Translations under genes and position numbers: made by a program
Assembly (NCBI RefSeq): GCF_003019035.1
Contig: NZ_CP027447.1
Source of the DNA: Escherichia coli
GTDB lineage: Bacteria; Pseudomonadota; Gammaproteobacteria; Enterobacterales; Enterobacteriaceae
Direction: 5' to 3' (one strand)
Length of the DNA: 64,000 nucleotides
Shown here: piece by piece, positions 1-64,000 of the stretch
Position numbering within the stretch: the stretch's first letter is position 1
Layout of the letters: each line of letters opens with the position of its first letter
Notes under the pieces: generated by a model
What the model saw: only the letters and a program-made list of their open reading frames with translations
What the model was told of the DNA's origin: nothing
Databases searched by the model: none

Positions 1-258
1 GGCGTGAAAATGATCCCAGGCGTAAGTTACCAGAAGATCGACGATGACGGGCTGCATGTAGTGATCAACGGCGAACCGCAAATTTTGGCGGTAGATCATG
101 TGGTGATCTGCGCAGGGCAAGAGCCAAACCGCGCATTGGCGCAACCGCTGATTGATAGCGGGAAAACTGTGCATTTAATTGGCGGCTGCGATGTAGCTAT
201 GGAGCTGGACGCACGACGGGCAATTGCCCAAGGAACACGGCTGGCGCTGGAGATTTAA
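1..258 (+). CDS. fadH: 2,4-dienoyl-CoA reductase, C-terminal fragment (gene begins upstream of window)
   Basis: In-frame ORF running to TAA at 256-258; C-terminal sequence recognised as FadH; lies upstream of rlmG as in E. coli. Confidence 0.8.
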   Translation, partial: GVKMIPGVSYQKIDDDGLHVVINGEPQILAVDHVVICAGQEPNRALAQPLIDSGKTVHLIGGCDVAMELDARRAIAQGTRLALEI

Positions 259-269
259 ATTGTGCATTG

Positions 270-366
270 AAGTGCCGGATGCGACGCTTGCCGCGTCTTA
301 TCCGACCTGGGGGTAATGTGCTGAACGTATGCCAGATAAGGCGTTTACGCCTTATCTGGCAGGTAG
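270..366. repeat. REP/BIME-type palindromic repeats (two copies)
   Basis: gccggatgcgacgcttgccgcgtcttatccgacctg and gccagataaggcgtttacgccttatctggca, typical enterobacterial REP sequences in a convergent gene gap. Confidence 0.7.
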
Positions 367-375
367 CTGCCAATC

Positions 376-1512
376 TTACCGACGACGCCCCAGCTTCACT
401 GCTTTCAGCACCACAAATTTATTATTCGTGGCGATGGTGGTGCAGTTGCCGAAAATCTTCTTCAGTTTATGGAAGTAATCCAGGTGACGGTTGGCAACGA
501 TATACAGCTCGCCGTTGATTTTCAGGCAGCGGCGGGCATGGTGGAACATCTCCCAGGCGACGTTATCGGTCAGCGCATGTTGCTGATGAAACGGCGGGTT
601 GCAGAGCACAGCATTAAAGCGGAAAGGCTCCACGCCGGAGAGCGCGTTGTTGATCATAAACTCGCAGCGATCCAACGCCTCTGGCATGTTGGTTTCAACG
701 TTTAACCGGCTGGAAGCAACCGCCATCGGCGATTCATCGACAAACACCACTTTCGCCTGCGGGTTTTTATCAAGCAGCGTCAGGCCAATAACGCCATTAC
801 CGCAGCCGAGATCGACAATCTCACCCTCGAGATTCTCTGGCAGATGTTGCATAAAGAAGCGCGCGCCAATATCCAGCCCGGTGCGGGAGAAGACATTCGC
901 ATGGTTGTGGATAGTCCAGTCAGTGCCTTCCAGCTTCCAGCTAACGGTCTGCGGTGCATCAACCAGCGGCGGCTCGTTGAAAGTGCAGTTAATCAGGCGC
1001 GCTTTCTTCCATGCCAGTGTGGTGGTGGTCGGACCGAGCACTTTTTCGAACAGTTCCAGCGTGGAGGTGTGAATGTCACGGGCTTTAGCACCGGCAATAA
1101 TACGTGTATCCGGCGTGACCACTTTGCGCAGCGCACGCAGTTGTTGTTCCAGCAACGCCAGTGTTTTCGGTACTTTGATCAGTACCACGCCCGGCTGTTG
1201 CGGGTAGTCGGCGGTGCTGTCGAGAAACTTCACGCTCGATTCATCAATCCCGTTGAGGCGTAAATTCTCGCGCGTGGCCAGTTCACTGATGTATGAGTCG
1301 CCAATGCTGTACGGCTTATGTTCCGCCAGCGCACAACTTAACGCACCAAAGGCATCATTCAGGATCAACACCGGGCCGCGGATTTCTGTGTCGTCCAACT
1401 GTTGCAGCAAATATTCATCCGCCGCTTCCCACGCCTGTAGCGGGTTAACGTCATCCGTCGCCGGAAAACGTTGTAGTGTCAGTGAACGGAAACCGTTGTC
1501 TAAGTGGCTCAT
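376..1512 (-). CDS. rlmG: 23S rRNA m2G1835 methyltransferase RlmG
   Basis: 378 aa ORF; SAM-methyltransferase motifs ([16 protein letters not shown]); recognised as RlmG/YgjO. Confidence 0.88.
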
Positions 1513-1596
1513 CGGCCCTCCTGAATGATAAAATTTCGACGTTGCCCCTGAAAAGGGTGCGTGAGTATACCCTTTTTCTCTTTTTCGTGGGCGGTT

Positions 1597-2100
1597 ATGA
1601 GCAATCTTACTTATCTTCAGGGTTATCCCGAGCAGCTACTTTCCCAGGTGCGAACGCTGATTAACGAACAGCGTCTGGGCGATGTGCTGGCAAAACGCTA
1701 TCCGGGAACACACGACTACGCCACCGATAAAGCCCTCTGGCAATATACTCAGGATCTTAAAAATCAGTTTCTGCGCAATGCCCCGCCGATCAATAAAGTG
1801 ATGTATGACAACAAGATCCACGTGCTGAAAAACGCGCTCGGGTTACATACCGCTGTCTCGCGTGTGCAGGGCGGCAAGCTGAAAGCAAAAGCAGAGATCC
1901 GCGTCGCTACCGTGTTTCGCAACGCGCCGGAACCGTTTTTGCGCATGATCGTGGTGCACGAGCTGGCGCACCTGAAGGAGAAAGAGCATAACAAAGCGTT
2001 TTACCAGTTGTGCTGTCATATGGAACCGCAGTACCACCAGCTTGAGTTCGACACCCGGCTGTGGCTAACGCAGTTGTCGCTTGGGCAGGACAAAATCTGA
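1597..2100 (+). CDS. ygjP: metal-dependent hydrolase YgjP (HExxH motif)
   Basis: ORF 1561-2100 trimmed to internal Met (MSNLTYLQG..., 167 aa); [11 protein letters not shown] motif. Confidence 0.8.
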
Positions 2101-2176
2101 AAATGATGTCAGGCGTTATTTTTTCCTCCTTTAGCGCCTAAAATCGACCTCCCCCCTTTCGTTAAGGATAACGACC

Positions 2177-2869
2177 ATGCTGCGCGTATTTGCCCGCCTT
2201 CTTCTCCGTATTTGTTTTTCTCGCCGGACTCTTAAAATTGGCTGTTTATTGTTGCTTATAGCAGGAGCGACCATTTTTATTGCCGATCGCGTTATGGTCA
2301 ACGCCAGCCAACAACTGACCTGGAGCGATGTCAACGCCGTTCCGGCGCGGAACGTGGGTTTATTGCTGGGGGCGAGGCCGGGTAATCGCTACTTTACCCG
2401 ACGTATTGATAGCGCCGCAGCGTTGTACCACGCCGGAAAAGTGAAATGGCTATTGGTGAGCGGCGATAATGGACGTAAAAATTACGATGAAGCGTCAGGA
2501 ATGCAGCAAGCCTTGATCGCTAAAGGCGTACCGGCAAAAGTGATCTTCTGCGACTATGCCGGATTCTCAACGCTTGATTCGGTGGTGCGTGCCAACAAGG
2601 TGTTTAGTGAAAACCATATCACCATTATCTCGCAAGAATTTCATAACCAACGCGCCATCTGGCTGGCAAAACAGTATGGTATCGATGCTATCGGTTTTAA
2701 CGCGCCAGACCTGAATATGAAACACGGTTTATATACTCAACTGCGGGAAAAACTTGCCAGAGTCAGCGCGGTGATTGATGCGAAAATCCTCCATCGCCAG
2801 CCGAAATATCTCGGGCCGTTGGTTATGATTGGGCCGTTTAGTGAGCATGGCTGTCCGGCGAAAGAATAA
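2177..2869 (+). CDS. ygjQ: DUF218 family membrane-associated protein YgjQ
   Basis: 230 aa ORF with N-terminal hydrophobic segment; synteny. Confidence 0.8.
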
Positions 2870-2947
2870 TGCGTATCTGCGCACGTCGAAGATAAAAAAG
2901 GCGTGCTACAGTGACGAGAGAATCCCTTTATGGAGTATCCACGCGTT

Positions 2948-3934
2948 ATGATACGTTTCGCTGTGATTGGTACGAACTGGATCACTCGCCAGTTCGTCGA
3001 GGCCGCCCATGAGAGCGGTAAATACAAGTTAACTGCCGTTTATTCCCGCAGTCTTGAACAGGCCCAGCACTTCGCCAATGATTTTTCTGTCGAGCATCTG
3101 TTTACGTCGCTGGAAGCGATGGCAGAAAGCGATGCCATTGACGCGGTGTATATTGCCAGCCCGAATTCCCTGCACTTTTCCCAGACACAACTTTTCCTTA
3201 GTCACAAAATTCATGTGATTTGCGAGAAGCCACTGGCGTCGAATCTGGCGGAAGTGGATGCCGCCATTGCCTGTGCGCGGGAAAATCAGGTGGTGCTGTT
3301 TGAGGCATTTAAAACCGCCAGCCTGCCGAACTTTCATCTGTTGCGCCAGGCGCTGCCGAAAGTCGGCAAACTGCGTAAAGTCTTTTTTAACTATTGCCAG
3401 TATTCCTCGCGGTATCAACGTTACCTGGATGGTGAGAATCCCAACACCTTTAATCCGGCATTCTCTAACGGTTCAATTATGGATATCGGCTTTTACTGTC
3501 TGGCGTCAGCGGTGGCGTTATTTGGTGAGCCGAAAAGCGTGCAGGCAACCGCCAGTTTGTTGGCAAGCGGCGTAGATGCCCACGGCGTGGTGGTGATGGA
3601 TTACGGTGATTTCAGCGTTACGTTGCAGCACTCAAAAGTGAGCGATTCTGTCCTGGCAAGCGAGATTCAGGGCGAAGCGGGATCGCTGGTGATTGAAAAA
3701 CTGTCTGAATGCCAGAAAGTTTGCTTTGTTCCGCGTGGCAGCCAGATGCAGGATCTCACCCAACCGCAGCATATTAATACCATGCTCTACGAAGCAGAGC
3801 TGTTCGCTACCCTGGTGGATGAGCATCTGGTGGATCATCCAGGGCTGGCGGTCAGTCGCATCACCGCCAAACTGCTGACCGAGATCCGCCGCCAGACTAG
3901 GGTGATTTTTCCGGCAGATAGCGTAAAACTATAA
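2948..3934 (+). CDS. ygjR: Gfo/Idh/MocA-type NAD(P)-dependent oxidoreductase YgjR
   Basis: ORF 2930-3934; Rossmann N-terminus (IRFAVIGTNWI); start placed at MIRF (328 aa); start uncertain by 6 codons. Confidence 0.78.
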   Translation: MIRFAVIGTNWITRQFVEAAHESGKYKLTAVYSRSLEQAQHFANDFSVEHLFTSLEAMAESDAIDAVYIASPNSLHFSQTQLFLSHKIHVICEKPLASNLAEVDAAIACARENQVVLFEAFKTASLPNFHLLRQALPKVGKLRKVFFNYCQYSSRYQRYLDGENPNTFNPAFSNGSIMDIGFYCLASAVALFGEPKSVQATASLLASGVDAHGVVVMDYGDFSVTLQHSKVSDSVLASEIQGEAGSLVIEKLSECQKVCFVPRGSQMQDLTQPQHINTMLYEAELFATLVDEHLVDHPGLAVSRITAKLLTEIRRQTRVIFPADSVKL

Positions 3935-4007
3935 ATTGCCAAAGTAAAACAGTGTAAAAGGTATGTAACAGACCATTGACTGACTGAATGGTCTGTCATA
4001 CTTTGTT

Positions 4008-4217
4008 ACCTGCAAAGGGGAGTAACTTCATTGCCGGTCGATCGTCATTACGATGTGTGAAAAACCACATCCGGTCACCGGGCAACCCGAAAGGAATACG
4101 CAGACGTATTCCTTTTTTGTTGTAAGTGAGACCTTGCCGGAAGGCGAGGTCTATGCATAAAAAGCAGCGGCTGACGTCTTCCGACGTTGGCCGTTTTTTT
4201 ATGTGTAAGGAACTTCT
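4008..4217 (+). promoter_or_regulatory. alx 5' leader: structured RNA element (pH-responsive element / yybP-ykoY-type riboswitch) with an internal terminator-like hairpin plus U-tract at about 4168-4200
   Basis: About 210 nt untranslated leader before alx; hairpin cggctgacgtcttccgacgttggccg followed by ttttttt just upstream of the start codon; alx is known to carry such a leader. Confidence 0.55.
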
Positions 4218-5183
4218 ATGAATACTGTCGGCACGCCGTTGCTATGGGGCGGATTCGCTGTTGTTGTCACCATTATGCTGGCTATCGACCTGTTGTTGCA
4301 GGGGCGTCGTGGGGCACATGCCATGACCATGAAACAGGCTGCGGCCTGGTCGCTGGTCTGGGTGACGCTGTCGTTACTGTTTAACGCCGCTTTCTGGTGG
4401 TATCTGGTGCAAACCGAAGGTCGCGCCGTTGCCGATCCACAGGCACTGGCCTTCCTCACCGGTTATCTGATTGAGAAATCGCTGGCGGTCGATAACGTCT
4501 TTGTCTGGCTGATGTTGTTCAGCTATTTCTCTGTTCCGGCGGCATTACAACGTCGCGTGCTGGTGTATGGCGTGCTCGGGGCGATTGTTCTGCGTACCAT
4601 CATGATCTTCACTGGTAGCTGGCTGATTTCACAGTTCGACTGGATCTTGTATATCTTCGGTGCCTTCCTGCTGTTTACCGGCGTGAAGATGGCGCTCGCC
4701 CATGAAGATGAATCAGGCATTGGCGACAAGCCGCTGGTGCGCTGGCTACGCGGTCATTTACGCATGACCGACACCATCGACAACGAGCATTTCTTTGTGC
4801 GTAAGAATGGTTTGTTGTATGCCACGCCGCTGATGCTGGTGCTGATTCTGGTGGAGTTGAGCGACGTGATTTTCGCCGTGGATAGTATTCCGGCTATCTT
4901 CGCCGTGACCACCGATCCGTTTATTGTGCTGACCTCAAACCTGTTTGCGATCCTCGGCCTGCGTGCGATGTATTTCCTGCTGGCAGGTGTGGCAGAGCGT
5001 TTCTCGATGCTCAAATATGGTCTGGCGGTGATTCTGGTGTTTATCGGTATCAAGATGCTGATTGTCGACTTCTACCATATTCCGATCGCCGTCTCGCTGG
5101 GCGTGGTGTTTGGCATTCTGGTGATGACGTTTATTATCAACGCCTGGGTGAATTATCGGCATGATAAGCAGCGGGTTGGATGA
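4218..5183 (+). CDS. alx: TerC-family inner membrane protein Alx
   Basis: 321 aa multi-pass membrane ORF; recognised sequence; synteny. Confidence 0.88.
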
Positions 5184-5506
5184 TTTTTAATCTGCCCACG
5201 CCGTGTACCCTGTCATCAACATGAGCACCGTTTTCTCCCTCTCCCCAAAAGGGGCGAGGGGACTGACCGAGTACTTTTTTGACGTTGTCATCAGTCTGGA
5301 AGCTGCACGTTGGGCTTTATTTTTATGTCAAACAAATGTAACCATTAAGTTGCAAAATATGACCTCTCTTTAAAATCCAGCATTTTTCGCTTCCCGAAGC
5401 TGTAACTTTCCTTATACTCGACCTTGCAAACACTTTGTTACATCCTGAAAGATGCGTCGACAGAACGCACCAGGGATGTGCGACAACACAATGAAAGGAT
5501 CGAAAA

Positions 5507-6751
5507 ATGACTACGCAACGTTCACCGGGGCTATTCCGGCGTCTGGCTCATGGCAGCCTGGTAAAACAAATCCTGGTCGGCCTTGTTCTGGGGATTCTTC
5601 TGGCATGGATCTCAAAACCCGCGGCGGAAGCTGTTGGTCTGTTAGGTACTTTGTTCGTCGGCGCACTGAAAGCCGTTGCCCCCATCCTGGTGTTGATGCT
5701 GGTAATGGCATCTATTGCTAACCACCAGCACGGGCAGAAAACCAATATCCGCCCTATTTTGTTCCTCTATCTGCTGGGCACCTTCTCTGCTGCTCTGGCC
5801 GCAGTAATCTTCAGTTTTGCCTTCCCTTCTACCCTGCACTTGTCCAGTAGCGCGGGTGATATTTCGCCGCCGTCAGGCATTGTAGAAGTAATGCGCGGGC
5901 TGGTAATGAGCATGGTTTCCAACCCCATTGACGCGCTGCTGAAAGGTAACTATATCGGGATCCTGGTGTGGGCAATTGGCCTCGGTTTCGCACTGCGTCA
6001 CGGTAACGAGACCACCAAAAACCTGGTCAACGATATGTCGAATGCCGTCACCTTTATGGTGAAACTGGTCATTCGCTTCGCACCGATCGGTATTTTTGGT
6101 CTGGTTTCTTCTACCCTGGCAACCACCGGTTTCTCCACACTGTGGGGCTACGCGCAACTGCTGGTCGTGCTGGTTGGCTGTATGCTGCTGGTGGCGCTGG
6201 TGGTTAACCCCTTGCTGGTGTGGTGGAAGATTCGTCGTAACCCGTTCCCGCTGGTGCTGCTGTGCCTGCGCGAAAGCGGCGTGTATGCCTTCTTCACCCG
6301 CAGCTCTGCAGCGAACATTCCGGTGAATATGGCGCTGTGTGAAAAGCTGAATCTGGATCGCGATACCTATTCCGTTTCTATTCCGCTGGGAGCCACCATC
6401 AATATGGCGGGCGCAGCAATCACCATTACCGTGTTGACGCTGGCTGCGGTTAATACGCTGGGTATTCCGGTGGATCTGCCCACAGCGCTGCTGTTGAGCG
6501 TAGTGGCTTCTCTGTGTGCCTGTGGCGCATCCGGCGTGGCGGGGGGGTCTCTGCTGCTGATCCCACTGGCCTGTAATATGTTCGGTATTTCGAACGATAT
6601 CGCCATGCAGGTGGTTGCCGTCGGCTTTATCATCGGCGTATTGCAGGACTCTTGCGAAACCGCGCTGAACTCTTCAACTGACGTGCTGTTCACTGCGGCA
6701 GCTTGCCAGGCGGAAGACGATCGTCTGGCAAATAGCGCCCTGCGTAACTAA
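5507..6751 (+). CDS. sstT: Na+/serine-threonine symporter SstT
   Basis: 414 aa polytopic membrane ORF; recognised as SstT. Confidence 0.9.
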
Positions 6752-6754
6752 TAC

Positions 6755-7306
6755 TTAGCCCCTTTCGTCTACGGCGGAAGGGGTTTTCTCCACTTTAAAC
6801 GGATCAATTCCCCTTCTCTGCATACGCCAGAAACGAATGATATTCAGGCCATTCATTAGCAGAAAACTCCCCTCAATCATCGTGCCGCCTATCGACCCCG
6901 CCCAGAAGTTGTGAATCACCCAGCAACACGTTGAAAACCACATTACGCAGCGCATGGTCAGCCCTTTACAGCGGAACAGCGCCCAGGTACTGACAATCGT
7001 GCCGATTACCGGCAGTAGTTCGACAGGATGATGGAACTTCGCGAGGCCAATTCCGCCAGTCAGCACAATAAAAATCGCCATTACCCATAAGCTGCGCGTG
7101 CGTAAGGTAATCAATGTACGAATGGCATTAAGGATGGCACTGGCACCGGCAGGATAGGTGCCCAGAAGAAAAAAATGTACGCCAATAACGGCGCTATAGA
7201 CCGAAAGCTGCTTTTTGAAGCGACGTTCGTCACGATTGAAAAATGTTGTGATACCAATCAGAAAGGCGATGACACCCACGCCCTGGGCCAGCCAATACGC
7301 GGTCAT
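6755..7306 (-). CDS. ygjV: inner membrane protein YgjV
   Basis: 183 aa hydrophobic ORF; synteny between sstT and uxaA. Confidence 0.8.
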   Translation of the reverse strand: MTAYWLAQGVGVIAFLIGITTFFNRDERRFKKQLSVYSAVIGVHFFLLGTYPAGASAILNAIRTLITLRTRSLWVMAIFIVLTGGIGLAKFHHPVELLPVIGTIVSTWALFRCKGLTMRCVMWFSTCCWVIHNFWAGSIGGTMIEGSFLLMNGLNIIRFWRMQRRGIDPFKVEKTPSAVDERG

Positions 7307-7329
7307 GATAAATCCTTAGCAGGTATGGA

Positions 7330-7368
7330 AAAGCAAACGGCGCTTCACATTATGAAACGCCGTTTTTT
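7330..7368 (-). terminator. intrinsic terminator-like hairpin downstream of uxaA
   Basis: aaacggcg ... cgccgttt stem with flanking T/A runs immediately 3' of the uxaA stop. Confidence 0.45.
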
Positions 7369-7388
7369 ATTAACAACTCATTTCGACT

Positions 7389-8876
7389 TTATAGCGTTAC
7401 GCCGCTTTTGAAGATCGCCAGTTCGCGGAAGTCGTTACGCTCGTTGCAGGTTTGTTTACCATTGGCAAACTCAACGATGGTATCGATAAATTCTTCCAGC
7501 AACTGCGGCATCGCTTTACCGTGGATCAGCTGACCCGCGTCAAAGTCGATCCAGTGTTTTTTCTTCGCCGCCAGTTCACTGTTGGTGGCGATTTTCACCG
7601 TCGGCACAAATCCACCATACGGCGTGCCACGACCAGTACTGAACAGCACCATATGGCAGCCCGCACCCGCCAGGGCGCTGGTCGCTACGGCATCGTTACC
7701 CGGCGCACTTAACAAGTTCAGCCCCGGCGTTTTCAGACGCTCGCCGTAACGCAGCACGTCAACCACGACACTGGTACCCGCTTTCTGGGTACAGCCAAGT
7801 GATTTGTCTTCCAGCGTGGTGATACCGCCCGCTTTGTTCCCCGGTGATGGGTTTTCGTAGATCGGCTGGTCATGGGCAATAAAGTACTGTTTGAAGTCGT
7901 TGACCATGGTGACCAGTTTTTCAAACGTTGCTTCGTCGCGGCAATGGTCCATCAGCAACTGCTCTGCGCCAAACATCTCCGGCACTTCGGTCAGTACGGT
8001 AGTACCACCGTTAGCAATCACGTAGTCAGAGAAACGCCCCAGCATCGGGTTAGCAGTAATACCAGAAAGACCGTCAGAACCACCGCACTCCAGACCAAAC
8101 TTCAGTTCGCTGAGTTTGCCTGGCTCGCGTTTATCGTTGCGCATCACGTTATACAGCTGATGCAAATGCGCGATCCCGGCCTCGATTTCATCATCCTGCT
8201 GTTGGCAGATCATGAAATGAACGCGTTCAGGATCGATATCGCCCAACGTTTCACGGAATGCGGCAACCTGGTTGTTTTCACAGCCCAGACCAATCACCAG
8301 CACTGCACCCGCGTTCGGGTGGCGCACCATGTTTTGCAGCATGGTGCGAGTATTGATGTGATCGTCGCCCAGTTGTGAGCAGCCGTAGGTGTGGCTGAAG
8401 AGGAACACGCCGTCGGTACCTTCAGCGTTGTTGGTCTCTTTCAGGAAACGATTTTGGATCTGCCGCGCGATGCCGTTAACACAACCCACGGTTGGCAGGA
8501 TCCACAGCTCATTACGCACCCCGACATCGCCGTTCGCGCGACGATAGATCTGCACTTCACGATCTGCCGCTTGCGCAGGCAGATCCTGAAAATCAGGTTG
8601 ATAGCGATACTGATCCAGATCGCTCAGATTCGTGCGCGTATTGTGGGCGTGAACGTGTTCCCCCGCCGCAATATCCGCCAATGCATAACCAATCGGCAGG
8701 CCATATTTAATGACGTTGGCCCCTTTTGCGATATCCGTTAACGCAAATTTATGTCCACGAGCAACATCCTGGCGCAGCGTAACAGTCTGGTTATCGACAC
8801 TGACTTCTGTGCCTTCAGCCAAATCCGCTAAAGCAACCGCGACGTTATCCAGCGCATGGATCTTGATGTATTGCAT
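7389..8876 (-). CDS. uxaA: altronate dehydratase UxaA
   Basis: 495 aa ORF; recognised as UxaA; adjacent to uxaC. Confidence 0.9.
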   Translation of the reverse strand: MQYIKIHALDNVAVALADLAEGTEVSVDNQTVTLRQDVARGHKFALTDIAKGANVIKYGLPIGYALADIAAGEHVHAHNTRTNLSDLDQYRYQPDFQDLPAQAADREVQIYRRANGDVGVRNELWILPTVGCVNGIARQIQNRFLKETNNAEGTDGVFLFSHTYGCSQLGDDHINTRTMLQNMVRHPNAGAVLVIGLGCENNQVAAFRETLGDIDPERVHFMICQQQDDEIEAGIAHLHQLYNVMRNDKREPGKLSELKFGLECGGSDGLSGITANPMLGRFSDYVIANGGTTVLTEVPEMFGAEQLLMDHCRDEATFEKLVTMVNDFKQYFIAHDQPIYENPSPGNKAGGITTLEDKSLGCTQKAGTSVVVDVLRYGERLKTPGLNLLSAPGNDAVATSALAGAGCHMVLFSTGRGTPYGGFVPTVKIATNSELAAKKKHWIDFDAGQLIHGKAMPQLLEEFIDTIVEFANGKQTCNERNDFRELAIFKSGVTL

Positions 8877-8890
8877 ATCAACCCCAGACC

Positions 8891-10785
<1,895 letters not shown>

Positions 10786-12084
10786 ATGCGTAAAATTAAA
10801 GGGTTACGTTGGTATATGATCGCACTGGTGACGCTCGGCACCGTGCTTGGTTACCTGACGCGTAACACTGTGGCGGCAGCTGCGCCAACTCTGATGGAAG
10901 AGTTAAACATCTCCACCCAACAGTATTCCTATATCATCGCAGCGTATTCTGCTGCTTATACGGTCATGCAACCGGTAGCGGGTTATGTACTGGATGTGCT
11001 GGGTACGAAAATCGGTTATGCAATGTTTGCTGTACTGTGGGCCGTGTTCTGTGGTGCAACCGCGCTGGCAGGTAGTTGGGGTGGCCTGGCGGTTGCTCGT
11101 GGTGCGGTCGGTGCCGCGGAAGCCGCGATGATTCCGGCGGGTCTGAAAGCCAGCTCCGAATGGTTCCCGGCGAAAGAGCGTTCCATCGCGGTAGGTTACT
11201 TTAACGTAGGTTCTTCGATTGGTGCGATGATTGCGCCGCCGCTGGTGGTATGGGCAATCGTGATGCACAGCTGGCAGATGGCATTTATCATCTCCGGTGC
11301 GTTGAGCTTTATCTGGGCGATGGCATGGCTGATTTTCTACAAGCATCCGCGCGACCAGAAACATCTGACCGATGAAGAACGCGACTACATTATTAATGGT
11401 CAGGAAGCCCAGCACCAGGTTGACACAGCGAAGAAAATGTCCGTTGGTCAGATCCTGCGCAACCGTCAGTTCTGGGGTATCGCGCTGCCGCGCTTTCTGG
11501 CAGAACCGGCATGGGGTACTTTTAACGCGTGGATCCCGCTGTTCATGTTTAAAGTTTACGGCTTTAACCTGAAAGAGATCGCGATGTTTGCCTGGATGCC
11601 GATGCTGTTTGCTGACCTCGGTTGTATCCTCGGTGGTTACCTGCCGCCGCTGTTCCAGCGTTGGTTTGGTGTGAACCTGATCGTTTCCCGTAAGATGGTC
11701 GTAACGCTGGGTGCTGTGCTGATGATTGGCCCGGGTATGATCGGTCTGTTCACCAACCCGTATGTCGCGATTATGCTGCTGTGTATCGGTGGTTTTGCTC
11801 ACCAGGCACTGTCTGGCGCACTGATTACGCTCTCTTCTGACGTGTTCGGTCGTAACGAAGTGGCGACGGCGAACGGTTTAACCGGGATGTCCGCATGGCT
11901 GGCAAGTACGCTCTTTGCTCTGGTGGTTGGTGCACTGGCTGACACCATCGGCTTTAGCCCGCTGTTCGCAGTACTTGCGGTATTCGACCTACTGGGGGCA
12001 CTGGTTATCTGGACGGTATTGCAGAACAAACCGGCGATTGAGGTGGCGCAGGAATCACATAACGATCCCGCACCGCAACATTAA
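10786..12084 (+). CDS. exuT: hexuronate (galacturonate/glucuronate) MFS transporter ExuT
   Basis: ORF 10666-12084 trimmed to MRKIKGLRWYMIALV... (432 aa); MFS topology. Confidence 0.88.
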   Translation: MRKIKGLRWYMIALVTLGTVLGYLTRNTVAAAAPTLMEELNISTQQYSYIIAAYSAAYTVMQPVAGYVLDVLGTKIGYAMFAVLWAVFCGATALAGSWGGLAVARGAVGAAEAAMIPAGLKASSEWFPAKERSIAVGYFNVGSSIGAMIAPPLVVWAIVMHSWQMAFIISGALSFIWAMAWLIFYKHPRDQKHLTDEERDYIINGQEAQHQVDTAKKMSVGQILRNRQFWGIALPRFLAEPAWGTFNAWIPLFMFKVYGFNLKEIAMFAWMPMLFADLGCILGGYLPPLFQRWFGVNLIVSRKMVVTLGAVLMIGPGMIGLFTNPYVAIMLLCIGGFAHQALSGALITLSSDVFGRNEVATANGLTGMSAWLASTLFALVVGALADTIGFSPLFAVLAVFDLLGALVIWTVLQNKPAIEVAQESHNDPAPQH

Positions 12085-12104
12085 GACTTAACGTAAGTTG
12101 TAAT

Positions 12105-12147
12105 GACGAAGCCGCCTGTTCAGGCGGCTTCGTTGTTTAGTTTTTTC
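12105..12147. terminator. bidirectional intrinsic terminator between exuT and the fimbrial adhesin gene
   Basis: gacgaagccgcc tgttca ggcggcttcgt hairpin followed by tgtttagtttttt. Confidence 0.6.
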
Positions 12148-12159
12148 TGGTCTGCGAGG

Positions 12160-13242
12160 TCAATTGATCGTCGGCAATGACGGGGTAAAGATGACCGACA
12201 ATTTACCCATATAATATCCCGCCTGTTTTGCCGTCACGTTAAATTTGTCGACCACCAGCGTCAGCGGAGTGGGAACACACATCACAGCGTAACGGATGCC
12301 TGGAAGCACCACCGGGCGGACATGTTTAAGATTGATGTTGGTCCAGACCATGCTCTCATTGTTGCGCACATCAATTTGCCCACCTGATTCCGGGTCATAC
12401 ATTTTGACACGGTAATCAATACGCTCCCCTTCATCCGTTGAGCTCGCGCCCTGACGATAAATCGAAAACGCACCATTACTGCGTCCTGCCGCCGTTTTTC
12501 CCTCATCTTTTAGCAAAATTTCATAGCTAAGACCGTTACCGTTAAAGCCATCGTACAGGCACATATCCAACATCGTCAGATCTTGCGCGTAGTTGTTGCC
12601 GTTAACGCTGCCTGTTGGATGCAAATCCAGTTGTACGCGTGGCGTGGCGTGGGCGAACTCCGGGAAGAACACGTCGATATGGTTGGGATCGAGGGTGTTC
12701 AGGGTAATATCTGCAAAATAGTCCACTGAAGGGCTATTTGAGTGCAGCTTAACCTGCCCTTTCCAAACGCCGCCAATCGGCAACTTCTTCATTTCTGCCT
12801 GCTCAAGGTAAAGCGTAAGAAACTTCTTATCAGCATAATGTGGGGTTGAATCCCCTGATACGTAGCATTTATACCGATTTGAGTCCCTGAGATCCGTTTG
12901 TGCAACGTATCCTTCACACCCTGGAGCCCCGTCAGTGACATAAGCGTTTTTAAATCCTTTGAGCGTAATCGGCCAACGCATACCACTGCGCTGCTCCGTT
13001 AAATAAATTTGTACTGTCGAGAAATTTCCAGAGTCCGAGCAAGTTTGCTGGCTATTGGGATATGAACATTCATACCACATATACGCGTTATTTCCGGAGG
13101 ACTCTTCCTCGTTCCAGAAGTAATAATCCGCTCTGCCAGCGGCCAAATCATAAGTAATTTCAGCCGTCACATTTGGCGTAGCGTGCCCCCCCGCGACCAT
13201 GCCAAATAAGCATAAAACCATGGCAATTAATCGATTTCTCAT
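12160..13242 (-). CDS. class 5 (CS1/CFA-I-type) fimbrial minor/tip adhesin subunit (CooD/CfaE-like)
   Basis: 360 aa with signal peptide (MRNRLIAMVLCLFGMVAGGHA); last gene of a chaperone-pilin-usher-adhesin operon; size and position match CooD/CfaE. Confidence 0.65.
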   Translation of the reverse strand: MRNRLIAMVLCLFGMVAGGHATPNVTAEITYDLAAGRADYYFWNEEESSGNNAYMWYECSYPNSQQTCSDSGNFSTVQIYLTEQRSGMRWPITLKGFKNAYVTDGAPGCEGYVAQTDLRDSNRYKCYVSGDSTPHYADKKFLTLYLEQAEMKKLPIGGVWKGQVKLHSNSPSVDYFADITLNTLDPNHIDVFFPEFAHATPRVQLDLHPTGSVNGNNYAQDLTMLDMCLYDGFNGNGLSYEILLKDEGKTAAGRSNGAFSIYRQGASSTDEGERIDYRVKMYDPESGGQIDVRNNESMVWTNINLKHVRPVVLPGIRYAVMCVPTPLTLVVDKFNVTAKQAGYYMGKLSVIFTPSLPTIN

Positions 13243-15941
13243 GGTGCAACCTCCCTTTGCGCCGTCTGGACGTTTCCACGTAATTTAGGCTGTTTCAACT
13301 GTGCCTGAACCTGAATAGATTCCGGCAATTGTGAATAACTCACCACGCTACAATTCACATCCCCGCTATAGCGAATGCTGGCGCGTTTCTTCAAAACATT
13401 CAGCGGACATTTCAGGAACTGCTGCCCGGAAAGCAGATACAACTCTTTTTCACCACTGCTAATCTCAAGTGTAAATCCGCCATCTTCAGCCACCAGTAAC
13501 ATGGCGCTATTCAGACCCACCAGCGGGAACTTCTCTACCGATGCGGGTAATAACAAGCGACCAATATAGTTGTAATTAAAACTGGCAGACACTTCGCGAT
13601 AACGTAATTTGCCCGGCAACAGCATTAACTCACGATTTCCCGCACCGTTAATGATGTTGGTTGTTCCTTGCTGGTTACCCTGATTACTGTCGTTAACTTC
13701 AACAAAGCCAGACTGAAATCCAGGATAGGGGAATAACACGCTGTCGCTTTGACCAAGCTGCAATGTTCTGCTGCCAGCCACCCGCGCTTCGAGTTGCAGA
13801 CCCTGACTCTGTTCATCCTGTTCAGAGAAACCTTTCACATCCACCAACACCGCTCCCAGCAAATCATCTGAGCCGCTGGCCCCCAAATTGATGCCATAGC
13901 GACTCACCGCCAGCGTGGAGCTGTATGTCCCGGTGAAGGCCGAGAGATGATCATGGTTCTGGCGATCATAACTGTCTGAGACAGTAGCGTAGACATTTCC
14001 ATATTGGCCATCCCAACGCCCGTTAACCGCGCTGTTTATGGTATCGGTGTTCAAACCGCCGACGGTCACGCCAAGCTCTTTATGGCTGAATGAGTCGTTA
14101 TAAAAGGTATGCGATAACTGCCATGACGTTTGATCGCCATCCTGATCGCTATAACGATAATCAGTAGAAACATTGGTTGAATGGCTGTTGTTATTGCTGT
14201 CCATCGTTGGCGTATCAGATAACGAAAACGACAAGTACAAGCCGTTGTCATCGTTATCGCCACCGTTGTCGTTACGATGGAAAACCCCAAGGGAAGTACT
14301 CAAAATCCAGTCACGCATCACAAAAGCGCGAGAAGCGCTAAGTTGTACGGTCTCGGAAATGCTTTGAGCCGTAGTCTGGCGAAGATAGTTATTTTCAAAG
14401 CTCTGCTGTTTGTCCCAGCGCAAACTATCATCAGTGTTATTTTGTGTGCGGGTATAGCCCAGCATCATATTCCAGCCGACAAAATTCTGTGAAACCGTCG
14501 CGGAAATACTTTCATAACAGCTTAAGGCGTTGTAGCTCTCTCTGTTGTCGGTTGTACAAGCATCACCGTCAGAGTTGGTCCGATAAAAGCCCAACGTCGG
14601 CCATCCCGGATGACTCCAGTTGGCCTGTTGCATATCGCCTTTGCCGCCGTCATCGTTACGGAACACGCTGGCACTGATAGCCAGATTCCCCGCCCCGCCT
14701 AAATCCGCCGTCCAGTTATTACCTAACTCGAAAGCACTTACATCATCGGCATTCGCCAGCCCTGCGTAGAGCTCATATTGCGGATGTAATGGCAGACGAA
14801 CCCCTAGCTGATAAGCTGAACTTTCATCATCAGAAACCTGTGATGTGGTTTTACCTGCCTGCAAGAACCACTGGGCATTTCCGTCTGTCAGACCGCCGGT
14901 TTTGGTAAACGGTACAAGCTCGGTGCGGGTGAGTTGGTTATTTTCATAAACTTTTAACGCCACGCTGTAGCTGCCTGGCGGAAAGGAACTGGTATCAATA
15001 AATTGCGAACCACTATTGAGGTAAAACGATCCCAACAGTTGTTCATTACGATAAGCATCAACACGAGAATTGCGCGAAAGCAGGATCATTACCGGCGTAC
15101 CCTGCTGGCTTTGCGTCTGGTTTAAATAACTGAGTGTCGACCCGATACGCATTCCGTCTATTGCACCGAGTGGCAGGAAGTTAAAAGTAAAGTTTCCACC
15201 TTGCGCATTAAATAATGTGCGGTTGTCCATCCGCCCCGCCTGCACATAATAACGGCGTAAAAAATCATAGCGGTAATAGAGATCGCTGACATCGACATTG
15301 TTGTCGCTGACATCATCTGCATCATAACCGTCGAAATTCCAGTGCGCACCAATATAGCTATTTTCTGTTATTCCCAGTGCGCCATTACCCTGAATTGACA
15401 ACGATTGGTAATCATCCTGAACCAGCACATTAATATCTTGCTGATGTATAAAAGCGTTAACCGTATTTTTGTCTGGATTTAAATACAATGACTTCGAGTT
15501 AAACGCAGAACTCCATTGCGGATTAAGAAATAGCGTTGCTGAACTTTCTTCATCATTGTAGATTATTTCTACTGTCTCAGTATTAAGAAAACCGCATCCT
15601 GAATCAGTACGTACAAAACCACAAGCCAGTTCACCGTGGCGAGCTAAGGGTTGCGATAGTTTTTCTTTCACTGTATGAGCAATTTTTTGGTCGTCAGTGC
15701 TCAATTCAAGTTTGCTGTATAAACTTGATGAATCAAGAAAGGTTACGGTATCAAGATTAACCATAGCATAATATTTACCGAGACTTTTCCCTGCAAAATA
15801 AACCTCGATATACTCCTGCTGTCCCTGAGCAATAACCTCAAAACCAGCGGGAATTTTTGTTAATGTTGCCTTTGCCGGGCTGAGACTCGCCAGGATCAAA
15901 AGAGCCAGTAATTTTTTGTCCATGGCTGTCCTGTAATCCAT
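13239..15941 (-). CDS. class 5 fimbrial outer-membrane usher (CooC/CfaC-like)
   Basis: 900 aa with signal peptide; beta-rich with G/N/D/S/T-rich segments; 4 nt overlap with the downstream adhesin gene; size and operon position match alternate chaperone-usher ushers. Confidence 0.7.
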   Translation of the reverse strand: MDYRTAMDKKLLALLILASLSPAKATLTKIPAGFEVIAQGQQEYIEVYFAGKSLGKYYAMVNLDTVTFLDSSSLYSKLELSTDDQKIAHTVKEKLSQPLARHGELACGFVRTDSGCGFLNTETVEIIYNDEESSATLFLNPQWSSAFNSKSLYLNPDKNTVNAFIHQQDINVLVQDDYQSLSIQGNGALGITENSYIGAHWNFDGYDADDVSDNNVDVSDLYYRYDFLRRYYVQAGRMDNRTLFNAQGGNFTFNFLPLGAIDGMRIGSTLSYLNQTQSQQGTPVMILLSRNSRVDAYRNEQLLGSFYLNSGSQFIDTSSFPPGSYSVALKVYENNQLTRTELVPFTKTGGLTDGNAQWFLQAGKTTSQVSDDESSAYQLGVRLPLHPQYELYAGLANADDVSAFELGNNWTADLGGAGNLAISASVFRNDDGGKGDMQQANWSHPGWPTLGFYRTNSDGDACTTDNRESYNALSCYESISATVSQNFVGWNMMLGYTRTQNNTDDSLRWDKQQSFENNYLRQTTAQSISETVQLSASRAFVMRDWILSTSLGVFHRNDNGGDNDDNGLYLSFSLSDTPTMDSNNNSHSTNVSTDYRYSDQDGDQTSWQLSHTFYNDSFSHKELGVTVGGLNTDTINSAVNGRWDGQYGNVYATVSDSYDRQNHDHLSAFTGTYSSTLAVSRYGINLGASGSDDLLGAVLVDVKGFSEQDEQSQGLQLEARVAGSRTLQLGQSDSVLFPYPGFQSGFVEVNDSNQGNQQGTTNIINGAGNRELMLLPGKLRYREVSASFNYNYIGRLLLPASVEKFPLVGLNSAMLLVAEDGGFTLEISSGEKELYLLSGQQFLKCPLNVLKKRASIRYSGDVNCSVVSYSQLPESIQVQAQLKQPKLRGNVQTAQREVAP

Positions 15942-16013
15942 AATAAATACTAAAATAGTTAAAAGAAGGGAGGACTTGCCTCCCTTTATTGCATGTTAAT
16001 TCTGTTATCCAGA

Positions 16014-16514
16014 TTAGAGAGCCTGGGACAGATAAATGCTAACTACGCCACGGTAGATACCCGTTTCCAGAACACCTTTGGTAGCCTGGGAAAACATCAG
16101 TGGTTTAGCCAGCGAACCGTTAGTTAACGCATCGGAAGCAAAGATTTTCGTTGCGGTAAACGTGGTTGCCGCATCAGCTTTAATCTCTTCACCACCCCAG
16201 GTTACGGTCAGCGGAACAATTTTGCTGGCGTCCAGGCTCTGAACCAGTTGCGCAGGCGAAACTAACTGCATTTTCACGTCTTTGGTCGTGTCATTTGACC
16301 AGATTTTAGTCATTAACTGGTAAGATTGCAGACCCTGACCTGGCAGATATTGCATTTCTACTGCCTTCGGCAGTGCAGTATTATCGGTCTGCGTCATATC
16401 CAGAGCAGCATCAACGTTAGCAGTAACAGTGATATCTTTTTGTACTGCTAATGCAGAACCTGCAACGGAAAACATTGCCGCTACCAGAAGAGATTTTGCG
16501 AATACCTTTTTCAT
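16014..16514 (-). CDS. class 5 fimbrial major pilin subunit (CooA/CfaB-like)
   Basis: 166 aa; signal peptide MKKVFAKSLLVAAMFSVAGSALA; mature region resembles CS1/CFA-I major pilins (ITVTANVD..., C-terminal ...GVVSIYLSQAL). Confidence 0.72.
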   Translation of the reverse strand: MKKVFAKSLLVAAMFSVAGSALAVQKDITVTANVDAALDMTQTDNTALPKAVEMQYLPGQGLQSYQLMTKIWSNDTTKDVKMQLVSPAQLVQSLDASKIVPLTVTWGGEEIKADAATTFTATKIFASDALTNGSLAKPLMFSQATKGVLETGIYRGVVSIYLSQAL

Positions 16515-16543
16515 TACTATTCCTTGGTTTATTACAATGATAA

Positions 16544-17260
16544 TTAATGGACCGCCAGCTCAAACTCGCCATTGTCCTTGGTGATCCAGTTATTATATTT
16601 GACAACGATTTTATCGTAGCCAGATATGCTTTCTAAAACTCTTTCCTGACCAGGGAAAATGTTTTTATTTACGGTCTGTGTTCTGCACTCCGCAGAACCA
16701 CTATTTTTACAATAGGCAATGGTTAATATCTTCAGACGTTGATTGCCATTATTGATTAGCTTTTTATCGGCGTTAATATCTAACTTTGCCACAGGCTGCT
16801 GAGGTGGCACGCTGACAACAATCCCCCAAATTAAGTTAACCGTTAATTGCATGGAGAGATCTTTTTTATTATCTGTTGCATCATCAATGCTGGGTACAGC
16901 TTCAAATTTAACCCGATAGTTTTTTTCTTTTTGCTCAGGTTCCATTGCCACAAAACGCACGGTTTTGCTACTACCGCCAGGCAAAGCAAATTTGGGCGGC
17001 ATTATCACAAGTTGGTTTGCATCGCCTGAAGTTACTTCGATTTCTTTTTCTTGTGGTGTTGATGGATTATCGATACGAAATACGGTTGCCTTTATATATT
17101 GGACTTCATTCGTTTTCGATATTACACGAACACTTCCTTCTCCCTGACTGTTTATAGATACAGACATAGGATATACAGTCATATTAGATTGTGCGAAAAA
17201 TGATGTGCACAGAAGTAAGACAGGCCCGAGCCGTAATAATCGATTAATTTTCGCCACCAT
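16544..17260 (-). CDS. class 5 fimbrial periplasmic chaperone (CooB/CfaA-like)
   Basis: 238 aa with signal peptide; first gene of the operon; size and position match CooB/CfaA. Confidence 0.7.
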   Translation of the reverse strand: MVAKINRLLRLGPVLLLCTSFFAQSNMTVYPMSVSINSQGEGSVRVISKTNEVQYIKATVFRIDNPSTPQEKEIEVTSGDANQLVIMPPKFALPGGSSKTVRFVAMEPEQKEKNYRVKFEAVPSIDDATDNKKDLSMQLTVNLIWGIVVSVPPQQPVAKLDINADKKLINNGNQRLKILTIAYCKNSGSAECRTQTVNKNIFPGQERVLESISGYDKIVVKYNNWITKDNGEFELAVH

Positions 17261-17551
17261 TTAATCAGTTTTACATTATTTCATAAAAAGTTGGCGCATT
17301 AGAAATCATACTATTTTTCAAGTCAACACAAAAAAGCATCTTTAGATAAAATTATTTATTCTCAAAAAAATACAACCTACTGAAAAATATGTTTTTTCAC
17401 AATTCAACATAATCAATTTTAGGAATATATTAATATTCACAACATCAATAAATAATATTATTTCAATCATGCAATTTATATTTTAACAATGGCATACGCA
17501 TGCATAAAGTGGTATGATAACTTTGTCCGCATTCCACTCCTGGAGACGCAT
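17261..17551. promoter_or_regulatory. strongly AT-rich intergenic region: putative fimbrial operon promoter (leftward) and exuR promoter (rightward)
   Basis: About 290 bp of very low GC (runs such as ttatttattctcaaaaaaatacaacc, aatatattaatattcacaacatcaataaataatatt) between divergent genes. Confidence 0.45.
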
Positions 17552-18328
17552 ATGGAAATCACTGAACCACGCCGTTTGTATCAACAACTTGCCGCTGATC
17601 TGAAAGAGCGCATCGAACAGGGCGTCTATCTGGTGGGTGATAAACTGCCTGCCGAACGCTTTATTGCCGATGAAAAAAACGTCAGCCGCACCGTGGTTCG
17701 TGAAGCCATCATCATGCTGGAAGTTGAAGGCTATGTCGAAGTGCGTAAAGGTTCAGGTATTCATGTGGTTTCCAACCAGCCGCGCCATCAGCAATCGGCT
17801 GACAATAATATGGAGTTTGCCAATTACGGTCCGTTTGAGCTACTGCAAGCCCGCCAGCTCATCGAAAGTAATATTGCCGAGTTCGCGGCAACTCAGGTCA
17901 CAAAACAGGACATCATGAAATTGATGGCCATCCAGGAGCAGGCACGCGGCGAACAATGCTTCCGTGATTCCGAGTGGGATTTGCAGTTCCATATTCAGGT
18001 AGCCCTGGCGACGCAGAACTCCGCCCTGGCGGCTATCGTTGAAAAAATGTGGACCCAGCGTAGTCATAACCCGTACTGGAAAAAACTGCACGAACACATT
18101 GATGCCCGTACCGTCGATAACTGGTGTGATGACCACGATCAAATCCTCAAGGCGCTGATTCGCAAAGATCCTCATGCTGCTAAGCTGGCAATGTGGCAGC
18201 ACCTGGAAAACACCAAGATCATGTTATTTAACGAAACCAGCGACGATTTCGAGTTCAATGCCGACCGCTATCTGTTCGCCGAAAACCCGGTGGTGCATCT
18301 CGATACAGCCACCAGCGGCAGTAAATGA
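17552..18328 (+). CDS. exuR: GntR-family hexuronate regulon repressor ExuR
   Basis: ORF 17489-18328 trimmed to [21 protein letters not shown]... (258 aa); GntR-type helix-turn-helix N-terminus. Confidence 0.88.
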
Positions 18329-18672
18329 AATTCCTGTCCGACAGGCGCTACAGTGCGCCTGTTTGTCTCGTCGGTAAGCGAAAAGTATAAAGTGTCAGCC
18401 TGTGTAAATCCTCTCGCCTCCCTCCCCTGCATTCAGCAAAATCAGACTCCACGGACATGTAATTTTGATAACGAACAACGTTGACCTTTGTTACAATTAG
18501 ATTCAATTTGAATTTATGCTTTTGAATGCTTTCTTATCTCACGATTTAACAGGGAATAGTTCAGGCTGTGTTGATGTATCAAACCCGCAGAACATACCAA
18601 GACAGCAATAACATTGCGGTAGTGCATCATTTAAAACCAGCGTGGCGTTAACCGATTCACCAGGAATAATGA

Positions 18673-19335
18673 ATGGAACTTTTGACCCAATTGCTGCAAG
18701 CCCTGTGGGCGCAGGATTTTGAAACCCTGGCCAATCCGTCGATGATTGGCATGTTGTATTTTGTCTTGTTTGTCATTTTGTTCCTTGAAAACGGCTTGCT
18801 TCCGGCGGCCTTTTTACCGGGCGACAGTTTACTGGTACTGGTCGGCGTATTGATTGCGAAAGGCGCGATGGGCTATCCGCAAACGATTCTGCTGCTGACC
18901 GTTGCCGCCAGCCTCGGTTGCTGGGTCAGCTATATTCAGGGGCGATGGCTGGGCAATACCCGCACCGTACAAAACTGGCTATCTCATTTACCCGCGCATT
19001 ATCATCAACGCGCACACCATCTTTTTCATAAACACGGTTTATCGGCGCTGTTAATTGGTCGCTTTATTGCGTTTGTCAGAACACTGCTGCCGACGATTGC
19101 CGGGTTATCAGGGCTGAATAACGCGCGCTTTCAGTTCTTCAACTGGATGAGTGGTCTGCTGTGGGTATTGATCCTGACAACTCTGGGTTACATGCTCGGC
19201 AAAACGCCGGTATTTTTAAAGTACGAGGACCAGCTGATGTCATGCCTGATGCTGCTCCCGGTGGTGCTGCTGGTGTTTGGCCTGGCAGGTTCTCTGGTTG
19301 TGTTATGGAAAAAGAAATATGGAAATCGGGGGTAA
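18673..19335 (+). CDS. yqjA: DedA-family inner membrane protein YqjA
   Basis: 220 aa membrane ORF; recognised DedA-family sequence. Confidence 0.85.
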
Positions 19336-19338
19336 GGG

Positions 19339-19722
19339 ATGCAAATACCTCGCATGTCACTTCGCCAGCTAGCCTGGTCCGGCGCTGTTTTACTTCTGGT
19401 CGGCACGCTGTTGCTGGCCTGGTCCGCGGTTCGCCAGCAAGAGTCTACGCTGGCGATTCGTGCCGTTCATCAAGGGACAACGATGCCAGACGGTTTTTCA
19501 ATCTGGCATCACCTTGACGCTCACGGCATTCCTTTCAAAAGTATCACCCCCAAAAACGACACTCTGTTAATTACCTTTGACTCCAGCGACCAGAGCGCCG
19601 CCGCAAAAGCGGTCCTCGACAGAACATTGCCCCATGGCTACATCATTGCGCAGCAGGACAATAATAGTCAGGCTATGCAGTGGCTAACCCGATTGCGGGA
19701 TAACTCTCATCGCTTCGGATAA
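19339..19722 (+). CDS. mzrA: modulator of EnvZ/OmpR, MzrA
   Basis: 127 aa, single N-terminal transmembrane segment; immediately follows yqjA. Confidence 0.82.
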
Positions 19723-19868
19723 CTTCCTGTTATCCGAAACAGATCACTCACTTTGGTGATTTCACCGTAACTGTCTATGATTAATGGGGCGGTGGTTAAC
19801 ACGACCGCTTCGTTGTCTGGACAATCGTTCCTTTGTAATAGGTCCGAATCACAATGGAAGGTTCAAGA

Positions 19869-20237
19869 ATGAAATACCGCATCGCTTTAGCTGTTTCTCT
19901 CTTTGCTCTTAGTGCCGGTAGTTATGCCACTACCCTGTGTCAGGAAAAGGAGCAAAATATCCTTAAGGAGATCAGCTATGCCGAAAAACACCAAAACCAG
20001 AATCGTATTGACGGTCTGAATAAAGCCCTGAGTGAAGTCCGGGCCAACTGTTCAGATAGCCAACTGCGTGCCGATCATCAGAAGAAAATCGCAAAGCAGA
20101 AAGATGAGGTGGCGGAACGCCAGCAAGATTTAGCCGAGGCGAAGCAAAAAGGCGATGCAGATAAGATTGCCAAACGCGAACGGAAACTGGCAGAAGCGCA
20201 GGAAGAGCTGAAAAAGCTGGAAGCGCGCGACTACTAA
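19869..20237 (+). CDS. yqjC: DUF1090 periplasmic protein YqjC
   Basis: ORF 19854-20237 trimmed to MKYRIALAVSLFALSAGSYA (signal peptide); charged coiled-coil-like remainder. Confidence 0.8.
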   Translation: MKYRIALAVSLFALSAGSYATTLCQEKEQNILKEISYAEKHQNQNRIDGLNKALSEVRANCSDSQLRADHQKKIAKQKDEVAERQQDLAEAKQKGDADKIAKRERKLAEAQEELKKLEARDY

Positions 20238-20274
20238 CTCACAATAGTCACTACTTACTCACCTGGAGAAAACT

Positions 20275-20580
20275 ATGTCGAAAGAACACACTACGGAACA
20301 TCTGCGTGCTGAGTTGAAATCCCTTTCCGATACGCTGGAAGAGGTGCTTAGCTCATCTGGCGAGAAGTCGAAAGAAGAGTTGAGTAAGATTCGTAGCAAA
20401 GCGGAGCAGGCACTGAAACAGAGCCGTTATCGCCTGGGTGAAACCGGTGATGCCATCGCCAAACAAACCCGTGTCGCGGCGGCGCGTGCCGATGAGTATG
20501 TGCGTGAAAATCCGTGGACCGGCGTGGGCATTGGCGCTGCAATCGGTGTAGTGCTCGGCGTTCTGCTGTCGCGTCGTTAA
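20275..20580 (+). CDS. yqjD: ribosome-associated membrane-anchored protein YqjD (ElaB/YgaM family)
   Basis: 101 aa with C-terminal transmembrane segment (GVGIGAAIGVVLGVLLSRR). Confidence 0.82.
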   Translation: MSKEHTTEHLRAELKSLSDTLEEVLSSSGEKSKEELSKIRSKAEQALKQSRYRLGETGDAIAKQTRVAAARADEYVRENPWTGVGIGAAIGVVLGVLLSRR

Positions 20581-20582
20581 TT

Positions 20583-20987
20583 ATGGCGGACACTCATCAC
20601 GCGCAAGGGCCCGGTAAAAGCGTTCTGGGCATCGGGCAGCGAATTGTTTCCATCATGGTTGAAATGGTGGAAACACGTCTGCGGCTGGCGGTGGTGGAGC
20701 TGGAAGAGGAAAAAGCGAATCTCTTTCAACTTTTACTGATGCTGGGCCTGACGATGCTTTTCGCTGCATTTGGTCTTATGAGCCTGATGGTGCTAATTAT
20801 TTGGGCGGTTGATCCGCAATATCGCCTGAATGCGATGATTGCCACCACCGTGGTGTTGCTGCTACTGGCACTGATTGGCGGTATCTGGACGTTACGTAAA
20901 TCGCGTAAATCCACCTTGCTGCGCCATACACGCCATGAGCTGGCAAACGATCGGCAGCTGCTCGAGGAGGAGTCCCGTGAGCAGTAA
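20583..20987 (+). CDS. yqjE: inner membrane protein YqjE
   Basis: ORF 20514-20987 trimmed to MADTHHAQGPG... (134 aa); two hydrophobic segments. Confidence 0.75.
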   Translation: MADTHHAQGPGKSVLGIGQRIVSIMVEMVETRLRLAVVELEEEKANLFQLLLMLGLTMLFAAFGLMSLMVLIIWAVDPQYRLNAMIATTVVLLLLALIGGIWTLRKSRKSTLLRHTRHELANDRQLLEEESREQ

Positions 20988-21276
20988 AGTCGAACGTGAA
21001 CGACGTAAGGCGCAACTGCTTAGCCAGATCCAGCAACAACGGCTGGATCTTTCCGCCACTCGTCGTGAATGGCTGGAGGCAACAGGCGCTTACGATCGTC
21101 GCTGGAATATGCTGTTGAGTCTGCGCTCCTGGGCGCTGGTTGGCAGTAGCGTGATGGCTATCTGGACGATTCGCCATCCTAATATGCTGGTCCGCTGGGC
21201 CAGACGCGGTTTTGGTGTATGGAGCGCCTGGCGTCTGGTGAAAACAACCCTCAAGCAACAACAGCTTCGCGGTTAA
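20977..21276 (+). CDS. yqjK: small protein YqjK (GTG start, overlaps yqjE 3' end)
   Basis: In-frame GTG at 20977 giving VSSKVERERRKAQLL... (99 aa); the ATG-initiated ORF 20875-21276 would overlap yqjE extensively. Confidence 0.6.
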   Translation: MSSKVERERRKAQLLSQIQQQRLDLSATRREWLEATGAYDRRWNMLLSLRSWALVGSSVMAIWTIRHPNMLVRWARRGFGVWSAWRLVKTTLKQQQLRG

Positions 21277-21462
21277 CTTCCTCTCTGGCCGGAGAAATTC
21301 CGGCCTTATCCCTCAAATTTTTTGAAAATATTTGACAGTTTTCCTTGCTAACAATCACGCTTCGCCACGTTTATGATTCTCTCCATCGACAGCAACGACG
21401 CTAATAGCGCGCCCTTGCACAAAAAAACAATCAGCAGCCTGAGCGGCGCAGTGGAGAGTATG

Positions 21463-21855
21463 ATGAAAAAATTAGAAGATGTTGGTGTACTGGTAGCGCG
21501 TATTTTAATGCCGATTCTGTTTATTACCGCAGGCTGGGGAAAAATTACTGGCTACGCGGGTACCCAACAATATATGGAAGCAATGGGCGTCCCCGGCTTT
21601 ATGCTGCCGCTGGTGATTCTGCTTGAGTTTGGTGGTGGTCTGGCAATCCTGTTCGGTTTCCTGACACGTACCACAGCCCTGTTTACTGCGGGCTTTACGC
21701 TGCTGACGGCATTTTTATTTCACAGCAACTTTGCTGAAGGCGTCAACTCGCTGATGTTCATGAAAAACCTGACTATTTCTGGCGGATTCCTGCTGCTGGC
21801 AATTACCGGTCCAGGCGCATTCAGCATCGACCGCCTGCTGAATAAAAAGTGGTAA
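21463..21855 (+). CDS. yqjF: DoxX-family inner membrane protein YqjF
   Basis: ORF 21373-21855 trimmed to MKKLEDVGVLVARILMP... (130 aa). Confidence 0.8.
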   Translation: MKKLEDVGVLVARILMPILFITAGWGKITGYAGTQQYMEAMGVPGFMLPLVILLEFGGGLAILFGFLTRTTALFTAGFTLLTAFLFHSNFAEGVNSLMFMKNLTISGGFLLLAITGPGAFSIDRLLNKKW

Positions 21856-21894
21856 GCACGCGCTATACTTAACAATAAAAAACGAGGAGGAACA

Positions 21895-22060
21895 CTCCTC
21901 GTTTCAGATTGTTGACAAAGTGCGCGTTGTTCATGCCGGATGCGGCGTGAACGCCTTATCCGGCCTACAAAAACATGCAAATTCAATACATTGCAGAAAC
22001 CTCGTAGGCCTGATAAGCATAGCGCATCAGGCAGTTTTGCGTTTGCCATCAGTCTCAAAC
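21895..22060. repeat. REP/BIME module flanked by short hairpins
   Basis: gccggatgcggcgtgaacgccttatccggcctac ... gtaggcctgataagcatagcgcatcaggca; flanking hairpins cgaggaggaacactcctcg and cgaggagaaacgctcctcg. Confidence 0.7.
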
Positions 22061-22102
22061 GAGGAGAAACGCTCCTCGTTTTTGCTATTGGAGGAGAGAA
22101 AA

Positions 22103-23089
22103 ATGGGTCAACTGATTGACGGCGTCTGGCATGACACCTGGTACGATACCAAATCCACCGGCGGTAAATTTCAACGTTCAGCTTCCGCATTTCGTAACTG
22201 GCTCACTGCCGATGGCGCGCCAGGCCCCACTGGCAAAGGCGGTTTTATCGCAGAGAAAGATCGTTATCATCTCTATGTTTCACTCGCCTGCCCGTGGGCG
22301 CACCGCACGCTGATCATGCGTAAACTCAAAGGACTGGAACCGTTTATTTCCGTTTCCGTAGTGAACCCGCTGATGCTGGAAAACGGCTGGACCTTTGATG
22401 ACAGTTTTCCGGGAGCAACCGGAGACACGCTCTATCAACATGAATTTCTGTATCAGCTTTATCTCCACGCCGATCCACACTACAGCGGACGAGTTACTGT
22501 TCCCGTACTGTGGGACAAAAAGAACCACACCATCGTCAGCAACGAATCAGCAGAAATCATCCGCATGTTCAATACCGCGTTTGATGCGCTGGGTGCGAAA
22601 GCGGGAGATTACTACCCACCAGCTCTGCAACCGAAAATTGACGAACTTAACGGCTGGATTTACGACACCGTTAACAATGGCGTGTATAAAGCCGGTTTTG
22701 CCACCAGCCAGCAAGCCTACGACGAGGCGGTGGCGAAAGTGTTTGAATCGCTGGCGCGACTGGAACAGATTTTAGGTCAGCACCGTTACCTGACCGGCAA
22801 CCAGCTAACCGAAGCCGATATTCGCCTGTGGACCACGCTGGTGCGTTTTGATCCAGTGTATGTGACCCACTTCAAGTGTGATAAGCACCGCATCAGCGAT
22901 TACCTGAATCTGTATGGCTTCCTGCGCGATATCTACCAGATGCCGGGAATTGCCGAAACAGTCAATTTCGATCACATCCGTAATCATTACTTCCGCAGCC
23001 ATAAGACCATCAACCCTACGGGGATTATTTCAATTGGTCCGTGGCAGGATCTCGATGAACCGCATGGACGAGATGTTCGCTTCGGTTAA
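22103..23089 (+). CDS. yqjG: glutathionyl-hydroquinone reductase YqjG (Xi-class GST)
   Basis: ORF 21920-23089 trimmed to MGQLIDGVWHDTWYD... (328 aa); the long upstream extension overlaps the REP module so was rejected; CPWAHR motif. Confidence 0.85.
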   Translation: MGQLIDGVWHDTWYDTKSTGGKFQRSASAFRNWLTADGAPGPTGKGGFIAEKDRYHLYVSLACPWAHRTLIMRKLKGLEPFISVSVVNPLMLENGWTFDDSFPGATGDTLYQHEFLYQLYLHADPHYSGRVTVPVLWDKKNHTIVSNESAEIIRMFNTAFDALGAKAGDYYPPALQPKIDELNGWIYDTVNNGVYKAGFATSQQAYDEAVAKVFESLARLEQILGQHRYLTGNQLTEADIRLWTTLVRFDPVYVTHFKCDKHRISDYLNLYGFLRDIYQMPGIAETVNFDHIRNHYFRSHKTINPTGIISIGPWQDLDEPHGRDVRFG

Positions 23090-23124
23090 AAAAAGGCACC
23101 TTACGAGGTGCCTCTGATAATTAG

Positions 23125-23255
23125 CTAAGTGCGTGTTGTTCATGTCGGATGCGGCGTAAACGCCTTATCAAACCTACAAAACATTTATATTCAATATGTT
23201 GCAATGACCGCGCAGGCCAGATAAGCGTAGCGCATCTGGCAATTTTGCGCTTGCC
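23125..23255. repeat. REP/BIME module (second copy of the module upstream of yqjG)
   Basis: gttgttcatgtcggatgcggcgtaaacgccttatcaaacctacaaaacatttatattcaatatgttgcaatg ... ggccagataagcgtagcgcatctggca, near-identical in organisation to 21895-22060. Confidence 0.65.
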
Positions 23256-23371
23256 CCTATCCTTCACAGCGCCTTATTAATTCATAGAGATAATATTTAC
23301 TGCCATTTCATTCACGTCTATTCTTAATTTGCTGCTTTAAAAACAAGTGATTGAGCAAAATTGAGGCAAAA

Positions 23372-23737
23372 ATGGACTGGTATCTGAAAGTACTAAAAAA
23401 TTATGTCGGTTTCCGGGGTCGTGCGCGGCGCAAAGAGTACTGGATGTTTATTCTGGTCAACATCATCTTTACGTTCGTGCTGGGGCTACTGGATAAAATG
23501 TTAGGCTGGCAACGTGCCGGTGGCGAAGGCATCCTGACGACAATCTACGGTATTCTGGTGTTTTTACCATGGTGGGCAGTTCAGTTCCGCCGCCTGCACG
23601 ACACCGACCGCTCGGCGTGGTGGGCACTGCTGTTCTTAATCCCGTTTATCGGCTGGCTTATTATCATCGTCTTTAACTGTCAGGCGGGTACGCCAGGCGA
23701 AAACCGCTTTGGACCAGATCCGAAACTGGAACAGTAA
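23372..23737 (+). CDS. yhaH: DUF805-family inner membrane protein (YhaH/YhaI family)
   Basis: ORF 23351-23737 trimmed to MDWYLKVLKNYVGF... (121 aa); DUF805-like hydrophobic architecture; assignment to yhaH rather than its paralog yhaI is tentative. Confidence 0.7.
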   Translation: MDWYLKVLKNYVGFRGRARRKEYWMFILVNIIFTFVLGLLDKMLGWQRAGGEGILTTIYGILVFLPWWAVQFRRLHDTDRSAWWALLFLIPFIGWLIIIVFNCQAGTPGENRFGPDPKLEQ

Positions 23738-23773
23738 TAATAATTAAGCACCTTGTAAAAGGTGCTTAATCGA

Positions 23774-24670
23774 TTATTTTCCGCTAAAAAGTTTGGGAAT
23801 TTCCCGCAGACACCAGGATTTCGCTTCCCCCATACTGTCACGACGCCAGGCCATAATAATATCGATCTCGCTGGTCGATTCCGGGCTGACGACACGCAAC
23901 CGCCCTTCCGCAATATCTTTTTCGACCATCGGATACGGCATCGTCGCCACGCCAAGCCCCGCCAGTAATGCCTGACGTTTATCTTCAATCGTGCTCACCG
24001 TTAAGCGCGGCTGTTTGTCCAGCAGCTGTACGGTCAACACCGGGCGCTCACGAGCGGTATCCGCCACCGCAATTCCACGATATTTCACGCGCGTCACTTC
24101 AGATAACGGTTCCGGCTCCTGATGAATCGGGTGATCAGGCGCGGCAACATAGACGTTCATTAAGGTATAGAGTTTGCGCGAGTTGATCTCCGACGAGGAG
24201 CGAAAATGCATATCCGGCGCGATAACAATATCCGCCCGCCCCTGCTCCAGCCGTTCCCACGCCCCTGCCAGCACTTCGGTGATGATTGCCAGTTGGGTAT
24301 TGGCTTTTACCGCCAGTTTGTCGATTAACGGGAAAAAGGCAGGTGTCGGTACCAGCGCTTCGGTCACAATGGTGAGATGCGTTTCCCAACCGCGCGCGAG
24401 AGCTTCCGCATCGGTAGTCAGTTTATCTGCGGCTTCCAGCAAAACGCGCCCTCGCTCCAGCAACATCCTCCCGACATTGGTGAATTTGGTGCGATGGCCC
24501 GAGCGGTCAAACAGCACCACATCCAGCTCTTCTTCCAATTTTTGCATGGTGTAGCTAAGTGCGGAAGGCACGCGTCCCAGCTCATCCGCCGCCGCCGCAA
24601 AACTGCCCCGGCGATCGATCGCATCCATAACCCGTAGTGCTTCCAGCGTTAATGCCCTTTCTTTGGCCAT
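23774..24670 (-). CDS. yhaJ: LysR-family transcriptional regulator YhaJ
   Basis: 298 aa; N-terminal helix-turn-helix (LTLEALRVMDAIDRRGSFAAAADELGRVPSALSYTMQKLEEEL); divergent from yhaK. Confidence 0.85.
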   Translation of the reverse strand: MAKERALTLEALRVMDAIDRRGSFAAAADELGRVPSALSYTMQKLEEELDVVLFDRSGHRTKFTNVGRMLLERGRVLLEAADKLTTDAEALARGWETHLTIVTEALVPTPAFFPLIDKLAVKANTQLAIITEVLAGAWERLEQGRADIVIAPDMHFRSSSEINSRKLYTLMNVYVAAPDHPIHQEPEPLSEVTRVKYRGIAVADTARERPVLTVQLLDKQPRLTVSTIEDKRQALLAGLGVATMPYPMVEKDIAEGRLRVVSPESTSEIDIIMAWRRDSMGEAKSWCLREIPKLFSGK

Positions 24671-24774
24671 TTCGTTCTCATTCAGGAAATTTGAACATAC
24701 CGGGCAGAATATCTGGCTAACAATGTAGCGTCCAGCCCCTTACCATAAAAGGAAGTAAAGAGAGGTCAAGAATT

Positions 24775-25476
24775 ATGATTACTACCCGAACTGCCAGGCA
24801 GTGTGGACAAGCAGACTACGGATGGTTGCAGGCCCGGTATACTTTTTCCTTTGGACACTACTTCGACCCGAAATTGTTAGGCTATGCCTCCCTGCGCGTG
24901 CTTAACCAGGAAGTGCTGGCCCCAGGTGCCGCCTTTCAGCCGCGAACCTATCCCAAAGTCGATATTTTAAATGTGATTCTGGATGGAGAAGCTGAGTATC
25001 GCGACAGCGAAGGCAATCATGTTCAGGCCAGCGCCGGTGAGGTGTTGCTGCTCTCTACCCAGCCGGGTGTCAGCTATAGCGAACACAATCTCAGCAAAGA
25101 CAAATCGTTAACGCGAATGCAACTTTGGCTGGATGCCTGCCCACAACGAGAGAATCCGCTGATTCAAAAACTGGCGCTTAATATGAGCAAGCAGCAATTA
25201 ATCGCCTCGCCAGAAGGTGGGATGGGAAGCCTGCAATTGCGCCAGCAAGTGTGGCTGCACCATATCGTGCTCGACAAAGGCGAAAGTGCGAATTTCCAGT
25301 TGCATGGGCCACGCGCGTATTTGCAATCGATTCACGGGAAATTTCATGCGCTTACGCATCATGAAGAGAAAGCGGCGCTGACCTGCGGTGATGGGGCGTT
25401 TATTCGTGACGAGGCTAACATTACGCTGGTTGCCGATTCCCCACTGCGCGCTTTGCTGATAGATTTGCCTGTCTAG
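24775..25476 (+). CDS. yhaK: pirin-like bicupin protein YhaK
   Basis: 233 aa; recognised sequence; synteny. Confidence 0.85.
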   Translation: MITTRTARQCGQADYGWLQARYTFSFGHYFDPKLLGYASLRVLNQEVLAPGAAFQPRTYPKVDILNVILDGEAEYRDSEGNHVQASAGEVLLLSTQPGVSYSEHNLSKDKSLTRMQLWLDACPQRENPLIQKLALNMSKQQLIASPEGGMGSLQLRQQVWLHHIVLDKGESANFQLHGPRAYLQSIHGKFHALTHHEEKAALTCGDGAFIRDEANITLVADSPLRALLIDLPV

Positions 25477-25498
25477 TTGTTTTTACAGGGAGATGATG

Positions 25499-25663
25499 AT
25501 GAGTAAAAAATCGGCCAAAAAGCGTCAGCCAGTGAAGCCCGTGGTGGCGAAAGAACCTTCTCGCACCGCCAAAAATTTTGGCTATGAAGAGATGTTGAGC
25601 GAGCTGGAAGCCATCGTCGCGGATGCTGAAACGCGTTTAGCCGAGGATGAAGCTACCGCGTAA
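25499..25663 (+). CDS. yhaL: small protein YhaL (54 aa)
   Basis: Short ORF below the track cutoff: MSKKSAKKRQPVKPVVAKEPSRTAKNFGYEEMLSELEAIVADAETRLAEDEATA; three in-frame ATGs at 25493-25501, start ambiguous. Confidence 0.6.
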   Translation: MSKKSAKKRQPVKPVVAKEPSRTAKNFGYEEMLSELEAIVADAETRLAEDEATA

Positions 25664-25669
25664 AGACAA

Positions 25670-25704
25670 GTGCCGGATGTGGCGTAAACGCCTTATCCGG
25701 CACG
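25670..25704. repeat. REP element
   Basis: gccggatgtggcgtaaacgccttatccggca. Confidence 0.65.
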
Positions 25705-25722
25705 ATACCCAAAACCTGGCGT

Positions 25723-27033
25723 TTATCTGGCCTTGCTCGCCATAATCTCGATAATCTGCCGATCCGTTTGCTGCATCGAATGGCTTGCTAACGCACACAG
25801 GTTGGCAATCGACTGCTCAACATCATGCGCCACAATCCCTTCATTGCCGGTCACTGCGGTATCATCCAGCGCCATTAACACCGCTTTCCACGCAGCCGAA
25901 GCACTGGTCGAAACCTTCATCGCGCAGCTGTTCGACGCTCCATCGCAAATCATGCCGCTGACATCGCCGATCATACTGCTGATCGCCATCGAAATGGTTT
26001 CATAACGCCCATCCACCAGCCATGCCATCCCGGCGGCGGCCCCCATTGCTGCGGTCGTTGCGGCACAAAGCGCAGACAAACGCGGTAACTGGTTATGGAT
26101 GTAAATCGCGCTCAAATGCGAAAGCATCAGCGCACGCGCCAGCCGTTCATCATCGGCCCCGAAGTGTTCTGCTACCACCACCACAGGCATTGTTGCGGTG
26201 ATCCCCTGGTTACCCGAGCCGGAGTTACTCATTGCCGGAAGCGTAGCGCCGCCCATACGCGCATCGGATGCCGCGCTGGTACGAATCACAATGGATGAAG
26301 AGAGATCTTTCGCCAGCAAGCCGCGCGCGCACTGTTTTTCCAGCGTCGCGCCAATATGCAGCCCCCAGTTACCGCTCAAGCCTTCCTGCGATAACGCGCA
26401 ATTTAACTTCGCGGAATCGAGAATAAAGCGGATCGCCGCAAACGGGACTTCATTGACGAACTTCAGGATCTCAGCCAGCGTCGTCCTGGAAAGCACCGTC
26501 AGCGGCGACTCTTGCTCGCCCTCTGTCACACACGCCTGCTGGGTAAACACCACACCATTGTGCGTCTCAATATGCACAATGTTGGTATGCCCGCCGACGA
26601 TGGTGACACACGCCCACTTCTCACCGTTCCAGACTTTGGCGCGTGAGAAGAGGATTTCATCGCAAGGTTCCTGGATCTTAACTGAGACTTTCCCCGCCGC
26701 CAGCAGTGCTTTGGCATCGGCAATTGCCTGCGCAGTTGCGTCTTTCAGCACTTCCAGCCCGGCGTTAGCATTTCCACCTAACGCCCCAAGCGCCGCCGCA
26801 ATCGGCAGCCCCACCATTCCCGTGCCGGGAACGGTGACGCCCAGACCGTTCTTCATCAGATTTGGCGAAACCCAGGCTTCTACACGTTCAACCGGACCTT
26901 CCAGTTCTGCCGCAGCAACCGCCGCCGCCAGCGCCAGTGAAATCGGTTCAGTACATCCCAGCGCCGGTTTTACTTCCTCCTGAACGGCGAGGATGTAACG
27001 CTGCCATAACGGATTTAAAGTCGAATCAAACAT
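25723..27033 (-). CDS. cyuA: L-cysteine desulfidase CyuA (YhaM)
   Basis: 436 aa ORF; recognised as YhaM/CyuA (UPF0597); forms an operon with cyuP. Confidence 0.85.
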
Positions 27034-27060
27034 ATTAAAAACCTTAAAATTTCAGGTAAA

Positions 27061-28392
27061 TCAAGAAAATGCCAGGAACGGAGAAACACAAAGCAACAAA
27101 CCAGTGACGATAATCAGGTACAGAGACATCCCTTTGTATTTGTGCAATGCCGGTACTTTGTAAACCAGCCACGCCGGGATCAGGCACCCTACCATGCCGA
27201 AAATCGGGCTACAGATAGAGGTGAAGCTCAACACCGGTGCGTTCAGTACGATGGCGCTCCAGGCCAGCAAAATGGCGAAAATCATGATGCCGCGCTGAAC
27301 GAGATTTTCGTTAATCTTCTCGGCAGGCATCTTGCGACGCAGGATGTTCATTACGATCCCTTGCGTTGCTTCGCGAAAGCCTAAATAGACGCCAAAAAAC
27401 GCGGTCATTACTGCAAAGATATTGAGAATGACGCTGACCACTTTCACCCACGCTGCGCCGTCACCGCTAATAAACTGCGCCGCAATTGCCAGCGCGGAAA
27501 TATTCTGCTCGTAGGCTTTTACCGCTTCGTCATGTCCCATCGCCAGCGTGAACGACACGGCGTAGAAAAAGACGGTGACAAACAAAATACCAAAAGCGAT
27601 ATTCATTGCCCGCAATGCTTTATGCCGCGCCACTTCAATCGATTTTTCCCGCGAGCGATAAGAGATCACCATCGGGCTTAACGTCTGGATAAACAGAATC
27701 GACGTCAGGGTAAACGGCAGCGTAATAATGGCGTTTTTCACCAGCAGCCCCAGCGGCGGTAGCGAACCGACGTTATACAGATGCCACATTCCCACCATCG
27801 ACACGCCCAGCGCCGCGACCACCAGCAGCTTGGTCAGCACCATGCCGGTCGAAATTTTGAATAACAATTTCTCGCCGCGTGAAGAGATCGCCACCAGAAT
27901 GCAAATCAGTACCAGACCATAAAAGGGACTGTCTGACAGCAACCCTTCCGTCACGCCGAAGGTATGCAGGTAGGAAGCACTATCGTTGGTGATGGCGGTG
28001 GAATAGACGAACATCCAAATCACCAGCATTACGAAATAGAGTGCACCTAACAGGATGCCCCAGTTTTTACCTAAATAACCGCTAATGACGCTCGGGTAAT
28101 CTTTACATTCTGGTGATTCTGCCAGCGTATTAATAAACAACCGCTGAAACAGATACATTGCCGGGTAACCAATCACCGATGAGAGCAAAAATACCCACAA
28201 CCCCATCAAACCGACCTGCACCGGGAGAAAAACAATCCCCGCGCCAATCGCCATCCCGATACTCATAATCACCCAGCCGGTGTCAGTACTGTCGAATTTG
28301 ATCGCTTCTCGCCACTCGCTCTCACTCATTCCAGCACGACCCGCCGGGGTCGAAGCGTCTGCAATGACGCCTTTATTCGATGCAATTTCCAT
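27061..28392 (-). CDS. cyuP: cysteine (serine-family) transporter CyuP (YhaO)
   Basis: 443 aa polytopic membrane ORF; upstream of cyuA. Confidence 0.85.
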   Translation of the reverse strand: MEIASNKGVIADASTPAGRAGMSESEWREAIKFDSTDTGWVIMSIGMAIGAGIVFLPVQVGLMGLWVFLLSSVIGYPAMYLFQRLFINTLAESPECKDYPSVISGYLGKNWGILLGALYFVMLVIWMFVYSTAITNDSASYLHTFGVTEGLLSDSPFYGLVLICILVAISSRGEKLLFKISTGMVLTKLLVVAALGVSMVGMWHLYNVGSLPPLGLLVKNAIITLPFTLTSILFIQTLSPMVISYRSREKSIEVARHKALRAMNIAFGILFVTVFFYAVSFTLAMGHDEAVKAYEQNISALAIAAQFISGDGAAWVKVVSVILNIFAVMTAFFGVYLGFREATQGIVMNILRRKMPAEKINENLVQRGIMIFAILLAWSAIVLNAPVLSFTSICSPIFGMVGCLIPAWLVYKVPALHKYKGMSLYLIIVTGLLLCVSPFLAFS

Positions 28393-28611
28393 AATTTCTC
28401 GCTCAATATTTTGTAGGGCTTATTATTTTTTTCCGAGCCGCATCAAGGCGATATGCGGTCTACGTTTTTGCAGGCGAGTTATTAGAATAAAGAAATGATA
28501 CGCGCGAGGTCAGAGAAAATCTTCACAATCAAGACTTTGAAATAACGGAGATGGATAAGAATTTTCTACTAAATTAATCGCAAGAGAATATTCATTCTCT
28601 ATTTGCGGCAG

Positions 28612-28642
28612 ATCACAAAAAAAAGGTGCACATTTGTGCACC
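28612..28642 (-). terminator. intrinsic terminator downstream of tdcG
   Basis: On the minus strand, hairpin gggtgcacaaatgtgcacc followed by tttttttt. Confidence 0.65.
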
Positions 28643-28666
28643 CAAGGATGAAAGCTGACAGCAATG

Positions 28667-30031
28667 TCAGCCACAGACCACTTTAATAGCCAGTCCTCCG
28701 CGTGATGTTTCGCGGTATTTATCGTTCATATCTTTGCCGGTTTCATACATCGTCTCGATCACTTTATCGAGTGAAACACGCGGTGCCGAGGTGCGGCGCA
28801 TCGCCATCCGCGCGGCGTTTACTGCTTTCACGGCATTAATGGCATTACGTTCAATGCACGGGATTTGTACCTGTCCGGCAACCGGATCGCAGGTCAGCCC
28901 AAGGTTATGCTCCATCGCGATTTCCGCCGCATTGCACACCTGCGCCGGACTGCCGCCCAGTAGTTCAGTTAACCCTGCCGCCGCCATTGAACAGGCCACG
29001 CCAATCTCCCCCTGACAGCCGACTTCCGCGCCAGAGATGGAGGCGTTCATTTTATACAGCGCGCCAATAGCCCCCGCAGCCAGAAAATAGCGGGCAATTG
29101 ACCGCTCGTTTACCGGACGACGGAACTTATCGTAATAAGCCAGCACTGCCGGAATAATGCCGCACGCACCGTTAGTCGGTGCCGTTACCACGCGCCCGCC
29201 AGCTGCGTTTTCTTCACTAACCGCCAGCGCGTACATGTTGATCCAGTCGATGACATTCATCGGATCGTTAGAGATGTTATCGCTGGAAACCAGCTGACGA
29301 CGCAGCGCTACGGCACGGCGCGGCACATTGAGCGGACCAGGCAGCACGCCTTCAGTGTTCATCCCGCGTTCAATACCGTCATGCATCACTTGCCAGATAC
29401 GGGCAAACCCGGCATCAATTTCCGCTTTACTGCGCAGCGCCAGCTCGTTGTGCATCATCAGGCCAGAAATAGACAGGCCGTTGTAATCACACATTTTCAG
29501 CAGTTCACCTGCTGAGTGGAAATCGTAAGGTACGGACGTTTCGACATCGTGCGACAGGCCGAAGTGTTCTTCTTCGACAATAAACCCGCCGCCGACAGAG
29601 TAATAGGTTTTGCTTAATAGATCTTCCTGTCCCTTCCAGGCAGTGATCCGCATTCCGTTCTCATGGCGAGGCAACATTTCGGGATGGAAGATAATGTTCT
29701 TTGCTACAGGAAAATCAACAATATGCGCGCCAGAAGCCACCGGCAACCGCCCGCTGCGCGTCACTAACTCTATAAATGCAGGGATCTCATCAATGACAAC
29801 ATCCTGCGGACTGTTTCCTGCCAGTCCCATGATGATGGCGACATCCGTGGCATGGCCTTTGCCCGTCAGTGACAACGACCCGTACAGATCGACCACAATA
29901 TGGCTCGTCGCGGTTAATAAGCCGCTACTTTCCAGCCGATCAATAAAACTTTTTCCGGCATTCATTGGCCCCACTGTATGCGAACTGGAGGGACCAATCC
30001 CAATTTTGAAAATATCGAATGCACTAATCAT
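28667..30031 (-). CDS. tdcG: L-serine dehydratase TdcG
   Basis: ORF 28667-30037 trimmed to [23 protein letters not shown]... (454 aa). Confidence 0.88.
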
Positions 30032-30102
30032 ATCCACACCCTCGGATTGCCGTTCAGTAAAGTGGAGCGGAACGACCTTGCGACCGTCCCGCTCACGAGG
30101 CC

Positions 30103-30492
30103 TTACGCACTACGTACTGCGATGGCTTCAATTTCCAACTTCACATCTTTCGGCAAACGCGCGACCTGCACACAGCTCCGGGTCGGGTAGGTCGCCTGAT
30201 GTTCATCGAAGAACTGCTTATAGACTTCATTGATGGTGGCAAAATCATTCAGATCGGTGATGAACACGGTCATCTTGATGATATCGCCCACACTCAGCCC
30301 GGCAGCAACCACGATCGCTTTGACGTTTTCGAGGCTTAAACGCGCCTGATCTTGCACATCAGCCGGGATCTCACCGGTCTGTGGGCAAACCGGAATTTGC
30401 CCGGAGGTGAAGACCATGCTGCCTAAATCAACGCCCTGAACATAAGGGCCGATTGCGCCTGGGGCACGTTGCGTTTCGATAATCTTTTTCAT
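30103..30492 (-). CDS. tdcF: RidA-family enamine/imine deaminase TdcF
   Basis: ORF trimmed to MKKIIETQRAPGAIGPYVQG... (129 aa). Confidence 0.88.
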   Translation of the reverse strand: MKKIIETQRAPGAIGPYVQGVDLGSMVFTSGQIPVCPQTGEIPADVQDQARLSLENVKAIVVAAGLSVGDIIKMTVFITDLNDFATINEVYKQFFDEHQATYPTRSCVQVARLPKDVKLEIEAIAVRSA

Positions 30493-30505
30493 ACATCCTC
30501 CGGCG

Positions 30506-32800
30506 TCAGAGCGCCTGGGTAAAGGTACGTGAAATAACATCCTGTTGCTGTTCACGGGTCAGTGCGTTAAAGCGCACGGCGTAGCCAGAGACACGGATTG
30601 TCAGGTTAGGATATTTTTCCGGGTGCTCGATGGCATCCAGCAGCATTTCCCGATTCATTACGTTGACGTTGAGGTGTTGACCGCCTTCGACATCCGCTTC
30701 GTGGTGGAAATACCCATCCAGCAGGCCGACAAGGTTCGTTTTACGTATCGGATCTTCTTTGCCCAGCGCCGCAGGGACGATGGAGAAGGTGTACGAGATC
30801 CCGTCTTTGGCGTAGGTGAACGGCAGTTTCGCCACCGACGTCAATGAGGCCACGGCGCCTTTGCGATCACGACCGTGCATCGGGTTAGCGCCCGGCGCGA
30901 ACGGTGTTCCGGCGCGGCGACCGTCCGGCGTGTTCCCGGTTTTCTGACCGTACACCACGTTAGAGGTGATAGTCAGAATCGATTGGGTCGGCACAGCATT
31001 GCGATAGGTTGGCAAAGCTTTAATTTTCTTCATAAAGCGTTCAACCAGATCGCAGGCAATGCTGTCTACGCGCTCGTCGTTGTTGCCATACTGCGGATAT
31101 TCGCCGTCAATCTCGAAATCCACCGCCAGGCCGTTTTCATCACGGATTGGTTTCACACGAGCATATTTGATGGCAGACAGGGAGTCCGTTGCCACCGACA
31201 GGCCCGCGATGCCGCACGCCATGGTGCGATAGACATCACGATCATGTAGCGCCATCAGCGAAGCTTCGTAGCTGTACTTGTCGTGCATGTAGTGAATGAT
31301 ATTCAGCGCGCTGATGTACTGTACCGCCAGCCAGTCCATGAAGTGGTCGAGGCTATCCATCACTTTGTCGTAGTCCAGCACGTCATCCATCAACGGAGCC
31401 GTTTTCGGGCCAACCTGAATCTTCAGCTTCTCGTCCATTCCGCCGTTGATTGCGTACAGTAGCGTTTTCGCCAGGTTAGCGCGTGCACCAAAGAACTGCA
31501 TTTGCTTACCAATCACCATTGGGCTGACGCAACAGGCAATCGCGTAATCGTCGCTATTGAAGTCAGTACGCATCAGATCGTCGTTTTCATACTGCAAAGA
31601 GGATGTGACGATAGACACCTGCGCGGCATATTTTTTGAAGGCAATCGGCAAGGCTTCCGACCACAGAATGGTCAGGTTAGGTTCCGGTGCAGGCCCCATA
31701 GTGTGCAGGGTGTGCAAATAGCGGAAGGAGTTTTTGGTCACCAGGGTTCGACCGTCCAGCCCCATCCCGCCGATCACTTCCGTCGCCCAGATCGGGTCGC
31801 CGGAGAACAGCGAATCAAATTCCGGCGTACGCAAGAAGCGCACCATACGGATCTTCATGATGAAGTGGTCGATCAGTTCCTGTGCCTGCTGCTCATTGAG
31901 TACGCCTGCTTTAAAGTCGCGCTCAATGTAGATATCGAGGAACGATGCCGTGCGCCCCAGCGACATCGCGCCGCCATTTTGCGATTTCACTGCCGCCAGG
32001 TAAGCGAAGTAGAGCCACTGCACCGCTTCCTGTGCATTCTGCGCCGGACGGGAGATGTCAAAACCGTATTTCGCCGCCATTTCTTGAATCTGCAACAGCG
32101 CACGACGATGTTCCGCCAGCTCCTCACGCAGACGGATCGTAGCTTCGAGATCTTCGCCTTTTTCCAGACGGGACTGGAGATCGGCAAACTGCAGTTCGCG
32201 TTCACGTACCAGATAACTGATGCCGTACAGCGCCACGCGGCGGTAGTCACCGATGATACGCCCACGACCATAACCATCTGGTAAACCGGTCAGTACACCA
32301 GATTTACGGCAGCGCAGCATATCCGGTGAGTAAACATCAAATACGCCCTGGTTATGGGTTTTACGCAGATCGGTAAAGATGTATTCAAATTCGCTATCCA
32401 TTTCACGACCATACGCGTGGAATGAACTTCTAATCATATTAATGCCGCCGAACGGATGCAGCGCACGCTTTAATGGCGCATCCGTTTGCAGACCCACTAT
32501 TTTTTCCAGCGGCTGGTCAATATATCCTGCATCATGAGCGGTAATTGTGGTGGCAATATTGGTATCGAAATCCAATGGCGCGTGAGTCGCATTTTCGATA
32601 CGGATGCCTTCCATGACTTTTTCCCACAATTCCGTGGTGGCAGGCGTCGCTTCGGCGAGAAAAGATTCATCGCCTTCATACGGTGTATAGTTATGTTGAA
32701 TAAAATCGCGGACATTAATTTCGTTTTTCCAGTCCGTACCTTTAAAGCCAAGCCATGCGTCGGCGTACAGCTTATCGCTGGTATCAATATCTACCTTCAT
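30506..32800 (-). CDS. tdcE: 2-ketobutyrate/pyruvate formate-lyase TdcE (glycyl radical enzyme)
   Basis: 764 aa; glycyl-radical C-terminal motif (...[19 protein letters not shown]). Confidence 0.9.
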
Positions 32801-32833
32801 GAAAAATAATCTCTCTACAATACTTCAACTAAA

Positions 32834-34042
32834 TTATGCAAATTCTGCGGGCGCGTTAACTTTGCCTAAATGAATGGCATCCAAAGCAATCATTTTTTCT
32901 TCGTTAGTCGGAATAACGGCGCAAATGACACGCGCATTTTCACTGGAAACAATTCGCTCTCCACAGGAGTTAGAGCGATTATTCATTTCTGTATCAATCT
33001 CTACGCCTAATACAGCCAAATGTTCCATGACCAGACGACGAATTAAACTTGAATTCTCTCCTATTCCGCCGGTGAATATAATTCCATCCAGGCGACGTAA
33101 TGAAGCTGCGTGTCCGGCAATATGACGGGCAATTCGGTGAACAAAGGTTTTAATTGCCAGTTGCGCGCGTTCGTGACCTTCATGCCAGGCTTTTTCCAGA
33201 ACACGTAAATCCGAAGAAAGACCGGAAATACCTAATAATCCCGACTCTTTATTCACTACGCGTTCCAGGTCACCCAGGCTCTGGTTGGTTTGGCTGGCGA
33301 CCCAGGACATCGCACCAAAGTCGACATCGCCACTGCGGGTACCCATCATCAAGCCTTCCAGCGGCGTCATTCCCATTGAGGTATCAACACTCTGACCGTT
33401 GCGAACTGCGCAGATTGACGCGCCATTGCCAAGATGCGCCACAACCAGGCCGGAGTCATCTTCCGCCAGATTCAGCAAAGAATGTGCGCGCTGGGAAACA
33501 TAGCGGTGCGACGTGCCGTGGAAACCATAACGACGTACACCTAACTCTTCATAATATTTCCACGGCAGGCCGTATAAATAAGCTTCCGGAGCCATCGTCT
33601 GGTGGAAACTGGTATCAAATACCGCCACCTGAGTTACGCCCGGAAATAATTGCTGCGCCGATTCAATACCGCTTAAATTGGCGTAATTATGCAGGGGTGC
33701 CAGTGGAGAAACGCGACGGATATTATCAATGACTTCATCGGTAATAATGGCGGACTCGGTAAAAATACTGCCGCCGTGAGCGATGCGGTGGCCAATTAAG
33801 GCCACACTGTCATTTAAATTCCGTTTTTCCAGTTCAAATGCAATTGCCTTCAATGCACCTTCGTAGCTGTGGTGAGCCAGCGGTGCTGGCTCTCCCCCAT
33901 TTACGGATAAGAATGCATTTTCCGAGTTAATACCGTCGGCAATACCTGACATTAATACTTCACAGTCGCTGGCATCGAGTACGGAAAACTTAATCGAAGA
34001 CGAACCACAGTTAATAACCAAAACAACCGGAAATTCATTCAT
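32834..34042 (-). CDS. tdcD: propionate/acetate kinase TdcD
   Basis: ORF trimmed to [21 protein letters not shown]... (402 aa); acetate-kinase family N-terminus. Confidence 0.88.
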
Positions 34043-34067
34043 CTCTTTTCTCATCCTGAGTTACGGA

Positions 34068-35402
<1,335 letters not shown>

Positions 35403-35420
35403 CTATCCTCAACGAATTAA

Positions 35421-36410
35421 TTAAGCGTCAACGAAACCGGTGATTTGAGAGACGCGAGAAAGATCGATATTGCCGCCGGAAATAATACTGACGGTTTTTC
35501 TGTTTTGAATATATTGGTCTAATTTACCGCTTAATAATGCAGCACATGCCAGAGCGCCTGCGCCTTCGGTGACGACTTTATTGCGCTGAATTAAGGCAAT
35601 CATACTGTTTCTGATTTCGTCTTCGCTGACCAGCACGATGTCATCGACTAATTCACGAACGATTTCGTAAGTTAAATTACCCGGGCGGGAGACATCACAA
35701 CCATCCGCCAGGGTGCCGGTAGTTCGGTGCGTGGTTATTTCTCCGGAGTGGAAAGAAGCCGCCATGCCGTGAACGTTTTCAGACTGTACGCCAATAACAC
35801 GAATGGTCGGGTTAATAGATTTAATTGCCACCGCAATACCAGCAATTAAACCGCCACCACCAATTGGCACAATCACGTTATCGACATCATAGAGATCTTC
35901 CATAATTTCCAGACCAATCGTTCCCTGACCGGCAATCACTTTCGGATCATCGTAAGGTGGGATAAAAATACGGCCTTCCATTTCGACAATTTCGCTCACT
36001 TTAGCGATAGTGTCGTTGAAGTTATCACCATGCAGAACGACTTCTGCGGAGTAGTCGCACGTTGCCGCTACTTTGGATTTTGGTGCACCTTTTGGCATCA
36101 CCACTTTACCGTCGATGCCCAGCATCGCGCAGGAGAGCGAAACCCCTTGCGCATGGTTGCCCGCAGAGCAGGCCACTACACCTTTACGTTTTTCCGCATC
36201 GGTCAGTGAACTTAATTTATTAAATGCGCCACGAATTTTAAATGAACCGGTACGCTGCATGTTTTCGAATTTGAGGAATATTTCACCTTTGCAACGTTCA
36301 CTAAAATAGTTGGAGCGAGGCATGCCTGTTTTATAAATTCGCCCAGCCAGTCGTTGTTTTGCTTCAATGATGTCATCAATAGCAACCGGGAGATCGTATG
36401 TAATATGCAT
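35421..36410 (-). CDS. tdcB: catabolic threonine dehydratase TdcB (PLP-dependent)
   Basis: 329 aa; PLP lysine motif region (SFKIRGA). Confidence 0.9.
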
Positions 36411-36508
36411 TATAAAACCTCTTAGCCTGAATTAAATATGTAGGTAACTGTAACCGACACCTGCAAAACAGACAGGTGGATTATTTATGTTTAAATAAAA
36501 ACAAATAA

Positions 36509-37447
36509 CTAACCAACTTCAATTAATTGCCTTCGTCTACACCCATTATAAGATGAATACTCTTTGGCTAATTCCACCAAAACCGATGCTGCTTTTTTAA
36601 TACGATAATTTTTCGACCATACCGCGGCATATTGTGCCACAGGTAATGTTTCTTCAACCGGAATAGTAATAAATTGATTAGAACCAAAAGGTGATGTCAT
36701 ATCACATGGAATTACAGTTAAGAAATCAGCATTGAGAACAAGATTATAAATTGTCACGACTGAGTCGGTTTTAACGATGTTTTCAATACTGATGCCATTT
36801 CTTTGTAACGTAGTAAGTAGCTCGCTGTAGTACCCCATATTGGTTTGTGGCAACACCCACTGTTCGTTCTTCAACGACTCCAGCGTGGTGGTGCCGGTGC
36901 ATGTTCGGGACTTACTGGCTACCAGCACAAACTCGGACTCGAACAGCGGCTCAACATGTAAATCCTGAAGCTTCATTTCTGCGCTTAACGTACCAATCGC
37001 AAAATCAAGTCGACCGTCGCGGATTGCCGGTAAGAACGAAGACAGTTGCGCTTCATACATAGAAACCTGCGCTTTCGGGAACACCTCTTTGAACTTGTTG
37101 ATCATCCCTGACATAAAAGTAAAACCAATCAATGAAGGAAAACCAAATGAGACTTCCACCACCGCCTCAGAAGACATACCGCTTATCTCATTAACCATAT
37201 TTTTCATTTCACGGGTAATGGATTCGGAACGAGAGAGTAACAATTGACCGGCAGGTGTTAATGTTACACCGGTATTTTTCCGCACCACTAATTCCACACC
37301 AAAATAATCTTCAATATCGTTAATGATTTTACTGACGGCCGGTTGAGTTAACCCTAATTCTTTTGCAGCCGAGCCGATAGAACCACTTCTAATGACTTCC
37401 TGAAAGACTACCAGGTGCTGCGTTTTCGGAAGAAGAATAGTGCTCAT
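36509..37447 (-). CDS. tdcA: LysR-family activator of the tdc operon, TdcA
   Basis: 312 aa; N-terminal helix-turn-helix; first gene of the tdc operon. Confidence 0.88.
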   Translation of the reverse strand: MSTILLPKTQHLVVFQEVIRSGSIGSAAKELGLTQPAVSKIINDIEDYFGVELVVRKNTGVTLTPAGQLLLSRSESITREMKNMVNEISGMSSEAVVEVSFGFPSLIGFTFMSGMINKFKEVFPKAQVSMYEAQLSSFLPAIRDGRLDFAIGTLSAEMKLQDLHVEPLFESEFVLVASKSRTCTGTTTLESLKNEQWVLPQTNMGYYSELLTTLQRNGISIENIVKTDSVVTIYNLVLNADFLTVIPCDMTSPFGSNQFITIPVEETLPVAQYAAVWSKNYRIKKAASVLVELAKEYSSYNGCRRRQLIEVG

Positions 37448-37761
37448 AACGACCTACGTTAATTACCTCATTGACGGCATGAAGTGTATCAAAATGAAAT
37501 GAACAGGATATGTGCGACCACTCACAAATTAACTTTCAATACTTTCCAGGGTAACTTCACGTCAATTAAATACCTTTAAATATCAATAAGTTAAAGTATA
37601 AAAATCAGCATAAACCCTGATTTTTGTCAAAAAAAATGACGGGGATAACCATATTTTATGGCGATAACATCATTCGTTATGTGGTTAATACAAAAAAGGG
37701 GCTGAGACCATATTTCAAGCAATTACCGGATAATTACCAGGCAAAATTTGAGTTAAATTTA

Positions 37762-37980
37762 ATGAGCAAGTTCTCAAATTTTATTATAAATAAACCATTT
37801 TCAGCGATAAATAATGCGGCACGTCACATTTTTTCACGCTATTTGTTGGAGAACAAACATTTATTTTATCAATATTTTAAAATTTCGAATACAGGTATTG
37901 ATCATCTCGAACAATTGATTAACGTCAACTTTCTCCCTCATGACAGGACGTCATTTTGTGAATGCAATCGTTTTCCATAA
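37762..37980 (+). CDS. tdcR: small tdc operon regulatory protein TdcR
   Basis: ORF 37624-37980 (118 aa) trimmed to MSKFSNFIINKPF... (72 aa); divergent from tdcA; start uncertain. Confidence 0.55.
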   Translation: MSKFSNFIINKPFSAINNAARHIFSRYLLENKHLFYQYFKISNTGIDHLEQLINVNFLPHDRTSFCECNRFP

Positions 37981-38235
37981 ATTCTTCTCCCCTCATAGGT
38001 GACGAATAGCATTTTGTGTTGAGGATCACAAAACGAATAATTGCTGGTCGCCGCGATAAGGTCAGCCAAAGACAACAAGGGGAATTTTCACAGAGCTTTT
38101 GATCGGCGTAGGCCACAGAATGTTGCTTCGTTTACTGTAATGCCGGGTAAATGAGCGTTTTTTGATAGTGCGAAAGTGCCGTGCGAGGAAAATAAGCATC
38201 TATTATTGTTTGTCATGATGACAAGGCAGGCATCA

Positions 38236-38775
38236 ATGAAAGGCTTCCCAATTGCACATATTTTTCACCCTTCAATCCCGCCAATGCACGCAGTGGTTAA
38301 CAATCACAACAGAAATATTGATTATTGGACGGTAAAAAGAAAGTTTGCAGAAATTGTCTCCACCAATGACGTTAATAAAATATACAGTATAAGTAATGAA
38401 CTGCGGAGAGTATTATCTGCAATTACTGCATTGAATTTCTATCAAGGCGATGTTCCTTCTGTCATGATTCGAATCCAACCGGAAAATATGAGTCCATTCA
38501 TCATAGATATTTCTACAGGAGAACATGACGATTATATCATACAAACATTAGATGTAGGCACTTTTGCACCTTTTGGCGAACAATGTACTTGCTCAGCCGT
38601 CAATAAAAAAGAGCTGGAGTGTATTAAGGAAACGATTTCTAAGTATTGTGCAAAATTCACCCGAAAAGAAGCCATCTTACCCCCCCCTACGTATTTTAAT
38701 AAAACATCCATTCCTTCAGATTGTTGGCAAATTCTCTTTTTTTCACCCGATCATTTTAATAATGATTTTTATTGA
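38236..38775 (+). CDS. yhaB: uncharacterized protein YhaB
   Basis: ORF 38176-38775 trimmed to MKGFPIAHIF... (179 aa); low-GC gene; start uncertain. Confidence 0.6.
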   Translation: MKGFPIAHIFHPSIPPMHAVVNNHNRNIDYWTVKRKFAEIVSTNDVNKIYSISNELRRVLSAITALNFYQGDVPSVMIRIQPENMSPFIIDISTGEHDDYIIQTLDVGTFAPFGEQCTCSAVNKKELECIKETISKYCAKFTRKEAILPPPTYFNKTSIPSDCWQILFFSPDHFNNDFY

Positions 38776-38796
38776 TTATTTATAAAGGATAAAATA

Positions 38797-39984
38797 ATGT
38801 CCCCTGTTTCATCAATTGGTAATGATATTAGTAGTGATTTAGCCCGTCGAAAAATGAATGACCTTCCTGAAAGCCCCATAGGAAATAACCTCGAAGCACT
38901 AGCACCAGGCATAGAAAAACTAAAACAGACCTCTGTTCAAATGGTCACTTTACTTAACGCGTTACAACCAGGAGGGAAATGTGTTATCACTGGTGATTTT
39001 CAAAAAGAATTAGCGTACTTACAAAATGTAATTCTTTATAATGACTCCTCTCTTCGTCTGGATTTTTTTGATTATAACGCCCGAATTATTCAACGATCAG
39101 ACAATACCTGTGAACTTACAATTAATGAACCGTTAAAAAACCAGGAAATATCCACAGGCAATATCAATGTTAATTGCCCATTGAAAGACATTTACAATGA
39201 AATCAGGAGGTTGAACGTAATCTTTAGTTGTGGGAGTGGAGGTATAGTTGATCTATCCTCTCTGGACTTACGGAATGTCGATTTAGAACTTTATGATTTT
39301 ACAGATAAACATATGGCCAATACAATTTTAAATCCTTTTAAATTGGATGACACAGATTTTACTAATGCCAACATGTTTCAGGTAAATTTCGTTAGTTCAA
39401 AACAAAACGCCACAATCTCATGGGATTATTTACTAAAAATAACGCCTGTTATAACAAGCATTAACGATATGTATTCTGAAGAAAAAATTAAGCTTGTCGA
39501 AAGTTGTTTAAATGCGCTTGGAGATATTACCGAAGAACAATTAAAAATCATGAGACTTGCAATTATAGAATCTATACCAAGAGCAACTCTAACAGATCAA
39601 TTAGAAAATGAATTAACAAAAGAAATATATAAAAGCTCATCGAAAATTAACAATTACTTGAACAGAATTAAATTACCAGAGATGAAAGGATTCTCATCAA
39701 AAAAAATAGATTATTACATCGATATAATCATTAAAGATTATGAAAGCGTCAAAGAAAATGCTTATCTTATCGATCCAAAAATTAATTACAATACAGATTT
39801 AAACATAGAGGATTCTAGCTCAGAGGAATTCCTTTCAGATAATACACTAGAGAAAGACGAAAATTCTCCTGACAATTGCTTTGAGGTCGTAAAATATAAC
39901 ACATATGAAGCTTATAACTCAGAGAAGCAATATTTTACCAGAGAGGACTATACGTATGATTACGACCTTTTAAATGCAATATAG
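38797..39984 (+). CDS. yhaC: uncharacterized protein YhaC
   Basis: 395 aa; low-GC, N/K/I/D-rich; Ser-rich N-terminus; repeat-like central segment. Confidence 0.7.
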   Translation: MSPVSSIGNDISSDLARRKMNDLPESPIGNNLEALAPGIEKLKQTSVQMVTLLNALQPGGKCVITGDFQKELAYLQNVILYNDSSLRLDFFDYNARIIQRSDNTCELTINEPLKNQEISTGNINVNCPLKDIYNEIRRLNVIFSCGSGGIVDLSSLDLRNVDLELYDFTDKHMANTILNPFKLDDTDFTNANMFQVNFVSSKQNATISWDYLLKITPVITSINDMYSEEKIKLVESCLNALGDITEEQLKIMRLAIIESIPRATLTDQLENELTKEIYKSSSKINNYLNRIKLPEMKGFSSKKIDYYIDIIIKDYESVKENAYLIDPKINYNTDLNIEDSSSEEFLSDNTLEKDENSPDNCFEVVKYNTYEAYNSEKQYFTREDYTYDYDLLNAI

Positions 39985-40050
39985 ACTTAATAATTTCTTA
40001 CAAAGTCTATTATTAATACCGTAGATATTTATTCATCTTACACTATGCTC

Positions 40051-40082
40051 CAAAAGCAAAAACCCGCCGAAGCGGGTTTTTA
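40051..40082. terminator. bidirectional intrinsic terminator shared by rnpB (minus) and yhaC (plus)
   Basis: aaaaacccgccgaagcgggttttt hairpin with flanking T/A runs on both strands. Confidence 0.75.
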
Positions 40083-40090
40083 CGTAAAAC

Positions 40091-40467
<377 letters not shown>

Positions 40468-40503
40468 GGCGCGCAGTATAGAGGGTTTGCGCGCCCTTGT
40501 CAC
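40468..40503 (-). promoter_or_regulatory. rnpB promoter (-35 GTGACA, 17 bp spacer, -10 TATACT) embedded in the 3' end of garK
   Basis: On the minus strand, TATACT at 40475-40480 and GTGACA at 40498-40503 at canonical spacing from the M1 RNA 5' end at 40467. Confidence 0.6.
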
Positions 40504-41645
40504 CCCGCGTTGCGCATTCCAATCGCCAGTGTCGCGGCGATATTACGTGAAGCACGGTAAATATTGTCATAAGCCCCGCGGAATGCTTCGTCCAACGTAC
40601 CAATACTGGTCAATACGCTGAAGACCGCATCAATGCCATGCTGATGTACAACGCCAACATCATTGGTCAGGCTACCCGCAATGCCAATCACCGGTTTATG
40701 GTACTTTTTCGCCACGTTTGCGACGCCAATCGGAACCTTGCCGTGTATACTCTGGCTGTCAATACGCCCTTCACCGGTGATCACCAGCGTACAATCGTGA
40801 ATATGTTCCTCCAGATTCAGCGCCGTCGTGACGATTTCAATACCGCTTTTCAGTTCCGCACCAAGAAACGCCATCAGCGCCGCGCCCATACCGCCCGCAG
40901 CTCCTGCGCCGGGGACATCTTTCACATCAACATGCAGCGCTTTTTTAATGACATCGGCATAGTGAGAGAGGTTATTGTCCAGCTCGACAATCATCGCTTC
41001 ACTGGCTCCCTTTTGTGGGCCAAAGATGCGCGATGCGCCGTTATCGCCCACCAGCGGATTGGTGACATCACAAGCGACGCGAATGACGCAATCTTTTAAG
41101 CGCGGATCGAGGCCGGAAATATCAATATCATTCAGAGTATTAAGACTACCGCCGCCAAAACCAATTTCATTGCCGTTGGCGTCGCATAATTTCGCCCCCA
41201 GCGCCTGTACCATGCCTGCACCGCCATCATTTGTAGCGCTACCGCCAATGCCGATAATAATGTTTGTCGCGCCGCTCTCCAGCGCCTGCAGAATTAACTC
41301 GCCTGTGCCGCGTGAAGTGGTCACGAGTGGATCACGTTTTTCCGCAGGTACCAGCTCCAGCCCACTGGCCGCCGCCATTTCAATAAACGCGGTTTTGCCA
41401 TCGCCGGAGATCCCCCAACTGGCATTCACCTTCTCGCCCAGCGGCCCTGTAACCCAGGCGTGACGTTCGGAACCCTGGGTGGCTGCAATCATCGCTTCCA
41501 CCGTTCCTTCGCCACCGTCGGCAACAGGAACAGAAACGTACTGTGCATCAGGAAAAATTTCCCGAAATCCTTTTTCTATCGCCTGCGCAACCTCGCTGGC
41601 AGATAAACTTTCTTTATAAGAGTCTGGGGCGATTACGATTTTCAT
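40500..41645 (-). CDS. garK: glycerate 2-kinase GarK
   Basis: ORF 40500-41726 trimmed to MKIVIAPDSYKESLSA... (381 aa). Confidence 0.88.
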   Translation of the reverse strand: MKIVIAPDSYKESLSASEVAQAIEKGFREIFPDAQYVSVPVADGGEGTVEAMIAATQGSERHAWVTGPLGEKVNASWGISGDGKTAFIEMAAASGLELVPAEKRDPLVTTSRGTGELILQALESGATNIIIGIGGSATNDGGAGMVQALGAKLCDANGNEIGFGGGSLNTLNDIDISGLDPRLKDCVIRVACDVTNPLVGDNGASRIFGPQKGASEAMIVELDNNLSHYADVIKKALHVDVKDVPGAGAAGGMGAALMAFLGAELKSGIEIVTTALNLEEHIHDCTLVITGEGRIDSQSIHGKVPIGVANVAKKYHKPVIGIAGSLTNDVGVVHQHGIDAVFSVLTSIGTLDEAFRGAYDNIYRASRNIAATLAIGMRNAG

Positions 41646-41741
41646 ACCTATGCCTGTTACCACATGACGCCGGAGGGCGTTTCTCTTATTCGGCCTGGAT
41701 TCCAGGCCCGGATTGCAATACGCCATCCGGGCACGACGTCA

Positions 41742-42626
41742 TTAACGAGTAACTTCGACTTTCGCCAGTTTTTCGTAGTAGCACGCCAGGGCGCTATGAT
41801 CTGCCGTTCCTAAACCATCTGCTCGCAGTGCCTGCATCATCTCCATAACCGCAGCTGTGAGCGGCAGTTGCGCGCCGACGCCGTGGGAAGTATCCAGCGC
41901 ATTTGCCAGATCCTTAATATGCAGATCAATACGGAAGCCCGGCTTGAAGTTGCGGTCCATCACCATCGGCGCTTTGGCATCCAGCACGGTACTGCCCGCC
42001 AGTCCACCGCGAATTGCCTGATACACCAAATCCGGGTTAACGCCCGCTTTGGTTGCCAGCGTTAACGCTTCTGACATCGCGGCAATATTCAGCGCCACAA
42101 TGACCTGATTCGCCAGTTTGGTAACGTTACCTGCACCAATTTCCCCGGTATGCACCACGGAACCCGCCATTGCTTTCATCAAATCATAGTATTTGTCGAA
42201 AATAGCCTTGTCGCCGCCCACCATCACTGACAGCGTACCGTCGATAGCTTTCGGTTCACCGCCGCTCACCGGAGCATCCAGCATATCAATGCCTTTCGCT
42301 TTCAGCGCTTCGCTGATTTCACGGCTTGCCAGCGGTGCGATAGAACTCATATCGATCAATACCGTACCAGGCTTCGCGCCTTCAATAATCCCATTCTCAC
42401 CCAGCGCCACCTCTTTCACATGAGGGGAGTTTGGCAGCATGGTTATGATGACGTCGCACTGTTCAGCGATCGCTTTAGCCGTAGAGGCTGTTTCTGCACC
42501 TGCAGCAATCACGTCAGCAATAGCTTCTGGGTTACGGTCAGCAACCACCAGCGAGTAACCTGCTTTCAGAAGGTTTTTACTCATTGGTTTACCCATAATC
42601 CCCAGGCCAATAAAACCAACTTTCAT
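41742..42626 (-). CDS. garR: tartronate semialdehyde (2-hydroxy-3-oxopropionate) reductase GarR
   Basis: ORF trimmed to MKVGFIGLGIMGKPM... (294 aa); NAD-binding GxGxxG. Confidence 0.88.
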   Translation of the reverse strand: MKVGFIGLGIMGKPMSKNLLKAGYSLVVADRNPEAIADVIAAGAETASTAKAIAEQCDVIITMLPNSPHVKEVALGENGIIEGAKPGTVLIDMSSIAPLASREISEALKAKGIDMLDAPVSGGEPKAIDGTLSVMVGGDKAIFDKYYDLMKAMAGSVVHTGEIGAGNVTKLANQVIVALNIAAMSEALTLATKAGVNPDLVYQAIRGGLAGSTVLDAKAPMVMDRNFKPGFRIDLHIKDLANALDTSHGVGAQLPLTAAVMEMMQALRADGLGTADHSALACYYEKLAKVEVTR

Positions 42627-42661
42627 AGTCATATCAATCATCTCTCTTGTTGCGGTGGTGG

Positions 42662-43432
42662 TTATTTTTTAAAGGTATCAGCCAGTTTCTGAGTGGCAGA
42701 GCGGAAGACGCCGAGATCGCTGCCGACAGCCACAAACGTCGCCCCCCATTCCAGATAACGACGCGCATCGGCTTCGACCGGTGCGAGGATACCGCTGGGT
42801 TTGCCGTGCGCACTGGCACGGTTAAAAATATGCTGAATTGCTTTTTGTACATCCGGGTGCGAGGCATTGCCGAGATGGCCTAATGCCGCAGCCAGATCGC
42901 TGGGGCCGACGAAGATACCGTCTACGCCTTCGGTAGCGGCAATGGCATCGACGTTATCTACGCCCTGCTGACTTTCTATCTGGACCAGAATGGTGATGTT
43001 CTTGTTCGACTGAGCGAAATAATCCGCCACGGTGCCAAACATATTGGCGCGGTGAGAAACGGAGACGCCGCGAATGCCTTCCGGTGGGTAACGGGTTGAT
43101 GCCACCGCCTGCTCTGCTTCCTCTTTTGTTTCTACAAAAGGAATCAAGAAGTTATAGAAACCGATATCCAGAAGACGCTTTATAATTACCGGCTCGTTGG
43201 TCGGCACTCGCACTACTGGCGCGCTGGCGCTGCCTTTCAGGGCCATTAACTGCGGAATAAACGTGGAGATATCGTTTGGCGCATGTTCGCCATCCAGCAC
43301 CAGCCAGTCAAACCCAGCCAAACCAAGAACTTCAGTGCTAATCGGGTTAGAGAGTGCTGACCAGCAACCAATTTGTACCTGTTTCGCAGCCAGTGCGGCT
43401 TTGAATTTATTCGGGAAAACATCGTTATTCAT
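42662..43432 (-). CDS. garL: 5-keto-4-deoxy-D-glucarate aldolase GarL
   Basis: 256 aa; recognised HpcH/HpaI-type aldolase. Confidence 0.88.
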
Positions 43433-43447
43433 CGCTTATACCTTTGC

Positions 43448-44782
43448 TTATTTCTGCAATTCCATACGTTTAATGTCGCCAACTACGAAGAGGTAGCAGA
43501 CCATCGCCATCAGCGCTGAACATCCCACGAAAACCAGTGCTGCATTGAAGGAGTGCAGTTCACTTACCAGGTAGCCAATCACCAGTGGAGTGACAATGGA
43601 GGCAACATTGCCAAAGACGTTAAAGACGCCGCCGCAGAGGCCAACAATCTCTTTCGGCGCGGTGTCAGAAATCACTGGCCAGCCCAACGCACCAAATCCT
43701 TTGCCAAAGAAAGCCAGCGCCATCAGCATGACCACCAGCGTGGTGTTGTTGGTGTAGTTACATAAGATGATGGTGGAAGCCAGCAACATTCCCAGCACAA
43801 TCGGTAGCTTACGTGCCAGGGTCAGGGATAAACCGCGTTTGATCAGATAATCCGAGAAGACACCTCCCAGCACGCCGCCCGCAAAGCCACACAGTGCCGG
43901 AATCGAGGCGACCAGACCCACTTTCAGAATCGACATGCCTTTTTCCTGCACCAGATAAATTGGGAACCAGGTGAGGAAGAACCAGGTGATGGTGTTGATA
44001 AAATATTGTCCGAAAAATACGCCCAGCATCATGCGGTTAGAGAGCAATTGCTTGATGTAATGCAGTTTGGGACCGCTTGCTGCCGCACTGCCCGGCTTTT
44101 TGTGGTCCATATCGACCACCGCGCCATTTTCTGAGATAAACTTCAGCTCTTCCGCAGACATACGTGGGTGATCTGTCGGGTTATGAATCAACTTGATCCA
44201 CAGCGCCGTCAGCACAAAACCAATCACCCCCATAACGGTGAAGACGTGCTCCCAGCCCCAGGCGAAAGTCAGCCAGCCAAGCAGCGGCGAAAAGAGCGCC
44301 AGCGAGAAATATTGCGCCGAGTTAAAGATGGCGGAGGCAGTACCACGTTCTTTTGTCGGAAACCAGGCGGCGACAATACGGGCGTTCGCCGGGAATGATG
44401 GCGCTTCCGAGAACCCCAGCATAAAGCGCATAAAGAACATGGAGATCCCTGCCCAGGCCAGCGGGAACATATCAACAAAGCCTTGCAGGAAGGTGAACAG
44501 CGACCAGAAAAAGAGGCTGTAGGTGTAAACTTTTTTCGAGCCAAACTTATCAAGCAGCCAGCCGCCGGGAATTTGCATCAGCAGGTAGGCCCAGCCAAAA
44601 GCGGAGAAGATGTAACCCATCGAAACCGCACTTAACTGCAACTCTTTTGCCACTTCGGTACCAGCAATAGACAGCGTTGCACGATCGGCGTAGTTAACGG
44701 CGGTAACAATAAAAATAATCAGTAATATTAAATAGCGGGTATGCACGCCTTTCTTTTTTACGTCAACGGTGTCCAGAATCAT
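43448..44782 (-). CDS. garP: galactarate/glucarate MFS transporter GarP
   Basis: 444 aa MFS membrane ORF; first gene of garPLRK. Confidence 0.88.
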   Translation of the reverse strand: MILDTVDVKKKGVHTRYLILLIIFIVTAVNYADRATLSIAGTEVAKELQLSAVSMGYIFSAFGWAYLLMQIPGGWLLDKFGSKKVYTYSLFFWSLFTFLQGFVDMFPLAWAGISMFFMRFMLGFSEAPSFPANARIVAAWFPTKERGTASAIFNSAQYFSLALFSPLLGWLTFAWGWEHVFTVMGVIGFVLTALWIKLIHNPTDHPRMSAEELKFISENGAVVDMDHKKPGSAAASGPKLHYIKQLLSNRMMLGVFFGQYFINTITWFFLTWFPIYLVQEKGMSILKVGLVASIPALCGFAGGVLGGVFSDYLIKRGLSLTLARKLPIVLGMLLASTIILCNYTNNTTLVVMLMALAFFGKGFGALGWPVISDTAPKEIVGLCGGVFNVFGNVASIVTPLVIGYLVSELHSFNAALVFVGCSALMAMVCYLFVVGDIKRMELQK

Positions 44783-45156
44783 TTTATTTACCTCGGGTAC
44801 TTATGCTGATTTTTATTATTATGGGGAAGGTGTTATTTATGAGTTTTATTTATGCCGTTACGGCAATGAACTCGGGAATTAGTATAAGCAGCGCGAGAAT
44901 AATAATCATTGTGCAAATGCTAATTTAATTAATACTATTTAAATATTATTTTGAGCATATGCACATAAGGTTGCGCGCTAAAGCACAGATTTGCGCTTTA
45001 CCTTGCCGGACGGCACTGCAATCCCTGAAATGATTGACATTGATCACATTTCTGCGTTTAAACTCCTGACATTCTTATTTCACCCAATGAAGTCATTTAT
45101 TTTTAAATGAGACCAGGTCCTCATTTTAATAACCCCTGGCTGGAGAATATTGCACA

Positions 45157-46728
45157 ATGGCCAACATCGAAATCAGACAAGAAACGCCAACTGCGTTTTA
45201 TATAAAAGTTCACGACACAGATAATGTGGCAATTATTGTTAATGATAATGGCCTGAAAGCAGGAACGCGTTTTCCGGATGGGCTGGAATTAATTGAACAT
45301 ATTCCCCAGGGGCATAAAGTCGCATTGCTGGACATTCCAGCTAATGGTGAAATTATTCGTTATGGCGAAGTGATTGGTTACGCCGTGCGCGCAATCCCAC
45401 GCGGAAGCTGGATCGACGAATCAATGGTTGTACTACCGGAAGCGCCGCCGTTACACACGCTGCCACTGGCAACCAAAGTCCCGGAACCCTTACCGCCGCT
45501 GGAAGGATACACCTTTGAGGGCTATCGCAATGCCGATGGCAGCGTGGGCACTAAAAACCTGCTCGGCATCACCACCAGCGTCCACTGTGTAGCAGGCGTG
45601 GTGGACTATGTAGTAAAAATCATTGAACGCGATCTGCTACCGAAATACCCGAACGTCGATGGCGTGGTGGGGCTGAATCATTTGTACGGCTGTGGCGTGG
45701 CGATTAACGCACCGGCGGCAGTTGTGCCTATTCGTACCATCCACAATATTTCGCTGAACCCTAACTTTGGCGGCGAAGTAATGGTGATTGGTCTGGGTTG
45801 TGAAAAGTTGCAGCCTGAGCGCCTGCTGACTGGAACGGATGATGTGCAAGCTATTCCAGTAGAAAGCGCCAGCATTGTCAGTTTGCAGGATGAAAAGCAT
45901 GTCGGCTTTCAGTCCATGGTCGAGGATATTTTGCAGGTCGCCGAACGCCATTTGCACAAACTGAATCGACGGCAGCGAGAAACCTGTCCGGCTTCAGAAC
46001 TGGTTGTCGGCATGCAGTGCGGTGGCAGCGATGCGTTTTCTGGCGTAACGGCAAACCCGGCGGTTGGGTATGCGTCTGATCTACTGGTGCGCTGCGGCGC
46101 AACGGTGATGTTTTCAGAAGTCACGGAAGTGCGTGACGCGATCCATCTGCTGACACCACGCGCAGTGAACGAAGAGGTCGGCAAACGGCTGCTGGAGGAG
46201 ATGGAGTGGTACGATAACTATCTCAATATGGGAAAAACCGACCGCAGCGCCAACCCTTCGCCGGGCAACAAGAAAGGCGGTCTGGCAAATGTGGTGGAGA
46301 AAGCGCTCGGCTCCATTGCTAAATCGGGTAAAAGCGCAATTGTTGAAGTGCTGTCGCCTGGTCAACGCCCGGCTAAACGCGGATTAATTTACGCCGCGAC
46401 GCCAGCCAGCGATTTTGTCTGTGGCACGCAACAGGTGGCTTCGGGTATCACCGTGCAAGTGTTTACGACCGGTCGCGGTACGCCGTACGGCCTGATGGCG
46501 GTACCCGTCATTAAAATGGCAACCCGCACCGAGCTGGCGAACCGCTGGTTTGATTTAATGGATATTAATGCGGGCACCATCGCTACCGGCGAAGAAACTA
46601 TTGAAGAGGTGGGCTGGAAGTTGTTCCACTTTATTCTCGACGTCGCCAGCGGGAAGAAGAAAACCTTCTCAGATCAATGGGGACTGCATAACCAGCTGGC
46701 GGTGTTTAACCCGGCACCGGTGACCTGA
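45157..46728 (+). CDS. garD: galactarate dehydratase GarD
   Basis: 523 aa; related to altronate dehydratase (SAF/UxaA family); divergent from garP. Confidence 0.88.
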
Positions 46729-46876
46729 TTTCTTTTGGAACGTCCCTCGCAAAACATGGCCTTAGTGCCATGTTTTTATTGTTTAAAGTCCCCACGTCCA
46801 TTAATAATGCATTTGCATTACCTTAGTTCAAGCTTATAATTTGAGCAGAAAACAGGCTGTAAAAGGACAGTGAATC

Positions 46877-47212
46877 ATGCCCGCTAATGCTCGCTCTCAC
46901 GCTGTACTGACCACTGAATCAAAGGTCACGATACGCGGACAAACAACTATCCCCGCGCCAGTGCGTGAGGCCTTAAAACTGAAGCCAGGCCTGGACAGCA
47001 TTCATTACGAAATTCTGCCTGGTGGGCAAGTATTTATGTGCCGACTGGGAGATGAACAGGAGGATCATACTATGAATGCATTTTTGCGTTTTCTGGATGC
47101 AGATATCCAGAACAACCCGCAAAAAACTCGTCCATTCAACATTCAACAAGGAAAGAAACTTGTCGCTGGCATGGACGTCAACATTGATGATGAGATTGGC
47201 GACGACGAATAA
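46877..47212 (+). CDS. prlF: antitoxin PrlF (SohA), AbrB/SpoVT-type
   Basis: 111 aa; acidic C-terminal tail (DDEIGDDE); stop overlaps the yhaV start. Confidence 0.88.
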   Translation: MPANARSHAVLTTESKVTIRGQTTIPAPVREALKLKPGLDSIHYEILPGGQVFMCRLGDEQEDHTMNAFLRFLDADIQNNPQKTRPFNIQQGKKLVAGMDVNIDDEIGDDE

Positions 47213-47676
47213 TGGATTTTCCACAAAGGGTTAATGGTTGGGCGCTATATGCTCATCCCTGTTTCCAGGAAACCTACGACGCTTTAGTTGCCGAAGTCGA
47301 GACATTAAAGGGAAAAGATCCTGAAAATTATCAGAGAAAAGCCGCCACAAAGTTATTGGCGGTAGTCCATAAAGTGATTGAGGAGCATATCACGGTCAAT
47401 CCATCATCACCGGCATTCCGTCATGGCAAGTCGTTAGGCTCTGGGAAAAATAAAGACTGGTCACGGGTAAAATTTGGTGCTGGTCGTTATCGTCTCTTCT
47501 TTCGTTATAGTGAAAAAGAGAAAGTCATCATTCTGGGATGGATGAACGATGAAAACACTCTGCGCACCTACGGTAAAAAAACAGATGCCTATACCGTATT
47601 CAGCAAAATGTTAAAAAGAGGACATCCTCCTGCCGACTGGGAAACCCTCACCCGAGAGACAGAAGAAACCCATTGA
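47212..47676 (+). CDS. yhaV: ribonuclease toxin YhaV (RelE/ParE superfamily)
   Basis: 154 aa; ATG overlaps the prlF stop (ATGA-type overlap at 47212). Confidence 0.88.
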   Translation: MDFPQRVNGWALYAHPCFQETYDALVAEVETLKGKDPENYQRKAATKLLAVVHKVIEEHITVNPSSPAFRHGKSLGSGKNKDWSRVKFGAGRYRLFFRYSEKEKVIILGWMNDENTLRTYGKKTDAYTVFSKMLKRGHPPADWETLTRETEETH

Positions 47677-47730
47677 TGGTGTTCACAATGCCCGCCGAAC
47701 GCATTCGTGTTGACCAGCGGGCACCCTTTC

Positions 47731-48540
47731 TCACTCCCCGACCAGAATCACTTCAACCCCAGCCTTTCGCAGGCCTTCCAGACTATCCGCAGGAATGCCT
47801 TCATCAACAATGATCATGTCGATACGTTGAGTATCAATGATCTTATGTAAACTGGAACGATTGAACTTACTGGAATCGGTGACCACGATGATCCGTTCCG
47901 CAACTTCGCACATCCGACGGTTTAAACGGGCTTCATCTTCATTATGCGTGCTGACGCCGCGCTCCAGATCGATCGCATCTACACCAAGAAACAGCATATC
48001 GAAGTGGTAATTTTGCAGCGATTGCTCAGCCTGATCACCGTAAAAAGATTGCGACTGACGGCGCAAATGCCCTCCGGTCATCAGCAGCTCAACGCCTTCC
48101 GCTTCCAGCAACGCATTAGCCACGTTCATACCGTTGGTCATCGCAATTACGTCGGTGTGCTTGCGCATCAGACGAGCAATCTCAAAAGTGGTGGTCCCGG
48201 AATCGAGGATCACCCGATGACCTGGCTGAATCAACTCAACGGCAGCTTTCGCAACGCTGCGTTTCATTGCGGTGTTCAGCGCGCTTTTATCTTCCACTGA
48301 TGGCTCGACTGACGGCGTCGTGCTATCGCAGATCAACGCGCCGCCATAGGCACGCACAGCGATCCCCTGCTTTTCCAGAAACGCCAGATCGTTGCGGATC
48401 GTCACAGTAGATACGCCATACAATGCCGACAGATCGTTAACCTGCACACTTCCTTGCTGGCGCAGGCGTTGAATGATCTGCTCTCGTCGCTCACTGGTGC
48501 CTGTCACTCGCTTCTCGCCTGAAGCGTCGGTATTACTCAT
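47731..48540 (-). CDS. agaR: DeoR-family repressor of the aga regulon, AgaR
   Basis: 269 aa; DeoR-type N-terminal helix-turn-helix and sugar-binding C-terminus. Confidence 0.88.
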
Positions 48541-48788
48541 AGTAAGTCCTTTCGTAAAACTTTCGTTTCATTTCGTTTTGCCTATTAACGCCTTTCTATT
48601 AAGCAAATGCAAGCCCACCTTACCCATTGGCGCAAGCTACTCTCGTTTCAGTGGCTTTCATTATGTTTCTTTTGTGAATCAGATCAGAAAACTATTATCT
48701 TTCGTTTTATTTTTATCTCACCATGGCGCAGTATCAACTGAAACAAAACGAAAGATTAATATCGCAGTAATCTGAACTGGAGAGGAAA
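48541..48788. promoter_or_regulatory. agaR / kbaZ divergent promoter region with repeated CTTTCGTTT-type motifs (AgaR-operator-like)
   Basis: Repeats ctttcgtaaaactttcgtttcatttcgtttt, tctttcgttttat and aaacaaaacgaaag in the intergenic region. Confidence 0.5.
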
Positions 48789-50069
48789 GTGAAACATCTG
48801 ACAGAAATGGTGAGACAGCACAAAGAGGGCAAAACAAATGGGATTTATGCCGTTTGTTCCGCACATCCGCTGGTGCTGGAAGCTGCAATCCGCTACGCCA
48901 GTGCAAACCAAACGCCGTTACTGATTGAAGCAACCTCCAATCAGGTGGACCAGTTCGGCGGTTATACCGGAATGACGCCCGCCGATTTTCGCGGCTTTGT
49001 TTGTCAGCTCGCCGACTCGTTGAATTTCCCACAGGATGCGTTGATTCTGGGTGGCGACCATCTGGGGCCAAACCGCTGGCAAAACCTGCCTGCCGCTCAG
49101 GCAATGGCCAATGCCGATGATTTGATTAAAAGCTACGTGGCGGCAGGATTCAAAAAAATTCACCTTGATTGCAGCATGTCCTGTCAGGACGATCCGATTC
49201 CCTTAACTGATGACATCGTGGCCGAACGCGCCGCTCGTCTGGCGAAAGTGGCGGAAGAAACCTGCCGTGAACATTTTGGCGCGGCCGATCTGGAGTATGT
49301 CATTGGTACCGAAGTGCCGGTGCCTGGCGGCGCGCATGAAACCTTAAGCGAGCTGGCGGTCACCACGCCGGATGCCGCCCGCGCCACACTGGAAGCCCAT
49401 CGCCACGCCTTTGAAAAGCAGGGCCTGAATGCCATCTGGCCACGCATTATTGCCCTGGTGGTTCAACCCGGCGTCGAATTCGATCACACCAACGTTATTG
49501 ATTATCAGCCAGCTAAAGCGACCGCCTTAAGCCAGATGGTCGAAAACTACGAAACGCTGATTTTCGAAGCGCACTCAACCGATTACCAAACGCCGCAATC
49601 GTTGCGCCAGCTGGTGATTGACCACTTTGCCATTCTGAAAGTTGGCCCGGCGCTGACCTTCGCCCTGCGTGAAGCTCTGTTCTCTCTGGCGGCGATTGAA
49701 GAAGAACTGGTACCAGCAAAAGCCTGTTCTGGTCTGCGTCAGGTGCTGGAAAACGTGATGCTCGACCGCCCGGAATACTGGCAAAGCCACTACCACGGTG
49801 ACGGCAACGCGCGTCGTCTGGCGCGTGGTTATAGCTACTCGGATCGCGTGCGCTATTACTGGCCGGACAGCCAGATTGATGACGCTTTCGCTCATCTGGT
49901 TCGTAATCTGGCGGATTCACCAATTCCGCTACCGCTCATCAGCCAGTATTTGCCGCTGCAATACGTGAAAGTTCGCTCCGGCGAGCTGCAGCCAACACCA
50001 CGGGAACTCATTATCAACCATATTCAGGACATCCTGGCGCAGTACCACACAGCCTGTGAAGGCCAATAA
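48789..50069 (+). CDS. kbaZ: tagatose-bisphosphate aldolase non-catalytic subunit KbaZ (AgaZ)
   Basis: 426 aa; recognised sequence. Confidence 0.88.
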
Positions 50070-50091
50070 GCAAAACAAAGAGGAACACGCT

Positions 50092-50565
50092 ATGCCAAAT
50101 ATTGTTTTAAGCCGGATTGATGAGCGTTTGATTCACGGTCAGGTCGGCGTTCAGTGGGTCGGATTTGCGGGGGCAAATCTGGTGCTGGTAGCCAACGATG
50201 AGGTTGCCGAAGATCCGGTACAACAAAACCTGATGGAAATGGTACTGGCAGAAGGGATCGCCGTACGTTTCTGGACGCTGCAAAAAGTCATCGACAACAT
50301 TCATCGCGCCGCCGATCGACAGAAAATCCTGCTGGTTTGTAAAACACCTGCCGATTTCCTGACGCTGGTAAAAGGTGGCGTTCCGGTGAATCGCATTAAC
50401 GTTGGCAATATGCACTACGCCAATGGCAAGCAACAAATCGCCAAAACGGTTTCTGTGGATGCGGGTGATATCGCAGCATTTAACGACCTGAAAGCCGCTG
50501 GGGTGGAATGCTTCGTTCAGGGCGTCCCGACAGAGCCTGCAGTGGACCTCTTTAAATTACTTTGA
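50092..50565 (+). CDS. agaV: PTS N-acetylgalactosamine-specific IIB component AgaV
   Basis: ORF trimmed to MPNIVLSRIDERLIHGQVG... (157 aa); mannose-family IIB. Confidence 0.85.
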   Translation: MPNIVLSRIDERLIHGQVGVQWVGFAGANLVLVANDEVAEDPVQQNLMEMVLAEGIAVRFWTLQKVIDNIHRAADRQKILLVCKTPADFLTLVKGGVPVNRINVGNMHYANGKQQIAKTVSVDAGDIAAFNDLKAAGVECFVQGVPTEPAVDLFKLL

Positions 50566-50575
50566 GGGATTCATC

Positions 50576-51355
50576 ATGGAAATCAGTCTGTTGCAGGCAT
50601 TCGCGTTGGGCATTATCGCCTTTATCGCTGGCCTGGATATGTTTAACGGCCTAACCCATATGCACCGCCCGGTGGTCCTCGGCCCGTTGGTCGGGCTGGT
50701 ACTTGGCGATCTGCATACCGGTATTTTAACCGGCGGTACGCTGGAACTGGTGTGGATGGGGCTGGCCCCGCTGGCGGGCGCACAGCCGCCTAACGTGATT
50801 ATCGGTACTATCGTCGGCACGGCGTTTGCCATTACTACTGGCGTGAAACCCGATGTCGCGGTCGGTGTCGCCGTACCTTTCGCTGTCGCAGTACAGATGG
50901 GGATTACCTTCCTGTTCTCGGTGATGTCCGGCGTGATGTCCCGATGCGACCGGATGGCGGAGAACGCCGATACTCGCGGCATTGAACGCGTGAACTATCT
51001 GGCACTGCTGGCACTCGGCACTTTCTATTTTCTCTGCGCTTTCCTGCCTATCTACTTCGGCGCGGAACATGCAAAAACCATCATTGATGTCCTGCCGCAA
51101 CGATTAATCGACGGCCTCGGCGTCGCGGGCGGCATCATGCCAGCAATCGGTTTTGCCGTGTTGCTGAAAATCATGATGAAAAACGTCTACATCCCCTACT
51201 TCATCCTGGGCTTTGTTGCCGCAGCCTGGCTCAAGTTACCGGTGTTGGCTATTGCTGCCGCTGCGCTGGCGATGGCGCTGATCGACCTGCTGCGTAAATC
51301 TCCTGAACCGACTCAACCTGCGGCACAGAAAGAGGAATTTGAAGATGGCATCTAA
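50576..51355 (+). CDS. agaW: PTS N-acetylgalactosamine-specific IIC component AgaW (full length)
   Basis: 259 aa mannose-family IIC; intact here, whereas K-12 retains only a truncated remnant as I recall. Confidence 0.8.
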   Translation: MEISLLQAFALGIIAFIAGLDMFNGLTHMHRPVVLGPLVGLVLGDLHTGILTGGTLELVWMGLAPLAGAQPPNVIIGTIVGTAFAITTGVKPDVAVGVAVPFAVAVQMGITFLFSVMSGVMSRCDRMAENADTRGIERVNYLALLALGTFYFLCAFLPIYFGAEHAKTIIDVLPQRLIDGLGVAGGIMPAIGFAVLLKIMMKNVYIPYFILGFVAAAWLKLPVLAIAAAALAMALIDLLRKSPEPTQPAAQKEEFEDGI

Positions 51356-52223
51356 TCAAACCACCCTGCCGAACGTCAGCGAAAATGAAGAAACACTGCT
51401 GACTGGCGTCAATGAAAACGTGTATGAAGATCAGAGCATTGGCGCGGAGCTGACGAAAAAAGATATCAACCGCGTCGCCTGGCGTTCCATGTTGTTACAG
51501 GCTTCTTTCAACTACGAACGTATGCAGGCTTCCGGCTGGCTGTACGGCCTGCTGCCAGCACTGAAAAAGATCCACACTAATAAACGCGACCTGGCGCGCG
51601 CTATGAAGGGGCATATGGGTTTCTTCAATACCCATCCGTTTCTGGTGACGTTTGTTATCGGCATTATCCTTGCGATGGAGCGTTCTAAGCAGGACGTTAA
51701 CAGTATTCAGAGCACCAAAATTGCCGTCGGTGCGCCGCTCGGCGGGATTGGCGATGCGATGTTCTGGCTAACGCTACTGCCGATTTGTGGCGGGATAGGT
51801 GCAAGCCTCGCGCTACAAGGCTCTATTCTTGGCGCTGTCGTCTTTATTGTGCTGTTCAACGTGGTGCACCTGGGGCTGCGTTTTGGTCTGGCGCATTATG
51901 CTTACCGCATGGGCGTGGCGGCGATTCCACTCATTAAAGCAAATACCAAAAAAGTCGGCCATGCTGCGTCTATCGTTGGGATGACGGTAATCGGCGCGCT
52001 GGTGGCAACCTATGTTCGTTTAAGCACCACGCTGGAAATCACAGCGGGCGACGCAGTGGTTAAGTTACAGGCTGATGTTATCGACAAACTGATGCCTGCC
52101 TTCTTACCACTGGTCTACACCCTGACCATGTTCTGGCTGGTACGCCGCGGCTGGAGTCCGCTGCGCCTGATTGCAGTTACCGTGGTTCTCGGCATCGTCG
52201 GTAAATTCTGCCATTTCCTTTAA
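51339..52223 (+). CDS. agaE: PTS N-acetylgalactosamine-specific IID component AgaE
   Basis: 294 aa mannose-family IID; start may be a few codons downstream. Confidence 0.8.
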   Translation: MKMASNQTTLPNVSENEETLLTGVNENVYEDQSIGAELTKKDINRVAWRSMLLQASFNYERMQASGWLYGLLPALKKIHTNKRDLARAMKGHMGFFNTHPFLVTFVIGIILAMERSKQDVNSIQSTKIAVGAPLGGIGDAMFWLTLLPICGGIGASLALQGSILGAVVFIVLFNVVHLGLRFGLAHYAYRMGVAAIPLIKANTKKVGHAASIVGMTVIGALVATYVRLSTTLEITAGDAVVKLQADVIDKLMPAFLPLVYTLTMFWLVRRGWSPLRLIAVTVVLGIVGKFCHFL

Positions 52224-52240
52224 ATACAATGAGGTATTAG

Positions 52241-52675
52241 ATGTTAAGTATTATTTTGACAGGGCATGGCGGGTTTGCCAGCGGCATGGAAAAAGCAATG
52301 AAGCAAATCCTCGGCGAGCAATCGCAGTTTATTGCCATCGATTTTCCCGAAACCTCAAGCACCGCGCTGCTTACATCGCAGCTTGAAGAGGCCATCGTCC
52401 AACTGGATTGTGAAGACGGCATTGTTTTTCTGACGGATTTGCTGGGCGGCACGCCGTTTCGCGTAGCTTCAACGCTGGCGATGCAAAAACCGGGCTGTGA
52501 AGTGATCACCGGCACAAATTTGCAACTATTACTGGAAATGGTGCTGGAGCGCGAAGGGTTAAGCGGTGAAGAGTTCCGTGTGCAGGCGCTGGAGTGTGGA
52601 CACCGTGGGCTGACCAGTCTGGTGGACGAACTTGGTCGCTGCCATGAGGAATGTCCGGTCGAGGAAGGAATATGA
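52241..52675 (+). CDS. agaF: PTS mannose-family IIA component AgaF
   Basis: 144 aa; N-terminal MLSIILTGHGGFA IIA-type motif. Confidence 0.8.
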   Translation: MLSIILTGHGGFASGMEKAMKQILGEQSQFIAIDFPETSSTALLTSQLEEAIVQLDCEDGIVFLTDLLGGTPFRVASTLAMQKPGCEVITGTNLQLLLEMVLEREGLSGEEFRVQALECGHRGLTSLVDELGRCHEECPVEEGI

Positions 52676-53805
52676 CACACGTTCTGCGCGCCAGAAGGCT
52701 GCTGACCGAAGAGGGATGGCTCGATGACCATCAGTTGCGTATTGCTGACGGTGTAATCGCAGCAATCGAACCGATTCCAGTGGGCGTGACTGAACGCGAT
52801 GCGGAACTGCTCTGCCCCGCTTACATCGACACCCATGTACACGGTGGTGCGGGCGTTGATGTAATGGATGACGCGCCGGATGCGCTCGACAAGCTGGCAA
52901 TGCACAAGGCACGCGAAGGTGTCGGCAGTTGGTTACCGACCACCGTAACCGCGCCGCTTAATACCATTCATGCGGCGCTGAAACGTATTGCTCTACGCTG
53001 CCAGCGTGGCGGACCTGGTGCGCAAGCGCTGGGGAGTTATCTCGAAGGACCGTACTTCACGCCGCAGAATAAAGGCGCGCATCCGCCGGAGCTGTTTCGC
53101 GAGCTGGAAATTGCCGAGCTGGATCAATTGATTGCCGTTTCTCAGCACACCTTGCGCGTGGTAGCGCTGGCACCAGAAAAAGAAGGGGCATTGCAGGCCA
53201 TCCGCCATCTTAAACAGCAAAACGTACGGGTGATGCTGGGGCATAGCGCGGCGACCTGGCAACAAACCCGTGCCGCGTTTGACGCTGGTGCCGACGGCCT
53301 GGTGCATTGCTATAACGGGATGACAGGTTTACATCACCGCGAACCGGGAATGGTTGGCGCGGGATTAACGAACAAGCGCGCCTGGCTGGAACTGATAGCC
53401 GATGGTCATCATGTACATCCGGCGGCGATGTCGCTGTGTTGTTGCTGTGCGAAAGAGAGAATCGTGCTGATCACCGACGCGATGCAGGCAGCCGGGATGC
53501 CGGATGGTCGCTATACGTTATGTGGTGAAGAAGTGCAGATGCACGATGGCGTTGTCCGTACCGCGTCCGGTGGGCTGGCGGGCAGTACGCTGTCTGTCGA
53601 TGCGGCAGTGCGCAACATGGTCGAGTTGACGGGCGTAACGCCTGCGGAAGCCATCCATATGGCATCGCTGCATCCGGCGCGTATGCTGGGTGTTGATGGT
53701 GTTCTGGGATCGCTTAAACCGGGCAAACGCGCCAGCGTCGTTGCGCTGGATAGCGGGCTGCATGTGCAACAAATCTGGATTCAGGGTCAATTAGCTTCGT
53801 TTTGA
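52672..53805 (+). CDS. agaA: N-acetylgalactosamine-6-phosphate deacetylase AgaA (full length)
   Basis: ORF trimmed to MTHVLRARRLL... (377 aa); start overlaps the agaF stop; NagA-like amidohydrolase. Confidence 0.82.
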   Translation: MTHVLRARRLLTEEGWLDDHQLRIADGVIAAIEPIPVGVTERDAELLCPAYIDTHVHGGAGVDVMDDAPDALDKLAMHKAREGVGSWLPTTVTAPLNTIHAALKRIALRCQRGGPGAQALGSYLEGPYFTPQNKGAHPPELFRELEIAELDQLIAVSQHTLRVVALAPEKEGALQAIRHLKQQNVRVMLGHSAATWQQTRAAFDAGADGLVHCYNGMTGLHHREPGMVGAGLTNKRAWLELIADGHHVHPAAMSLCCCCAKERIVLITDAMQAAGMPDGRYTLCGEEVQMHDGVVRTASGGLAGSTLSVDAAVRNMVELTGVTPAEAIHMASLHPARMLGVDGVLGSLKPGKRASVVALDSGLHVQQIWIQGQLASF

Positions 53806-53874
53806 TGGTTTGCTCCTTTATTGGGCCTTCACTTCCCCCGTAAGGCCTTTCTTTTTCTTTCGTTGTGCTCTGTG

Positions 53875-53940
53875 CAGGGTGTCGGATGCGACGCTGACGC
53901 GTCTTCTTCGACCTACGGTACGCCGCATCCGGCAATCGGT
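53875..53940. repeat. REP-like palindromic repeats
   Basis: gtcggatgcgacgctgacgcgtcttcttcgacc ... acggtacgccgcatccggca. Confidence 0.6.
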
Positions 53941-53989
53941 GAACATAGCGACGTTATCACGCAATCCTTTAATCTTCCCTTGTCTTTTC

Positions 53990-54154
53990 TTTCAATGATC
54001 ACAAATTTCGTTTTATTTCTTTTTTCTCCATTGAACTTTCAGTTTCTTTTCTATAGATTTTAATCAACGAAAGACATCACCAAGTGAAATGAAACGAAAG
54101 GTAAGCGAAAGCGACAACGCCCGACGTCAAGTTCATCAGACTAAGGATTGAGTT
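53990..54154 (+). promoter_or_regulatory. agaS promoter region with AgaR-operator-like repeats
   Basis: AT-rich region with ctttcagtttctttt, gaaatgaaacgaaag and gcgaaagcg motifs similar to those at agaR/kbaZ. Confidence 0.45.
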
Positions 54155-55309
54155 ATGCCAGAAAATTACACCCCTGCTGCTGCCGCAACCGGTACATGGA
54201 CTGAAGAAGAGATCCGCCATCAGCCTCGCGCATGGATCCGTTCACTCACCAACATCGACGCGCTACGTTCCGCGCTCAATAACTTCCTTGAACCGTTACT
54301 GCGCAAAGAGAATCTGCGGGTAATCCTGACCGGAGCCGGAACCTCGGCATTTATCGGTGACATCATCGCGCCGTGGCTCGCCAGCCATACCGGTAAAAAC
54401 TTCAGCGCCGTACCGACCACCGATCTGGTCACTAATCCGATGGACTACCTGAATCCAGCTCATCCGCTACTGTTGATCTCCTTCGGTCGATCCGGCAACA
54501 GCCCGGAAAGCGTCGCCGCCGTGGAACTGGCGAATCAGTTTGTACCGGAATGCTATCACCTGCCGATCACCTGCAACGAAGCGGGCGCTCTTTACCAAAA
54601 CGCGATCAACAGCGACAACGCGTTTGCCCTGCTGATGCCCGCAGAAACGCACGATCGCGGCTTTGCGATGACCAGCAGCATTACCACCATGATGGCCAGC
54701 TGCCTCGCGGTTTTCGCACCTGAGACGATCAACAGCCAGAGCTTCTGCGACGTGGCGGATCGTTGCCAGGCGATCCTGACCTCACTGGGCGATTTCAGCG
54801 CAGGTGTGTTTGGTTACGCACCGTGGAAACGGATCGTTTATCTCGGCAGCGGTGGCTTACAGGGCGCAGCACGCGAGTCGGCGCTGAAAGTACTGGAACT
54901 GACGGCGGGTAAACTGGCGGCCTTTTATGATTCCCCGACCGGATTCCGTCATGGCCCGAAATCGCTGGTCGATAACGAAACGCTGGTGGTGGTGTTTGTC
55001 TCCAGCCACCCTTACACCCGTCAGTATGATCTTGATCTGCTGGCAGAACTCCGCCGCGATAACCAGGCATTGCGCGTAATCGCCATCGCCGCGGAAAGCA
55101 ACGACGTTATTACCGCCGGTCCACATATCATCCTGCCGCCGTCCCGTCACTTTATCGACGTTGAGCAGGCATTTTGCTTCCTGATGTACGCCCAGACATT
55201 TGCACTGATGCAGTCGCTGCACATGGGTAATACGCCGGATACCCCATCAGCCAGTGGCACCGTTAACCGCGTGGTGCAAGGCGTAATCATTCATCCGTGG
55301 CAGGCATAA
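54155..55309 (+). CDS. agaS: SIS-domain galactosamine-6-phosphate deaminase/isomerase AgaS
   Basis: 384 aa; recognised sequence. Confidence 0.88.
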   Translation: MPENYTPAAAATGTWTEEEIRHQPRAWIRSLTNIDALRSALNNFLEPLLRKENLRVILTGAGTSAFIGDIIAPWLASHTGKNFSAVPTTDLVTNPMDYLNPAHPLLLISFGRSGNSPESVAAVELANQFVPECYHLPITCNEAGALYQNAINSDNAFALLMPAETHDRGFAMTSSITTMMASCLAVFAPETINSQSFCDVADRCQAILTSLGDFSAGVFGYAPWKRIVYLGSGGLQGAARESALKVLELTAGKLAAFYDSPTGFRHGPKSLVDNETLVVVFVSSHPYTRQYDLDLLAELRRDNQALRVIAIAAESNDVITAGPHIILPPSRHFIDVEQAFCFLMYAQTFALMQSLHMGNTPDTPSASGTVNRVVQGVIIHPWQA

Positions 55310-56182
<873 letters not shown>

Positions 56183-56348
56183 TCATTAGTTTTTTATGAT
56201 TTATCCCAATGTACTTCCCGATTAATATCGGGAAGTGCCTTAATGGAAAAGGAGATGACTAAACCTTAATAAATACATCAGTACAATATCGCAACAATAA
56301 TATATTTAAAAAAATTATATTATTCAACTTTATGGTGAGGATTACACA

Positions 56349-56825
56349 ATGAGCAGTCCAAATATTCTCTTAACCCGTATTGATAACCGTCTGGTTCACG
56401 GTCAGGTTGGCGTGACCTGGACATCCACCATCGGTGCGAATCTGTTGGTAGTCGTGGATGATGTTGTCGCTAACGATGATATTCAACAGAAATTAATGGG
56501 TATTACCGCAGAAACCTACGGCTTTGGCATTCGTTTCTTTACTATCGAAAAAACCATTAACGTCATCGGCAAAGCTGCACCGCATCAGAAGATCTTCCTG
56601 ATTTGCCGTACGCCACAAACGGTACGTAAATTGGTAGAAGGTGGTATTGACCTGAAAGATGTCAACGTCGGCAATATGCATTTCTCGGAAGGGAAAAAGC
56701 AAATCAGCAGTAAAGTTTATGTCGATGACCAGGATCTCACGGACTTACATTTTATTAAACAACGTGGCGTGAATGTTTTCATTCAGGACGTCCCTGGCGA
56801 TCAAAAAGAACAAATCCCTGACTAA
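56349..56825 (+). CDS. agaB: PTS galactosamine-specific IIB component AgaB
   Basis: 158 aa; paralogous to agaV (ILLTRIDNRLVHGQVGV). Confidence 0.88.
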   Translation: MSSPNILLTRIDNRLVHGQVGVTWTSTIGANLLVVVDDVVANDDIQQKLMGITAETYGFGIRFFTIEKTINVIGKAAPHQKIFLICRTPQTVRKLVEGGIDLKDVNVGNMHFSEGKKQISSKVYVDDQDLTDLHFIKQRGVNVFIQDVPGDQKEQIPD

Positions 56826-56863
56826 ATCTAAAATCGCCTTAATATTGGTTTGAGGTAATAAAA

Positions 56864-57667
56864 ATGCATGAAATAACCCTACTCCAGGGATTATCCCTGG
56901 CGGCGTTAGTTTTCTTTCTGGGGATTGATTTTTGGCTGGAAGCCTTATTTTTATTCCGCCCGATAATCGTTTGTACCCTTACAGGTGCTATTCTCGGTGA
57001 TATTCAGACTGGCTTAATTACCGGTGGCCTGACAGAGTTGGCTTTCGCCGGATTAACCCCTGCAGGTGGTGTTCAGCCGCCCAACCCGATTATGGCGGGT
57101 CTGATGACCACCGTCATTGCATGGTCTACGGGCGTTGATGCCAAAACGGCAATTGGTCTTGGCCTGCCGTTTAGTTTGTTAATGCAGTACGTCATTCTGT
57201 TCTTCTATTCCGCTTTCTCATTATTTATGACCAAAGCCGATAAATGCGCAAAAGAGGCGGATACGGCAGCATTTTCCCGACTTAACTGGACAACGATGCT
57301 CATCGTCGCTTCAGCGTATGCGGTGATTGCTTTCCTCTGTACTTACCTGGCACAAGGGGCGATGCAGGCGCTGGTGAAAGCGATGCCCGCCTGGCTGACC
57401 CACGGCTTTGAAGTGGCTGGCGGTATTCTGCCTGCCGTTGGTTTTGGCTTGCTGCTGCGCGTGATGTTCAAAGCGCAATATATCCCTTACCTGATCGCCG
57501 GTTTCCTGTTCGTTTGCTACATCCAGGTCAGCAACCTGTTGCCGGTTGCCGTGCTGGGCGCAGGCTTTGCGGTGTATGAGTTTTTCAATGCGAAATCCCG
57601 GCAGCAAGCGCAACCGCAGCCCGTTGCCAGTAAAAATGAAGAAGAGGACTACAGCAATGGGATCTGA
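56864..57667 (+). CDS. agaC: PTS galactosamine-specific IIC component AgaC
   Basis: 267 aa; paralogous to agaW. Confidence 0.88.
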   Translation: MHEITLLQGLSLAALVFFLGIDFWLEALFLFRPIIVCTLTGAILGDIQTGLITGGLTELAFAGLTPAGGVQPPNPIMAGLMTTVIAWSTGVDAKTAIGLGLPFSLLMQYVILFFYSAFSLFMTKADKCAKEADTAAFSRLNWTTMLIVASAYAVIAFLCTYLAQGAMQALVKAMPAWLTHGFEVAGGILPAVGFGLLLRVMFKAQYIPYLIAGFLFVCYIQVSNLLPVAVLGAGFAVYEFFNAKSRQQAQPQPVASKNEEEDYSNGI

Positions 57668-58448
57668 AATCAGTAAAAAAGATATCACCCGTCTGGGCTT
57701 TCGTTCGTCACTGCTACAAGCAAGCTTTAACTACGAAAGGATGCAGGCGGGCGGTTTTACCTGGGCGATGTTGCCGATCCTGAAAAAGATTTATAAGGAC
57801 GACAAACCGGGCCTAAGCGCGGCGATGAAAGATAACCTCGAATTTATTAATACCCACCCGAATCTGGTCGGATTTCTGATGGGGTTATTAATTTCGATGG
57901 AAGAAAAAGGAGAAAACCGCGACACCATTAAAGGCCTCAAAGTGGCACTGTTTGGCCCAATCGCCGGGATTGGCGATGCGATTTTCTGGTTTACCTTATT
58001 GCCGATTATGGCGGGAATTTGCTCATCATTTGCCAGCCAGGGAAACTTGCTGGGGCCGATTCTATTTTTCGCCGTTTACCTGCTTATCTTCTTCCTGCGC
58101 GTCGGCTGGACCCACGTCGGTTATTCAGTCGGCGTGAAGGCGATCGATAAAGTGCGAAAGAACTCGCAGATGATTGCTCGTTCGGCAACCATCCTCGGGA
58201 TCACGGTAATCGGCGGGCTGATCGCTTCGTATGTGCATATTAACGTGGTGACATCGTTTGCCATCGACAGTACCCACAGCGTCGCACTGCAGCAGGATTT
58301 CTTCGATAAAGTCTTCCCGAACATTTTACCGATGGCCTACACCCTGCTGATGTATTACTTCCTGCGGGTGAAAAAAGCGCATCCGGTGCTGTTAATCGGC
58401 GTGACTTTTGTGCTCTCTATTGTTTGTTCCGCATTCGGCATTTTGTAA
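57657..58448 (+). CDS. agaD: PTS galactosamine-specific IID component AgaD
   Basis: ORF 57546-58448 trimmed to MGSEISKKDITRLGFRSS... (263 aa); 11 nt overlap with agaC. Confidence 0.85.
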   Translation: MGSEISKKDITRLGFRSSLLQASFNYERMQAGGFTWAMLPILKKIYKDDKPGLSAAMKDNLEFINTHPNLVGFLMGLLISMEEKGENRDTIKGLKVALFGPIAGIGDAIFWFTLLPIMAGICSSFASQGNLLGPILFFAVYLLIFFLRVGWTHVGYSVGVKAIDKVRKNSQMIARSATILGITVIGGLIASYVHINVVTSFAIDSTHSVALQQDFFDKVFPNILPMAYTLLMYYFLRVKKAHPVLLIGVTFVLSIVCSAFGIL

Positions 58449-59216
58449 ATGGAACGAGGCACTGCGTCTGGCGGTGCCTCTTTACTTAAGGAATTTCATC
58501 CTGTGCAAACCCTTCAACAAGTTGAAAACTATACGGCGTTAAGTGAACGTGCCAGCGAATATTTATTGGCCGTGATCCGTAGTAAACCGGATGCCGTGAT
58601 TTGCCTGGCGACCGGAGCCACGCCATTACTGACGTATCATTATCTGGTAGAAAAAATCCACCAGCAGCAGGTTGATGTCAGCCAGCTCACCTTCGTGAAG
58701 CTCGACGAATGGGTGGATCTGCCATTAACAATGCCTGGCACCTGCGAAACTTTCCTACAACAGCATATCGTGCAGCCGCTGGGGCTGCGTGAAGACCAGC
58801 TCATCAGCTTTCGCTCTGAAGAGATAAATGAGACAGAGTGCGAACGGGTAACGAACCTGATTGCGCGCAAAGGCGGTCTGGATTTATGCGTTCTCGGATT
58901 GGGGAAAAACGGTCATCTTGGGCTGAACGAACCGGGAGAAAGCCTGCAACCGGCCTGCCATATCAGTCAACTTGATGCCAGAACACAGCAACATGAGATG
59001 TTAAAAACCGCGGGCCGTCCCGTGACTCGTGGGATCACCTTAGGCCTGAAGGATATTCTCAATACCCGCGAAGTTTTGCTACTGGTGACTGGCGAAGGAA
59101 AGCAGGATGCGACAGAACGTTTTCTCACGGCTAAAGTCTCTACCGCTATCCCGGCTTCGTTTTTATGGCTGCATAACCATTTCACATGCGTGATTGATGA
59201 AATGTGTCGTCGTTAA
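58449..59216 (+). CDS. agaI: putative galactosamine-6-phosphate deaminase/isomerase AgaI (NagB family)
   Basis: 255 aa; ATG immediately follows the agaD stop; NagB/glucosamine-6-P deaminase-like. Confidence 0.82.
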   Translation: MERGTASGGASLLKEFHPVQTLQQVENYTALSERASEYLLAVIRSKPDAVICLATGATPLLTYHYLVEKIHQQQVDVSQLTFVKLDEWVDLPLTMPGTCETFLQQHIVQPLGLREDQLISFRSEEINETECERVTNLIARKGGLDLCVLGLGKNGHLGLNEPGESLQPACHISQLDARTQQHEMLKTAGRPVTRGITLGLKDILNTREVLLLVTGEGKQDATERFLTAKVSTAIPASFLWLHNHFTCVIDEMCRR

Positions 59217-59265
59217 CTCGCCTAGTAAAGGCGTTGTAGCGCTATTCCTGCTGCAACGCCTGTAA

Positions 59266-60129
59266 TCACTCTCCCTGCTGCTCCAGTGCATACTTATACA
59301 GCGCATTTTTCTTCACGCCGTGAATTTCTGCTGCCAGCGCCGCCGCTTTTTTCAGTGGCAGTTCTGCCTGCAACAGCGCCAGCGTGCGCAGGGCATCGGC
59401 GGGTAAGTCTTCTTCCTGTGCTTTATGGCCTTCGACAATCAGTACCATTTCGCCTTTGCGACGGTTTTCATCTTCTTTGACCCACGCCAGCAGCTCGCCA
59501 ACGGGCGCGCCGTGAATGGTTTCCCAGGTTTTGGTCAGCTCACGCGCCAGAACGACGTAGCGGGATTCGCCTAATACCGCAACGATATCTTCCAGGCTAT
59601 CTAACAGACGGTGGGTAGATTCATAAAAAATCAGCGTGCGCGGCTCCGCTTCAATGGCTTTTAGCGCATCACGGCGGCCTTTTGATTTGGCAGGTAAAAA
59701 GCCTTCATAACAAAAACGATCGGATGGTAAACCCGCGGCGCTTAACGCAGTGATAGCAGCACACGGCCCGGGTAGCGGCACCACGCGAATCCCCGCTTCA
59801 CGGCAGGTACGCACCAGATGGTAGCCAGGATCGTTAATTAGCGGCGTTCCGGCATCGGAAACCAGCGCAATGTTTTGCCCCTCTTGCAGCTTCGCCAGCA
59901 GCGTTTCGGCTTTTTGTTGTTCGTTATGGTCGTGCAGCGCAAACAACCGAGCATTAATCCCAAAATGTTGCAGCAATAAACCGGTGTGACGCGTATCCTC
60001 GGCGGCAATCAGATCAACGGCCTGTAATACCTCCAACGCACGCTGGGTGATATCCGCCAGATTGCCGATTGGCGTCGGTACAATGTAAAGCTGGCCCTGA
60101 GAATTATCCGCCGATTGGTGTTGTTTCAT
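59266..60129 (-). CDS. rsmI: 16S rRNA C1402 2'-O-methyltransferase RsmI
   Basis: 287 aa; recognised sequence; divergent from lpoA. Confidence 0.88.
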
Positions 60130-60193
60130 TGTGTCGTCCGTATTGCCGATTTAATATTGAGCATTGCGTAAAAAAAATATCACTGGATACATT

Positions 60194-62230
60194 ATGGTAC
60201 CCTCAACATTTTCTCGTTTGAAAGCCGCGCGTTGTCTGCCTGTTGTTCTGGCAGCCCTGATTTTCGCCGGTTGTGGCACCCATACTCCCGATCAGTCCAC
60301 TGCTTATATGCAGGGCACGGCGCAGGCTGATTCTGCCTTTTACCTGCAACAGATGCAGCAAAGTTCTGATGATACCAGGATCAACTGGCAATTACTCGCC
60401 ATTCGTGCACTGGTGAAAGAAGGTAAAACCGGACAGGCGGTGGAGTTGTTTAACCAACTACCGCAAGAACTGAACGATTCTCAGCGTCGCGAGAAAACAC
60501 TGCTGGCGGCAGAGATTAAACTGGCGCAGAAAGATTTTGCTGGCGCGCAAAACTTGCTGGCGAAAATCACACCTGCAGATTTAGAACAAAACCAGCAAGC
60601 GCGTTACTGGCAGGCAAAAATCGATGCCAGCCAGGGGCGTCCTTCCATTGATTTACTGCGCGCGTTAATTGCTCAGGAACCGCTGCTCGGCGCGAAAGAA
60701 AAGCAGCAGAATATTGACGCCACCTGGCAGGCGCTCTCCTCCATGACTCAGGAACAGGCGAATACGCTGGTGATCAATGCCGACGAAAATATTCTGCAAG
60801 GCTGGTTGGATCTGCAGCGCATCTGGTTTGATAACCGTAACGATCCCGACATGATGAAAGCCGGGATCGCCGACTGGCAGAAACGTTATCCGAACAACCC
60901 GGGCGCGAAAATGCTGCCAACGCAGTTGGTTAACGTAAAAGCGTTTAAACCCGCATCGACCAACAAAATCGCCCTGCTGTTGCCACTGAATGGCCAGGCA
61001 GCGGTATTTGGTCGCACTATTCAGCAAGGCTTTGAAGCGGCGAAAAATATCGGCACTCAGCCAGTGGCGGCCCAGGTAGCTGCCGCACCTGCCGCAGACG
61101 TAGCAGAACAACCTCAGCCGCAAACCGTGGATGGCGTTGCCAGCCCGGCACAAGCCTCGGTTAGCGATCTGACCGGTGAACAACCTGCGGCCCAGCCGGT
61201 GCCTGTAAGCGCCCCGGCGGCAACCACCGCAGCGGTAAGCGCACCCGCGAATCCATCCGCAGAGCTGAAAATCTACGATACATCATCACAACCACTTAGC
61301 CAGATCCTCAACCAGGTTCAACAGGATGGCGCGAGTATTGTGGTCGGTCCGTTGCTGAAAAATAACGTTGAAGAGTTGCTGAAGAGCAACACCCCGCTGA
61401 ACGTGCTGGCACTGAACCAGCCGGAGAACATCGAAAACCGCGTCAATATTTGTTACTTCGCGCTTTCACCGGAAGACGAAGCGCGCGATGCAGCGCGTCA
61501 TATTCGTGACCAGGGTAAACAAGCGCCGCTGGTGCTGATCCCACGCAGTTCATTGGGCGATCGCGTAGCCAATGCGTTTGCGCAAGAGTGGCAGAAACTG
61601 GGTGGCGGCACCGTTCTGCAACAAAAATTTGGTTCCACCAGCGAATTACGCGCAGGTGTTAACGGCGGTTCGGGTATTGCTTTAACGGGTAGCCCGATTA
61701 CTCCCAGAGCGACAACCGACTCCGGCATGACGACCAACAATCCAACGCTGCAAACCACGCCAACCGATGACCAGTTCACCAATAATGGCGGCCGTGTCGA
61801 TGCGGTGTACATTGTGGCAACGCCGGGCGAAATCGCTTTTATCAAACCGATGATCGCCATGCGTAACGGTAGCCAGAGCGGTGCAACGCTGTACGCAAGC
61901 TCCCGAAGCGCACAAGGCACCGCGGGTCCGGATTTCCGTCTGGAAATGGAAGGTTTGCAATATAGCGAAATCCCGATGCTGGCGGGCGGTAATCTGCCAT
62001 TAATGCAGCAGGCGCTCAGCGCGGTGAACAACGATTATTCGCTGGCTCGCATGTATGCGATGGGCGTTGATGCCTGGTCGTTGGCAAATCATTTCTCACA
62101 AATGCGCCAGGTTCAGGGTTTCGAAATCAACGGTAATACCGGAAGTCTGACGGCTAACCCGGATTGCGTGATTAACAGGAAGTTATCATGGCTACAGTAC
62201 CAACAAGGTCAGGTAGTCCCCGCCAGTTAA
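60194..62230 (+). CDS. lpoA: outer membrane lipoprotein activator of PBP1A, LpoA
   Basis: ORF trimmed to [27 protein letters not shown]... (678 aa, lipobox LIFAGC); A/P/Q-rich linker. Confidence 0.88.
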
Positions 62231-62583
62231 CCACCAAACAGACCGGCGATGCGTGGGAAGCACAAGCGCGTCGCTGGCTGGAAGGCAAAGGACTGCGGTT
62301 TATCGCCGCTAACGTGAACGAGCGTGGCGGCGAGATCGATCTGATAATGCGTGAAGGCAGGACCACCGTTTTTGTCGAGGTGCGTTACCGCCGCTCTGCG
62401 CTTTATGGCGGCGCGGCAGCCAGTGTGACCCGCAGCAAACAACACAAATTATTACAGACTGCCCGCTTGTGGCTCGCGCGTCATAATGGGAGTTTTGATA
62501 CTGTGGATTGCCGGTTCGATGTGGTAGCCTTCACCGGGAATGAGGTTGAGTGGATTAAGGATGCCTTTAATGACCACTCATAA
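62188..62583 (+). CDS. yraN: UPF0102 family protein YraN
   Basis: 131 aa; overlaps the lpoA 3' end; synteny. Confidence 0.82.
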
Positions 62584-62602
62584 TTAAGGTTTAAGGATTA
62601 GC

Positions 62603-63193
62603 GTGCAAGAAAGAATTAAAGCTTGCTTCACTGAAAGCATTCAAACTCAAATTGCGGCGGCAGAGGCGCTTCCGGATGCCATCTCGCGTGCAGCTATGAC
62701 GCTGGTTCAGTCTCTGCTCAATGGCAACAAAATCCTCTGTTGTGGTAATGGAACTTCCGCTGCCAATGCACAGCATTTTGCTGCCAGCATGATCAACCGT
62801 TTCGAAACGGAGCGGCCCAGCTTACCTGCCATTGCACTAAATACTGATAATGTTGTCTTAACGGCGATTGCCAACGATCGCTTACATGATGAAGTGTATG
62901 CAAAACAGGTGCGGGCGCTGGGTCATGCGGGAGATGTATTGTTAGCCATTTCCACCCGTGGCAACAGCCGCGATATTGTAAAAGCGGTAGAAGCTGCCGT
63001 TACGCGTGATATGACCATTGTGGCATTAACCGGCTATGACGGCGGTGAACTTGCAGGTTTGTTAGGGCCACAGGATGTGGAGATCCGCATTCCTTCGCAT
63101 CGTAGTGCTCGCATTCAGGAGATGCATATGCTGACGGTAAATTGCCTGTGCGATCTGATCGATAACACGCTTTTCCCTCACCAGGATGTTTAA
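62603..63193 (+). CDS. diaA: DnaA initiator-associating protein DiaA (SIS domain)
   Basis: 196 aa; recognised sequence. Confidence 0.9.
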
Positions 63194-63202
63194 GGAGAAT
63201 AC

Positions 63203-63778
63203 ATGAAGGCATTATCGCCAATCGCAGTCCTTCTTTCCGCGCTGCTGTTGCAAGGTTGTGTTGCCGCTGCCGTAGTGGGTACCGCTGCTGTGGGTACCAA
63301 AGCCGCAACGGACCCACGCAGTGTCGGCACCCAGGTGGACGATGGTACCCTGGAAGTGCGCGTAAACAGCGCATTGTCGAAAGACGAACAGATTAAGAAA
63401 GAAACCCGTATTAATGTCACGGCGTATCAGGGCAAAGTGCTGTTGGTTGGGCAGTCACCAAACGCTGAACTTTCGGCTCGCGCTAAACAAATTGCGATGG
63501 GCGTAGACGGTGCCAACGAAGTGTATAACGAGATTCGTCAGGGCCAGCCGATTGGTCTGGGCGAAGCGTCTAACGATACGTGGATCACCACCAAAGTGCG
63601 TTCGCAGCTGTTAACCAGCGACCTGGTGAAATCGTCCAACGTGAAAGTGACCACCGAAAACGGTGAAGTGTTCCTGATGGGGCTGGTGACTGAACGTGAA
63701 GCGAAAGCGGCGGCAGATATTGCCAGCCGGGTGAGCGGCGTAAAGCGTGTAACTACGGCGTTTACGTTTATTAAATAG
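63203..63778 (+). CDS. dolP: BON-domain outer membrane lipoprotein DolP (YraP)
   Basis: 191 aa; lipoprotein signal (LLLQGC); two BON-like halves. Confidence 0.88.
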   Translation: MKALSPIAVLLSALLLQGCVAAAVVGTAAVGTKAATDPRSVGTQVDDGTLEVRVNSALSKDEQIKKETRINVTAYQGKVLLVGQSPNAELSARAKQIAMGVDGANEVYNEIRQGQPIGLGEASNDTWITTKVRSQLLTSDLVKSSNVKVTTENGEVFLMGLVTEREAKAAADIASRVSGVKRVTTAFTFIK

Positions 63779-63789
63779 CTGCCCTTGTA

Positions 63790-63880
63790 ATGCCTGATGC
63801 GACGCTTGCAGCGTCTTATCAGGCCTACAACGATGCAAACCGTAGGTCGGATAAGGCGTTTACGCCGCATCCGACATGTT
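63790..63880. repeat. REP/BIME pair
   Basis: gcctgatgcgacgcttgcagcgtcttatcaggcctac and gtaggtcggataaggcgtttacgccgcatccgacatg. Confidence 0.7.
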
Positions 63881-63890
63881 TTCCCTCAAA

Positions 63891-64000
63891 TCAAGCCAAC
63901 AGCGCCAACCCGCCGACAATCACACCAGACACTGCCACCATCGCCCCTGTCAGCCATAAGGCTTTCGCCGGGAACGCTTTGCGCAGCATAATCAGTGACG
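63891..64000 (-). CDS. yraQ: permease YraQ, C-terminal fragment (gene continues beyond window end)
   Basis: Minus-strand frame gives ...SLIMLRKAFPAKALWLTGAMVAVSGVIVGGLALLA-stop, a hydrophobic membrane C-terminus; position convergent with dolP. Confidence 0.5.
   Translation of the reverse strand, partial: SLIMLRKAFPAKALWLTGAMVAVSGVIVGGLALLA

What the first reader, a model, noticed from the sequence alone, without database searches (positions are those of the whole stretch)
23090..23780. Single DUF805 gene where K-12 has the yhaH-yhaI paralog pair
Between yqjG and yhaJ there is a REP module and one DUF805 ORF (121 aa), whose stop lies 37 bp from the yhaJ stop. As I recall, K-12 has two tandem DUF805 genes here (yhaH and yhaI). 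This may be loss or non-duplication of one paralog, possibly linked to REP-mediated rearrangement.
Basis: partly seen in the sequence, partly recalled or inferred. Interest (0 to 1): 0.2.

Follow-up and report, generated by a model that had tools for sequence, protein, structure and literature searches.

The report
Ancestral yhaH-only locus lacking yhaI
This E. coli strain has one small membrane-protein gene (yhaH) where K-12 has two (yhaH and yhaI); this is a common, ordinary strain difference in which the window keeps the older one-gene layout and K-12 carries an extra, foreign-looking gene.

Summary
Between yqjG (22103-23089) and yhaJ (23774-24670, minus strand) the window has a REP/BIME element and one DUF805 gene (23372-23737, 121 aa). 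K-12 has yhaH and yhaI there.

The gene present is yhaH: 99% amino-acid identity to K-12 YhaH, 56% to YhaI. The difference is a clean replacement. The window has 41 bp (23733-23773) holding a perfect bidirectional terminator-like hairpin. K-12 has 653 bp of low-GC DNA (37%): an AT-rich spacer, yhaI and its own terminator.

- **Frequency:** the one-gene junction is in 991 of 5,426 complete E. coli genomes; the yhaI segment is in 4,409.
- **Outgroups:** the same hairpin haplotype occurs in E. albertii and four other non-coli Escherichia lineages. Most Enterobacteriaceae species have a single gene here.
- **Direction:** the window most likely keeps the ancestral state, and yhaI is an old, separate paralogue added in most E. 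coli.
- **REP link:** rejected. The BIME is shared by both haplotypes and lies about 470 bp from the junction.

This is an ordinary, already annotated gene-content polymorphism of low interest. Side observations: two deeply diverged yhaI alleles, and BIMEs flanked by duplicated terminator hairpins.

The parts
22103..23089 (+). yqjG (glutathionyl-hydroquinone reductase), left flank of the locus
   Evidence: ORF; Pfam GST_N_2/GST_C_2; 99% aa identity to K-12 YqjG
23095..23112 (+). yqjG terminator-like hairpin GGCACCT-tacg-AGGTGCC, shared with K-12
   Evidence: Read from the sequence; identical in K-12
23113..23259 (.).
   Evidence: Aligns over its whole length with BIME units elsewhere and with K-12; sub-threshold Rfam naRNA4 hit at 23138-23174
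23372..23737 (+). yhaH, the single DUF805 gene (121 aa); ends LEQ*, whereas the usual one-gene allele ends LEQE* (122 aa)
   Evidence: Pfam PF05656 E=4.5e-35; 99% aa identity to K-12 YhaH, 56% to YhaI; stop-codon comparison
23733..23773 (.). Haplotype-specific 41-bp segment, replaced in K-12 by 653 bp (L001 4666-5318: AT-rich spacer, yhaI, terminator)
   Evidence: Pairwise and multiple alignments; junctions CTGGAAC| and |TTATTTTCCG are identical in all four yhaI-bearing strains examined
23744..23769 (.). Perfect palindrome TTAAGCACCTT-gtaa-AAGGTGCTTAA: shared bidirectional terminator-like hairpin for the convergent yhaH and yhaJ
   Evidence: Terminator scan hits on both strands; RNA fold -18.9 and -19.8 kcal/mol, z -6.5 and -7.6; unique in the window; conserved in Escherichia outgroups
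23774..24670 (-). yhaJ (LysR-type regulator), right flank, convergent with yhaH
   Evidence: ORF; Pfam HTH_1 + LysR_substrate; 99% aa identity to K-12

Best explanation
The window carries the older, genus-wide Escherichia version of this locus: yqjG, a BIME, yhaH, one shared hairpin terminator, then the convergent yhaJ. Nothing has been deleted. The K-12-type locus is the derived or alternative haplotype.

In K-12, 41 bp (the last one to two codons of yhaH plus the hairpin) are replaced by a 653-bp low-GC cassette. The cassette holds a new yhaH tail and terminator, a 241-bp AT-rich spacer, yhaI and a GGGGCGATATTTCGCCCC terminator. YhaI belongs to a separate, old DUF805 paralogue clade that occupies this same slot patchily in Citrobacter, Superficieibacter and Intestinirhabdus.

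Most likely (inferred) the cassette entered an E. coli ancestor by recombination with DNA from a relative that already had the two-gene layout. The crossovers would lie in the conserved yhaH 3' end and at the yhaJ stop. It then spread to about 81% of sequenced E. coli. Lineages such as the window's strain (identical to SCU-301), UPEC 536 and ST131 kept the original layout.

Functionally, the window strain makes one small three-helix inner-membrane DUF805 protein instead of two, and yhaH and yhaJ end at a common bidirectional terminator. The biochemical role of DUF805 proteins remains unknown.
For: **Shown**
- The gene is yhaH over its full length, with no chimerism.
- The indel is 41 bp against 653 bp with sharp junctions, identical in K-12, AH50, GPEC673 and LD67-1.
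- The one-gene junction is in 991 of 5,426 genomes and the yhaI segment in 4,409.
- The same hairpin haplotype is in E. albertii (L002) and Escherichia lineages L003, L005 and L006, which are 8-10% diverged from the window in yhaJ against 1-2% within E. coli. L004 (3.9% diverged) has it as well.
- Of 80 yhaJ-anchored species loci, 69 have a single DUF805 gene, 3 have two and 8 have none.
- The cassette is 37% GC (spacer 28%, yhaI 45%, GC3 46%), against 51-55% (GC3 56-62%) for the flanking genes.
- YhaI forms a clade apart from all YhaH orthologues. Its nearest non-coli relatives are only 62-68% identical.
- Those relatives lie in the same slot, with a homologous distal terminator.
- Real deletion derivatives look different. 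C. amalonaticus L010 has a YhaH body with a YhaI tail and the YhaI terminator. An IS1 deletion removes both genes in TBU0218.
- The hairpin is a strong terminator-like structure on both strands.

**From the literature**
- yhaI is 36-fold activated by Ler in EHEC (PMC3891560). Ler counteracts H-NS (my knowledge), so this would fit silencing of an AT-rich acquired gene.
Against: - No donor with a near-identical yhaI was found; the best non-coli match is 68% aa. A recent import therefore cannot be demonstrated.
- The two-gene layout exists in several genera. It could equally be an old polymorphism, or an ancestral state lost several times.
- No mobility genes or flanking direct repeats mark the cassette.
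- Presence and absence were not mapped onto an E. coli phylogeny here.
- The window's flanks are slightly closer to a yhaI-bearing strain (AH50: 99.1% in yhaJ, 99.6% in yhaK) than to ST131 (98.8% in yhaJ). Recombination has therefore uncoupled the indel from its flanks, which blurs the polarity within E. coli.
- I did not check whether SCU-301 has yhaI elsewhere in its genome. The counts 991 + 4,409 = 5,400 of 5,426 only suggest that the two states are mutually exclusive.
Confidence: 0.7

Rival explanations
1. Loss: the window's lineage descends from a two-gene E. coli ancestor and deleted yhaI.
For: 81% of complete E. coli genomes have yhaI. DUF805 genes at this locus are demonstrably deletable: IS1 deletion of both genes in L092, yhaH deletion in L004 and a paralogue-recombination deletion in C. 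amalonaticus L010.
Against: The 41-bp window-specific segment has no similarity to any part of the 653-bp cassette. A deletion would leave one of the cassette's two hairpins or a chimeric gene, not a new perfect palindrome. The same palindrome is present in Escherichia lineages 8-10% diverged from E. coli.
Confidence: 0.08
2. Ancient trans-species polymorphism: the one-gene and two-gene haplotypes both predate E. coli and have been kept or exchanged among enterobacteria, so neither 'gain' nor 'loss' in E. coli is the right description.
For: YhaI-type genes occupy exactly this slot in C. rodentium, Citrobacter sp. ANG330, C. sedlakii and Superficieibacter electus, with a homologous terminator and a similar AT-rich spacer. 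Within one species complex both states occur (C. amalonaticus L010 against ANG330). E. coli yhaI has two deeply diverged alleles at about equal frequency. The flanks are recombined right up to the junctions.
Against: All five non-coli Escherichia representatives lack yhaI. The low GC of the cassette is as expected for acquired DNA. No test for balancing selection was run.
Confidence: 0.2
3. REP/BIME-mediated rearrangement removed or prevented the second paralogue.
For: A BIME lies between yqjG and yhaH. BIMEs are clearly active at this locus in other lineages: one is inserted into the yhaH-yhaJ hairpin in L002, L003 and L006, and one is inserted between yqjF and yqjG in the window.
Against: The BIME is present at the same position in K-12. 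Its end lies about 470 bp from the left junction, and neither junction contains REP sequence.
Confidence: 0.02
4. Assembly artefact: two similar paralogues were collapsed into one.
For: None, beyond the general risk with tandem paralogues.
Against: yhaH and yhaI are only 56% identical in protein, and their DNA is too divergent to collapse. The identical junction occurs in 991 complete genomes. The gene is not chimeric.
Confidence: 0.01

Closest known systems
E. coli K-12 YhaH (b3103), DUF805/PF05656 inner-membrane protein
   Same: 120 of 121 residues identical; same position between yqjG and yhaJ; same upstream BIME and 5' region.
   Different: The last residue differs (Q against P) because the K-12 tail comes from the yhaI cassette junction. 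The window allele has also lost the terminal Glu of the usual one-gene allele (LEQ* against LEQE*) through a G-to-T stop. The downstream terminator is different.
E. coli K-12 YhaI (b3104), DUF805 paralogue
   Same: Same Pfam family; shares the N-terminal GRARRKEYWMF and RRLHDTDRS motifs.
   Different: Only 56% identical; separate clade; absent from the window; lies in low-GC DNA.
One-gene yhaH-hairpin-yhaJ haplotype of other Escherichia and of ST131/UPEC 536-type E. coli
   Same: Same architecture and the same palindromic hairpin.
   Different: Two adjacent base differences at the yhaH stop (CAGTAA against CAAGAA), shared with only one other complete genome, SCU-301. E. albertii, L003 and L006 additionally have a BIME inserted into the hairpin.
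Two-gene yhaH-yhaI-yhaJ modules of Citrobacter rodentium, C. sedlakii, Citrobacter sp. ANG330 and Superficieibacter
   Same: They show what the alternative haplotype looks like and that yhaI always sits next to the yhaJ 3' end, with a GGGGC...GCCCC terminator.
   Different: The window lacks this module. E. coli YhaI is only 60-68% identical to these proteins.

Membership tests
DUF805 (Pfam PF05656) | Match to the family HMM above Pfam's gathering score over the full domain | tested here: met
   E=4.5e-35, 120.9 bits against a cut-off of 25.7; profile positions 1-111 of 111
YhaH orthologue (not YhaI) | Near-identity to K-12 YhaH along the whole length, and clustering with YhaH orthologues rather than the YhaI clade | tested here: met
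   99% to YhaH against 56% to YhaI; falls within the Escherichia YhaH clade in the NJ tree
YhaH orthologue (not YhaI) | Conserved position downstream of yqjG and convergent with yhaJ | tested here: met
YhaH/YhaI chimera produced by paralogue recombination (deletion derivative) | YhaH-type 5' part joined to a YhaI-type 3' tail and the YhaI terminator | tested here: not met
   The window's tail and hairpin share nothing with the yhaI tail or terminator. C. amalonaticus L010 does meet this feature.
REP/BIME-mediated rearrangement | REP sequence at or across a rearrangement junction | tested here: not met
   The BIME is shared by both haplotypes, its end lies about 470 bp from the left junction, and the junctions are REP-free
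Rho-independent (intrinsic) bidirectional terminator | Stable stem-loop followed by a U-rich tract on each strand | tested here: met
   Consensus scan hits on both strands (12-13 pairs, only 4 of them G-C); -18.9 and -19.8 kcal/mol, z -6.5 and -7.6
Rho-independent (intrinsic) bidirectional terminator | Termination of transcripts demonstrated in vivo or in vitro | not testable with these tools
   Needs Term-seq, Northern blots or in vitro transcription
Horizontally acquired cassette (applies to K-12's yhaI segment, not to the window) | Base composition atypical for the host | tested here: met
   37% GC against 51-55% in the flanks; GC3 46% against 56-62%
Horizontally acquired cassette (applies to K-12's yhaI segment, not to the window) | An identifiable donor, or mobility signatures (integrase, IS, target duplication) | tested here: not met
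   The nearest non-coli YhaI is 62-68% identical. There are no flanking repeats or mobility genes, and the IS1 copies seen in some strains are secondary insertions.

The most novel reading that the evidence does not exclude
The slot next to yhaJ could be a long-lived, trans-species presence/absence polymorphism kept by balancing selection on phage susceptibility. It has three E. coli haplotypes: no yhaI (18%), the K-12 yhaI allele (about 38%) and a second allele (about 42%). The second allele differs from the K-12 one by about 30% in nucleotides across a roughly 190-bp patch that encodes the membrane helices. YhaH is reported to be needed for infection by phages PhiWec188 and PhiWec190 (bioRxiv 10.1101/2024.11.29.626071). 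YhaI might modify, partner with or act as a decoy for YhaH; natural proteins with two to four fused DUF805 domains hint at oligomers.
Probability: 0.08. Interest if true: 0.45.

Novelty: already known. Interest (0 to 1): 0.1.

Why it matters
It matters little by itself. It is one of many accessory-gene differences between E. coli lineages, and it is already visible in the RefSeq annotation of about a thousand genomes.

It is useful as a correction of direction. K-12 is the unusual, augmented state relative to the genus, and the window is not degraded. For anyone studying DUF805 proteins, the yhaJ/yqjF regulon or YhaH-dependent phages, strains of this type are natural yhaI-null backgrounds with an intact yhaH.

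Tried and rejected
- **REP-mediated deletion:** rejected. The BIME is shared with K-12 and lies away from the junctions.
- **Paralogue-recombination chimera:** rejected for the window, although a true example turned up in C. amalonaticus.
- **Microhomology between the window's AACAGTAATAATAAT and K-12's AACAATAATAAAT near yhaJ:** I considered this as a deletion junction. I dropped it because the outgroups show that the hairpin haplotype is independent of the cassette.
- **Function from solved structures:** no significant PDB sequence match. The best hit is cytochrome b at E=0.13, perhaps the source of the old 'putative cytochrome' label. A confident AlphaFold model (pLDDT 92) found no Foldseek match in the PDB.
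- **NCBIfam:** only sub-threshold hits.
- **Rfam:** only REP-derived hits, and nothing at the hairpin.
- **Literature:** searches for DUF805 and for yhaH/yhaI found no paper describing this polymorphism. The YhaJ papers checked do not mention yhaH or yhaI.
- **Phylogroup assignment of the 991 genomes:** not possible, because searches return counts and at most 60 rows.

Full report
**What is in the window**

Reading 21800-25200 and listing ORFs gives the following layout.

| Feature | Coordinates | Strand |
|---|---|---|
| yqjG | 22103-23089 | + |
| yqjG terminator hairpin | 23095-23112 | + |
| degenerate REP pair (BIME-like unit) | about 23113-23259 | . |
| 121-aa ORF | 23372-23737 | + |
| yhaJ | 23774-24670 | - |
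| yhaK | from 24775 | + |

- Pfam places the 121-aa protein in DUF805 (PF05656, E=4.5e-35). It identifies YqjG as a GST-like protein and YhaJ as a LysR regulator.
- The two convergent stop codons are separated by 36 nt.
- The K-12 MG1655 annotation shows yqjG, yhaH (121 aa), yhaI (118 aa) and yhaJ.
- No other DUF805 gene is present in the 64-kb window.
- The window is identical over 24 kb to E. coli SCU-301. The next-best genomes, led by UPEC 536, are 98.7% identical.

**Which paralogue it is, and where the difference lies**

The window protein is 99% identical to K-12 YhaH (120 of 121 residues) and 56% identical to YhaI. It is yhaH along its whole length, not a hybrid.

DNA alignment with K-12 and with four further strains shows that the two forms are collinear up to ...CCGAAACTGGAAC (window 23732). 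They are collinear again from TTATTTTCCG (window 23774, the yhaJ stop). In between:

- The window has 41 bp (23733-23773).
- K-12 has 653 bp (L001 4666-5318). These hold a different last codon and stop for yhaH, a GCCGGATG...CATCCGGC hairpin, a 241-bp AT-rich spacer, yhaI, and a GGGGCGATATTTCGCCCC hairpin.

The window's 41 bp contain a perfect palindrome, TTAAGCACCTT-gtaa-AAGGTGCTTAA (23744-23769).

- It scores as terminator-like on both strands.
- It folds at -18.9 and -19.8 kcal/mol, with z-scores of -6.5 and -7.6.
- It is unique in the window.
- It shows no similarity to any part of the K-12 cassette.

**How common each form is**

| Form | Complete E. coli genomes (of 5,426) |
|---|---|
| One-gene junction (66-nt probe) | 991 (18%), once each |
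| 648-bp yhaI probe (L001 4671-5318) | 4,409 (81%) |

The few remaining genomes include other rearrangements:

- IS1 insertions in the AT-rich spacer (row H10, row H81).
- An IS1-associated deletion of both DUF805 genes in strain TBU0218_10-1CC.

One-gene genomes include uk_P46212 and an APEC O2:K1:H5 strain. UPEC 536 is probably one too, judging from its match length; I did not fetch its locus. From my own knowledge these are phylogroup B2 lineages (uk_P46212 is ST131). Phylogroup was not tested here.

**Direction of the change**

A yhaJ-anchored scan of one genome per species returned 80 loci. Locating DUF805, YqjG and YhaK homologues in them gave this breakdown:

| DUF805 genes between yqjG and yhaJ | Loci |
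|---|---|
| one | 69 |
| two | 3 (C. sedlakii, Huaxiibacter, one Lelliottia) |
| none | 8 |

All five non-coli Escherichia representatives lack yhaI. Their spacer sequences show the same hairpin as the window:

- Intact in L005.
- Split by a BIME insertion, with the hairpin duplicated on both sides, in E. albertii L002, L003 and L006.
- Retained in L004, even though most of yhaH is deleted there.

These lineages are genuine outgroups. Their yhaJ differs from the window's by 8-10% (3.9% for L004), against 1-2% among E. coli. The one-gene hairpin haplotype is therefore at least as old as the genus. It cannot be a recent deletion product of the E. coli two-gene form.

**Nature of the yhaI cassette**

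- **Composition:** it is 37% GC (spacer 28%, yhaI 45%, GC3 46%). yqjG, yhaH, yhaJ and yhaK are 51-55% GC (GC3 56-62%).
- **Phylogeny:** in a neighbour-joining tree of 89 DUF805 proteins, E. coli YhaI groups away from every YhaH orthologue. It groups with proteins of Intestinirhabdus, Superficieibacter and some Citrobacter.
- **Nearest relatives:** a search of 5.8 billion proteins found no non-coli relative closer than about 68%.
- **Position:** the YhaI-type genes lie in the same slot in C. rodentium, Citrobacter sp. ANG330 and Superficieibacter electus. The slot is yhaH, then an AT-rich spacer, then yhaI, next to the yhaJ 3' end. Alignment shows a homologous GGGGC...GCCCC terminator and a conserved AATATTAYTTTCC run into yhaJ.
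- **Single origin in E. coli:** the four E. coli yhaI-bearing strains examined share identical junctions, which points to one origin within the species.

I infer that the cassette came into an E. coli ancestor by recombination with a relative that already had the two-gene layout. Later intraspecies recombination would have trimmed the imported flanks down to the present junctions. Retention of an older polymorphism is not excluded.

Published data fit a silenced, acquired gene. yhaI (Z4458) was the most strongly Ler-activated gene outside the LEE in EHEC, at 36-fold (PMC3891560). Ler counteracts H-NS, from my own knowledge.

**What real losses look like here**

- C. amalonaticus ku-bf3 (L010) has a single gene with a YhaH body, a YhaI-type tail (…PKQNEMR) and the YhaI-type terminator. 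This is a deletion by recombination between the paralogues at the conserved DPK codons.
- Strain TBU0218_10-1CC has IS1 in place of both genes.

The window shows neither signature.

**The REP idea**

The BIME between yqjG and yhaH is present at the same place in K-12. Its end lies about 470 bp upstream of the left junction. Neither junction contains REP sequence. The proposed link is not supported.

**What the protein is**

- DUF805 is a very large family: 27,891 clusters at 50% identity match at E ≤ 0.001.
- No PDB chain matches by sequence. The best is cytochrome b at E=0.13, not significant.
- An AlphaFold model built on 58 homologues is confident (pLDDT 91.8, pTM 0.82). It shows a short N-terminal helix followed by three long hydrophobic helices, the last kinked near Pro91.
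- Foldseek found no PDB match for the model.
- Nearly invariant positions include G16-R17-A18-R20-E22-W24 and R73-R74-L75-H76-D77.

From the literature:

- Salmonella yhaH is a direct target of the sRNA SdsR, and YhaH rises in stationary phase (PMC5137417).
- E. coli yhaH mutants resist phages PhiWec188 and PhiWec190, and complementation restores sensitivity (bioRxiv 10.1101/2024.11.29.626071).

The biochemical activity is unknown.

**Verdict**

The finding is real but ordinary. It is a frequent and already annotated gene-content polymorphism. The window holds the ancestral one-gene layout, and K-12 holds an added, foreign-looking paralogue.

The only window-specific detail is a G-to-T change that makes yhaH end one codon early (LEQ* instead of LEQE*). 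Only SCU-301 among the 991 one-gene genomes shares it.

Noticed in passing
window 21856-22102 (yqjF-yqjG spacer); also L002, L003 and L006 between yhaH and yhaJ; window 23095-23290: A roughly 150-165-bp BIME unit (REP pair around an ATTCAATAT..TTG core, which resembles an IHF site to my eye) is flanked on both sides by copies of the local terminator hairpin. K-12 has the yqjF-yqjG hairpin AAACGAGGAG..CTCCTCGTTT once; the window has it on each side of a BIME that K-12 lacks. The yhaH-yhaJ hairpin is duplicated the same way around a BIME in E. albertii and two other Escherichia lineages. The shared yqjG-yhaH BIME seems to have a decayed second hairpin copy. The pattern looks like insertion into a terminator with a 20-30-bp target duplication. 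A review reports similar behaviour for Yersinia YPAL/RU-2 elements: target duplications of 3-26 bp at or next to dyad symmetries (PMC2229807).
   Followed up: partly
L001 5030-5215 (K-12 yhaI) versus L082, L083, L084: E. coli yhaI exists as two deeply diverged alleles at about equal frequency: 2,083 genomes at 99% or more to K-12, 2,078 at 90-95% and 210 at 80-90%. The divergence is confined to a patch of about 190 bp that is roughly 70% identical (19 of 118 residues differ), while the flanks are 96-100% identical. This is a mosaic or recombination patch from an unknown yhaI-like source. yhaH is nearly invariant by comparison.
   Followed up: partly
L010 4964-5326 (Citrobacter amalonaticus ku-bf3): The single DUF805 gene is a chimera: a YhaH-type body with a YhaI-type C-terminal tail (PKQNEMR) and the YhaI-type terminator. 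This indicates deletion of the intervening DNA by recombination between the tandem paralogues. Citrobacter sp. ANG330 (L088), whose YhaI is nearly identical to one annotated as C. amalonaticus (P0103), keeps both genes.
   Followed up: partly
L004 4894-5061 (Escherichia sp. MOD1-EC7003): yhaH is deleted from inside the yqjG-yhaH BIME to about 35 nt before the yhaH stop. The ancestral hairpin is left intact next to yhaJ. Here a REP element does sit at a deletion junction.
   Followed up: partly
L091 4920-5617; L092 1788-2485; row H10 and row H81: The AT-rich yhaH-yhaI spacer carries IS1 in at least three strains from different sources. In strain TBU0218_10-1CC an IS1 replaces both yhaH and yhaI, so both genes are dispensable.
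   Followed up: partly
window 23733-23737: The window's yhaH ends CAG TAA (LEQ*, 121 aa). The usual one-gene allele ends CAA GAA TAA (LEQE*, 122 aa) and Escherichia outgroups have CAG GAA TAA. Only one of the 991 one-gene genomes (SCU-301) shares the window's version. The match in length with K-12 YhaH (121 aa) is a coincidence.
   Followed up: yes
L090 1619-3360 (Superficieibacter electus): Three DUF805 genes in tandem (145, 122 and 119 aa) lie next to yhaJ, with an Ldh_2-family gene inserted after yqjG. This further shows that the slot is a hotspot for DUF805 copy-number change.
   Followed up: no
one search hit list (e.g. P0129, P0141, P0143): Many library proteins of 230-330 aa contain two to four DUF805 domains fused in tandem. 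This hints that DUF805 units act as oligomers and that adjacent paralogues such as YhaH and YhaI might pair.
   Followed up: no
window 21971-22011 (+): An Rfam ES036 (CssrF) sRNA model matches just above its gathering score (38.4 against 37.6 bits), inside the BIME that K-12 lacks at this site. It is probably a REP-derived match rather than a specific sRNA gene.
   Followed up: no
K-12 yhaI (L001 4912-5268), EHEC Z4458: The old label 'putative cytochrome' for YhaI, still present in some records, has no support. For the YhaH paralogue the best PDB sequence match is cytochrome b at E=0.13; YhaI itself was not searched.
   Followed up: partly

What the first reader, a model, noticed from the sequence alone, without database searches (positions are those of the whole stretch)
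37624..37980. tdcR reading frame is open for 118 codons although the recognised product is 72 aa
The ORF track gives a 118 aa frame (MSKKMTGITIFYGDNIIRYVVNTKK...) whose last 72 residues correspond to the TdcR I recognise (MSKFSNFIINKPF...). The extra 46 codons lie in the AT-rich tdcA-tdcR divergent region, so the true start and the existence of a protein product are uncertain from sequence alone.
Basis: seen in the sequence. Interest (0 to 1): 0.2.

Follow-up and report, generated by a model that had tools for sequence, protein, structure and literature searches.

The report
tdcR's extra upstream codons are non-coding
The 46 extra in-frame codons ahead of the small E. coli gene tdcR belong to the control region of the neighbouring tdc operon rather than to a protein. 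Even the accepted 72-codon gene evolves as if its amino-acid sequence did not matter.

Summary
Window 37624..37980 (+) is a 118-codon open frame, and its last 72 codons are TdcR as RefSeq and NCBIfam define it. Two corrections apply: the frame's first codon is TTG, not ATG, and the first ATG (37636) gives the 114-aa form found in thousands of GenBank records.

The extension does not behave as coding sequence. In four cryptic Escherichia lineages both upstream starts are gone, a 1-nt deletion breaks the frame, and a TAA closes it 27-31 codons upstream. ATG 37762 is kept in every Escherichia lineage examined. Neither upstream start has a Shine-Dalgarno match (+0.6 kcal/mol, against -2.2 at 37762). 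Codons 8-12 of the long frame are a LysR-type dyad conserved across genera.

The 72-codon core also lacks a coding signature. Changes by codon position are 27/34/28, against 5/5/106 in tdcA, and 25% of changes are synonymous against 23% expected under neutrality. Salmonella, Citrobacter and Klebsiella carry collinear, conserved DNA there but no open frame. They share a TAA and are one base shorter, so the frame opened in Escherichia.

The start-site question is ordinary and favours the short form. Whether TdcR is a functional protein at all remains open.

The parts
37624..37980 (+).
   Evidence: A stop-free run of at least 119 codons has P=0.037 in shuffles.
37762..37980 (+). tdcR as annotated by RefSeq and NCBIfam (72 aa). 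Its ATG is the only start conserved in all Escherichia lineages examined.
   Evidence: There is a weak SD-like GAG at 37750-37752 (duplex -2.2 kcal/mol, spacing 8), and the translation initiation region folds weakly (MFE -6.9).
37624..37761 (+). 46-codon in-frame extension, read here as 5' leader plus upstream regulatory DNA of tdcABC rather than coding sequence
   Evidence: The frame is closed and the starts are absent in four cryptic Escherichia lineages. Changes by codon position are 4/7/5. It has no family match. The DNA is conserved in genera that have no ORF here.
37636..37638 (+). First in-frame ATG, the start of the 114-aa form common in GenBank
   Evidence: Clusters of 114-aa entries hold thousands of members. 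It has no SD (+0.6 kcal/mol). It is replaced by AAG, or by a shifted sequence, in the cryptic clades, Salmonella and C. farmeri.
37644..37668 (.). Block GATAAC-N13-GATAAC, identical in all Escherichia sampled and near-identical in other genera. It contains the dyad ATAA-N7-TTAT (37645-37659; T-N11-A), a candidate TdcA (LysR-type) binding site, and occupies codons 8-12 of the long frame.
   Evidence: The dyad arms are conserved and the spacer varies in Salmonella, two Citrobacter species and K. aerogenes. The block is also recovered by BLAST in P. vulneris, Raoultella, Yokenella and Trabulsiella.
37511..37526 (.). CRP-like site TGTGCGACCACTCACA of the tdcABC promoter
   Evidence: It is identical in Escherichia, Salmonella and C. 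freundii and differs at one base in K. aerogenes.
37581..37593 (.). IHF-consensus-like TATCAATAAGTTA
   Evidence: The core ATCAAT is conserved across genera. Function is inferred from the consensus only.
37575..37602 (+). Published sequence-based prediction of a constitutive tdcR promoter (TTTAAA-16-TATAAA). It lies upstream of all three candidate starts.
   Evidence: PMC3946193, located in the window. This is a prediction, not a mapped transcription start.
37871..37884 (+). T/A run that holds one base more in every Escherichia sequence than in Salmonella, C. freundii, C. farmeri and K. aerogenes. The extra base joins the two halves of the tdcR frame.
   Evidence: Anchor distances and the alignment.
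37951..37953 (+). Codon 110 of the long frame (codon 64 of TdcR). It is TCA in Escherichia and TAA in all four outgroup genomes.
36509..37447 (-). tdcA, the divergent LysR-type regulator gene, used as the coding control
   Evidence: pN/pS is 0.01-0.04, and changes by codon position are 5/5/106.

Best explanation
The 118-codon frame is real, but its first 46 codons are not coding sequence. They are the distal part of the upstream control region of the divergent tdcABCDEFG promoter, and in E. coli that DNA happens to contain no stop codon in this frame.

This control region carries a CRP-like site, an IHF-like site and a LysR-type T-N11-A dyad, and its spacing is conserved across genera.

If the locus makes a protein, translation starts at ATG 37762 and gives the 72-aa form. 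The tdcR frame as a whole is young. It was opened in the Escherichia lineage, by a one-base insertion and a TAA-to-TCA change, inside DNA that is conserved as non-coding sequence in Salmonella, Citrobacter and Klebsiella. Since then it has evolved without detectable constraint on its amino-acid sequence.

Shown here: the frame and start-codon states, the codon-position statistics, and the cross-genus conservation. Inferred: that the conserved blocks are the TdcA, IHF and CRP sites of the tdc promoter, and that ATG 37762 is the start actually used.
For: (1) Starts and frame. TTG 37624 is TTA in MOD1-EC7003 and in all four cryptic lineages. ATG 37636 is absent in the four cryptic lineages. A 1-nt deletion near 37690 and a TAA close the frame 27-31 codons upstream of ATG 37762. 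ATG 37762 is kept in all 14 Escherichia sequences.

(2) Ribosome binding. The SD:anti-SD duplex is +0.6 kcal/mol at both upstream starts and -2.2 at 37762. Local folding is -11.2 and -11.7 at the upstream starts against -6.9 at 37762.

(3) Substitution pattern in the extension. Changes by codon position are 4/7/5 over 42 codons and 9/9/12 over the proximal 23 codons. There are 8 synonymous and 18 non-synonymous events.

(4) Binding-site signature. Codons 8-12 are the dyad ATAA-N7-TTAT inside GATAAC-N13-GATAAC. The arms are conserved and the spacer varies across genera, as expected for a protein-binding site.

(5) Family model. The NCBIfam TdcR model is 72 positions long and the extension matches nothing.

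(6) Outgroups. The whole frame has collinear homologous DNA upstream of tdcA in Salmonella and Citrobacter (68-70% identity over 485-605 nt) and more weakly in K. aerogenes. No ORF of 35 aa or more lies there. All four outgroup genomes (three genera) share a TAA at codon 110 and are one base shorter.

(7) Non-coding constraint. Among the genera without the ORF, this DNA diverges 0.27-0.30 with no gaps, against 0.48-0.51 at tdcA four-fold sites.

(8) The core. Codon-position changes are 27/34/28 (p=0.62), and 22 of 88 events are synonymous (25%, against 23% expected under neutrality). pN/pS is 0.6-1.2, the same as in the two other frames. For tdcA the figures are 5/5/106 and 134 synonymous against 7 non-synonymous.
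Against: Within E. coli proper and the two closest lineages (MOD1-EC7003 and the P0017 lineage), ATG 37636 and the 114-codon frame are intact in all 10 genomes examined. The 114-aa form also dominates public protein records.

The long frame is mildly longer than chance predicts (P about 0.04).

The only promoter proposal I found lies upstream of all three starts, so the mRNA may contain ATG 37636 (PMC3946193). The A-rich leader before that ATG could allow SD-independent initiation.

The SD at 37762 is weak, and its GAG becomes AAG in the cryptic clades.

No direct translation or N-terminal data were obtainable. The lack of a codon signature could partly reflect overlapping DNA-level constraint and the small sample (14 sequences, 88 events). 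E. albertii, E. fergusonii and E. marmotae were not sampled.
Confidence: 0.75

Rival explanations
1. E. coli proper makes the long (114-aa, or 118-aa from TTG) protein, alone or alongside the 72-aa form. On this view the extension is a lineage-specific N-terminal addition to TdcR.
For: The frame and ATG 37636 are intact in all sampled E. coli and clade-I-like lineages, and thousands of database entries are 114 aa. The chance of the open extension is about 0.04. The predicted promoter lies upstream of ATG 37636. The leader is A-rich.
Against: There is no SD match (+0.6 kcal/mol) and the initiation region is more structured than at 37762. The start and the frame are lost in four sister lineages that keep the short ORF. 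Changes in the extension are not concentrated at third positions. The extension overlaps a binding-site-like dyad conserved across genera. AlphaFold gives no confident structure for the extension (pLDDT 35-38 over residues 1-30).
Confidence: 0.1
2. TdcR (72 aa) is a genuine trans-acting activator protein, as the literature states. On this view the missing codon signature is an artefact of a small sample and of DNA-level constraints that overlap the gene.
For: Databases and reviews list TdcR as a regulator of tdcABC, with its own one-member transcription-factor family (PMC4797297; PMC9426608). The ORF is open in 13 of 14 Escherichia sequences. There was 1 stop gain against 3.4 expected. Conserved peptide blocks exist (FIINK, HLFYQ, SFCECNRF).
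Against: The deficit of stop gains is not significant (P=0.15). The 'conserved peptide blocks' are also conserved as DNA in genera where the frame is closed. pN/pS is 0.6-1.2 in the annotated frame and no lower than in the other two frames. No Pfam domain, PDB relative or homologue was found among 1.84 billion representatives. AlphaFold pLDDT is 41.8. One lineage has a premature stop, and E. coli variants with C-terminal frameshifts form sizeable clusters (P0018, 110 members). The primary experimental papers could not be read here.
Confidence: 0.4
3. The tdcR region acts as a structured non-coding RNA.
For: Conservation is at the nucleotide level without codon structure.
Against: There is no Rfam match at E<=1. 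The RNAalifold consensus over 11 sequences is only -5.6 kcal/mol with an unfavourable covariation term of +0.69. The conserved blocks are short, AT-rich and held at fixed spacing, which looks like protein-binding sites.
Confidence: 0.05

Closest known systems
TdcR of E. coli K-12 (b3119; NCBIfam NF008507 / PRK11424, 72 aa)
   Same: Same gene. The window's 72-aa translation scores 169 bits over the whole profile. It has the same position, divergent from tdcA, and the same RefSeq coordinates. It is 92% identical to the K-12 protein.
   Different: Nothing differs in kind. This strain has 7 amino-acid differences from K-12 and no synonymous ones.
114-aa 'DNA-binding transcriptional activator TdcR' entries in GenBank/nr
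   Same: They are the same frame started at ATG 37636. Clusters P0002, P0006 and P0008 hold hundreds to thousands of members.
   Different: They include 42 codons that are absent from the curated family model, are not conserved as a frame outside E. coli and its closest lineages, and overlap a conserved binding-site-like dyad.
De novo ORFs: taxonomically restricted frames that open in ancestrally non-coding DNA
   Same: The frame is restricted to Escherichia. Syntenic homologous DNA without an ORF exists in sister genera. The enabling changes are polarised by four outgroup genomes. There is no amino-acid-level constraint.
   Different: Here the ancestral DNA is not neutral. It is a conserved regulatory region. 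The ORF already carries a regulator name from genetics. Translation was not tested here.
'Promoter islands' and H-NS-bound AT-rich spacers of E. coli
   Same: A published promoter island is listed at tdcA/tdcR (PMC3661553). A separate RNA-polymerase SELEX survey flags this spacer as H-NS-associated (PMC3946193). GC is about 0.30.
   Different: Such islands are usually read as horizontally acquired DNA. This one is vertically conserved with fixed spacing across genera.

Membership tests
TdcR (NCBIfam NF008507 equivalog) | Whole-protein HMM score above the curated cutoff of 100 bits | tested here: met
   The score is 169 bits for residues 47-118 alone and 166.5 bits for the 118-aa frame, with the match confined to residues 47-118 (profile 1-72 of 72).
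TdcR (NCBIfam NF008507 equivalog) | Family model covers the N-terminal 46 codons | tested here: not met
   The profile is 72 positions long, and the 46-aa extension matches no NCBIfam family or Pfam family.
TdcR (NCBIfam NF008507 equivalog) | Trans-activation of tdcABC by the gene product | not testable with these tools
   The primary papers (Schweizer & Datta 1989; Hagewood et al. 1994) are not held. Only secondary citations were seen.
N-terminally extended proteoform (alternative upstream start) | Upstream start codon and frame conserved among relatives that keep the downstream ORF | tested here: not met
   TTG 37624 and ATG 37636 are lost, there is a 1-nt deletion, and a TAA lies 27-31 codons upstream in E1V33, E. 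whittamii, E69 and SCPM-O-B-8794.
N-terminally extended proteoform (alternative upstream start) | Ribosome-binding signal at the upstream start | tested here: not met
   The SD duplex is +0.6 kcal/mol at 37624 and 37636. SD-independent initiation cannot be excluded.
Protein-coding gene under purifying selection | Excess of synonymous or third-position change in the annotated frame | tested here: not met
   The core gives 27/34/28 by codon position (p=0.62), with 25% synonymous events against 23% expected under neutrality. The tdcA control gives 5/5/106 and 95% synonymous.
Protein-coding gene under purifying selection | Open frame kept in orthologous DNA of sister genera | tested here: not met
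   Salmonella, C. freundii, C. farmeri and K. aerogenes have stops and a frame offset in the homologous DNA. No ORF of 35 aa or more lies there.
Helix-turn-helix DNA-binding transcription factor | Recognisable DNA-binding domain or fold | tested here: inconclusive
   There is no Pfam domain, no PDB relative at E<=1 and no homologue outside Escherichia. AlphaFold pLDDT is 41.8, with helices predicted at low confidence.
De novo ORF from non-coding DNA | Taxonomic restriction together with syntenic non-coding homologue in outgroups | tested here: met
   Protein hits come only from Escherichia and Shigella. Collinear DNA of 68-70% identity lies upstream of tdcA in Salmonella and Citrobacter.
De novo ORF from non-coding DNA | Enabling mutations polarised by outgroups | tested here: met
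   TAA in all four outgroup genomes against TCA in Escherichia at 37951-37953. All Escherichia are one base longer between conserved anchors. E. albertii and E. fergusonii were not sampled.
De novo ORF from non-coding DNA | Evidence that the ORF is transcribed and translated | not testable with these tools
   No usable ribosome-profiling or proteomic record for tdcR was found.
LysR-type regulator binding box (T-N11-A dyad) | Interrupted dyad with T-N11-A, upstream of the regulated promoter, arms conserved | tested here: met
   ATAA-N7-TTAT lies at 37645-37659. The arms are identical and the spacer varies in Salmonella, two Citrobacter species and K. aerogenes. Binding by TdcA itself is not testable here.

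The most novel reading that the evidence does not exclude
tdcR is not an ancestral regulator gene. It is a frame that opened de novo in Escherichia inside a conserved, non-coding upstream control region of the tdc operon. The activator phenotype attributed to 'TdcR' would then come from that DNA rather than from a protein, either through cis architecture or through titration of nucleoid proteins such as H-NS or Lrp by plasmid-borne copies.
Probability: 0.3. Interest if true: 0.6.

Novelty: already known. Interest (0 to 1): 0.3.

Why it matters
The start-site question is an annotation matter. Thousands of public records carry a 114-aa TdcR, while the curated model is 72 aa. The comparative data favour the short form, so the long entries should not be propagated.

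The wider point is that TdcR appears as a transcription factor in E. coli regulatory-network resources, as the only member of its own family. Yet its frame shows no amino-acid-level constraint and has no counterpart in Salmonella, Citrobacter or Klebsiella, where the same DNA is conserved as non-coding sequence.

Two outcomes are possible. If a TdcR protein is confirmed, it would be a well-polarised example of a bacterial regulator born from regulatory DNA. If it is not, an edge in the E. coli regulatory network is an artefact, and the 600-bp tdc upstream region deserves study as a large, spacing-constrained control element. That region is also a recurrent target of IS5 insertion during adaptation to the mouse gut.

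Tried and rejected
Literature:
- The primary tdcR papers and the K-12 re-annotation paper are not held.
- A transcription-start-site paper was not held.
- The Ribo-RET preprint has no supplements held.
- The TRAINSPOTTER supplements do not mention tdcR.
- The INRI-seq supplement lists only an out-of-frame ATT at +97 for tdcR and says nothing on the annotated or upstream starts.

Structure and homology:
- AlphaFold models of the 72-aa and 114-aa forms were both low-confidence (pLDDT 41.8 and 43.5), so no fold search was run.
- There was no PDB hit and no Pfam hit.
- The exhaustive profile search returned only TdcR fragments and one artefact, P0055, which is a copy with every A read as G.

RNA: no Rfam match and no supported consensus structure.

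Promoters and terminators: the consensus scan found nothing on the + strand and no terminator.

Frameshift variants: P0021 comes from an assembly whose tdcA and tdcB are also truncated, so it was discounted as sequencing error. P0052 lies at a contig edge with no upstream DNA.

Tests that did not discriminate:
- pN/pS is 0.5-0.8 for the proximal extension and 0.6-1.2 for the core, so it does not separate them.
- ORF maintenance in the core is not significantly better than neutral (1 stop gain against 3.4 expected, P=0.15).
- The absence of indels in the core is not evidence for coding, because the ORF-less genera also show none.

Full report
**What is there**

The window is E. coli. The tdcA-tdcR-yhaB stretch is 100% identical to strain AR_0077 and is present in 5,392 of 5,426 complete genomes. 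The sequence shows that codon 1 is TTG, the first ATG is codon 5 (37636), and the ATG of the recognised protein is at 37762.

RefSeq annotates tdcR as the 219-nt CDS equivalent to 37762..37980 in AR_0077, K-12 and CFT073. The NCBIfam equivalog NF008507 is a 72-position profile. It matches residues 47-118 at 166-169 bits, against a cutoff of 100, and the 46-residue extension matches nothing. No Pfam family matches either form.

Public protein collections hold both versions. Several 90%-identity clusters of 114-aa entries start at ATG 37636 and hold hundreds to thousands of members, and there are also 72-aa RefSeq entries.

**Is the long frame more than chance?**

GC is 0.29-0.31 here, so stop codons are frequent.
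- Dinucleotide shuffles of the tdcA-tdcR spacer leave 46 or more stop-free codons upstream of the ATG in 4% of trials.
- A stop-free run of 119 or more codons in any of the six frames of the 728-nt region occurs in 3.7% of shuffles.
- A run of 72 or more codons occurs in 61% of shuffles.

The long frame is mildly unusual. A 72-codon frame is what this composition gives anyway.

**Which start?**

The SD:anti-SD duplex energy is +0.6 kcal/mol for TTG 37624 and for ATG 37636. It is -2.2 kcal/mol for ATG 37762, from a GAG at 37750-37752 with spacing 8. The -30..+30 region folds at -11.2 and -11.7 kcal/mol for the upstream starts and at -6.9 for 37762. None of the three is a strong site, and the short start is the best of them.

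A published sequence-based promoter proposal (TTTAAA-16-TATAAA; PMC3946193) maps to 37575-37602. That is upstream of all three starts, so it does not discriminate, and it is not a mapped transcription start.

**Relatives**

A scan of one genome per species for TdcR-like peptides found six loci, all in Escherichia.

In E. coli proper and the two closest lineages (MOD1-EC7003 and the P0017 lineage; tdcA pS about 0.1), the 114-codon frame and ATG 37636 are intact in all 10 genomes compared. The indels seen among strains all lie upstream of 37624.

Four more distant Escherichia lineages were compared: sp. E1V33, E. whittamii, 'E. coli' E69 and SCPM-O-B-8794 (tdcA pS 0.27-0.35). In these:
- TTG 37624 is TTA.
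- ATG 37636 is gone.
- A 1-nt deletion lies near 37690.
- A TAA closes the frame 27-31 codons upstream of ATG 37762.
- ATG 37762 itself is unchanged.

**What the 46 codons are instead**

The block 37644-37668 (GATAAC-N13-GATAAC) is identical in every Escherichia sequence, although its flanks vary. It contains the dyad ATAA-N7-TTAT, a T-N11-A motif of the kind LysR-type regulators bind.

I then fetched the DNA upstream of tdcA from Salmonella, C. freundii, C. farmeri, K. aerogenes, P. vulneris, Raoultella, Yokenella and Trabulsiella. In Salmonella, both Citrobacter species and K. aerogenes the dyad arms are conserved while the 7-bp spacer varies. BLAST also recovers this block at the same distance from tdcA in the more distant genera. 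That pattern is the signature of a binding site.

A CRP-like site (TGTGCGACCACTCACA, 37511-37526) is essentially invariant across genera (one base differs in K. aerogenes), and the ATCAAT core of an IHF-like site (37581-37593) is also conserved.

Suppose the CRP site is centred at -41.5. The dyad centre then falls at -175 and the IHF-like site near -110 of the tdcABC promoter. This agrees with my recollection of the published tdc promoter architecture, but I could not read those papers, so the assignment is an inference.

Published surveys report Lrp and RNA-polymerase binding in this spacer, flag it as H-NS-associated, and list a 'promoter island' there (PMC5320599; PMC3946193; PMC3661553).

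**The core also lacks a coding signature**

I used tdcA from the same loci as the control.

| Measure | tdcA | tdcR core (72 codons) |
|---|---|---|
| pN/pS against the window | 0.01-0.04 | 0.6-1.2 |
| Minimum changes at codon positions 1/2/3 | 5/5/106 (p=6e-39) | 27/34/28 (p=0.62) |
| Parsimony events, synonymous / non-synonymous | 134 / 7 | 22 / 66 |
| Synonymous fraction (neutral expectation) | 95% (26%) | 25% (23%) |

The core pN/pS is no lower in the annotated frame than in the other two frames. The codon-position counts use 9 sequences for tdcA and 14 for the core. The event counts were made on a neighbour-joining tree of the 9 sequences that have full-length tdcA.

The window and K-12 differ by seven non-synonymous changes and no synonymous ones. 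One lineage, SCPM-O-B-8794, has a premature stop. Overall there was 1 stop gain against 3.4 expected, which is not significant (P=0.15). The stop codon itself is not conserved, and three lineages read on for six more codons.

There is no homologous protein outside Escherichia and Shigella, even in a profile search of 1.84 billion representatives. There is no PDB relative. AlphaFold gives pLDDT 41.8 for the 72-aa form and 43.5 for the 114-aa form.

**Outgroups polarise the origin of the frame**

The whole tdcR frame, extension and core alike, has collinear homologous DNA upstream of tdcA in Salmonella and two Citrobacter species. Identity is 68-70% over 485-605 nt, with at most one gap. Homology in K. 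aerogenes is weaker but collinear. No gene is called there, and no ORF of 35 aa or more exists on either strand at that place.

Projected onto the E. coli frame, these genomes carry several stops. At 37762, Salmonella has AAG and C. farmeri has ATA.

Two differences are shared by all four outgroup genomes:
- TAA where every Escherichia has TCA, at 37951-37953.
- One base fewer between the conserved anchors AAACATT (37856) and ATACA (37889).

Klebsiella lies outside the Escherichia-Salmonella-Citrobacter group. Parsimony therefore says the ancestor had no such frame and that Escherichia opened it.

The DNA is nevertheless constrained where there is no ORF. Salmonella and Citrobacter differ by 0.27-0.30 in the core-homologous stretch, with no gaps, against 0.48-0.51 at tdcA four-fold sites. 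The distance from the tdcA start to the GTCACATTTTTT block is 376-377 nt in all five genera. The conserved function of this DNA is therefore non-coding.

It does not look like a structured RNA. There is no Rfam match. The RNAalifold consensus is -5.6 kcal/mol over 253 columns, with an unfavourable covariation term.

**Verdict**

The extension is best read as regulatory and leader DNA that is stop-free in E. coli partly by chance. It stays stop-free because that DNA varies little.

ATG 37762 is the only start with comparative support, so the short annotation is the defensible one. The long form in E. coli proper cannot be excluded without translation data, and I give it about 0.1.

The less ordinary result concerns the accepted 72-codon gene. 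It is an Escherichia-only frame inside conserved non-coding DNA, and it evolves without detectable amino-acid constraint. That fits either a young de novo regulator or no functional protein at all.

The main caveats are these:
- The sample is small: 14 Escherichia sequences and 4 informative outgroup genomes.
- E. albertii, E. fergusonii and E. marmotae are missing.
- Overlapping DNA constraint may mask codon signals.
- I could not read the genetic evidence for trans-activation.

Noticed in passing
window 38015-38030: A second CRP-like palindrome, TGTGTTGAGGATCACA, lies just downstream of the tdcR stop, about 504 bp from the tdcABC CRP-like site. It is conserved in Salmonella, C. freundii and K. 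aerogenes, which lack yhaB and yhaC. Its target promoter is unknown.
   Followed up: partly
window 38176-38775 (yhaB): The same kind of start ambiguity occurs next door. The ORF list starts yhaB at GTG 38176 (199 aa), but RefSeq starts it at ATG 38236 (179 aa).
   Followed up: no
L003 (CFT073), L010, L011, L018: Some E. coli lineages lack yhaB-yhaC. Only short pseudogene remnants follow tdcR, and then rnpB and garK. The window strain and K-12 carry both genes.
   Followed up: no
window 37551-37580: A hypervariable patch (1.33 minimum changes per site among 8 Escherichia sequences) sits between the IHF-like and CRP-like sites, flanked by strongly conserved blocks. All strain-level indels in the spacer lie at 37585-37623.
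   Followed up: partly
tdcA-tdcR spacer (window about 37448-37761): [quoted passage not shown] By my inferred conversion of coordinates, the IS5 site would lie about 81 bp upstream of the tdcA start, next to the CRP-like site. I did not verify this.
   Followed up: partly
window 37658-37705: A 15-codon ORF in another frame has the best SD-like duplex of the region (-5.7 kcal/mol, GGGGA). Its ATG lies inside the conserved GATAAC...GATAAC block, so this is probably incidental.
   Followed up: no
P0055 (protein library): A 117-aa 'homologue' in the 50%-identity representative library is the TdcR long frame with every A read as G (K to G/R, N to G, I to V). It appears to be assembled from base-converted reads and is not a relative.
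   Followed up: yes
L015 (E. coli YPE10) and L009 (SCPM-O-B-8794): Natural knock-outs exist. In YPE10, IS1 copies replace tdcA and the 5' half of tdcR. SCPM-O-B-8794 has a premature TAA at codon 51 of the core.
   Followed up: no
window 37978-37980 and loci L005, L006, L016: The tdcR stop codon is not conserved. In three Escherichia lineages TAA has become a sense codon and the frame runs on for six more residues (SFLLPA, WFLLAS, SFLLSP).
   Followed up: no
L026 (Raoultella) 687-968: A 93-aa ORF with no Pfam match is called upstream of tdcA in the same orientation as tdcA. It is unrelated in position and strand to tdcR.
   Followed up: no

Follow-up and report, generated by a model that had tools for sequence, protein, structure and literature searches.

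Within a 64-kb stretch of Escherichia coli chromosome (the window, meaning the whole of the DNA analysed), two intergenic regions of the aga cluster carry arrays of short TTTC-based repeats which are, with very little doubt, operators of the repressor AgaR that control the three promoters of the aga regulon (P_R, P_Z and P_S). This regulon serves the use of N-acetylgalactosamine (GalNAc) and galactosamine (GalN) and is switched off by AgaR. The finding is correct but already known: the binding of AgaR at these three promoters, together with its physiological role, was reportedly established in 2004 (Ray & Larson, Mol Microbiol 51:813), the K-12 sites are curated in RegulonDB/EcoCyc, and the AgaR operators are said to have been extended to the proteobacteria in 2012 (Leyn et al., JBC 287:28047). 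It has little significance beyond a correct annotation; it does demonstrate that a reader of the sequence alone was able to recognise a real multi-operator repressor system, and it yields a base-level map of AgaR sites with their conservation across ~70 Enterobacterales species. Such a map may help the engineering of GalNAc-inducible promoters and the reading of agaR and operator mutations, which are recurrent in adaptive-evolution experiments (PMC9628945, PMC10101011).

The aga Locus

The aga cluster is complete in the window, including the agaWEFA segment that has been lost from K-12. The RefSeq annotation places agaR, kbaZ and agaS at exactly the positions given in a preliminary description of this DNA, whose gene calls were correct, and it names the agaR product "aga operon transcriptional regulator AgaR". 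The repressor is intact (Pfam HTH_DeoR 1.9e-21, DeoRC 3.3e-55). The relevant genes (each an ORF that is also in RefSeq) and gaps are:

47731..48540, minus strand: agaR, DeoR-family repressor gene, 269 aa
48541-48788: agaR-kbaZ gap, intergenic, between the divergent genes
48789..50069, plus strand: kbaZ (agaZ), which heads the kbaZ-agaVWEFA operon
53806-54154: agaA-agaS gap, intergenic, 349 bp (the description had it start, wrongly, at 53990)
54155..55309, plus strand: agaS, which heads the agaS-kbaY-agaBCDI operon

A Motif Shared by the Two Gaps

The claim that both intergenic regions contain several copies of short repeats is confirmed, with an enrichment far above chance. All of the strings originally quoted are present (ctttcgtaaaactttcgtttcatttcgtttt at 48549-48579, tctttcgttttat at 48698-48710, gaaatgaaacgaaag at 54086-54100 and gcgaaagcg at 54105-54113), and an over-represented motif is clearly common to the two regions. 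The exact word CTTTCGTTT occurs four times in 64 kb, always inside the gaps (0.81 expected; a count of four was reached in 0/100 shuffles). By density of TTTC/GAAA the gaps are the top two 250-bp windows, with counts of 15 and 14 against a whole-window mean of 3.2 (sd 1.8); they have in common eight different 11-mers (null mean 0.11), and their longest common word is a 15-mer. Two of the quoted copies do not score as sites: the first "cctttcg" (48548-48554), which read on the opposite strand is the agaR Shine-Dalgarno sequence GAAAGG, has -17.5 bits, and gcgaaagcg, which is not conserved in other genera, has -5.2 bits.

A scan with a 24-nt sequence taken as the AgaR consensus, 5'-WRMMTTTCRTTTYRTTTYNYTTKK-3', gave five matches with three or fewer mismatches, two of them perfect and all within the two gaps (0.15 expected). 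The core CTTTC-N6-TTTC, which is independent of this consensus, likewise has five matches, all in the gaps (0.49 expected). A PWM scan resolved six 24-bp sites and two weaker elements, and elsewhere in the 64-kb window nothing rose above 8.3 bits, the best background. Since the leave-one-out scores of 14-27 bits exceed that value, the PWM is not circular. The six sites, with their fit to this consensus, are:

48557..48580, plus strand: O_R, AAACTTTCGTTTCATTTCGTTTTG, strong predicted AgaR operator 17 bp from the agaR start codon; 24/24; PWM 34.3 bits, leave-one-out 27.1
48652..48675, plus strand: O_Z1, TGGCTTTCATTATGTTTCTTTTGT, predicted AgaR operator overlapping the left half of a CRP-like site; 2 mismatches; PWM 29.3 bits, leave-one-out 14.0
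48696..48719, plus strand: O_Z2, TATCTTTCGTTTTATTTTTATCTC, weaker predicted AgaR operator over the P_Z -35 region; not a PWM seed; 15.4 bits against the best background of 8.3
48734..48757, minus strand: O_Z3, AATCTTTCGTTTTGTTTCAGTTGA, inverted predicted AgaR operator over the putative P_Z -10 and start; 3 mismatches; PWM 32.5 bits, leave-one-out 20.7
54002..54025, plus strand: O_S1, CAAATTTCGTTTTATTTCTTTTTT, predicted AgaR operator abutting the P_S -35; 1 mismatch; PWM 33.0 bits, leave-one-out 23.3
54080..54103, minus strand: O_S3, TACCTTTCGTTTCATTTCACTTGG, strong inverted predicted AgaR operator in the putative agaS 5' leader (~+15 to +38); 24/24; PWM 33.4 bits, leave-one-out 23.9

We consider it most improbable that these sites serve another sugar regulator, be it the paralogous DeoR-family GatR or TagR, or NagC/Mlc. 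TagR has been predicted to act on operators that contain CTTTC (CTTTCAAAATGAAAGTAAA; PMC12226905), and hence this half-site unit is not unique to AgaR. Nonetheless, in the 80 orthologous loci recovered via the agaR gene the motif lies beside that gene, at agaR's own promoter and at those of the two aga operons, whereas the rest of the window never exceeds the background maximum. AgaR has also been found to bind P_R, P_Z and P_S directly, and expression of agaA and agaS is constitutive in a delta-agaR strain (PMC3668189); loss of agaR raises agaV and agaB (PMC9628945), so that both operons are derepressed by agaR mutations. AgaR sites have been described as tandem repeats (PMC5018945), and in text derived from RegulonDB agaSp has several listed sites and agaRp two (PMC8265036). 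The proposal that the repeats are AgaR operators at agaR/kbaZ and agaS is thus supported by sites that map to promoters reported as bound, by cores identical to those of K-12 and by an intact AgaR.

Less probable still is the view that no specific regulator is involved and that these are generic T-rich stretches of low complexity between genes, such as UP elements, curved DNA or binding sites of nucleoid proteins (H-NS, Fis or IHF). The two gaps are indeed AT-rich (37% and 44% GC), and an unconstrained EM search collapsed into a poly-T model, a sign that one strand is generally biased towards T. However, dinucleotide-preserving shuffles of the gaps fail to recreate the motif: TTTC[GA]TTT is found five times in the agaR-kbaZ gap, where the shuffles give 0.11 (0/1000), and three times in the agaS gap, where they give 0.23 (2/1000). 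The kbaY-agaB gap, which had been proposed for the motif search, is more AT-rich (28% GC) but contains zero copies of the motif, and an off-register N5 control pattern has no match in either gap, compared with the five for N6. Furthermore, no variation across genera is seen at the C and G positions of the sites, whose position and orientation are likewise fixed.

Promoters and the Placing of the Operators

The elements assigned to the promoters are:

48582..48613, minus strand: putative P_R (agaR promoter), conserved blocks CTATTAA and AA.GCAAG
48673..48688: CRP-like site, TGTGAatcagaTCAGA, centred at 48680.5
48729..48734, plus strand: putative P_Z -10, CAGTAT (alternative TATCAA, 48732-37), start near 48741-48744
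54031..54059, plus strand: putative P_S, with -35 TTGAAC (54031-36), a 17-bp spacer, -10 TAGATT (54054-59) and a start near 54066
54036-54050, in the P_S spacer: O_S2, CTTTCAGTTTCTTTT, conserved off-register copy of the motif

The two blocks that probably form the agaR promoter have invariant columns across 14 genera. The first (48582-48588) reads TTAATAG on the minus strand, which is -10-like, and the second (48606-48613, CTTGCATT on the minus strand) offers a -35-like TTGCAT at 48612->48607. O_R would overlap the predicted transcription start of agaR. For kbaZ, we infer that CAGTAT is the -10 of the promoter; in this region the alignment of 14 genera shows no variation at columns C189, A190, A193 and T194. 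The CRP-like sequence has a single mismatch to TGTGA-N6-TCACA and is conserved across genera, although by itself such a match is weak (32 in the window against 27 expected); it would lie at about -61.5, near where a class I CRP-activated promoter has its site, a placing that depends on the predicted P_Z transcription start. A combination of CRP and repressor has been noted at aga (PMC12226905). TTGAAC and TAGATT are the likely hexamers of the agaS promoter, where the TTGA and TA.ATT columns and the spacer TTTC..TT.CTTT are invariant in 13 genera. O_S2, within this spacer, scores 1-3.6 bits, under the background maximum, and is at most a half site. A simple promoter scan returned nothing at P_S at a threshold of 9/12 and did not call P_Z. 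Since the promoter hexamers and starts are themselves predictions, the same holds for the placing of the operators relative to them.

Each core promoter is bracketed by an inverted operator pair, 38 bp apart at P_Z and 78 bp apart at P_S; O_Z2 with O_Z3 forms a 16-nt inverted repeat (94%), and O_S1 with O_S3 one of 14 nt (93%). Such repeats could in principle pair, and O_S3 and O_Z3, lying at or downstream of the putative starts, would be transcribed, but that the conserved blocks act as RNA (a structured leader or a small RNA within the agaS/kbaZ 5' UTR) is as improbable as the generic T-rich reading: a search of 47500-56500 against Rfam gave no family at E<=1, and O_S1 and O_Z2, the partner arms, are upstream of the putative starts and would thus be missing from the transcript that carries the other arm. 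In addition, copies of the motif stand in either orientation and also at the promoter of the divergent agaR, and the conservation is one of sequence, without covariation.

Conservation of the Sites

The position, orientation and spacing of the AgaR sites are kept in about 70 of the 74 agaR-carrying Enterobacterales loci; as all loci compared carry agaR, this is a result on conservation and not on co-occurrence. On the kbaZ side, the sites at -232, -137 and -55 are present in 70-73/74 loci (73 for O_R, 72 for O_Z1 and ~70 for O_Z3), and the weaker site at -93, O_Z2, is found in ~51/74. The alignment columns of O_R are invariant, as are CTTTC and TTTCTTTTG in O_Z1. On the agaS side, the sites at -153 and -76 are present in 48-49/50 loci (O_S1 in 48/50, O_S3 in 49/50). 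The 15-mer core occurs at orthologous operator positions in 79/82 loci, with one additional match, in locus L007.

Spacing is conserved too: O_Z1 and O_Z3 are separated by 82 bp in 65/71 loci, O_S1 and O_S3 by 77-79 bp in 49/49, and O_R and O_Z1 by 95-98 bp in 66/71 (full range 91 to 98 bp). The ~40-bp spacer from P_R to O_Z1 is unconserved in sequence, and the conserved blocks have a footprint-like appearance, with unconserved spacer between them. The operator cores are the same as in K-12, reportedly the strain used for the DNase I footprints of the AgaR sites; O_R is identical in K-12, and differences are confined to flanking positions 48654, 53865 and 54102. The locus, the promoters P_R, P_Z and P_S, and the family of the cognate repressor are also those of the K-12 aga regulon, from which this system has no substantive difference.

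A Probable Mechanism of Repression

Each operator spans ~24 bp and consists of TTTC units in 5- and 10-bp phase, with a conserved core CTTTC-R-TTT-Y-R-TTTC. O_R, over the putative agaR start, would mediate autorepression. At P_Z, O_Z1 would overlap the CRP site, O_Z2 would cover the -35 region and the inverted O_Z3 the -10 and the start; P_S would be bracketed by O_S1, just upstream of its -35, and by the inverted O_S3 in the leader, with a partial copy in the spacer. Without inducer, AgaR, which has been reported to be tetrameric (PMC10991401), would occupy these sites and exclude RNA polymerase, and at P_Z also CRP. Growth on GalNAc or GalN relieves the repression; both this induction and the derepression in agaR mutants come from the literature.

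The preliminary description had read the density of repeats as a sign of cooperative or looping repression. The multiple operators, the inverted pairs, the conserved spacing and the reported tetramer make this plausible, and only that: the spacings of 38, 44, 78, 82 and 96 bp do not all come to whole 10.5-bp turns, and we found no report of looping at aga in the accessible literature.

Comparison with Related Repressor Systems

The GlpR/DeoR arrays at glp and deo, the latter a system in which looping has been shown experimentally, resemble the aga arrangement in several ways. They have the same HTH_DeoR and DeoRC domains, an oligomeric repressor, several operators per promoter that overlap its start and its -35 and -10 elements, a repressor gene that is autoregulated or adjacent, and co-regulation by CRP, which is putative at aga. 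They differ in that recognition at aga involves phased TTTC units in direct repeat. In the tagatose cluster of E. coli Nissle, TagR is likewise a DeoR-family repressor with a divergent regulator/operon organisation, a CRP site upstream as predicted at aga, and CTTTC-containing operators in opposite orientations around the start; however, these operators have another sequence and spacing (CTTTCAAAATGAAAG) and are only two in number, both predicted (PMC12226905).

The Distal Part of the agaA-agaS Gap

Upstream of P_S there are three further elements:

53823-53848, plus strand: agaA terminator-like hairpin (dG -10.2 kcal/mol, z -1.9)
53844-53867, plus strand: O_S0, weak distal AgaR-like element on the terminator T-tract CTTTCTTTTTCTTTCGTTG (53847-53865)
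53879..53935: REP/BIME-type repeat pair, an insertion that separates the agaS promoter from the agaA terminator

O_S0 matches CTTTC-N6-TTTC and scores 13.0 bits with the PWM against a background of 8.3, and in other genera a homologous hairpin is followed by CCTTTCTTTTCCTTTCG; it lies at no fixed distance from O_S1, the range being 47 to 158 bp. Because the distance between O_R and O_Z1 is kept despite the unconserved sequence of the spacer, AgaR tetramers might bridge the divergent promoters in a single repression complex. The combined proposal, in which the phased CTTTC element in the T-tract would be an auxiliary distal AgaR operator (terminator and operator in one) and AgaR tetramers would bridge the divergent promoters, we regard as rather unlikely.

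The REP/BIME pair, with inverted arms TGTCGGATGCGACG and CGCCGCATCCGGCA, is outside the regulatory system. It is missing from other genera, and K-12 has a different REP element upstream of P_S; the REP core CGGATGCGRCG occurs 11 times in the window (3.6 expected).

Genes of the locus

The window comes from an E. coli chromosome; its segment 47700-54400 is 100% identical to strain SCU-301, and matches were obtained for 5410 of the 5426 complete E. coli genomes. Gene positions were taken from the RefSeq annotation of the SCU-301 record, the window coordinate being the locus coordinate plus 41699:

47731-48540, minus strand, agaR
48789-50069, plus strand, kbaZ
between kbaZ and agaA, agaV, agaW, agaE and agaF
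52672-53805, agaA (PGAP label nagA)
54155-55309, agaS
listed after agaS, kbaY, agaB, agaC, agaD and agaI

The gene calls of the preliminary description are right, since RefSeq gives the same genes; of its gap limits, those of the agaR-kbaZ gap (48541-48788) hold as given, but the agaA-agaS gap spans 53806-54154 (349 bp) and not 53990-54154. In the AgaR encoded here, both the HTH_DeoR and the DeoRC domain are intact. The genes agaW, agaE, agaF and agaA are also intact (window 50576-53805, compared with 3702-4626 in L082, the K-12 locus); in K-12 MG1655 a known deletion has reduced agaW' and agaA' to pseudogenes. A prlF-yhaV type II toxin-antitoxin pair (46877-47676) adjoins the 3' end of agaR and is convergent with it.

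A repeated motif common to both gaps

Arrays of short repeats had been described at the agaR/kbaZ and agaS promoters, and all the strings quoted are found in the window. The repeats are real and non-random. The word CTTTCGTTT has four copies in 64 kb, all within the two gaps, against 0.81 expected, and at least four were obtained in none of 100 shuffles. In density of TTTC/GAAA the gaps are the top two 250-bp windows of the whole window (15 and 14, versus 3.2 ± 1.8), and TTTC[GA]TTT occurs five times in the agaR-kbaZ gap and three times in the agaS gap, as against 0.11 and 0.23 in dinucleotide shuffles of each. Eight 11-mers are common to both gaps (null mean 0.11), and the longest common words include the 15-mer GAAATGAAACGAAAG and the 13-mer TTTCGTTTTATTT. 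By the common 11-mers and the shuffles, an over-represented motif common to the two gaps is thus present, where the preliminary description had named its absence as the outcome that would speak against it. The kbaY-agaB gap, also proposed for inclusion, contains no copy of the motif, though its GC content is only 28%.

To define individual sites we used as query the 24-nt sequence WRMMTTTCRTTTYRTTTYNYTTKK, which we take to be the AgaR consensus. Allowing up to three mismatches, it has five matches, including two perfect ones, and every one lies in the two gaps (0.15 expected). From these five seeds a position weight matrix (PWM) was built and checked by leave-one-out and against the whole-window background on both strands; an EM motif model without overlap constraint, which collapsed to poly-T, was dropped in its favour. 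The sites are as follows:

48557-48580, plus strand, O_R
48652-48675, plus strand, O_Z1
48696-48719, plus strand, O_Z2
48734-48757, inverted, O_Z3
53844-53867, weak distal element, O_S0
54002-54025, plus strand, O_S1
54080-54103, inverted, O_S3

The seeds score 29-34 bits (14-27 bits on leave-one-out) and the two non-seed sites, O_Z2 and O_S0, 15.4 and 13.0 bits; no other position on either strand of the 64 kb exceeds 8.3 bits. Independently of this consensus, the core CTTTC-N6-TTTC has five matches, all in the gaps (0.49 expected), and the off-register control CTTTC-N5-TTTC has none there. A repeat search independently recovered the direct-repeat families, together with two inverted pairs, one bracketing the putative kbaZ promoter P_Z (48697-48712 with 48741-48756, 94% complementary) and the other the putative agaS promoter P_S (54006-54019 with 54086-54099, 93% complementary).

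Two of the strings first counted as repeat copies do not score as sites. The initial cctttcg (48548-48554; PWM -17.5 bits) corresponds on the opposite strand to the agaR Shine-Dalgarno sequence, laid out as GAAAGG, 8 nt and ATG, and gcgaaagcg (54105-54113; -5.2 bits) is not conserved beyond Escherichia.

Conservation of the sites with agaR

With AgaR as query, 80 loci were collected, spread over Escherichia, Salmonella, Citrobacter, Klebsiella, Enterobacter, Yersinia, Serratia, Pantoea, Mixta and other genera. In all 80 kbaZ is divergent from agaR, in most agaS lies downstream, and the agaR-kbaZ gap measures 248-251 bp in 66 of 74. When presence was scored as a PWM value above 10 bits, sites were found, relative to the kbaZ start, at -232(+) in 73 of 74 loci, -137(+) in 72, -93(+) in about 51 and -55(-) in about 70, and, relative to the agaS start, at about -153(+) in 48 of 50 and about -76(-) in 49 of 50. 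The 15-mer core CTTTCRTTTYRTTTC is present in 79 of 82 loci (about 20 kb each) at positions orthologous to O_R, O_Z3 and O_S3, with one extra match in one locus, L007. Alignments of 13-14 genera display invariant, footprint-like blocks over the sites and unconserved sequence between them.

Spacing is also held: O_Z1 to O_Z3 is 82 bp in 65/71 loci, O_Z1 to O_Z2 44 bp in 52/59, O_S1 to O_S3 77-79 bp in 49/49 and, despite an unconserved spacer, O_R to O_Z1 95-98 bp in 66/71. An unconserved stretch of about 40 bp whose length is held (48614-48651) lies between the putative agaR promoter and O_Z1.

In three loci, L016 and L023 (Salmonella enterica subsp. diarizonae and arizonae) and L017 (Citrobacter sp.), agaA and agaS come straight after kbaZ, and no agaVWEF PTS genes were detected. 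Sites were listed for L016 alone, and it retains O_R, O_Z1 and O_Z3; the regulatory layout therefore outlives the transporter genes, at least in this locus.

A known regulatory system

Binding of AgaR at the agaR, kbaZ and agaS promoters is already established in the literature. AgaR binds directly and is autoregulated (PMC4694137), forms tetramers (PMC10991401) and has RegulonDB sites at agaSp and agaRp (PMC8265036); expression of agaV and agaB rises on loss of agaR (PMC9628945), and a layout of CRP plus repressor has been described at aga (PMC12226905). Each of these papers cites Ray & Larson 2004 and/or Leyn et al. 2012. The operator cores are identical in this strain and K-12 MG1655, and the published results therefore transfer to it. 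Adding 3230125 to a window position gives the K-12 coordinate in the agaR-kbaZ gap; in the agaS-proximal part of the agaS gap, past the indels of the REP region (about 53877-53955), the offset is 3227821. The motif, its conservation with agaR, the K-12-identical cores and the literature all support the earlier interpretation of the repeats as AgaR operators, and the operator system is one already known.

Putative promoters and the arrangement of the operators

The promoters were assigned from invariant alignment columns. P_S would consist of a -35 TTGAAC (54031-54036), a 17-bp spacer and a -10 TAGATT (54054-54059), with a start near 54066; O_S1 would then abut the -35, and O_S3 would lie in the leader. 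In the alignment the spacer is filled by a conserved off-register motif copy. For P_Z the -10 is probably CAGTAT (48729-48734), or TATCAA three bases further on. A conserved CRP-like site, TGTGAatcagaTCAGA (48673-48688, one mismatch), would on that placement be centred near -61.5, its left half overlapped by O_Z1, with O_Z2 over the -35 region and O_Z3 over the -10 and start. An agaR promoter, P_R, starting inside O_R is suggested by the conserved minus-strand blocks CTTGCATT and TTAATAG. Two minus-strand sigma-70 scan calls inside the P_Z region do not fall on the conserved blocks and were not taken as P_R. The consensus promoter scan called neither P_Z nor P_S, which fits weak, activator-dependent promoters for what remain putative assignments.

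The repeat density had also been read as a sign of cooperative or looping repression, which is plausible but unproven. Its support comes from the number of operators, the inverted pair around each core promoter, the conserved spacing and the tetrameric state of the repressor; against it, the distances do not consistently amount to whole helical turns, and no experiment in the accessible literature shows a loop.

The distal element and the sequence around it

The weak site at 53844-53867 doubles as the T-tract of a hairpin (53823-53848; dG -10.2 kcal/mol, z -1.9) that resembles an agaA terminator. In many genera a hairpin homologous to it precedes CCTTTCTTTTCCTTTCG, in which TTTC recurs at 5-bp phasing; across loci, 47 to 158 bp separate the distal element from O_S1. 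Because it coincides with the terminator T-tract and its spacing is not conserved, we set it aside as a third agaS operator and report it as a possibility only: a terminator is the simplest reading, and the element might possibly serve as both terminator and auxiliary operator. An Rfam search of the region (47500-56500) returned no family matches, and a reading as an RNA element was rejected on that ground.

The sequence at 53879-53935, in the interval from the agaA terminator to the agaS promoter, is non-regulatory and represents a REP/BIME insertion. Its inverted pair, TGTCGGATGCGACG ... CGCCGCATCCGGCA, is missing from the other aligned genera, is the most variable stretch relative to K-12, and shifts the terminator/T-tract element about 55 bp farther from P_S than in other genera.

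An extra copy, CAACGAAAGA (54065-54074), is situated at the putative agaS transcription start; it and TCTTTCGTTG, 199 bp upstream in the terminator T-tract (53856-53865), make up a perfect 10-nt inverted repeat. Among 13 aligned genera, E. coli and E. albertii alone have the proximal copy.

The kbaY-agaB gap

This gap contains a perfect 22-bp palindrome, CTTCCCGATTAATATCGGGAAG (56214-56235), which the predicted structure of the gap shows as a hairpin with a 12-bp stem (z -2.9) and no T-run after it. The exact palindrome is absent from K-12 and E. coli E69, and most orthologous gaps are without a comparable hairpin. Only one of 13 orthologous gaps, that of L009 (Citrobacter youngae), has a TTTCGTTT/AAACGAAA word, which may be due to chance or may represent an additional AgaR site, specific to this lineage, ahead of agaB.

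What the first reader, a model, noticed from the sequence alone, without database searches (positions are those of the whole stretch)
50576..53805. Intact agaW-agaE-agaF-agaA segment: complete N-acetylgalactosamine/galactosamine utilisation cluster
Full-length agaW (259 aa), agaE (294 aa), agaF (144 aa) and agaA (377 aa) are present with overlapping start/stop junctions. From memory, K-12 carries a deletion leaving truncated agaW and agaA and no agaE/agaF, and cannot use N-acetylgalactosamine. This window therefore predicts an Aga-positive strain, as in E. coli C and O157-like backgrounds.
Basis: partly seen in the sequence, partly recalled or inferred. Interest (0 to 1): 0.45.

Follow-up and report, generated by a model that had tools for sequence, protein, structure and literature searches.

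The report
Intact E. coli N-acetylgalactosamine gene cluster
The window carries the complete, undamaged E. coli gene set for importing and breaking down the mucus sugars N-acetylgalactosamine and galactosamine; this is the normal wild-type state found in about nine of ten E. coli genomes, and it is the laboratory strain K-12 that is the exception.

Summary
agaW (50576-51355, 259 aa), agaE (51345-52223, 292 aa), agaF (52241-52675, 144 aa) and agaA (52672-53805, 377 aa) are uninterrupted ORFs. They sit in a complete 13-gene aga/gam cluster, agaR to agaI (47731-59216). K-12 MG1655 lacks window 50952-53256, exactly 2,305 bp, and the junction falls at a 6-bp microhomology (GCGACC).

Minor corrections: agaE is 292 aa, not 294 (the ATG at 51345 has a proper ribosome-binding site, and the AgaE model matches 1-292). 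Only the W/E and F/A junctions overlap.

The interpretation (an Aga-positive genotype) is supported and can be sharpened. None of the published loss-of-function alleles is present (AgaF G91S, AgaC Q8amber, AgaI Q72amber). The genotype is therefore E. coli C- or Nissle-like (Aga+ Gam+), not O157-like (Aga+ Gam-). AgaW is identical to the protein of experimentally Aga+ strains C, EDL933 and Nissle. AgaE is identical to EDL933's. AgaF differs by one conservative residue (V53 for A53).

This is not unusual. 4,931 of 5,426 complete E. coli genomes carry the segment and 371 carry the K-12 junction. The locus, the pathway and the K-12 deletion are all published. Verdict: real, ordinary, already known.

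The parts
47731..48540 (-). [quoted passage not shown]
   Evidence: Intact ORF. The protein is identical to those of K-12, E. coli C and EDL933. Annotated as agaR in the identical SCU-301 sequence.
48557..48757 (.). agaR-kbaZ divergent control region with three AgaR-operator-like sites (48557-48580 +, 48652-48675 +, 48734-48757 -)
   Evidence: The pattern WRMMTTTCRTTTYRTTTYNYTTKK gives 5 hits in 64 kb against 0.15 expected, and all lie here or upstream of agaS.
48789..50069 (+). kbaZ (agaZ), tagatose-bisphosphate aldolase subunit/chaperone (426 aa, GTG start)
50092..50565 (+). agaV, PTS EIIB for N-acetylgalactosamine (157 aa)
   Evidence: NCBIfam NF008508 equivalog, 319.9 bits against a cutoff of 180. 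Pfam PTSIIB_sorb. Identical to the E. coli C protein.
50576..51355 (+). agaW, PTS EIIC for N-acetylgalactosamine (259 aa)
   Evidence: NF040757 AgaW equivalog, 410.8 bits against a cutoff of 300. Pfam EII-Sor. Identical to the proteins of E. coli C, EDL933, Nissle and HS. Related to the solved ManY EIIC (6k1h, E=7e-28).
51345..52223 (+). agaE, PTS EIID for N-acetylgalactosamine (292 aa; ATG start, 11-nt overlap with agaW)
   Evidence: NF040760 AgaE equivalog, 617.6 bits against a cutoff of 500, aligned 1-292 of 292. A ribosome-binding site AAGAGGA lies upstream of the ATG. Identical to the EDL933 protein; V224I relative to E. coli C.
52241..52675 (+). agaF, PTS EIIA shared by the Aga and Gam transporters (144 aa)
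   Evidence: NF040761 AgaF equivalog, 217.5 bits against a cutoff of 130. His9 aligns with the ManX IIA active-site His. Gly91 is present, so this is not the spinach-outbreak G91S allele. There is a single difference, V53 for A53, relative to C, EDL933 and Nissle.
52672..53805 (+). agaA, N-acetylgalactosamine-6-phosphate deacetylase (377 aa; NagA family; ATGA overlap with agaF)
   Evidence: TIGR00221 nagA, 289.2 bits against a cutoff of 225.65. Pfam Amidohydro_1. Full-length match to solved NagA structures. Seven substitutions relative to C and to EDL933, with no stop codons.
50952..53256 (.). The 2,305 bp that K-12 lacks, flanked by the 6-bp direct repeat GCGACC at 50946-50951 and 53251-53256
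   Evidence: BLAST of the window against MG1655. Junction sequences read directly.
53877..53940 (.). REP-like GC-rich palindromic element in the agaA-agaS spacer
   Evidence: Read in the sequence: GGTGTCGGATGCGACGC...ACGCCGCATCCGGCA. It explains the extra short BLAST places per genome (H30). The REP assignment rests on recognising the motif and was not tested with a model.
54002..54103 (.). agaS promoter region with two AgaR-operator-like sites (54002-54025 +, 54080-54103 -)
54155..55309 (+). agaS, galactosamine-6-phosphate deaminase/isomerase (384 aa)
   Evidence: Intact. Annotation. Role from PMC3668189.
55322..56182 (+). kbaY (agaY), tagatose-1,6-bisphosphate aldolase (286 aa)
56349..58448 (+). 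agaB (56349-56825), agaC (56864-57667) and agaD (57657-58448): EIIB, EIIC and EIID of the galactosamine PTS
   Evidence: All intact. AgaC has Gln8, where EDL933 has an amber codon.
58449..59216 (+). agaI (255 aa), NagB-like protein that is dispensable for Aga/Gam growth
   Evidence: Intact, with Gln72 where EDL933 has an amber codon. The C-terminus differs from K-12, C and EDL933 (255 against 251 aa) because the yraHIJK operon is absent downstream. Dispensability from PMC3668189.

Best explanation
This is the ordinary, full-length aga/gam regulon of wild-type E. coli.

Pathway (inferred by homology to strains in which it was shown genetically): AgaV (IIB), AgaW (IIC), AgaE (IID) and AgaF (IIA) form a mannose-family PTS permease that imports N-acetylgalactosamine as the 6-phosphate. 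AgaF also serves as the IIA for the AgaBCD galactosamine permease. AgaA deacetylates GalNAc-6-P, and the housekeeping NagA can substitute for it. AgaS deaminates and isomerises GalN-6-P to tagatose-6-P. Phosphofructokinase, which lies outside the window, phosphorylates it. KbaY with KbaZ cleaves tagatose-1,6-bisphosphate to DHAP and glyceraldehyde-3-P.

Regulation: AgaR represses transcription from operators in the agaR-kbaZ and agaA-agaS spacers.

Prediction: because every gene is intact and free of the known null alleles, the strain should grow on both N-acetylgalactosamine and galactosamine. K-12 differs by a secondary 2,305-bp loss between two GCGACC hexamers.

Shown here: gene integrity, family membership, the K-12 breakpoints and the population frequency. 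Inferred: expression and the growth phenotype.
For: The ORFs are intact. The sequence is identical to the annotated SCU-301 chromosome, with gene order agaR, kbaZ, agaVWEF, agaA (labelled nagA), agaS, kbaY, agaBCD, agaI. NCBIfam equivalog models for AgaV, AgaW, AgaE and AgaF, and the nagA model for AgaA, all score above their curated cutoffs. Pfam finds the IIA, IIB, IIC and IID domains of the mannose family. AgaW is identical to the protein in E. coli C, EDL933 and Nissle. AgaE is identical to EDL933's. AgaF has one conservative change. AgaF G91S, AgaC Q8* and AgaI Q72* are all absent. AgaF His9 aligns with the ManX IIA phospho-His. Five AgaR-operator-like sites lie exactly in the two expected control regions against 0.15 expected by chance. 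The K-12 deletion is mapped to 50952-53256. Published genetics: E. coli C with all 13 genes is Aga+ Gam+; K-12 is Aga- Gam- because of the 2.3-kb deletion; EDL933 is Aga+ Gam- (PMC3668189). A {Delta}agaWEFA strain of E. coli C is listed as Aga- (PMC9628945). A Nissle {Delta}agaWEFA mutant shows a 1-log colonisation defect in mice (PMC3547972).
Against: No phenotype can be measured here. AgaF V53, the seven AgaA substitutions and the 10-12 AgaS substitutions relative to the tested strains have not been tested functionally. The simple sigma-70 scan found no + strand promoter upstream of kbaZ or agaS, though that scan is insensitive to activator-dependent promoters. One paper states that E. coli HS lacks the GalNAc genes, yet an HS genome record shows all 13 annotated intact. 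Whichever is right, this shows that genotype and reported phenotype do not always line up.
Confidence: 0.93

Rival explanations
1. The genes are intact, but the strain is phenotypically Aga-negative or Gam-negative. The cause would be a lineage-specific missense change (for example AgaF V53, or one of the AgaA or AgaS substitutions), or a defect outside the window, that silently inactivates the pathway. The single G91S change in AgaF has this effect in O157:H7 spinach-outbreak isolates.
For: A single missense change in AgaF is known to abolish Aga use (PMC3668189, citing Mukherjee et al. 2008). The window's AgaF, AgaA and AgaS alleles are not identical to those of any experimentally tested strain compared here.
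Against: V53 for A53 is conservative, and it falls at a position that is not conserved between AgaF and ManX IIA. AgaA is dispensable when nagA is present (PMC3668189). All proteins score far above their equivalog cutoffs over their full length. The AgaF protein accession (WP_000948834.1) is the one RefSeq annotates as AgaF in the identical SCU-301 sequence.
Confidence: 0.05
2. The segment is a recent horizontal acquisition or a mosaic, rather than the ancestral state, and K-12 represents the original shorter cluster.
For: None was found. The idea was considered only because the segment is present in some strains and absent from others.
Against: The segment is present in 4,931 of 5,426 genomes, at the same chromosomal position and at core-genome-like divergence of 96.5-98%. 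GC content (0.53-0.58) is continuous with the flanks. K-12 keeps in-register fragments of agaW and agaA joined out of frame at a 6-bp repeat, which is the signature of a deletion and not of an insertion.
Confidence: 0.01

Closest known systems
aga/gam regulon of E. coli C (ATCC 8739), Aga+ Gam+ (Brinkkötter et al. 2000; Hu et al. 2013, PMC3668189)
   Same: The same 13 genes are in the same order and all are intact. AgaR, AgaV and AgaW are identical proteins. AgaE, AgaF, AgaC and AgaD each differ by 1 residue, and AgaA by 7.
   Different: In the window, agaI is followed directly by rsmI, whereas E. coli C has the yraHIJK fimbrial operon in between. As a result AgaI has a different C-terminal tail (255 against 251 aa). 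Nucleotide divergence is about 3%.
aga cluster of E. coli Nissle 1917 (experimentally Aga+; {Delta}agaWEFA mutant has a colonisation defect, PMC3547972)
   Same: The architecture is identical, including the yra-less agaI-rsmI junction and the 768-nt agaI. The AgaR, AgaV and AgaW protein accessions are identical.
   Different: The AgaE, AgaF (A53 in Nissle), AgaA and AgaS alleles differ. The agaI-rsmI junction fragment (window 58950-59500) is 95.8% identical to Nissle's.
aga cluster of E. coli K-12 MG1655 (Aga- Gam-)
   Same: The flanks and the remaining nine genes are collinear at 97-98% identity.
   Different: K-12 lacks 2,305 bp (window 50952-53256). This leaves agaW' (b3134) and 'agaA (b3135) as pseudogenes, with no agaE or agaF. 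K-12 also carries yraHIJK.
aga cluster of E. coli O157:H7 EDL933 (Aga+ Gam-)
   Same: agaVWEFA are intact. AgaW and AgaE are identical proteins.
   Different: EDL933 has amber codons at agaC codon 8 and agaI codon 72 (confirmed; PMC3668189). The window has Gln at both positions.
Mannose-family PTS permease ManXYZ (TC 4.A.6; structures 1pdo, 6k1h)
   Same: The same four-component IIA/IIB/IIC/IID design and Pfam domains. AgaW is related to ManY (E=7e-28) and AgaF to ManX-IIA (E=5e-16), with the active-site His aligned.
   Different: IIA and IIB are separate polypeptides, not a fused IIAB. Substrate specificity differs. One IIA (AgaF) serves two permeases (PMC3668189).

Membership tests
Complete E. 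coli aga/gam regulon (E. coli C type) | Thirteen genes in the order agaR / kbaZ-agaV-agaW-agaE-agaF-agaA / agaS-kbaY-agaB-agaC-agaD-agaI, all as open reading frames | tested here: met
   Each translation has one terminal stop. The order matches the annotations of SCU-301, ATCC 8739 and Nissle.
Complete E. coli aga/gam regulon (E. coli C type) | AgaW, AgaE, AgaF and AgaV meet the curated equivalog models; AgaA meets the NagA-family deacetylase model | tested here: met
   NF040757 410.8/300; NF040760 617.6/500; NF040761 217.5/130; NF008508 319.9/180; TIGR00221 289.2/225.65.
Complete E. coli aga/gam regulon (E. coli C type) | Absence of the published inactivating lesions (K-12 2.3-kb deletion; AgaF G91S; agaC Q8amber; agaI Q72amber) | tested here: met
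   The 2,305 bp are present. AgaF has Gly91, AgaC has Gln8 and AgaI has Gln72. The lesions are listed in PMC3668189.
Complete E. coli aga/gam regulon (E. coli C type) | AgaR repressor plus its operators at the kbaZ/agaR and agaS promoters | tested here: met
   AgaR is identical to the K-12 and E. coli C protein. There are 5 operator-pattern hits, all in the two control regions, against 0.15 expected. The consensus was recalled from Ray & Larson 2004, not re-read.
Complete E. coli aga/gam regulon (E. coli C type) | Growth on N-acetylgalactosamine and on galactosamine as sole carbon source | not testable with these tools
   Needs a growth assay or a Biolog assay of the strain.
Mannose-family PTS (IIA/IIB/IIC/IID) | All four domains are present, including the family-specific IID | tested here: met
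   Pfam EIIA-man, PTSIIB_sorb, EII-Sor and EIID-AGA, all far above their gathering scores.
Mannose-family PTS (IIA/IIB/IIC/IID) | Phospho-accepting histidines in IIA and IIB | tested here: met
   AgaF His9 aligns with the His of ManX IIA in GTHG. AgaV carries RIDERLIHGQV with His15. Which residues are phosphorylated rests on established knowledge of ManX (His10, His175), not on a test here.
K-12-type truncated aga cluster | agaW'-'agaA fusion junction ...TGCGACC|TGGCAACAA... | tested here: not met
   The window has separate full-length agaW and agaA with 2,305 bp between the two GCGACC copies.
O157:H7-type aga cluster (Aga+ Gam-) | Amber codons in agaC (codon 8) and agaI (codon 72) | tested here: not met
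   The window has CAG-encoded Gln at both positions. EDL933 shows stops at both.

The most novel reading that the evidence does not exclude
The K-12 agaW-agaA deletion may not be a one-off event of the laboratory lineage. It could be a microhomology-mediated (GCGACC) loss that segregates in natural E. coli, or even recurs there. The junction is found in 371 of 5,426 complete genomes, including a 5.0-Mb chicken isolate. On this reading the window shows the ancestral substrate for that event. Whether those 371 genomes are one clone (K-12 and its ST10 relatives) or several independent events was not resolved.
Probability: 0.12. Interest if true: 0.2.

Novelty: already known. Interest (0 to 1): 0.07.

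Why it matters
It matters little beyond correct annotation. The result says the strain should use the mucin-derived amino sugars GalNAc and GalN. In E. coli Nissle 1917 this trait contributes measurably to gut colonisation: a {Delta}agaWEFA mutant shows a 1-log defect (PMC3547972). It is also a reminder that K-12 is an atypical reference for this locus. Pipelines that transfer K-12 annotation will miss agaE and agaF and will label agaW and agaA as pseudogenes. RefSeq PGAP also labels agaA as 'nagA'. Nothing here opens a new question.

Tried and rejected
1. Horizontal acquisition or mosaicism of the segment was rejected. GC content is continuous with the flanks, divergence is core-like and the position is conserved in 91% of genomes, and K-12 carries a deletion-type junction.
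2. The sigma-70 promoter and terminator scan of 47600-59400 was uninformative. It found fewer promoter-like sites than the shuffled sequences gave, and none on the + strand upstream of kbaZ or agaS.
3. The whole-window Rfam scan found nothing in the aga cluster. The only hits were rnpB and a borderline ES036 match elsewhere.
4. The ribosome-binding-site spacing fits it and the equivalog alignment covers 1-292.
5. The antisense ORFs inside the segment (for example 52237-52905 on the - strand, 222 aa, and 50557-50982 on the - strand) were treated as mechanical ORFs inside well-supported genes and were not pursued.
6. The literature describes the K-12 event as 'site-specific recombination' (PMC2808357, citing Brinkkötter et al. 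2000). The junction shows only a 6-bp direct repeat (GCGACC) and no recognisable recombinase site. Short-homology illegitimate recombination or replication slippage is therefore the simpler description. No recombinase site was searched for formally.
7. Technical point: loci L002 and L006 were fetched in parallel with other loci and never reached the Python sandbox. MG1655 (L004) and EDL933 (L007) were re-fetched to replace them.
Full report
**What is in the sequence**

The six-frame ORF list and direct translation show four uninterrupted + strand genes inside the reported interval:
- agaW, 50576-51355, 259 aa
- agaE, 51345-52223, 292 aa from the ATG
- agaF, 52241-52675, 144 aa
- agaA, 52672-53805, 377 aa

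Window 44000-59237 is base-for-base identical to the chromosome of E. coli SCU-301 (NZ_CP051751.1, a human rectal-swab isolate). Window 1-44901 differs from it at only 2 positions. RefSeq annotates exactly these genes there, with agaA labelled 'nagA' by PGAP.

- **agaE length.** The ATG at 51345 has an AAGAGGA ribosome-binding site 7 nt upstream, and the AgaE equivalog model aligns 1-292 of 292. So 292 aa is the better call.
- **Junction overlaps.** Only two of the three internal junctions overlap. agaW/agaE overlap by 11 nt and agaF/agaA by 4 nt (ATGA). agaE and agaF are 17 nt apart.

**Family assignments, tested independently of the annotation**

NCBIfam equivalog models score well above their curated cutoffs:

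| Protein | Score (bits) | Cutoff (bits) |
|---|---|---|
| AgaW | 410.8 | 300 |
| AgaE | 617.6 | 500 |
| AgaF | 217.5 | 130 |
| AgaV | 319.9 | 180 |
| AgaA (TIGR00221 nagA model) | 289.2 | 225.65 |

Pfam finds the four domains of a mannose-family PTS: EIIA-man, PTSIIB_sorb, EII-Sor and EIID-AGA. It also finds Amidohydro_1 in AgaA. Solved-structure searches give further relatives:
- AgaW is related to the ManY EIIC (6k1h, E=7e-28).
- AgaF is related to the ManX IIA domain, with AgaF His9 aligned to the active-site His.
- AgaA is related over its full length to NagA deacetylases.

**Surroundings**

The segment sits in a complete 13-gene aga/gam cluster, and every gene is a clean ORF:
- agaR (47731-48540, - strand)
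- kbaZ, agaV, agaW, agaE, agaF, agaA
- agaS, kbaY, agaB, agaC, agaD, agaI (ending at 59216)

I searched for an AgaR-operator consensus that I recalled from Ray & Larson 2004. It gives five matches in the 64-kb window against 0.15 expected by chance. All five lie in the two expected control regions: three in the agaR-kbaZ spacer and two upstream of agaS. The agaA-agaS spacer also holds a REP-like palindrome. GC content is continuous across the segment, and Rfam finds nothing in the cluster.

MG1655 (NC_000913.3) aligns to window 43001-50951 and to 53247-59173. The two pieces overlap by 10 nt in K-12. K-12 therefore lacks 2,305 bp (window 50952-53256): the 3' part of agaW, all of agaE and agaF, and the 5' part of agaA. 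This agrees with its annotated agaW (b3134) and agaA (b3135) pseudogenes.

The breakpoints lie in a 6-bp direct repeat, GCGACC (50946-50951 and 53251-53256). The deleted length is not a multiple of three. [quoted passage not shown] 2000). What the sequence shows is only short microhomology.

**How unusual is the intact state?**

It is not unusual. Of 5,426 complete E. coli genomes:
- 4,931 (91%) hold at least 80% of window 50000-54500 in one place.
- 371 (6.8%) hold the K-12 junction. Most listed examples are K-12 derivatives, but one is a 5.0-Mb chicken isolate.

The intact cluster is the species norm and K-12 is the outlier.

**Predicted phenotype**

Hu et al. (PMC3668189) summarise the genetics:
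- E. coli C, with all 13 genes, is Aga+ Gam+.
- K-12 is Aga- Gam- because of the deletion.
- O157:H7 EDL933 is Aga+ Gam- because of amber codons at agaC codon 8 and agaI codon 72.
- Spinach-outbreak O157:H7 is Aga- because of AgaF G91S.
- agaA is dispensable when nagA is present.
- agaS, not agaI, encodes the GalN-6-P deaminase.

I compared all 13 window proteins with ATCC 8739 (E. coli C), EDL933 and MG1655:
- AgaR and AgaW are identical to the proteins of all strains that have them. AgaV is identical to E. coli C's.
- AgaE is identical to EDL933's and differs by V224I from E. coli C's.
- AgaF has one conservative difference (V53 for A53) and keeps Gly91.
- AgaA has 7 substitutions relative to each strain.
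- AgaC has Gln8 and AgaI has Gln72. The EDL933 stops at both positions were reproduced in the same comparison.

Nissle 1917 is experimentally Aga+, and its {Delta}agaWEFA mutant shows a 1-log colonisation defect in mice (PMC3547972). It has the same architecture and the same AgaR, AgaV and AgaW proteins.

The best-supported prediction is therefore Aga+ Gam+, like E. coli C and Nissle.

**Mechanism**

The following is inferred from homology to genetically characterised strains:
1. AgaVWE, together with AgaF, import GalNAc as GalNAc-6-P. AgaF also energises AgaBCD for GalN.
2. AgaA (or NagA) deacetylates GalNAc-6-P.
3. AgaS deaminates and isomerises the product to tagatose-6-P.
4. Phosphofructokinase, which lies outside the window, phosphorylates it.
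5. KbaY with KbaZ cleaves the bisphosphate.
6. AgaR represses the operons.

**Caveats**

- The phenotype is inferred, not measured.
- The AgaF V53, AgaA and AgaS alleles are untested.
- A simple promoter scan was uninformative.
- One paper says E. coli HS lacks the GalNAc genes, yet an HS genome record shows the whole cluster annotated intact. I could not resolve this discrepancy.

**Verdict**

The feature is real but ordinary and fully described in the literature. Novelty: already known. Interest: low.

Noticed in passing
window 59174-59272 (agaI-rsmI spacer) and the agaI 3' end, about 59170-59216: The yraHIJK fimbrial operon, 5,484 bp in K-12 between agaI and rsmI, is absent and replaced by 99 bp. 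The boundary falls inside the agaI 3' end, so AgaI ends ...HNHFTCVIDEMCRR (255 aa) and not with the 251-aa K-12/C tail. This yra-less junction is in 1,822 of 5,426 genomes, including Nissle 1917.
   Followed up: yes
window about 12160-17260, - strand (between exuR and exuT): A four-gene CS1-type (alternate chaperone-usher) fimbrial operon lies between exuR and exuT, which are adjacent in many strains. About 1,903 of 5,426 genomes have an operon there, but the sampled full-length matches are only about 85.7% identical, and only 5 genomes are at least 99% identical. The window therefore carries a rare, strongly divergent allele compared with 2-3% core divergence.
   Followed up: partly
K-12-type junction (no window coordinates; corresponds to 50951|53257): The K-12 agaW'-'agaA junction occurs in 371 of 5,426 complete genomes, and not only in laboratory K-12 derivatives. 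One example is chicken isolate TUM12357, with a 5.03-Mb genome. Whether this reflects one clone or recurrent events was not determined.
   Followed up: partly
L009 (E. coli HS, NZ_CP185286.1), whole aga cluster: [quoted passage not shown] However, this HS genome record has all 13 aga genes annotated as intact, and several proteins are identical to those of E. coli C. The discrepancy is unexplained.
   Followed up: partly
window 53877-53940: A REP-like GC-rich palindrome lies in the agaA-agaS spacer. It produces short extra BLAST matches elsewhere in E. coli genomes.
   Followed up: no
window about 60170-60177 (rsmI-lpoA spacer): This is the only indel relative to strain SCU-301 in the compared stretch: an A8 run in the window against A7 in SCU-301. 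There are also single mismatches at 12755, 39071 and 59238.
   Followed up: yes
window 40091-40467 (-) and 21971-22011 (+): Rfam finds RNase P RNA (rnpB, 318.6 bits). It also finds a borderline ES036 sRNA match (38.4 bits against a gathering score of 37.6), which by the SCU-301 coordinate map lies between yqjC and yqjD; that location was not checked directly.
   Followed up: no
window 46877-47676: The prlF-yhaV type II toxin-antitoxin pair lies immediately upstream of agaR, as in K-12.
   Followed up: no

What the first reader, a model, noticed from the sequence alone, without database searches (positions are those of the whole stretch)
59217..59265. agaI lies directly next to rsmI: the yraHIJK fimbrial operon found here in K-12 is absent
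Only 49 bp, containing a small hairpin (aggcgttg...caacgcct), separate the agaI stop from the rsmI stop. As I recall, K-12 has a four-gene chaperone-usher fimbrial operon (yraH, yraI, yraJ, yraK) between agaI and rsmI. Together with the fimbrial gain at exuT-exuR, this strain has a different fimbrial repertoire from K-12 at two loci in one window.
Basis: partly seen in the sequence, partly recalled or inferred. Interest (0 to 1): 0.4.

Follow-up and report, generated by a model that had tools for sequence, protein, structure and literature searches.

The report
Known yra-fimbriae-less agaI–rsmI junction
This E. coli strain (phylogroup F) has agaI directly next to rsmI because it carries the common, old version of this locus that lacks the yraHIJK fimbrial operon found in K-12, which is an ordinary, already described difference between E. 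coli lineages and not a fresh deletion.

Summary
agaI (58449-59216, +) and rsmI (59266-60129, -) converge across a 49-bp spacer holding a real hairpin (59229-59261).

This is not a strain-specific deletion. Homology to K-12 stops inside both genes' 3' ends (59173/59273), so 99 bp here replace 5,484 low-GC bp in K-12, with no flanking repeats or yra remnants.

The 99-bp segment occurs once each in 1,869 of 5,426 complete E. coli genomes, including ST131, E2348/69 and UM146. The yra segment occurs in 3,523 genomes; every record examined had it at this locus.

E. albertii has the same 49-bp spacer and agaI tail and aligns collinearly across the junction at 91%, like its flanks. E. whittamii shares K-12's breakpoints. 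Both haplotypes therefore predate the species.

The window is identical to strain SCU-301 (phylogroup F, ST967), whose chromosome has no match to a 1.4-kb yraJ probe at about 85% identity or more.

Published work already states that the E/B1/A lineage acquired yra.

The hairpin is conserved with compensatory changes and also sits beside rsmI in yra-bearing genomes. It is probably a transcript 3'-end structure.

Verdict: ordinary, already known, low interest.

The parts
58449..59216 (+). agaI (galactosamine-6-phosphate isomerase), 255 aa, the last gene of a complete aga cluster
   Evidence: ORF; NF007291 at 472 bits; RefSeq annotation WP_012311721.1.
59174..59216 (+). Haplotype-specific 3' tail of agaI (…H-NHFTCVIDEMCRR*). 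K-12 has …H-SNFICLINT* instead.
   Evidence: only 12 of 31 nt are identical to K-12, although the F-x-C-[VL]-I motif is kept; the same tail occurs in E. albertii and E. coli E69.
59174..59272 (.). 99-bp segment specific to the yra-less haplotype. It stands in place of 5,484 bp (yraHIJK plus spacers) in K-12.
   Evidence: One search gives the homology breaks at 59173/59174 and 59272/59273. One search finds it in 1,869 of 5,426 genomes, one copy each; every record listed had it at agaI or agaI|rsmI.
59217..59265 (.). 49-bp convergent intergenic spacer (the finding's own coordinates)
   Evidence: The identical 49-bp geometry is seen in APEC O18, ST131 strain 81009, RMDEC465, Z142-2, E69 and E. 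albertii.
59229..59261 (.). Conserved hairpin with a 13-pair stem and 7-nt loop. It is a probable shared 3'-end or terminator-like structure of the convergent agaI and rsmI transcripts.
   Evidence: dG -21.6, z -4.35; all homologues fold at -18 to -27 kcal/mol; 89% of cells pair, and 6 of 13 pairs show changes on both sides.
59266..60129 (-). rsmI (16S rRNA C1402 2'-O-methyltransferase), 287 aa, one C-terminal Glu longer than the K-12 protein
   Evidence: the protein is 100% identical to that of E. albertii NBRC 107761.

Best explanation
The window carries the inherited yra-less haplotype of the agaI-rsmI locus. It was not produced by a recent deletion. In this haplotype the aga operon ends 49 bp from the end of the convergent rsmI gene, and the spacer is occupied by a conserved stem-loop. 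The alternative haplotype, found in K-12, O157:H7 and most A/B1/E strains, has a 5.5-kb low-GC cassette (yraH-yraI-yraJ-yraK with an AT-rich upstream spacer) between agaI and that same stem-loop. The two haplotypes differ from inside the last ~14 codons of agaI to inside the last codons of rsmI. They have no bounding repeats, so they are exchanged as alleles by homologous recombination in the flanking genes and not by a mobile element (inferred). The phylogroup F strain here simply retains the state that is also present in B2 strains and in E. albertii. The consequence is one fewer (cryptic) chaperone-usher fimbria than K-12. The stem-loop most likely acts as an RNA 3'-end or termination structure for the convergent transcripts (inferred, not shown).
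For: K-12 gene order and breakpoints come: 99 bp here against 5,484 bp there, 45% GC against 52% in the flanks, and 27% GC in the K-12 agaI tail plus agaI-yraH spacer. Population data: the junction-spanning query is contiguous in 1,835 genomes, the 99-bp segment is in 1,869 genomes with one copy each, and the yra segment is in 3,523 genomes, always chromosomal; every record listed had it at agaI and/or rsmI. Together these account for 5,392 of 5,426 genomes. Age of the haplotypes: E. albertii aligns in one collinear HSP over window 56801-62300 at 91.4%, and the junction bin is 91%. It has the same 49-bp spacer and agaI tail. E. whittamii breaks at the same points as K-12, and its yra genes are 80-85% identical to K-12's. 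Citrobacter youngae, C. werkmanii and Citrobacter sp. FP75, Trabulsiella, two Phytobacter species, an Enterobacter and a metagenome-assembled genome also have agaI directly beside rsmI. No repeats bound the K-12 segment, and there is no yra remnant in the 99 bp. The strain is SCU-301, phylogroup F/ST967 (PMC11251922). It has no match to the 1.4-kb yraJ probe at about 85% identity or more elsewhere. [quoted passage not shown] Hairpin conservation and covariation come.
Against: Polarity is not fully settled. yra-type operons lie directly downstream of rsmI in E. whittamii, Escherichia sp. MOD1-EC7003, Klebsiella spallanzanii, K. oxytoca, Citrobacter sp. MGH106 and Superficieibacter. An ancient yra beside rsmI followed by loss is therefore also possible. 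E. fergusonii and the other cryptic clades were not sampled. I did not build a phylogroup-resolved tree of the 5,426 genomes. The hairpin has no U-tract and is not called by the terminator scan, so its function is inferred only from conservation. The covariation test rests on 10 sequences, partly aligned across haplotypes.
Confidence: 0.8

Rival explanations
1. Recent deletion: this strain or its immediate lineage descended from a K-12-like agaI-yraHIJK-rsmI ancestor and excised the operon, leaving the 49-bp spacer as a scar.
For: K-12 and about 65% of complete genomes carry the operon at exactly this place. Partial deletions and IS disruptions of yra do occur in some strains (hits H83-H90).
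Against: The 99-bp junction segment has no similarity to either end of the K-12 segment beyond chance 15-20-mers. No direct repeats bound the segment. The agaI tail is a different sequence and is not a truncated K-12 tail. The same junction is found in 1,869 genomes, including distant B2 lineages, and in E. albertii at ordinary interspecies divergence.
Confidence: 0.03
2. Ancient loss: a yra-type operon beside rsmI is ancestral in Escherichia or the Enterobacteriaceae. The yra-less haplotype arose once by an old deletion that kept the rsmI-proximal hairpin, and was then inherited or spread by recombination to E. albertii and to E. coli B2/F lineages.
For: yra-type operons abut rsmI in several genera and in two other Escherichia species. 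In K-12 and E. whittamii the hairpin lies between yraK and rsmI, so a deletion from the agaI stop to the yraK stop would leave exactly the present architecture.
Against: The direct agaI|rsmI junction also occurs in several other genera, and in three Citrobacter species it carries a stem with the same core sequence. The yra cassette is low-GC relative to its flanks, which is typical of acquired DNA. A published ancestral reconstruction infers gain in the E/B1/A lineage (PMC6896753). B2, F and other yra-less groups are usually placed as early-branching E. coli lineages (my background knowledge), which would demand several losses or a re-import.
Confidence: 0.17

Closest known systems
Yra (yraHIJK) cryptic chaperone-usher fimbrial operon polymorphism of E. 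coli, reported as acquired by the E/B1/A root lineage (González-Alba et al. 2019, PMC6896753) and as an unevenly distributed YraJ usher (Stubenrauch et al. 2017, PMC5717340)
   Same: The locus, the gene order in K-12 and the presence/absence pattern are the same. The operon is present in K-12 (A), O157:H7 (E) and O111 strains, and absent in the phylogroup F strain here and in B2 strains (ST131, ST95 APEC O18, E2348/69, UM146).
   Different: Nothing differs about the polymorphism itself. This analysis adds nucleotide-level breakpoints (inside the agaI and rsmI 3' ends), the sharing of each haplotype with another Escherichia species, and a third, highly divergent yra-like allele in Escherichia sp. 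MOD1-EC7003.
Fixed-locus gain and loss of chaperone-usher fimbrial clusters in E. coli (Wurpel et al. 2013, PMC3559732)
   Same: The fimbrial type occupies one chromosomal position. It is either intact, disrupted or absent between conserved core genes, with no mobile-element hallmarks.
   Different: The Wurpel text does not discuss Yra by name (it appears only in the figure matrix), and junction sequences were not analysed there.
Stem-loop between convergent genes (bidirectional intrinsic terminator or 3'-end protective hairpin)
   Same: A GC-rich 13-pair stem lies in a short spacer between two convergent stop codons. It is conserved and shows compensatory substitutions.
   Different: There is no U-tract on either strand, and no hit from the terminator scan or from Rfam. 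It is single-copy, so it is not a REP/BIME element.

Membership tests
yra-less agaI|rsmI haplotype of Escherichia | agaI and rsmI are convergent and separated by about 49 bp with no intervening gene | tested here: met
   The geometry is identical in 6 other genomes.
yra-less agaI|rsmI haplotype of Escherichia | The haplotype-specific 99-bp segment (agaI tail HNHFTCVIDEMCRR*, spacer, rsmI terminal codon) is shared with other yra-less genomes | tested here: met
   1,869 genomes at 88-99% identity, single copy. E. albertii and E69.
yra-less agaI|rsmI haplotype of Escherichia | Orthology of the junction across species, meaning collinear alignment at background divergence | tested here: met
   a single HSP with E. 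albertii at 91.4%, with the junction bin at 91%.
Yra chaperone-usher fimbrial operon (yraHIJK) | Presence of usher, chaperone and subunit genes homologous to YraH/I/J/K | tested here: not met
   no tblastn hit at E<=1e-5 in the window. SCU-301's chromosome has no match to the 1.4-kb yraJ probe at about 85% identity or more. (distant mode) shows only the weak paralogous-usher hits that every genome has.
Deletion scar or mobile-element excision site | Short direct repeats or terminal inverted repeats bounding the variable segment, or remnants of the lost DNA | tested here: not met
   no repeats at L001 ~3517 or ~9000; only chance 15-20-nt matches between the 99 bp and the 5,484 bp.
Rho-independent (intrinsic) terminator | GC-rich stem-loop | tested here: met
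   13 pairs, -21.6 kcal/mol, z -4.35.
Rho-independent (intrinsic) terminator | Run of U immediately 3' of the stem | tested here: not met
   0 terminator-like sites. The tails are GUAAUCACU on the + strand and UUUACUAGG on the - strand.
Rho-independent (intrinsic) terminator | Transcripts end at the structure | not testable with these tools
   This needs Term-seq or 3'-RACE.
REP/BIME-type repeated extragenic palindrome | Many dispersed copies per genome | tested here: not met
   exactly one place per genome; no second paired copy of the stem in the window.
Known RNA families (Rfam 15) | Covariance-model match | tested here: not met
   no match at E<=1 in 59000-59500.

The most novel reading that the evidence does not exclude
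The agaI-rsmI interval is a long-lived, trans-species multi-allelic locus with three states: empty, the K-12/E. whittamii-type yra, and a yra-like operon only 53-65% identical in Escherichia sp. MOD1-EC7003. These states would be kept or repeatedly exchanged across Escherichia species by selection on fimbrial repertoire. The conserved rsmI-proximal hairpin and the agaI 3' end would serve as the fixed recombination boundaries.
Probability: 0.3. Interest if true: 0.3.

Novelty: already known. Interest (0 to 1): 0.1.

Why it matters
It matters little beyond bookkeeping. It confirms that the strain (phylogroup F, ST967) has the fimbrial complement expected for its lineage. It lacks the cryptic Yra fimbriae of K-12 and carries a CS1-type cluster at exuT-exuR. 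The useful correction is for annotation and comparative work. K-12 should not be taken as the ancestral reference here, because the 'missing' operon is most likely an addition in K-12's lineage. The difference also reaches into the last codons of agaI and rsmI, so both proteins have haplotype-specific C-termini.

Tried and rejected
Approaches that gave nothing or were rejected:

- The Rfam scan of 59000-59500 found nothing.
- The consensus promoter/terminator scan of 58900-59600 found nothing.
- The local alignment of the 99-bp segment against the 5,484-bp K-12 segment gave only chance matches.
- The repeat search at the edges of the K-12 segment found no bounding repeats.
- The stem 13-mer is not a dispersed repeat in the window.
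- A chimeric query (this strain's CS1-usher allele plus K-12 yraJ) was used to probe the whole SCU-301 genome. In distant mode it was ambiguous, because every genome gives about 4 weak paralogous-usher places. The near-mode repeat was clean.
- The Wurpel et al. 2013 text does not mention Yra, so it supports only the general fixed-locus principle.
- I considered whether the exuT-exuR operon could be a relocated Yra or UshC relative. It is not: it is a CS1/CblD/TcfC type and has no tblastn similarity to Yra proteins.
- I considered E. whittamii as a recent donor of K-12's yra and rejected it. The yra genes are 80-85% identical, which is lower than the flanks at 89-95%.

Full report
**1. Observation**

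The ORF list places agaI at 58449..59216 (+, 255 aa) and rsmI at 59266..60129 (-, 287 aa).

NCBIfam equivalog models confirm both genes. Galactosamine-6-phosphate isomerase scores 472 bits and 16S rRNA C1402 2'-O-methyltransferase scores 629 bits. The upstream gene is agaD.

The spacer hairpin is real. Its arms are 59229-59241 and 59249-59261, forming 13 pairs at -21.6 kcal/mol with z = -4.35. It has no U-tract and is not called as an intrinsic terminator. Rfam finds nothing there.

**2. Comparison with K-12**

Homology between the window and K-12 runs at 97-98% up to window 59173 and resumes at 59273. So 99 bp here correspond to 5,484 bp in K-12.

Both breakpoints lie inside coding 3' ends:
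- AgaI ends …HNHFTCVIDEMCRR* here and …HSNFICLINT* in K-12.
- RsmI has one extra terminal Glu here.

The K-12 segment is 45% GC against 52% in its flanks. Its agaI tail plus the agaI-yraH spacer is only 27% GC.

The 99 bp contain no yra remnant, and the K-12 segment is not bounded by direct or inverted repeats. There is therefore no deletion scar and no mobile-element signature.

**3. Population frequency**

Among 5,426 complete E. coli genomes:
- A junction-spanning query is contiguous in 1,835 genomes.
- The 99-bp segment is found in 1,869 genomes, exactly once each. Every record listed had it at agaI or agaI|rsmI. These include ST131, E2348/69 and UM146.
- The K-12 yra segment is found in 3,523 genomes. 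It is always chromosomal, and every record listed had it at agaI and/or rsmI, sometimes disrupted by an IS or partly deleted.

The two classes account for 5,392 of 5,426 genomes.

B2 strains APEC O18 and 81009, together with RMDEC465 and Z142-2, all show the same geometry: a 768-nt agaI, a 49-bp gap and an 864-nt rsmI.

**4. Identity of the strain, and whether yra lies elsewhere**

Window 40000-64000 is 100% identical to E. coli SCU-301, a commensal of phylogroup F, ST967 (PMC11251922).

No Yra homologue is present in the window. A chimeric query, made of this strain's own CS1-usher allele fused to 1.4 kb of K-12 yraJ, gives SCU-301 a single place in megablast mode. There are no plasmid matches anywhere in the collection. 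So no sequence matching the yraJ probe at about 85% identity or more exists elsewhere in that genome.

In the more sensitive mode SCU-301 has four further weak places, which is typical of paralogous ushers (median genome 4).

**5. Outgroups**

A scan of one genome per species with RsmI returned 80 loci. I screened them with K-12 proteins.

*Direct agaI|rsmI junctions* occur in:
- E. albertii and E. coli E69
- Citrobacter youngae, C. werkmanii and Citrobacter sp. FP75
- Trabulsiella and two Phytobacter species
- an Enterobacter and a metagenome-assembled genome

*yra-type operons directly downstream of rsmI* occur in:
- E. whittamii (83-90% aa identity, with agaI beyond)
- Escherichia sp. MOD1-EC7003 (only 53-65% aa identity, with agaI beyond)
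- Klebsiella spallanzanii and K. oxytoca
- Citrobacter sp. MGH106
- Superficieibacter

E. albertii has the same 49-bp spacer and the same AgaI tail as the window. It aligns with the window as one collinear HSP (56801-62300) at 91.4% identity. The 100-bp bin containing the junction is 91%, the same as the flanks. The junction is therefore orthologous between the two species and is not a recent event.

E. whittamii breaks at the same two positions as K-12. Its yra genes are 80-85% identical to K-12's, which is more diverged than the flanks at 89-95%. So the yra-bearing haplotype is also old and shared between species.

**6. The hairpin**

All yra-less Escherichia spacers fold into the same stem, at -22 to -27 kcal/mol.

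A stem with the same core (CGTTGC…GCAACG) also lies between yraK and rsmI in K-12 and E. whittamii. It lies in the agaI-rsmI spacer of three Citrobacter species as well.

On a 10-sequence alignment, 89% of cells pair, against 20-50% in slid registers. Six of 13 pairs show changes on both sides, including G-C to A-U in E69. Only 0-7 of 500 shuffles reach the observed values.

The element is single-copy, so it is not a REP element.

I infer that it is a conserved RNA 3'-end or termination structure beside rsmI, and that the yra cassette sits between agaI and this structure. The function is not shown.

**7. Direction of change**

Evidence that the yra-less state is the older one at this junction in E. 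coli:
- the orthologous junction in E. albertii
- the low GC of the cassette
- direct junctions in several other genera, with the homologous hairpin in three Citrobacter species

Evidence the other way comes from the yra-type operons beside rsmI in several genera and in two other Escherichia species. These keep an ancient-loss scenario alive, and I give it about 0.17.

A recent strain-level deletion is effectively excluded.

The likely mode of exchange is homologous recombination with crossovers in the agaI and rsmI 3' ends. I infer this from the abrupt transition from about 97% identity to unalignable sequence, and from the absence of repeats.

**8. What is already known**

The uneven distribution of YraJ among E. 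coli lineages is described in Stubenrauch et al. 2017 (PMC5717340), which also reports its mutual exclusion with the related usher UshC. Expression of yra genes restricted to A/B1 isolates is described in PMC4128348. Wurpel et al. 2013 describe the fixed-locus gain and loss of fimbrial clusters (PMC3559732).

The finding is therefore a correct rediscovery of a documented lineage-level polymorphism.

**9. Verdict**

- The state is ancestral or old, not a new deletion.
- Novelty: already known.
- Interest: about 0.1.
- The only mildly new details are the nucleotide-level breakpoints inside both genes, the trans-species sharing of both haplotypes, a third divergent allele in another Escherichia species, and the covarying hairpin.

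Noticed in passing
window 12160-17260 (- strand), between exuT (10666-12084) and exuR (17489-18328): This is a four-gene CS1/CblD/TcfC-type (alternate chaperone-usher) fimbrial operon. A full-length match occurs in 1,903 of 5,426 genomes, but most are only about 85% identical to this allele. Near-identical copies (99% or more) are in SCU-172, LR-28 and UPEC 536. It co-occurs with yra in strain 2014C-4423, so the two loci vary independently.
   Followed up: partly
L016 (Escherichia sp. MOD1-EC7003), about 20-5,030 bp downstream of the rsmI match end at locus position 1677: A yra-like operon lies at the same agaI-rsmI position but is only 53-65% identical in protein to K-12 YraHIJK, while the flanking agaD and rsmI are 97%. 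This is a third, highly divergent allele class at this locus.
   Followed up: partly
hit H52, NZ_CM187552.1 (strain named EcST1193 MDBZ1340), 4090704-4096187: By its name this is an ST1193 strain, and ST1193 is listed as phylogroup B2 in PMC11251922. It carries a yra segment 100.0% identical to K-12's. Other B2 strains are yra-less, which suggests a recent recombinational import from a phylogroup A donor.
   Followed up: no
window 47731-59216: The strain has a complete 13-gene aga/kba cluster: agaR, kbaZ, agaV, agaW, agaE, agaF, agaA (annotated as nagA), agaS, kbaY, agaB, agaC, agaD and agaI. From my own knowledge, K-12 has a deletion within agaW-agaA, so this strain should be able to use N-acetylgalactosamine. 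I did not check this here.
   Followed up: no
L002:102-799 (E. coli FDAARGOS_497, one of the closest relatives at the junction): An IS1 insertion splits agaB in this otherwise near-identical locus.
   Followed up: no
hits H83-H90 (O157:H7 strains, AMA1167, AR62.2, EC25): Many yra-bearing genomes have degraded operons. There is an IS1203 insertion or an internal deletion affecting yraK in O157:H7 and related strains, IS1 replacing yraH-yraI, and larger deletions reaching agaI. This is consistent with weak selection on this cryptic operon.
   Followed up: no
L010, L012, L018 (Citrobacter youngae, C. werkmanii, Citrobacter sp. FP75), the 141-bp agaI-rsmI spacer: Besides the conserved hairpin, the Citrobacter spacer contains three tandem copies of a 15-nt unit (TTCTTCCGACATTTC) between the hairpin and rsmI.
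   Followed up: no
window 60194-62230 (lpoA): The 678-aa LpoA protein had no NCBIfam hit at E<=0.001, although RefSeq names it LpoA. The mechanical ORF list starts it 30 nt upstream, at a TTG at 60164.
   Followed up: no
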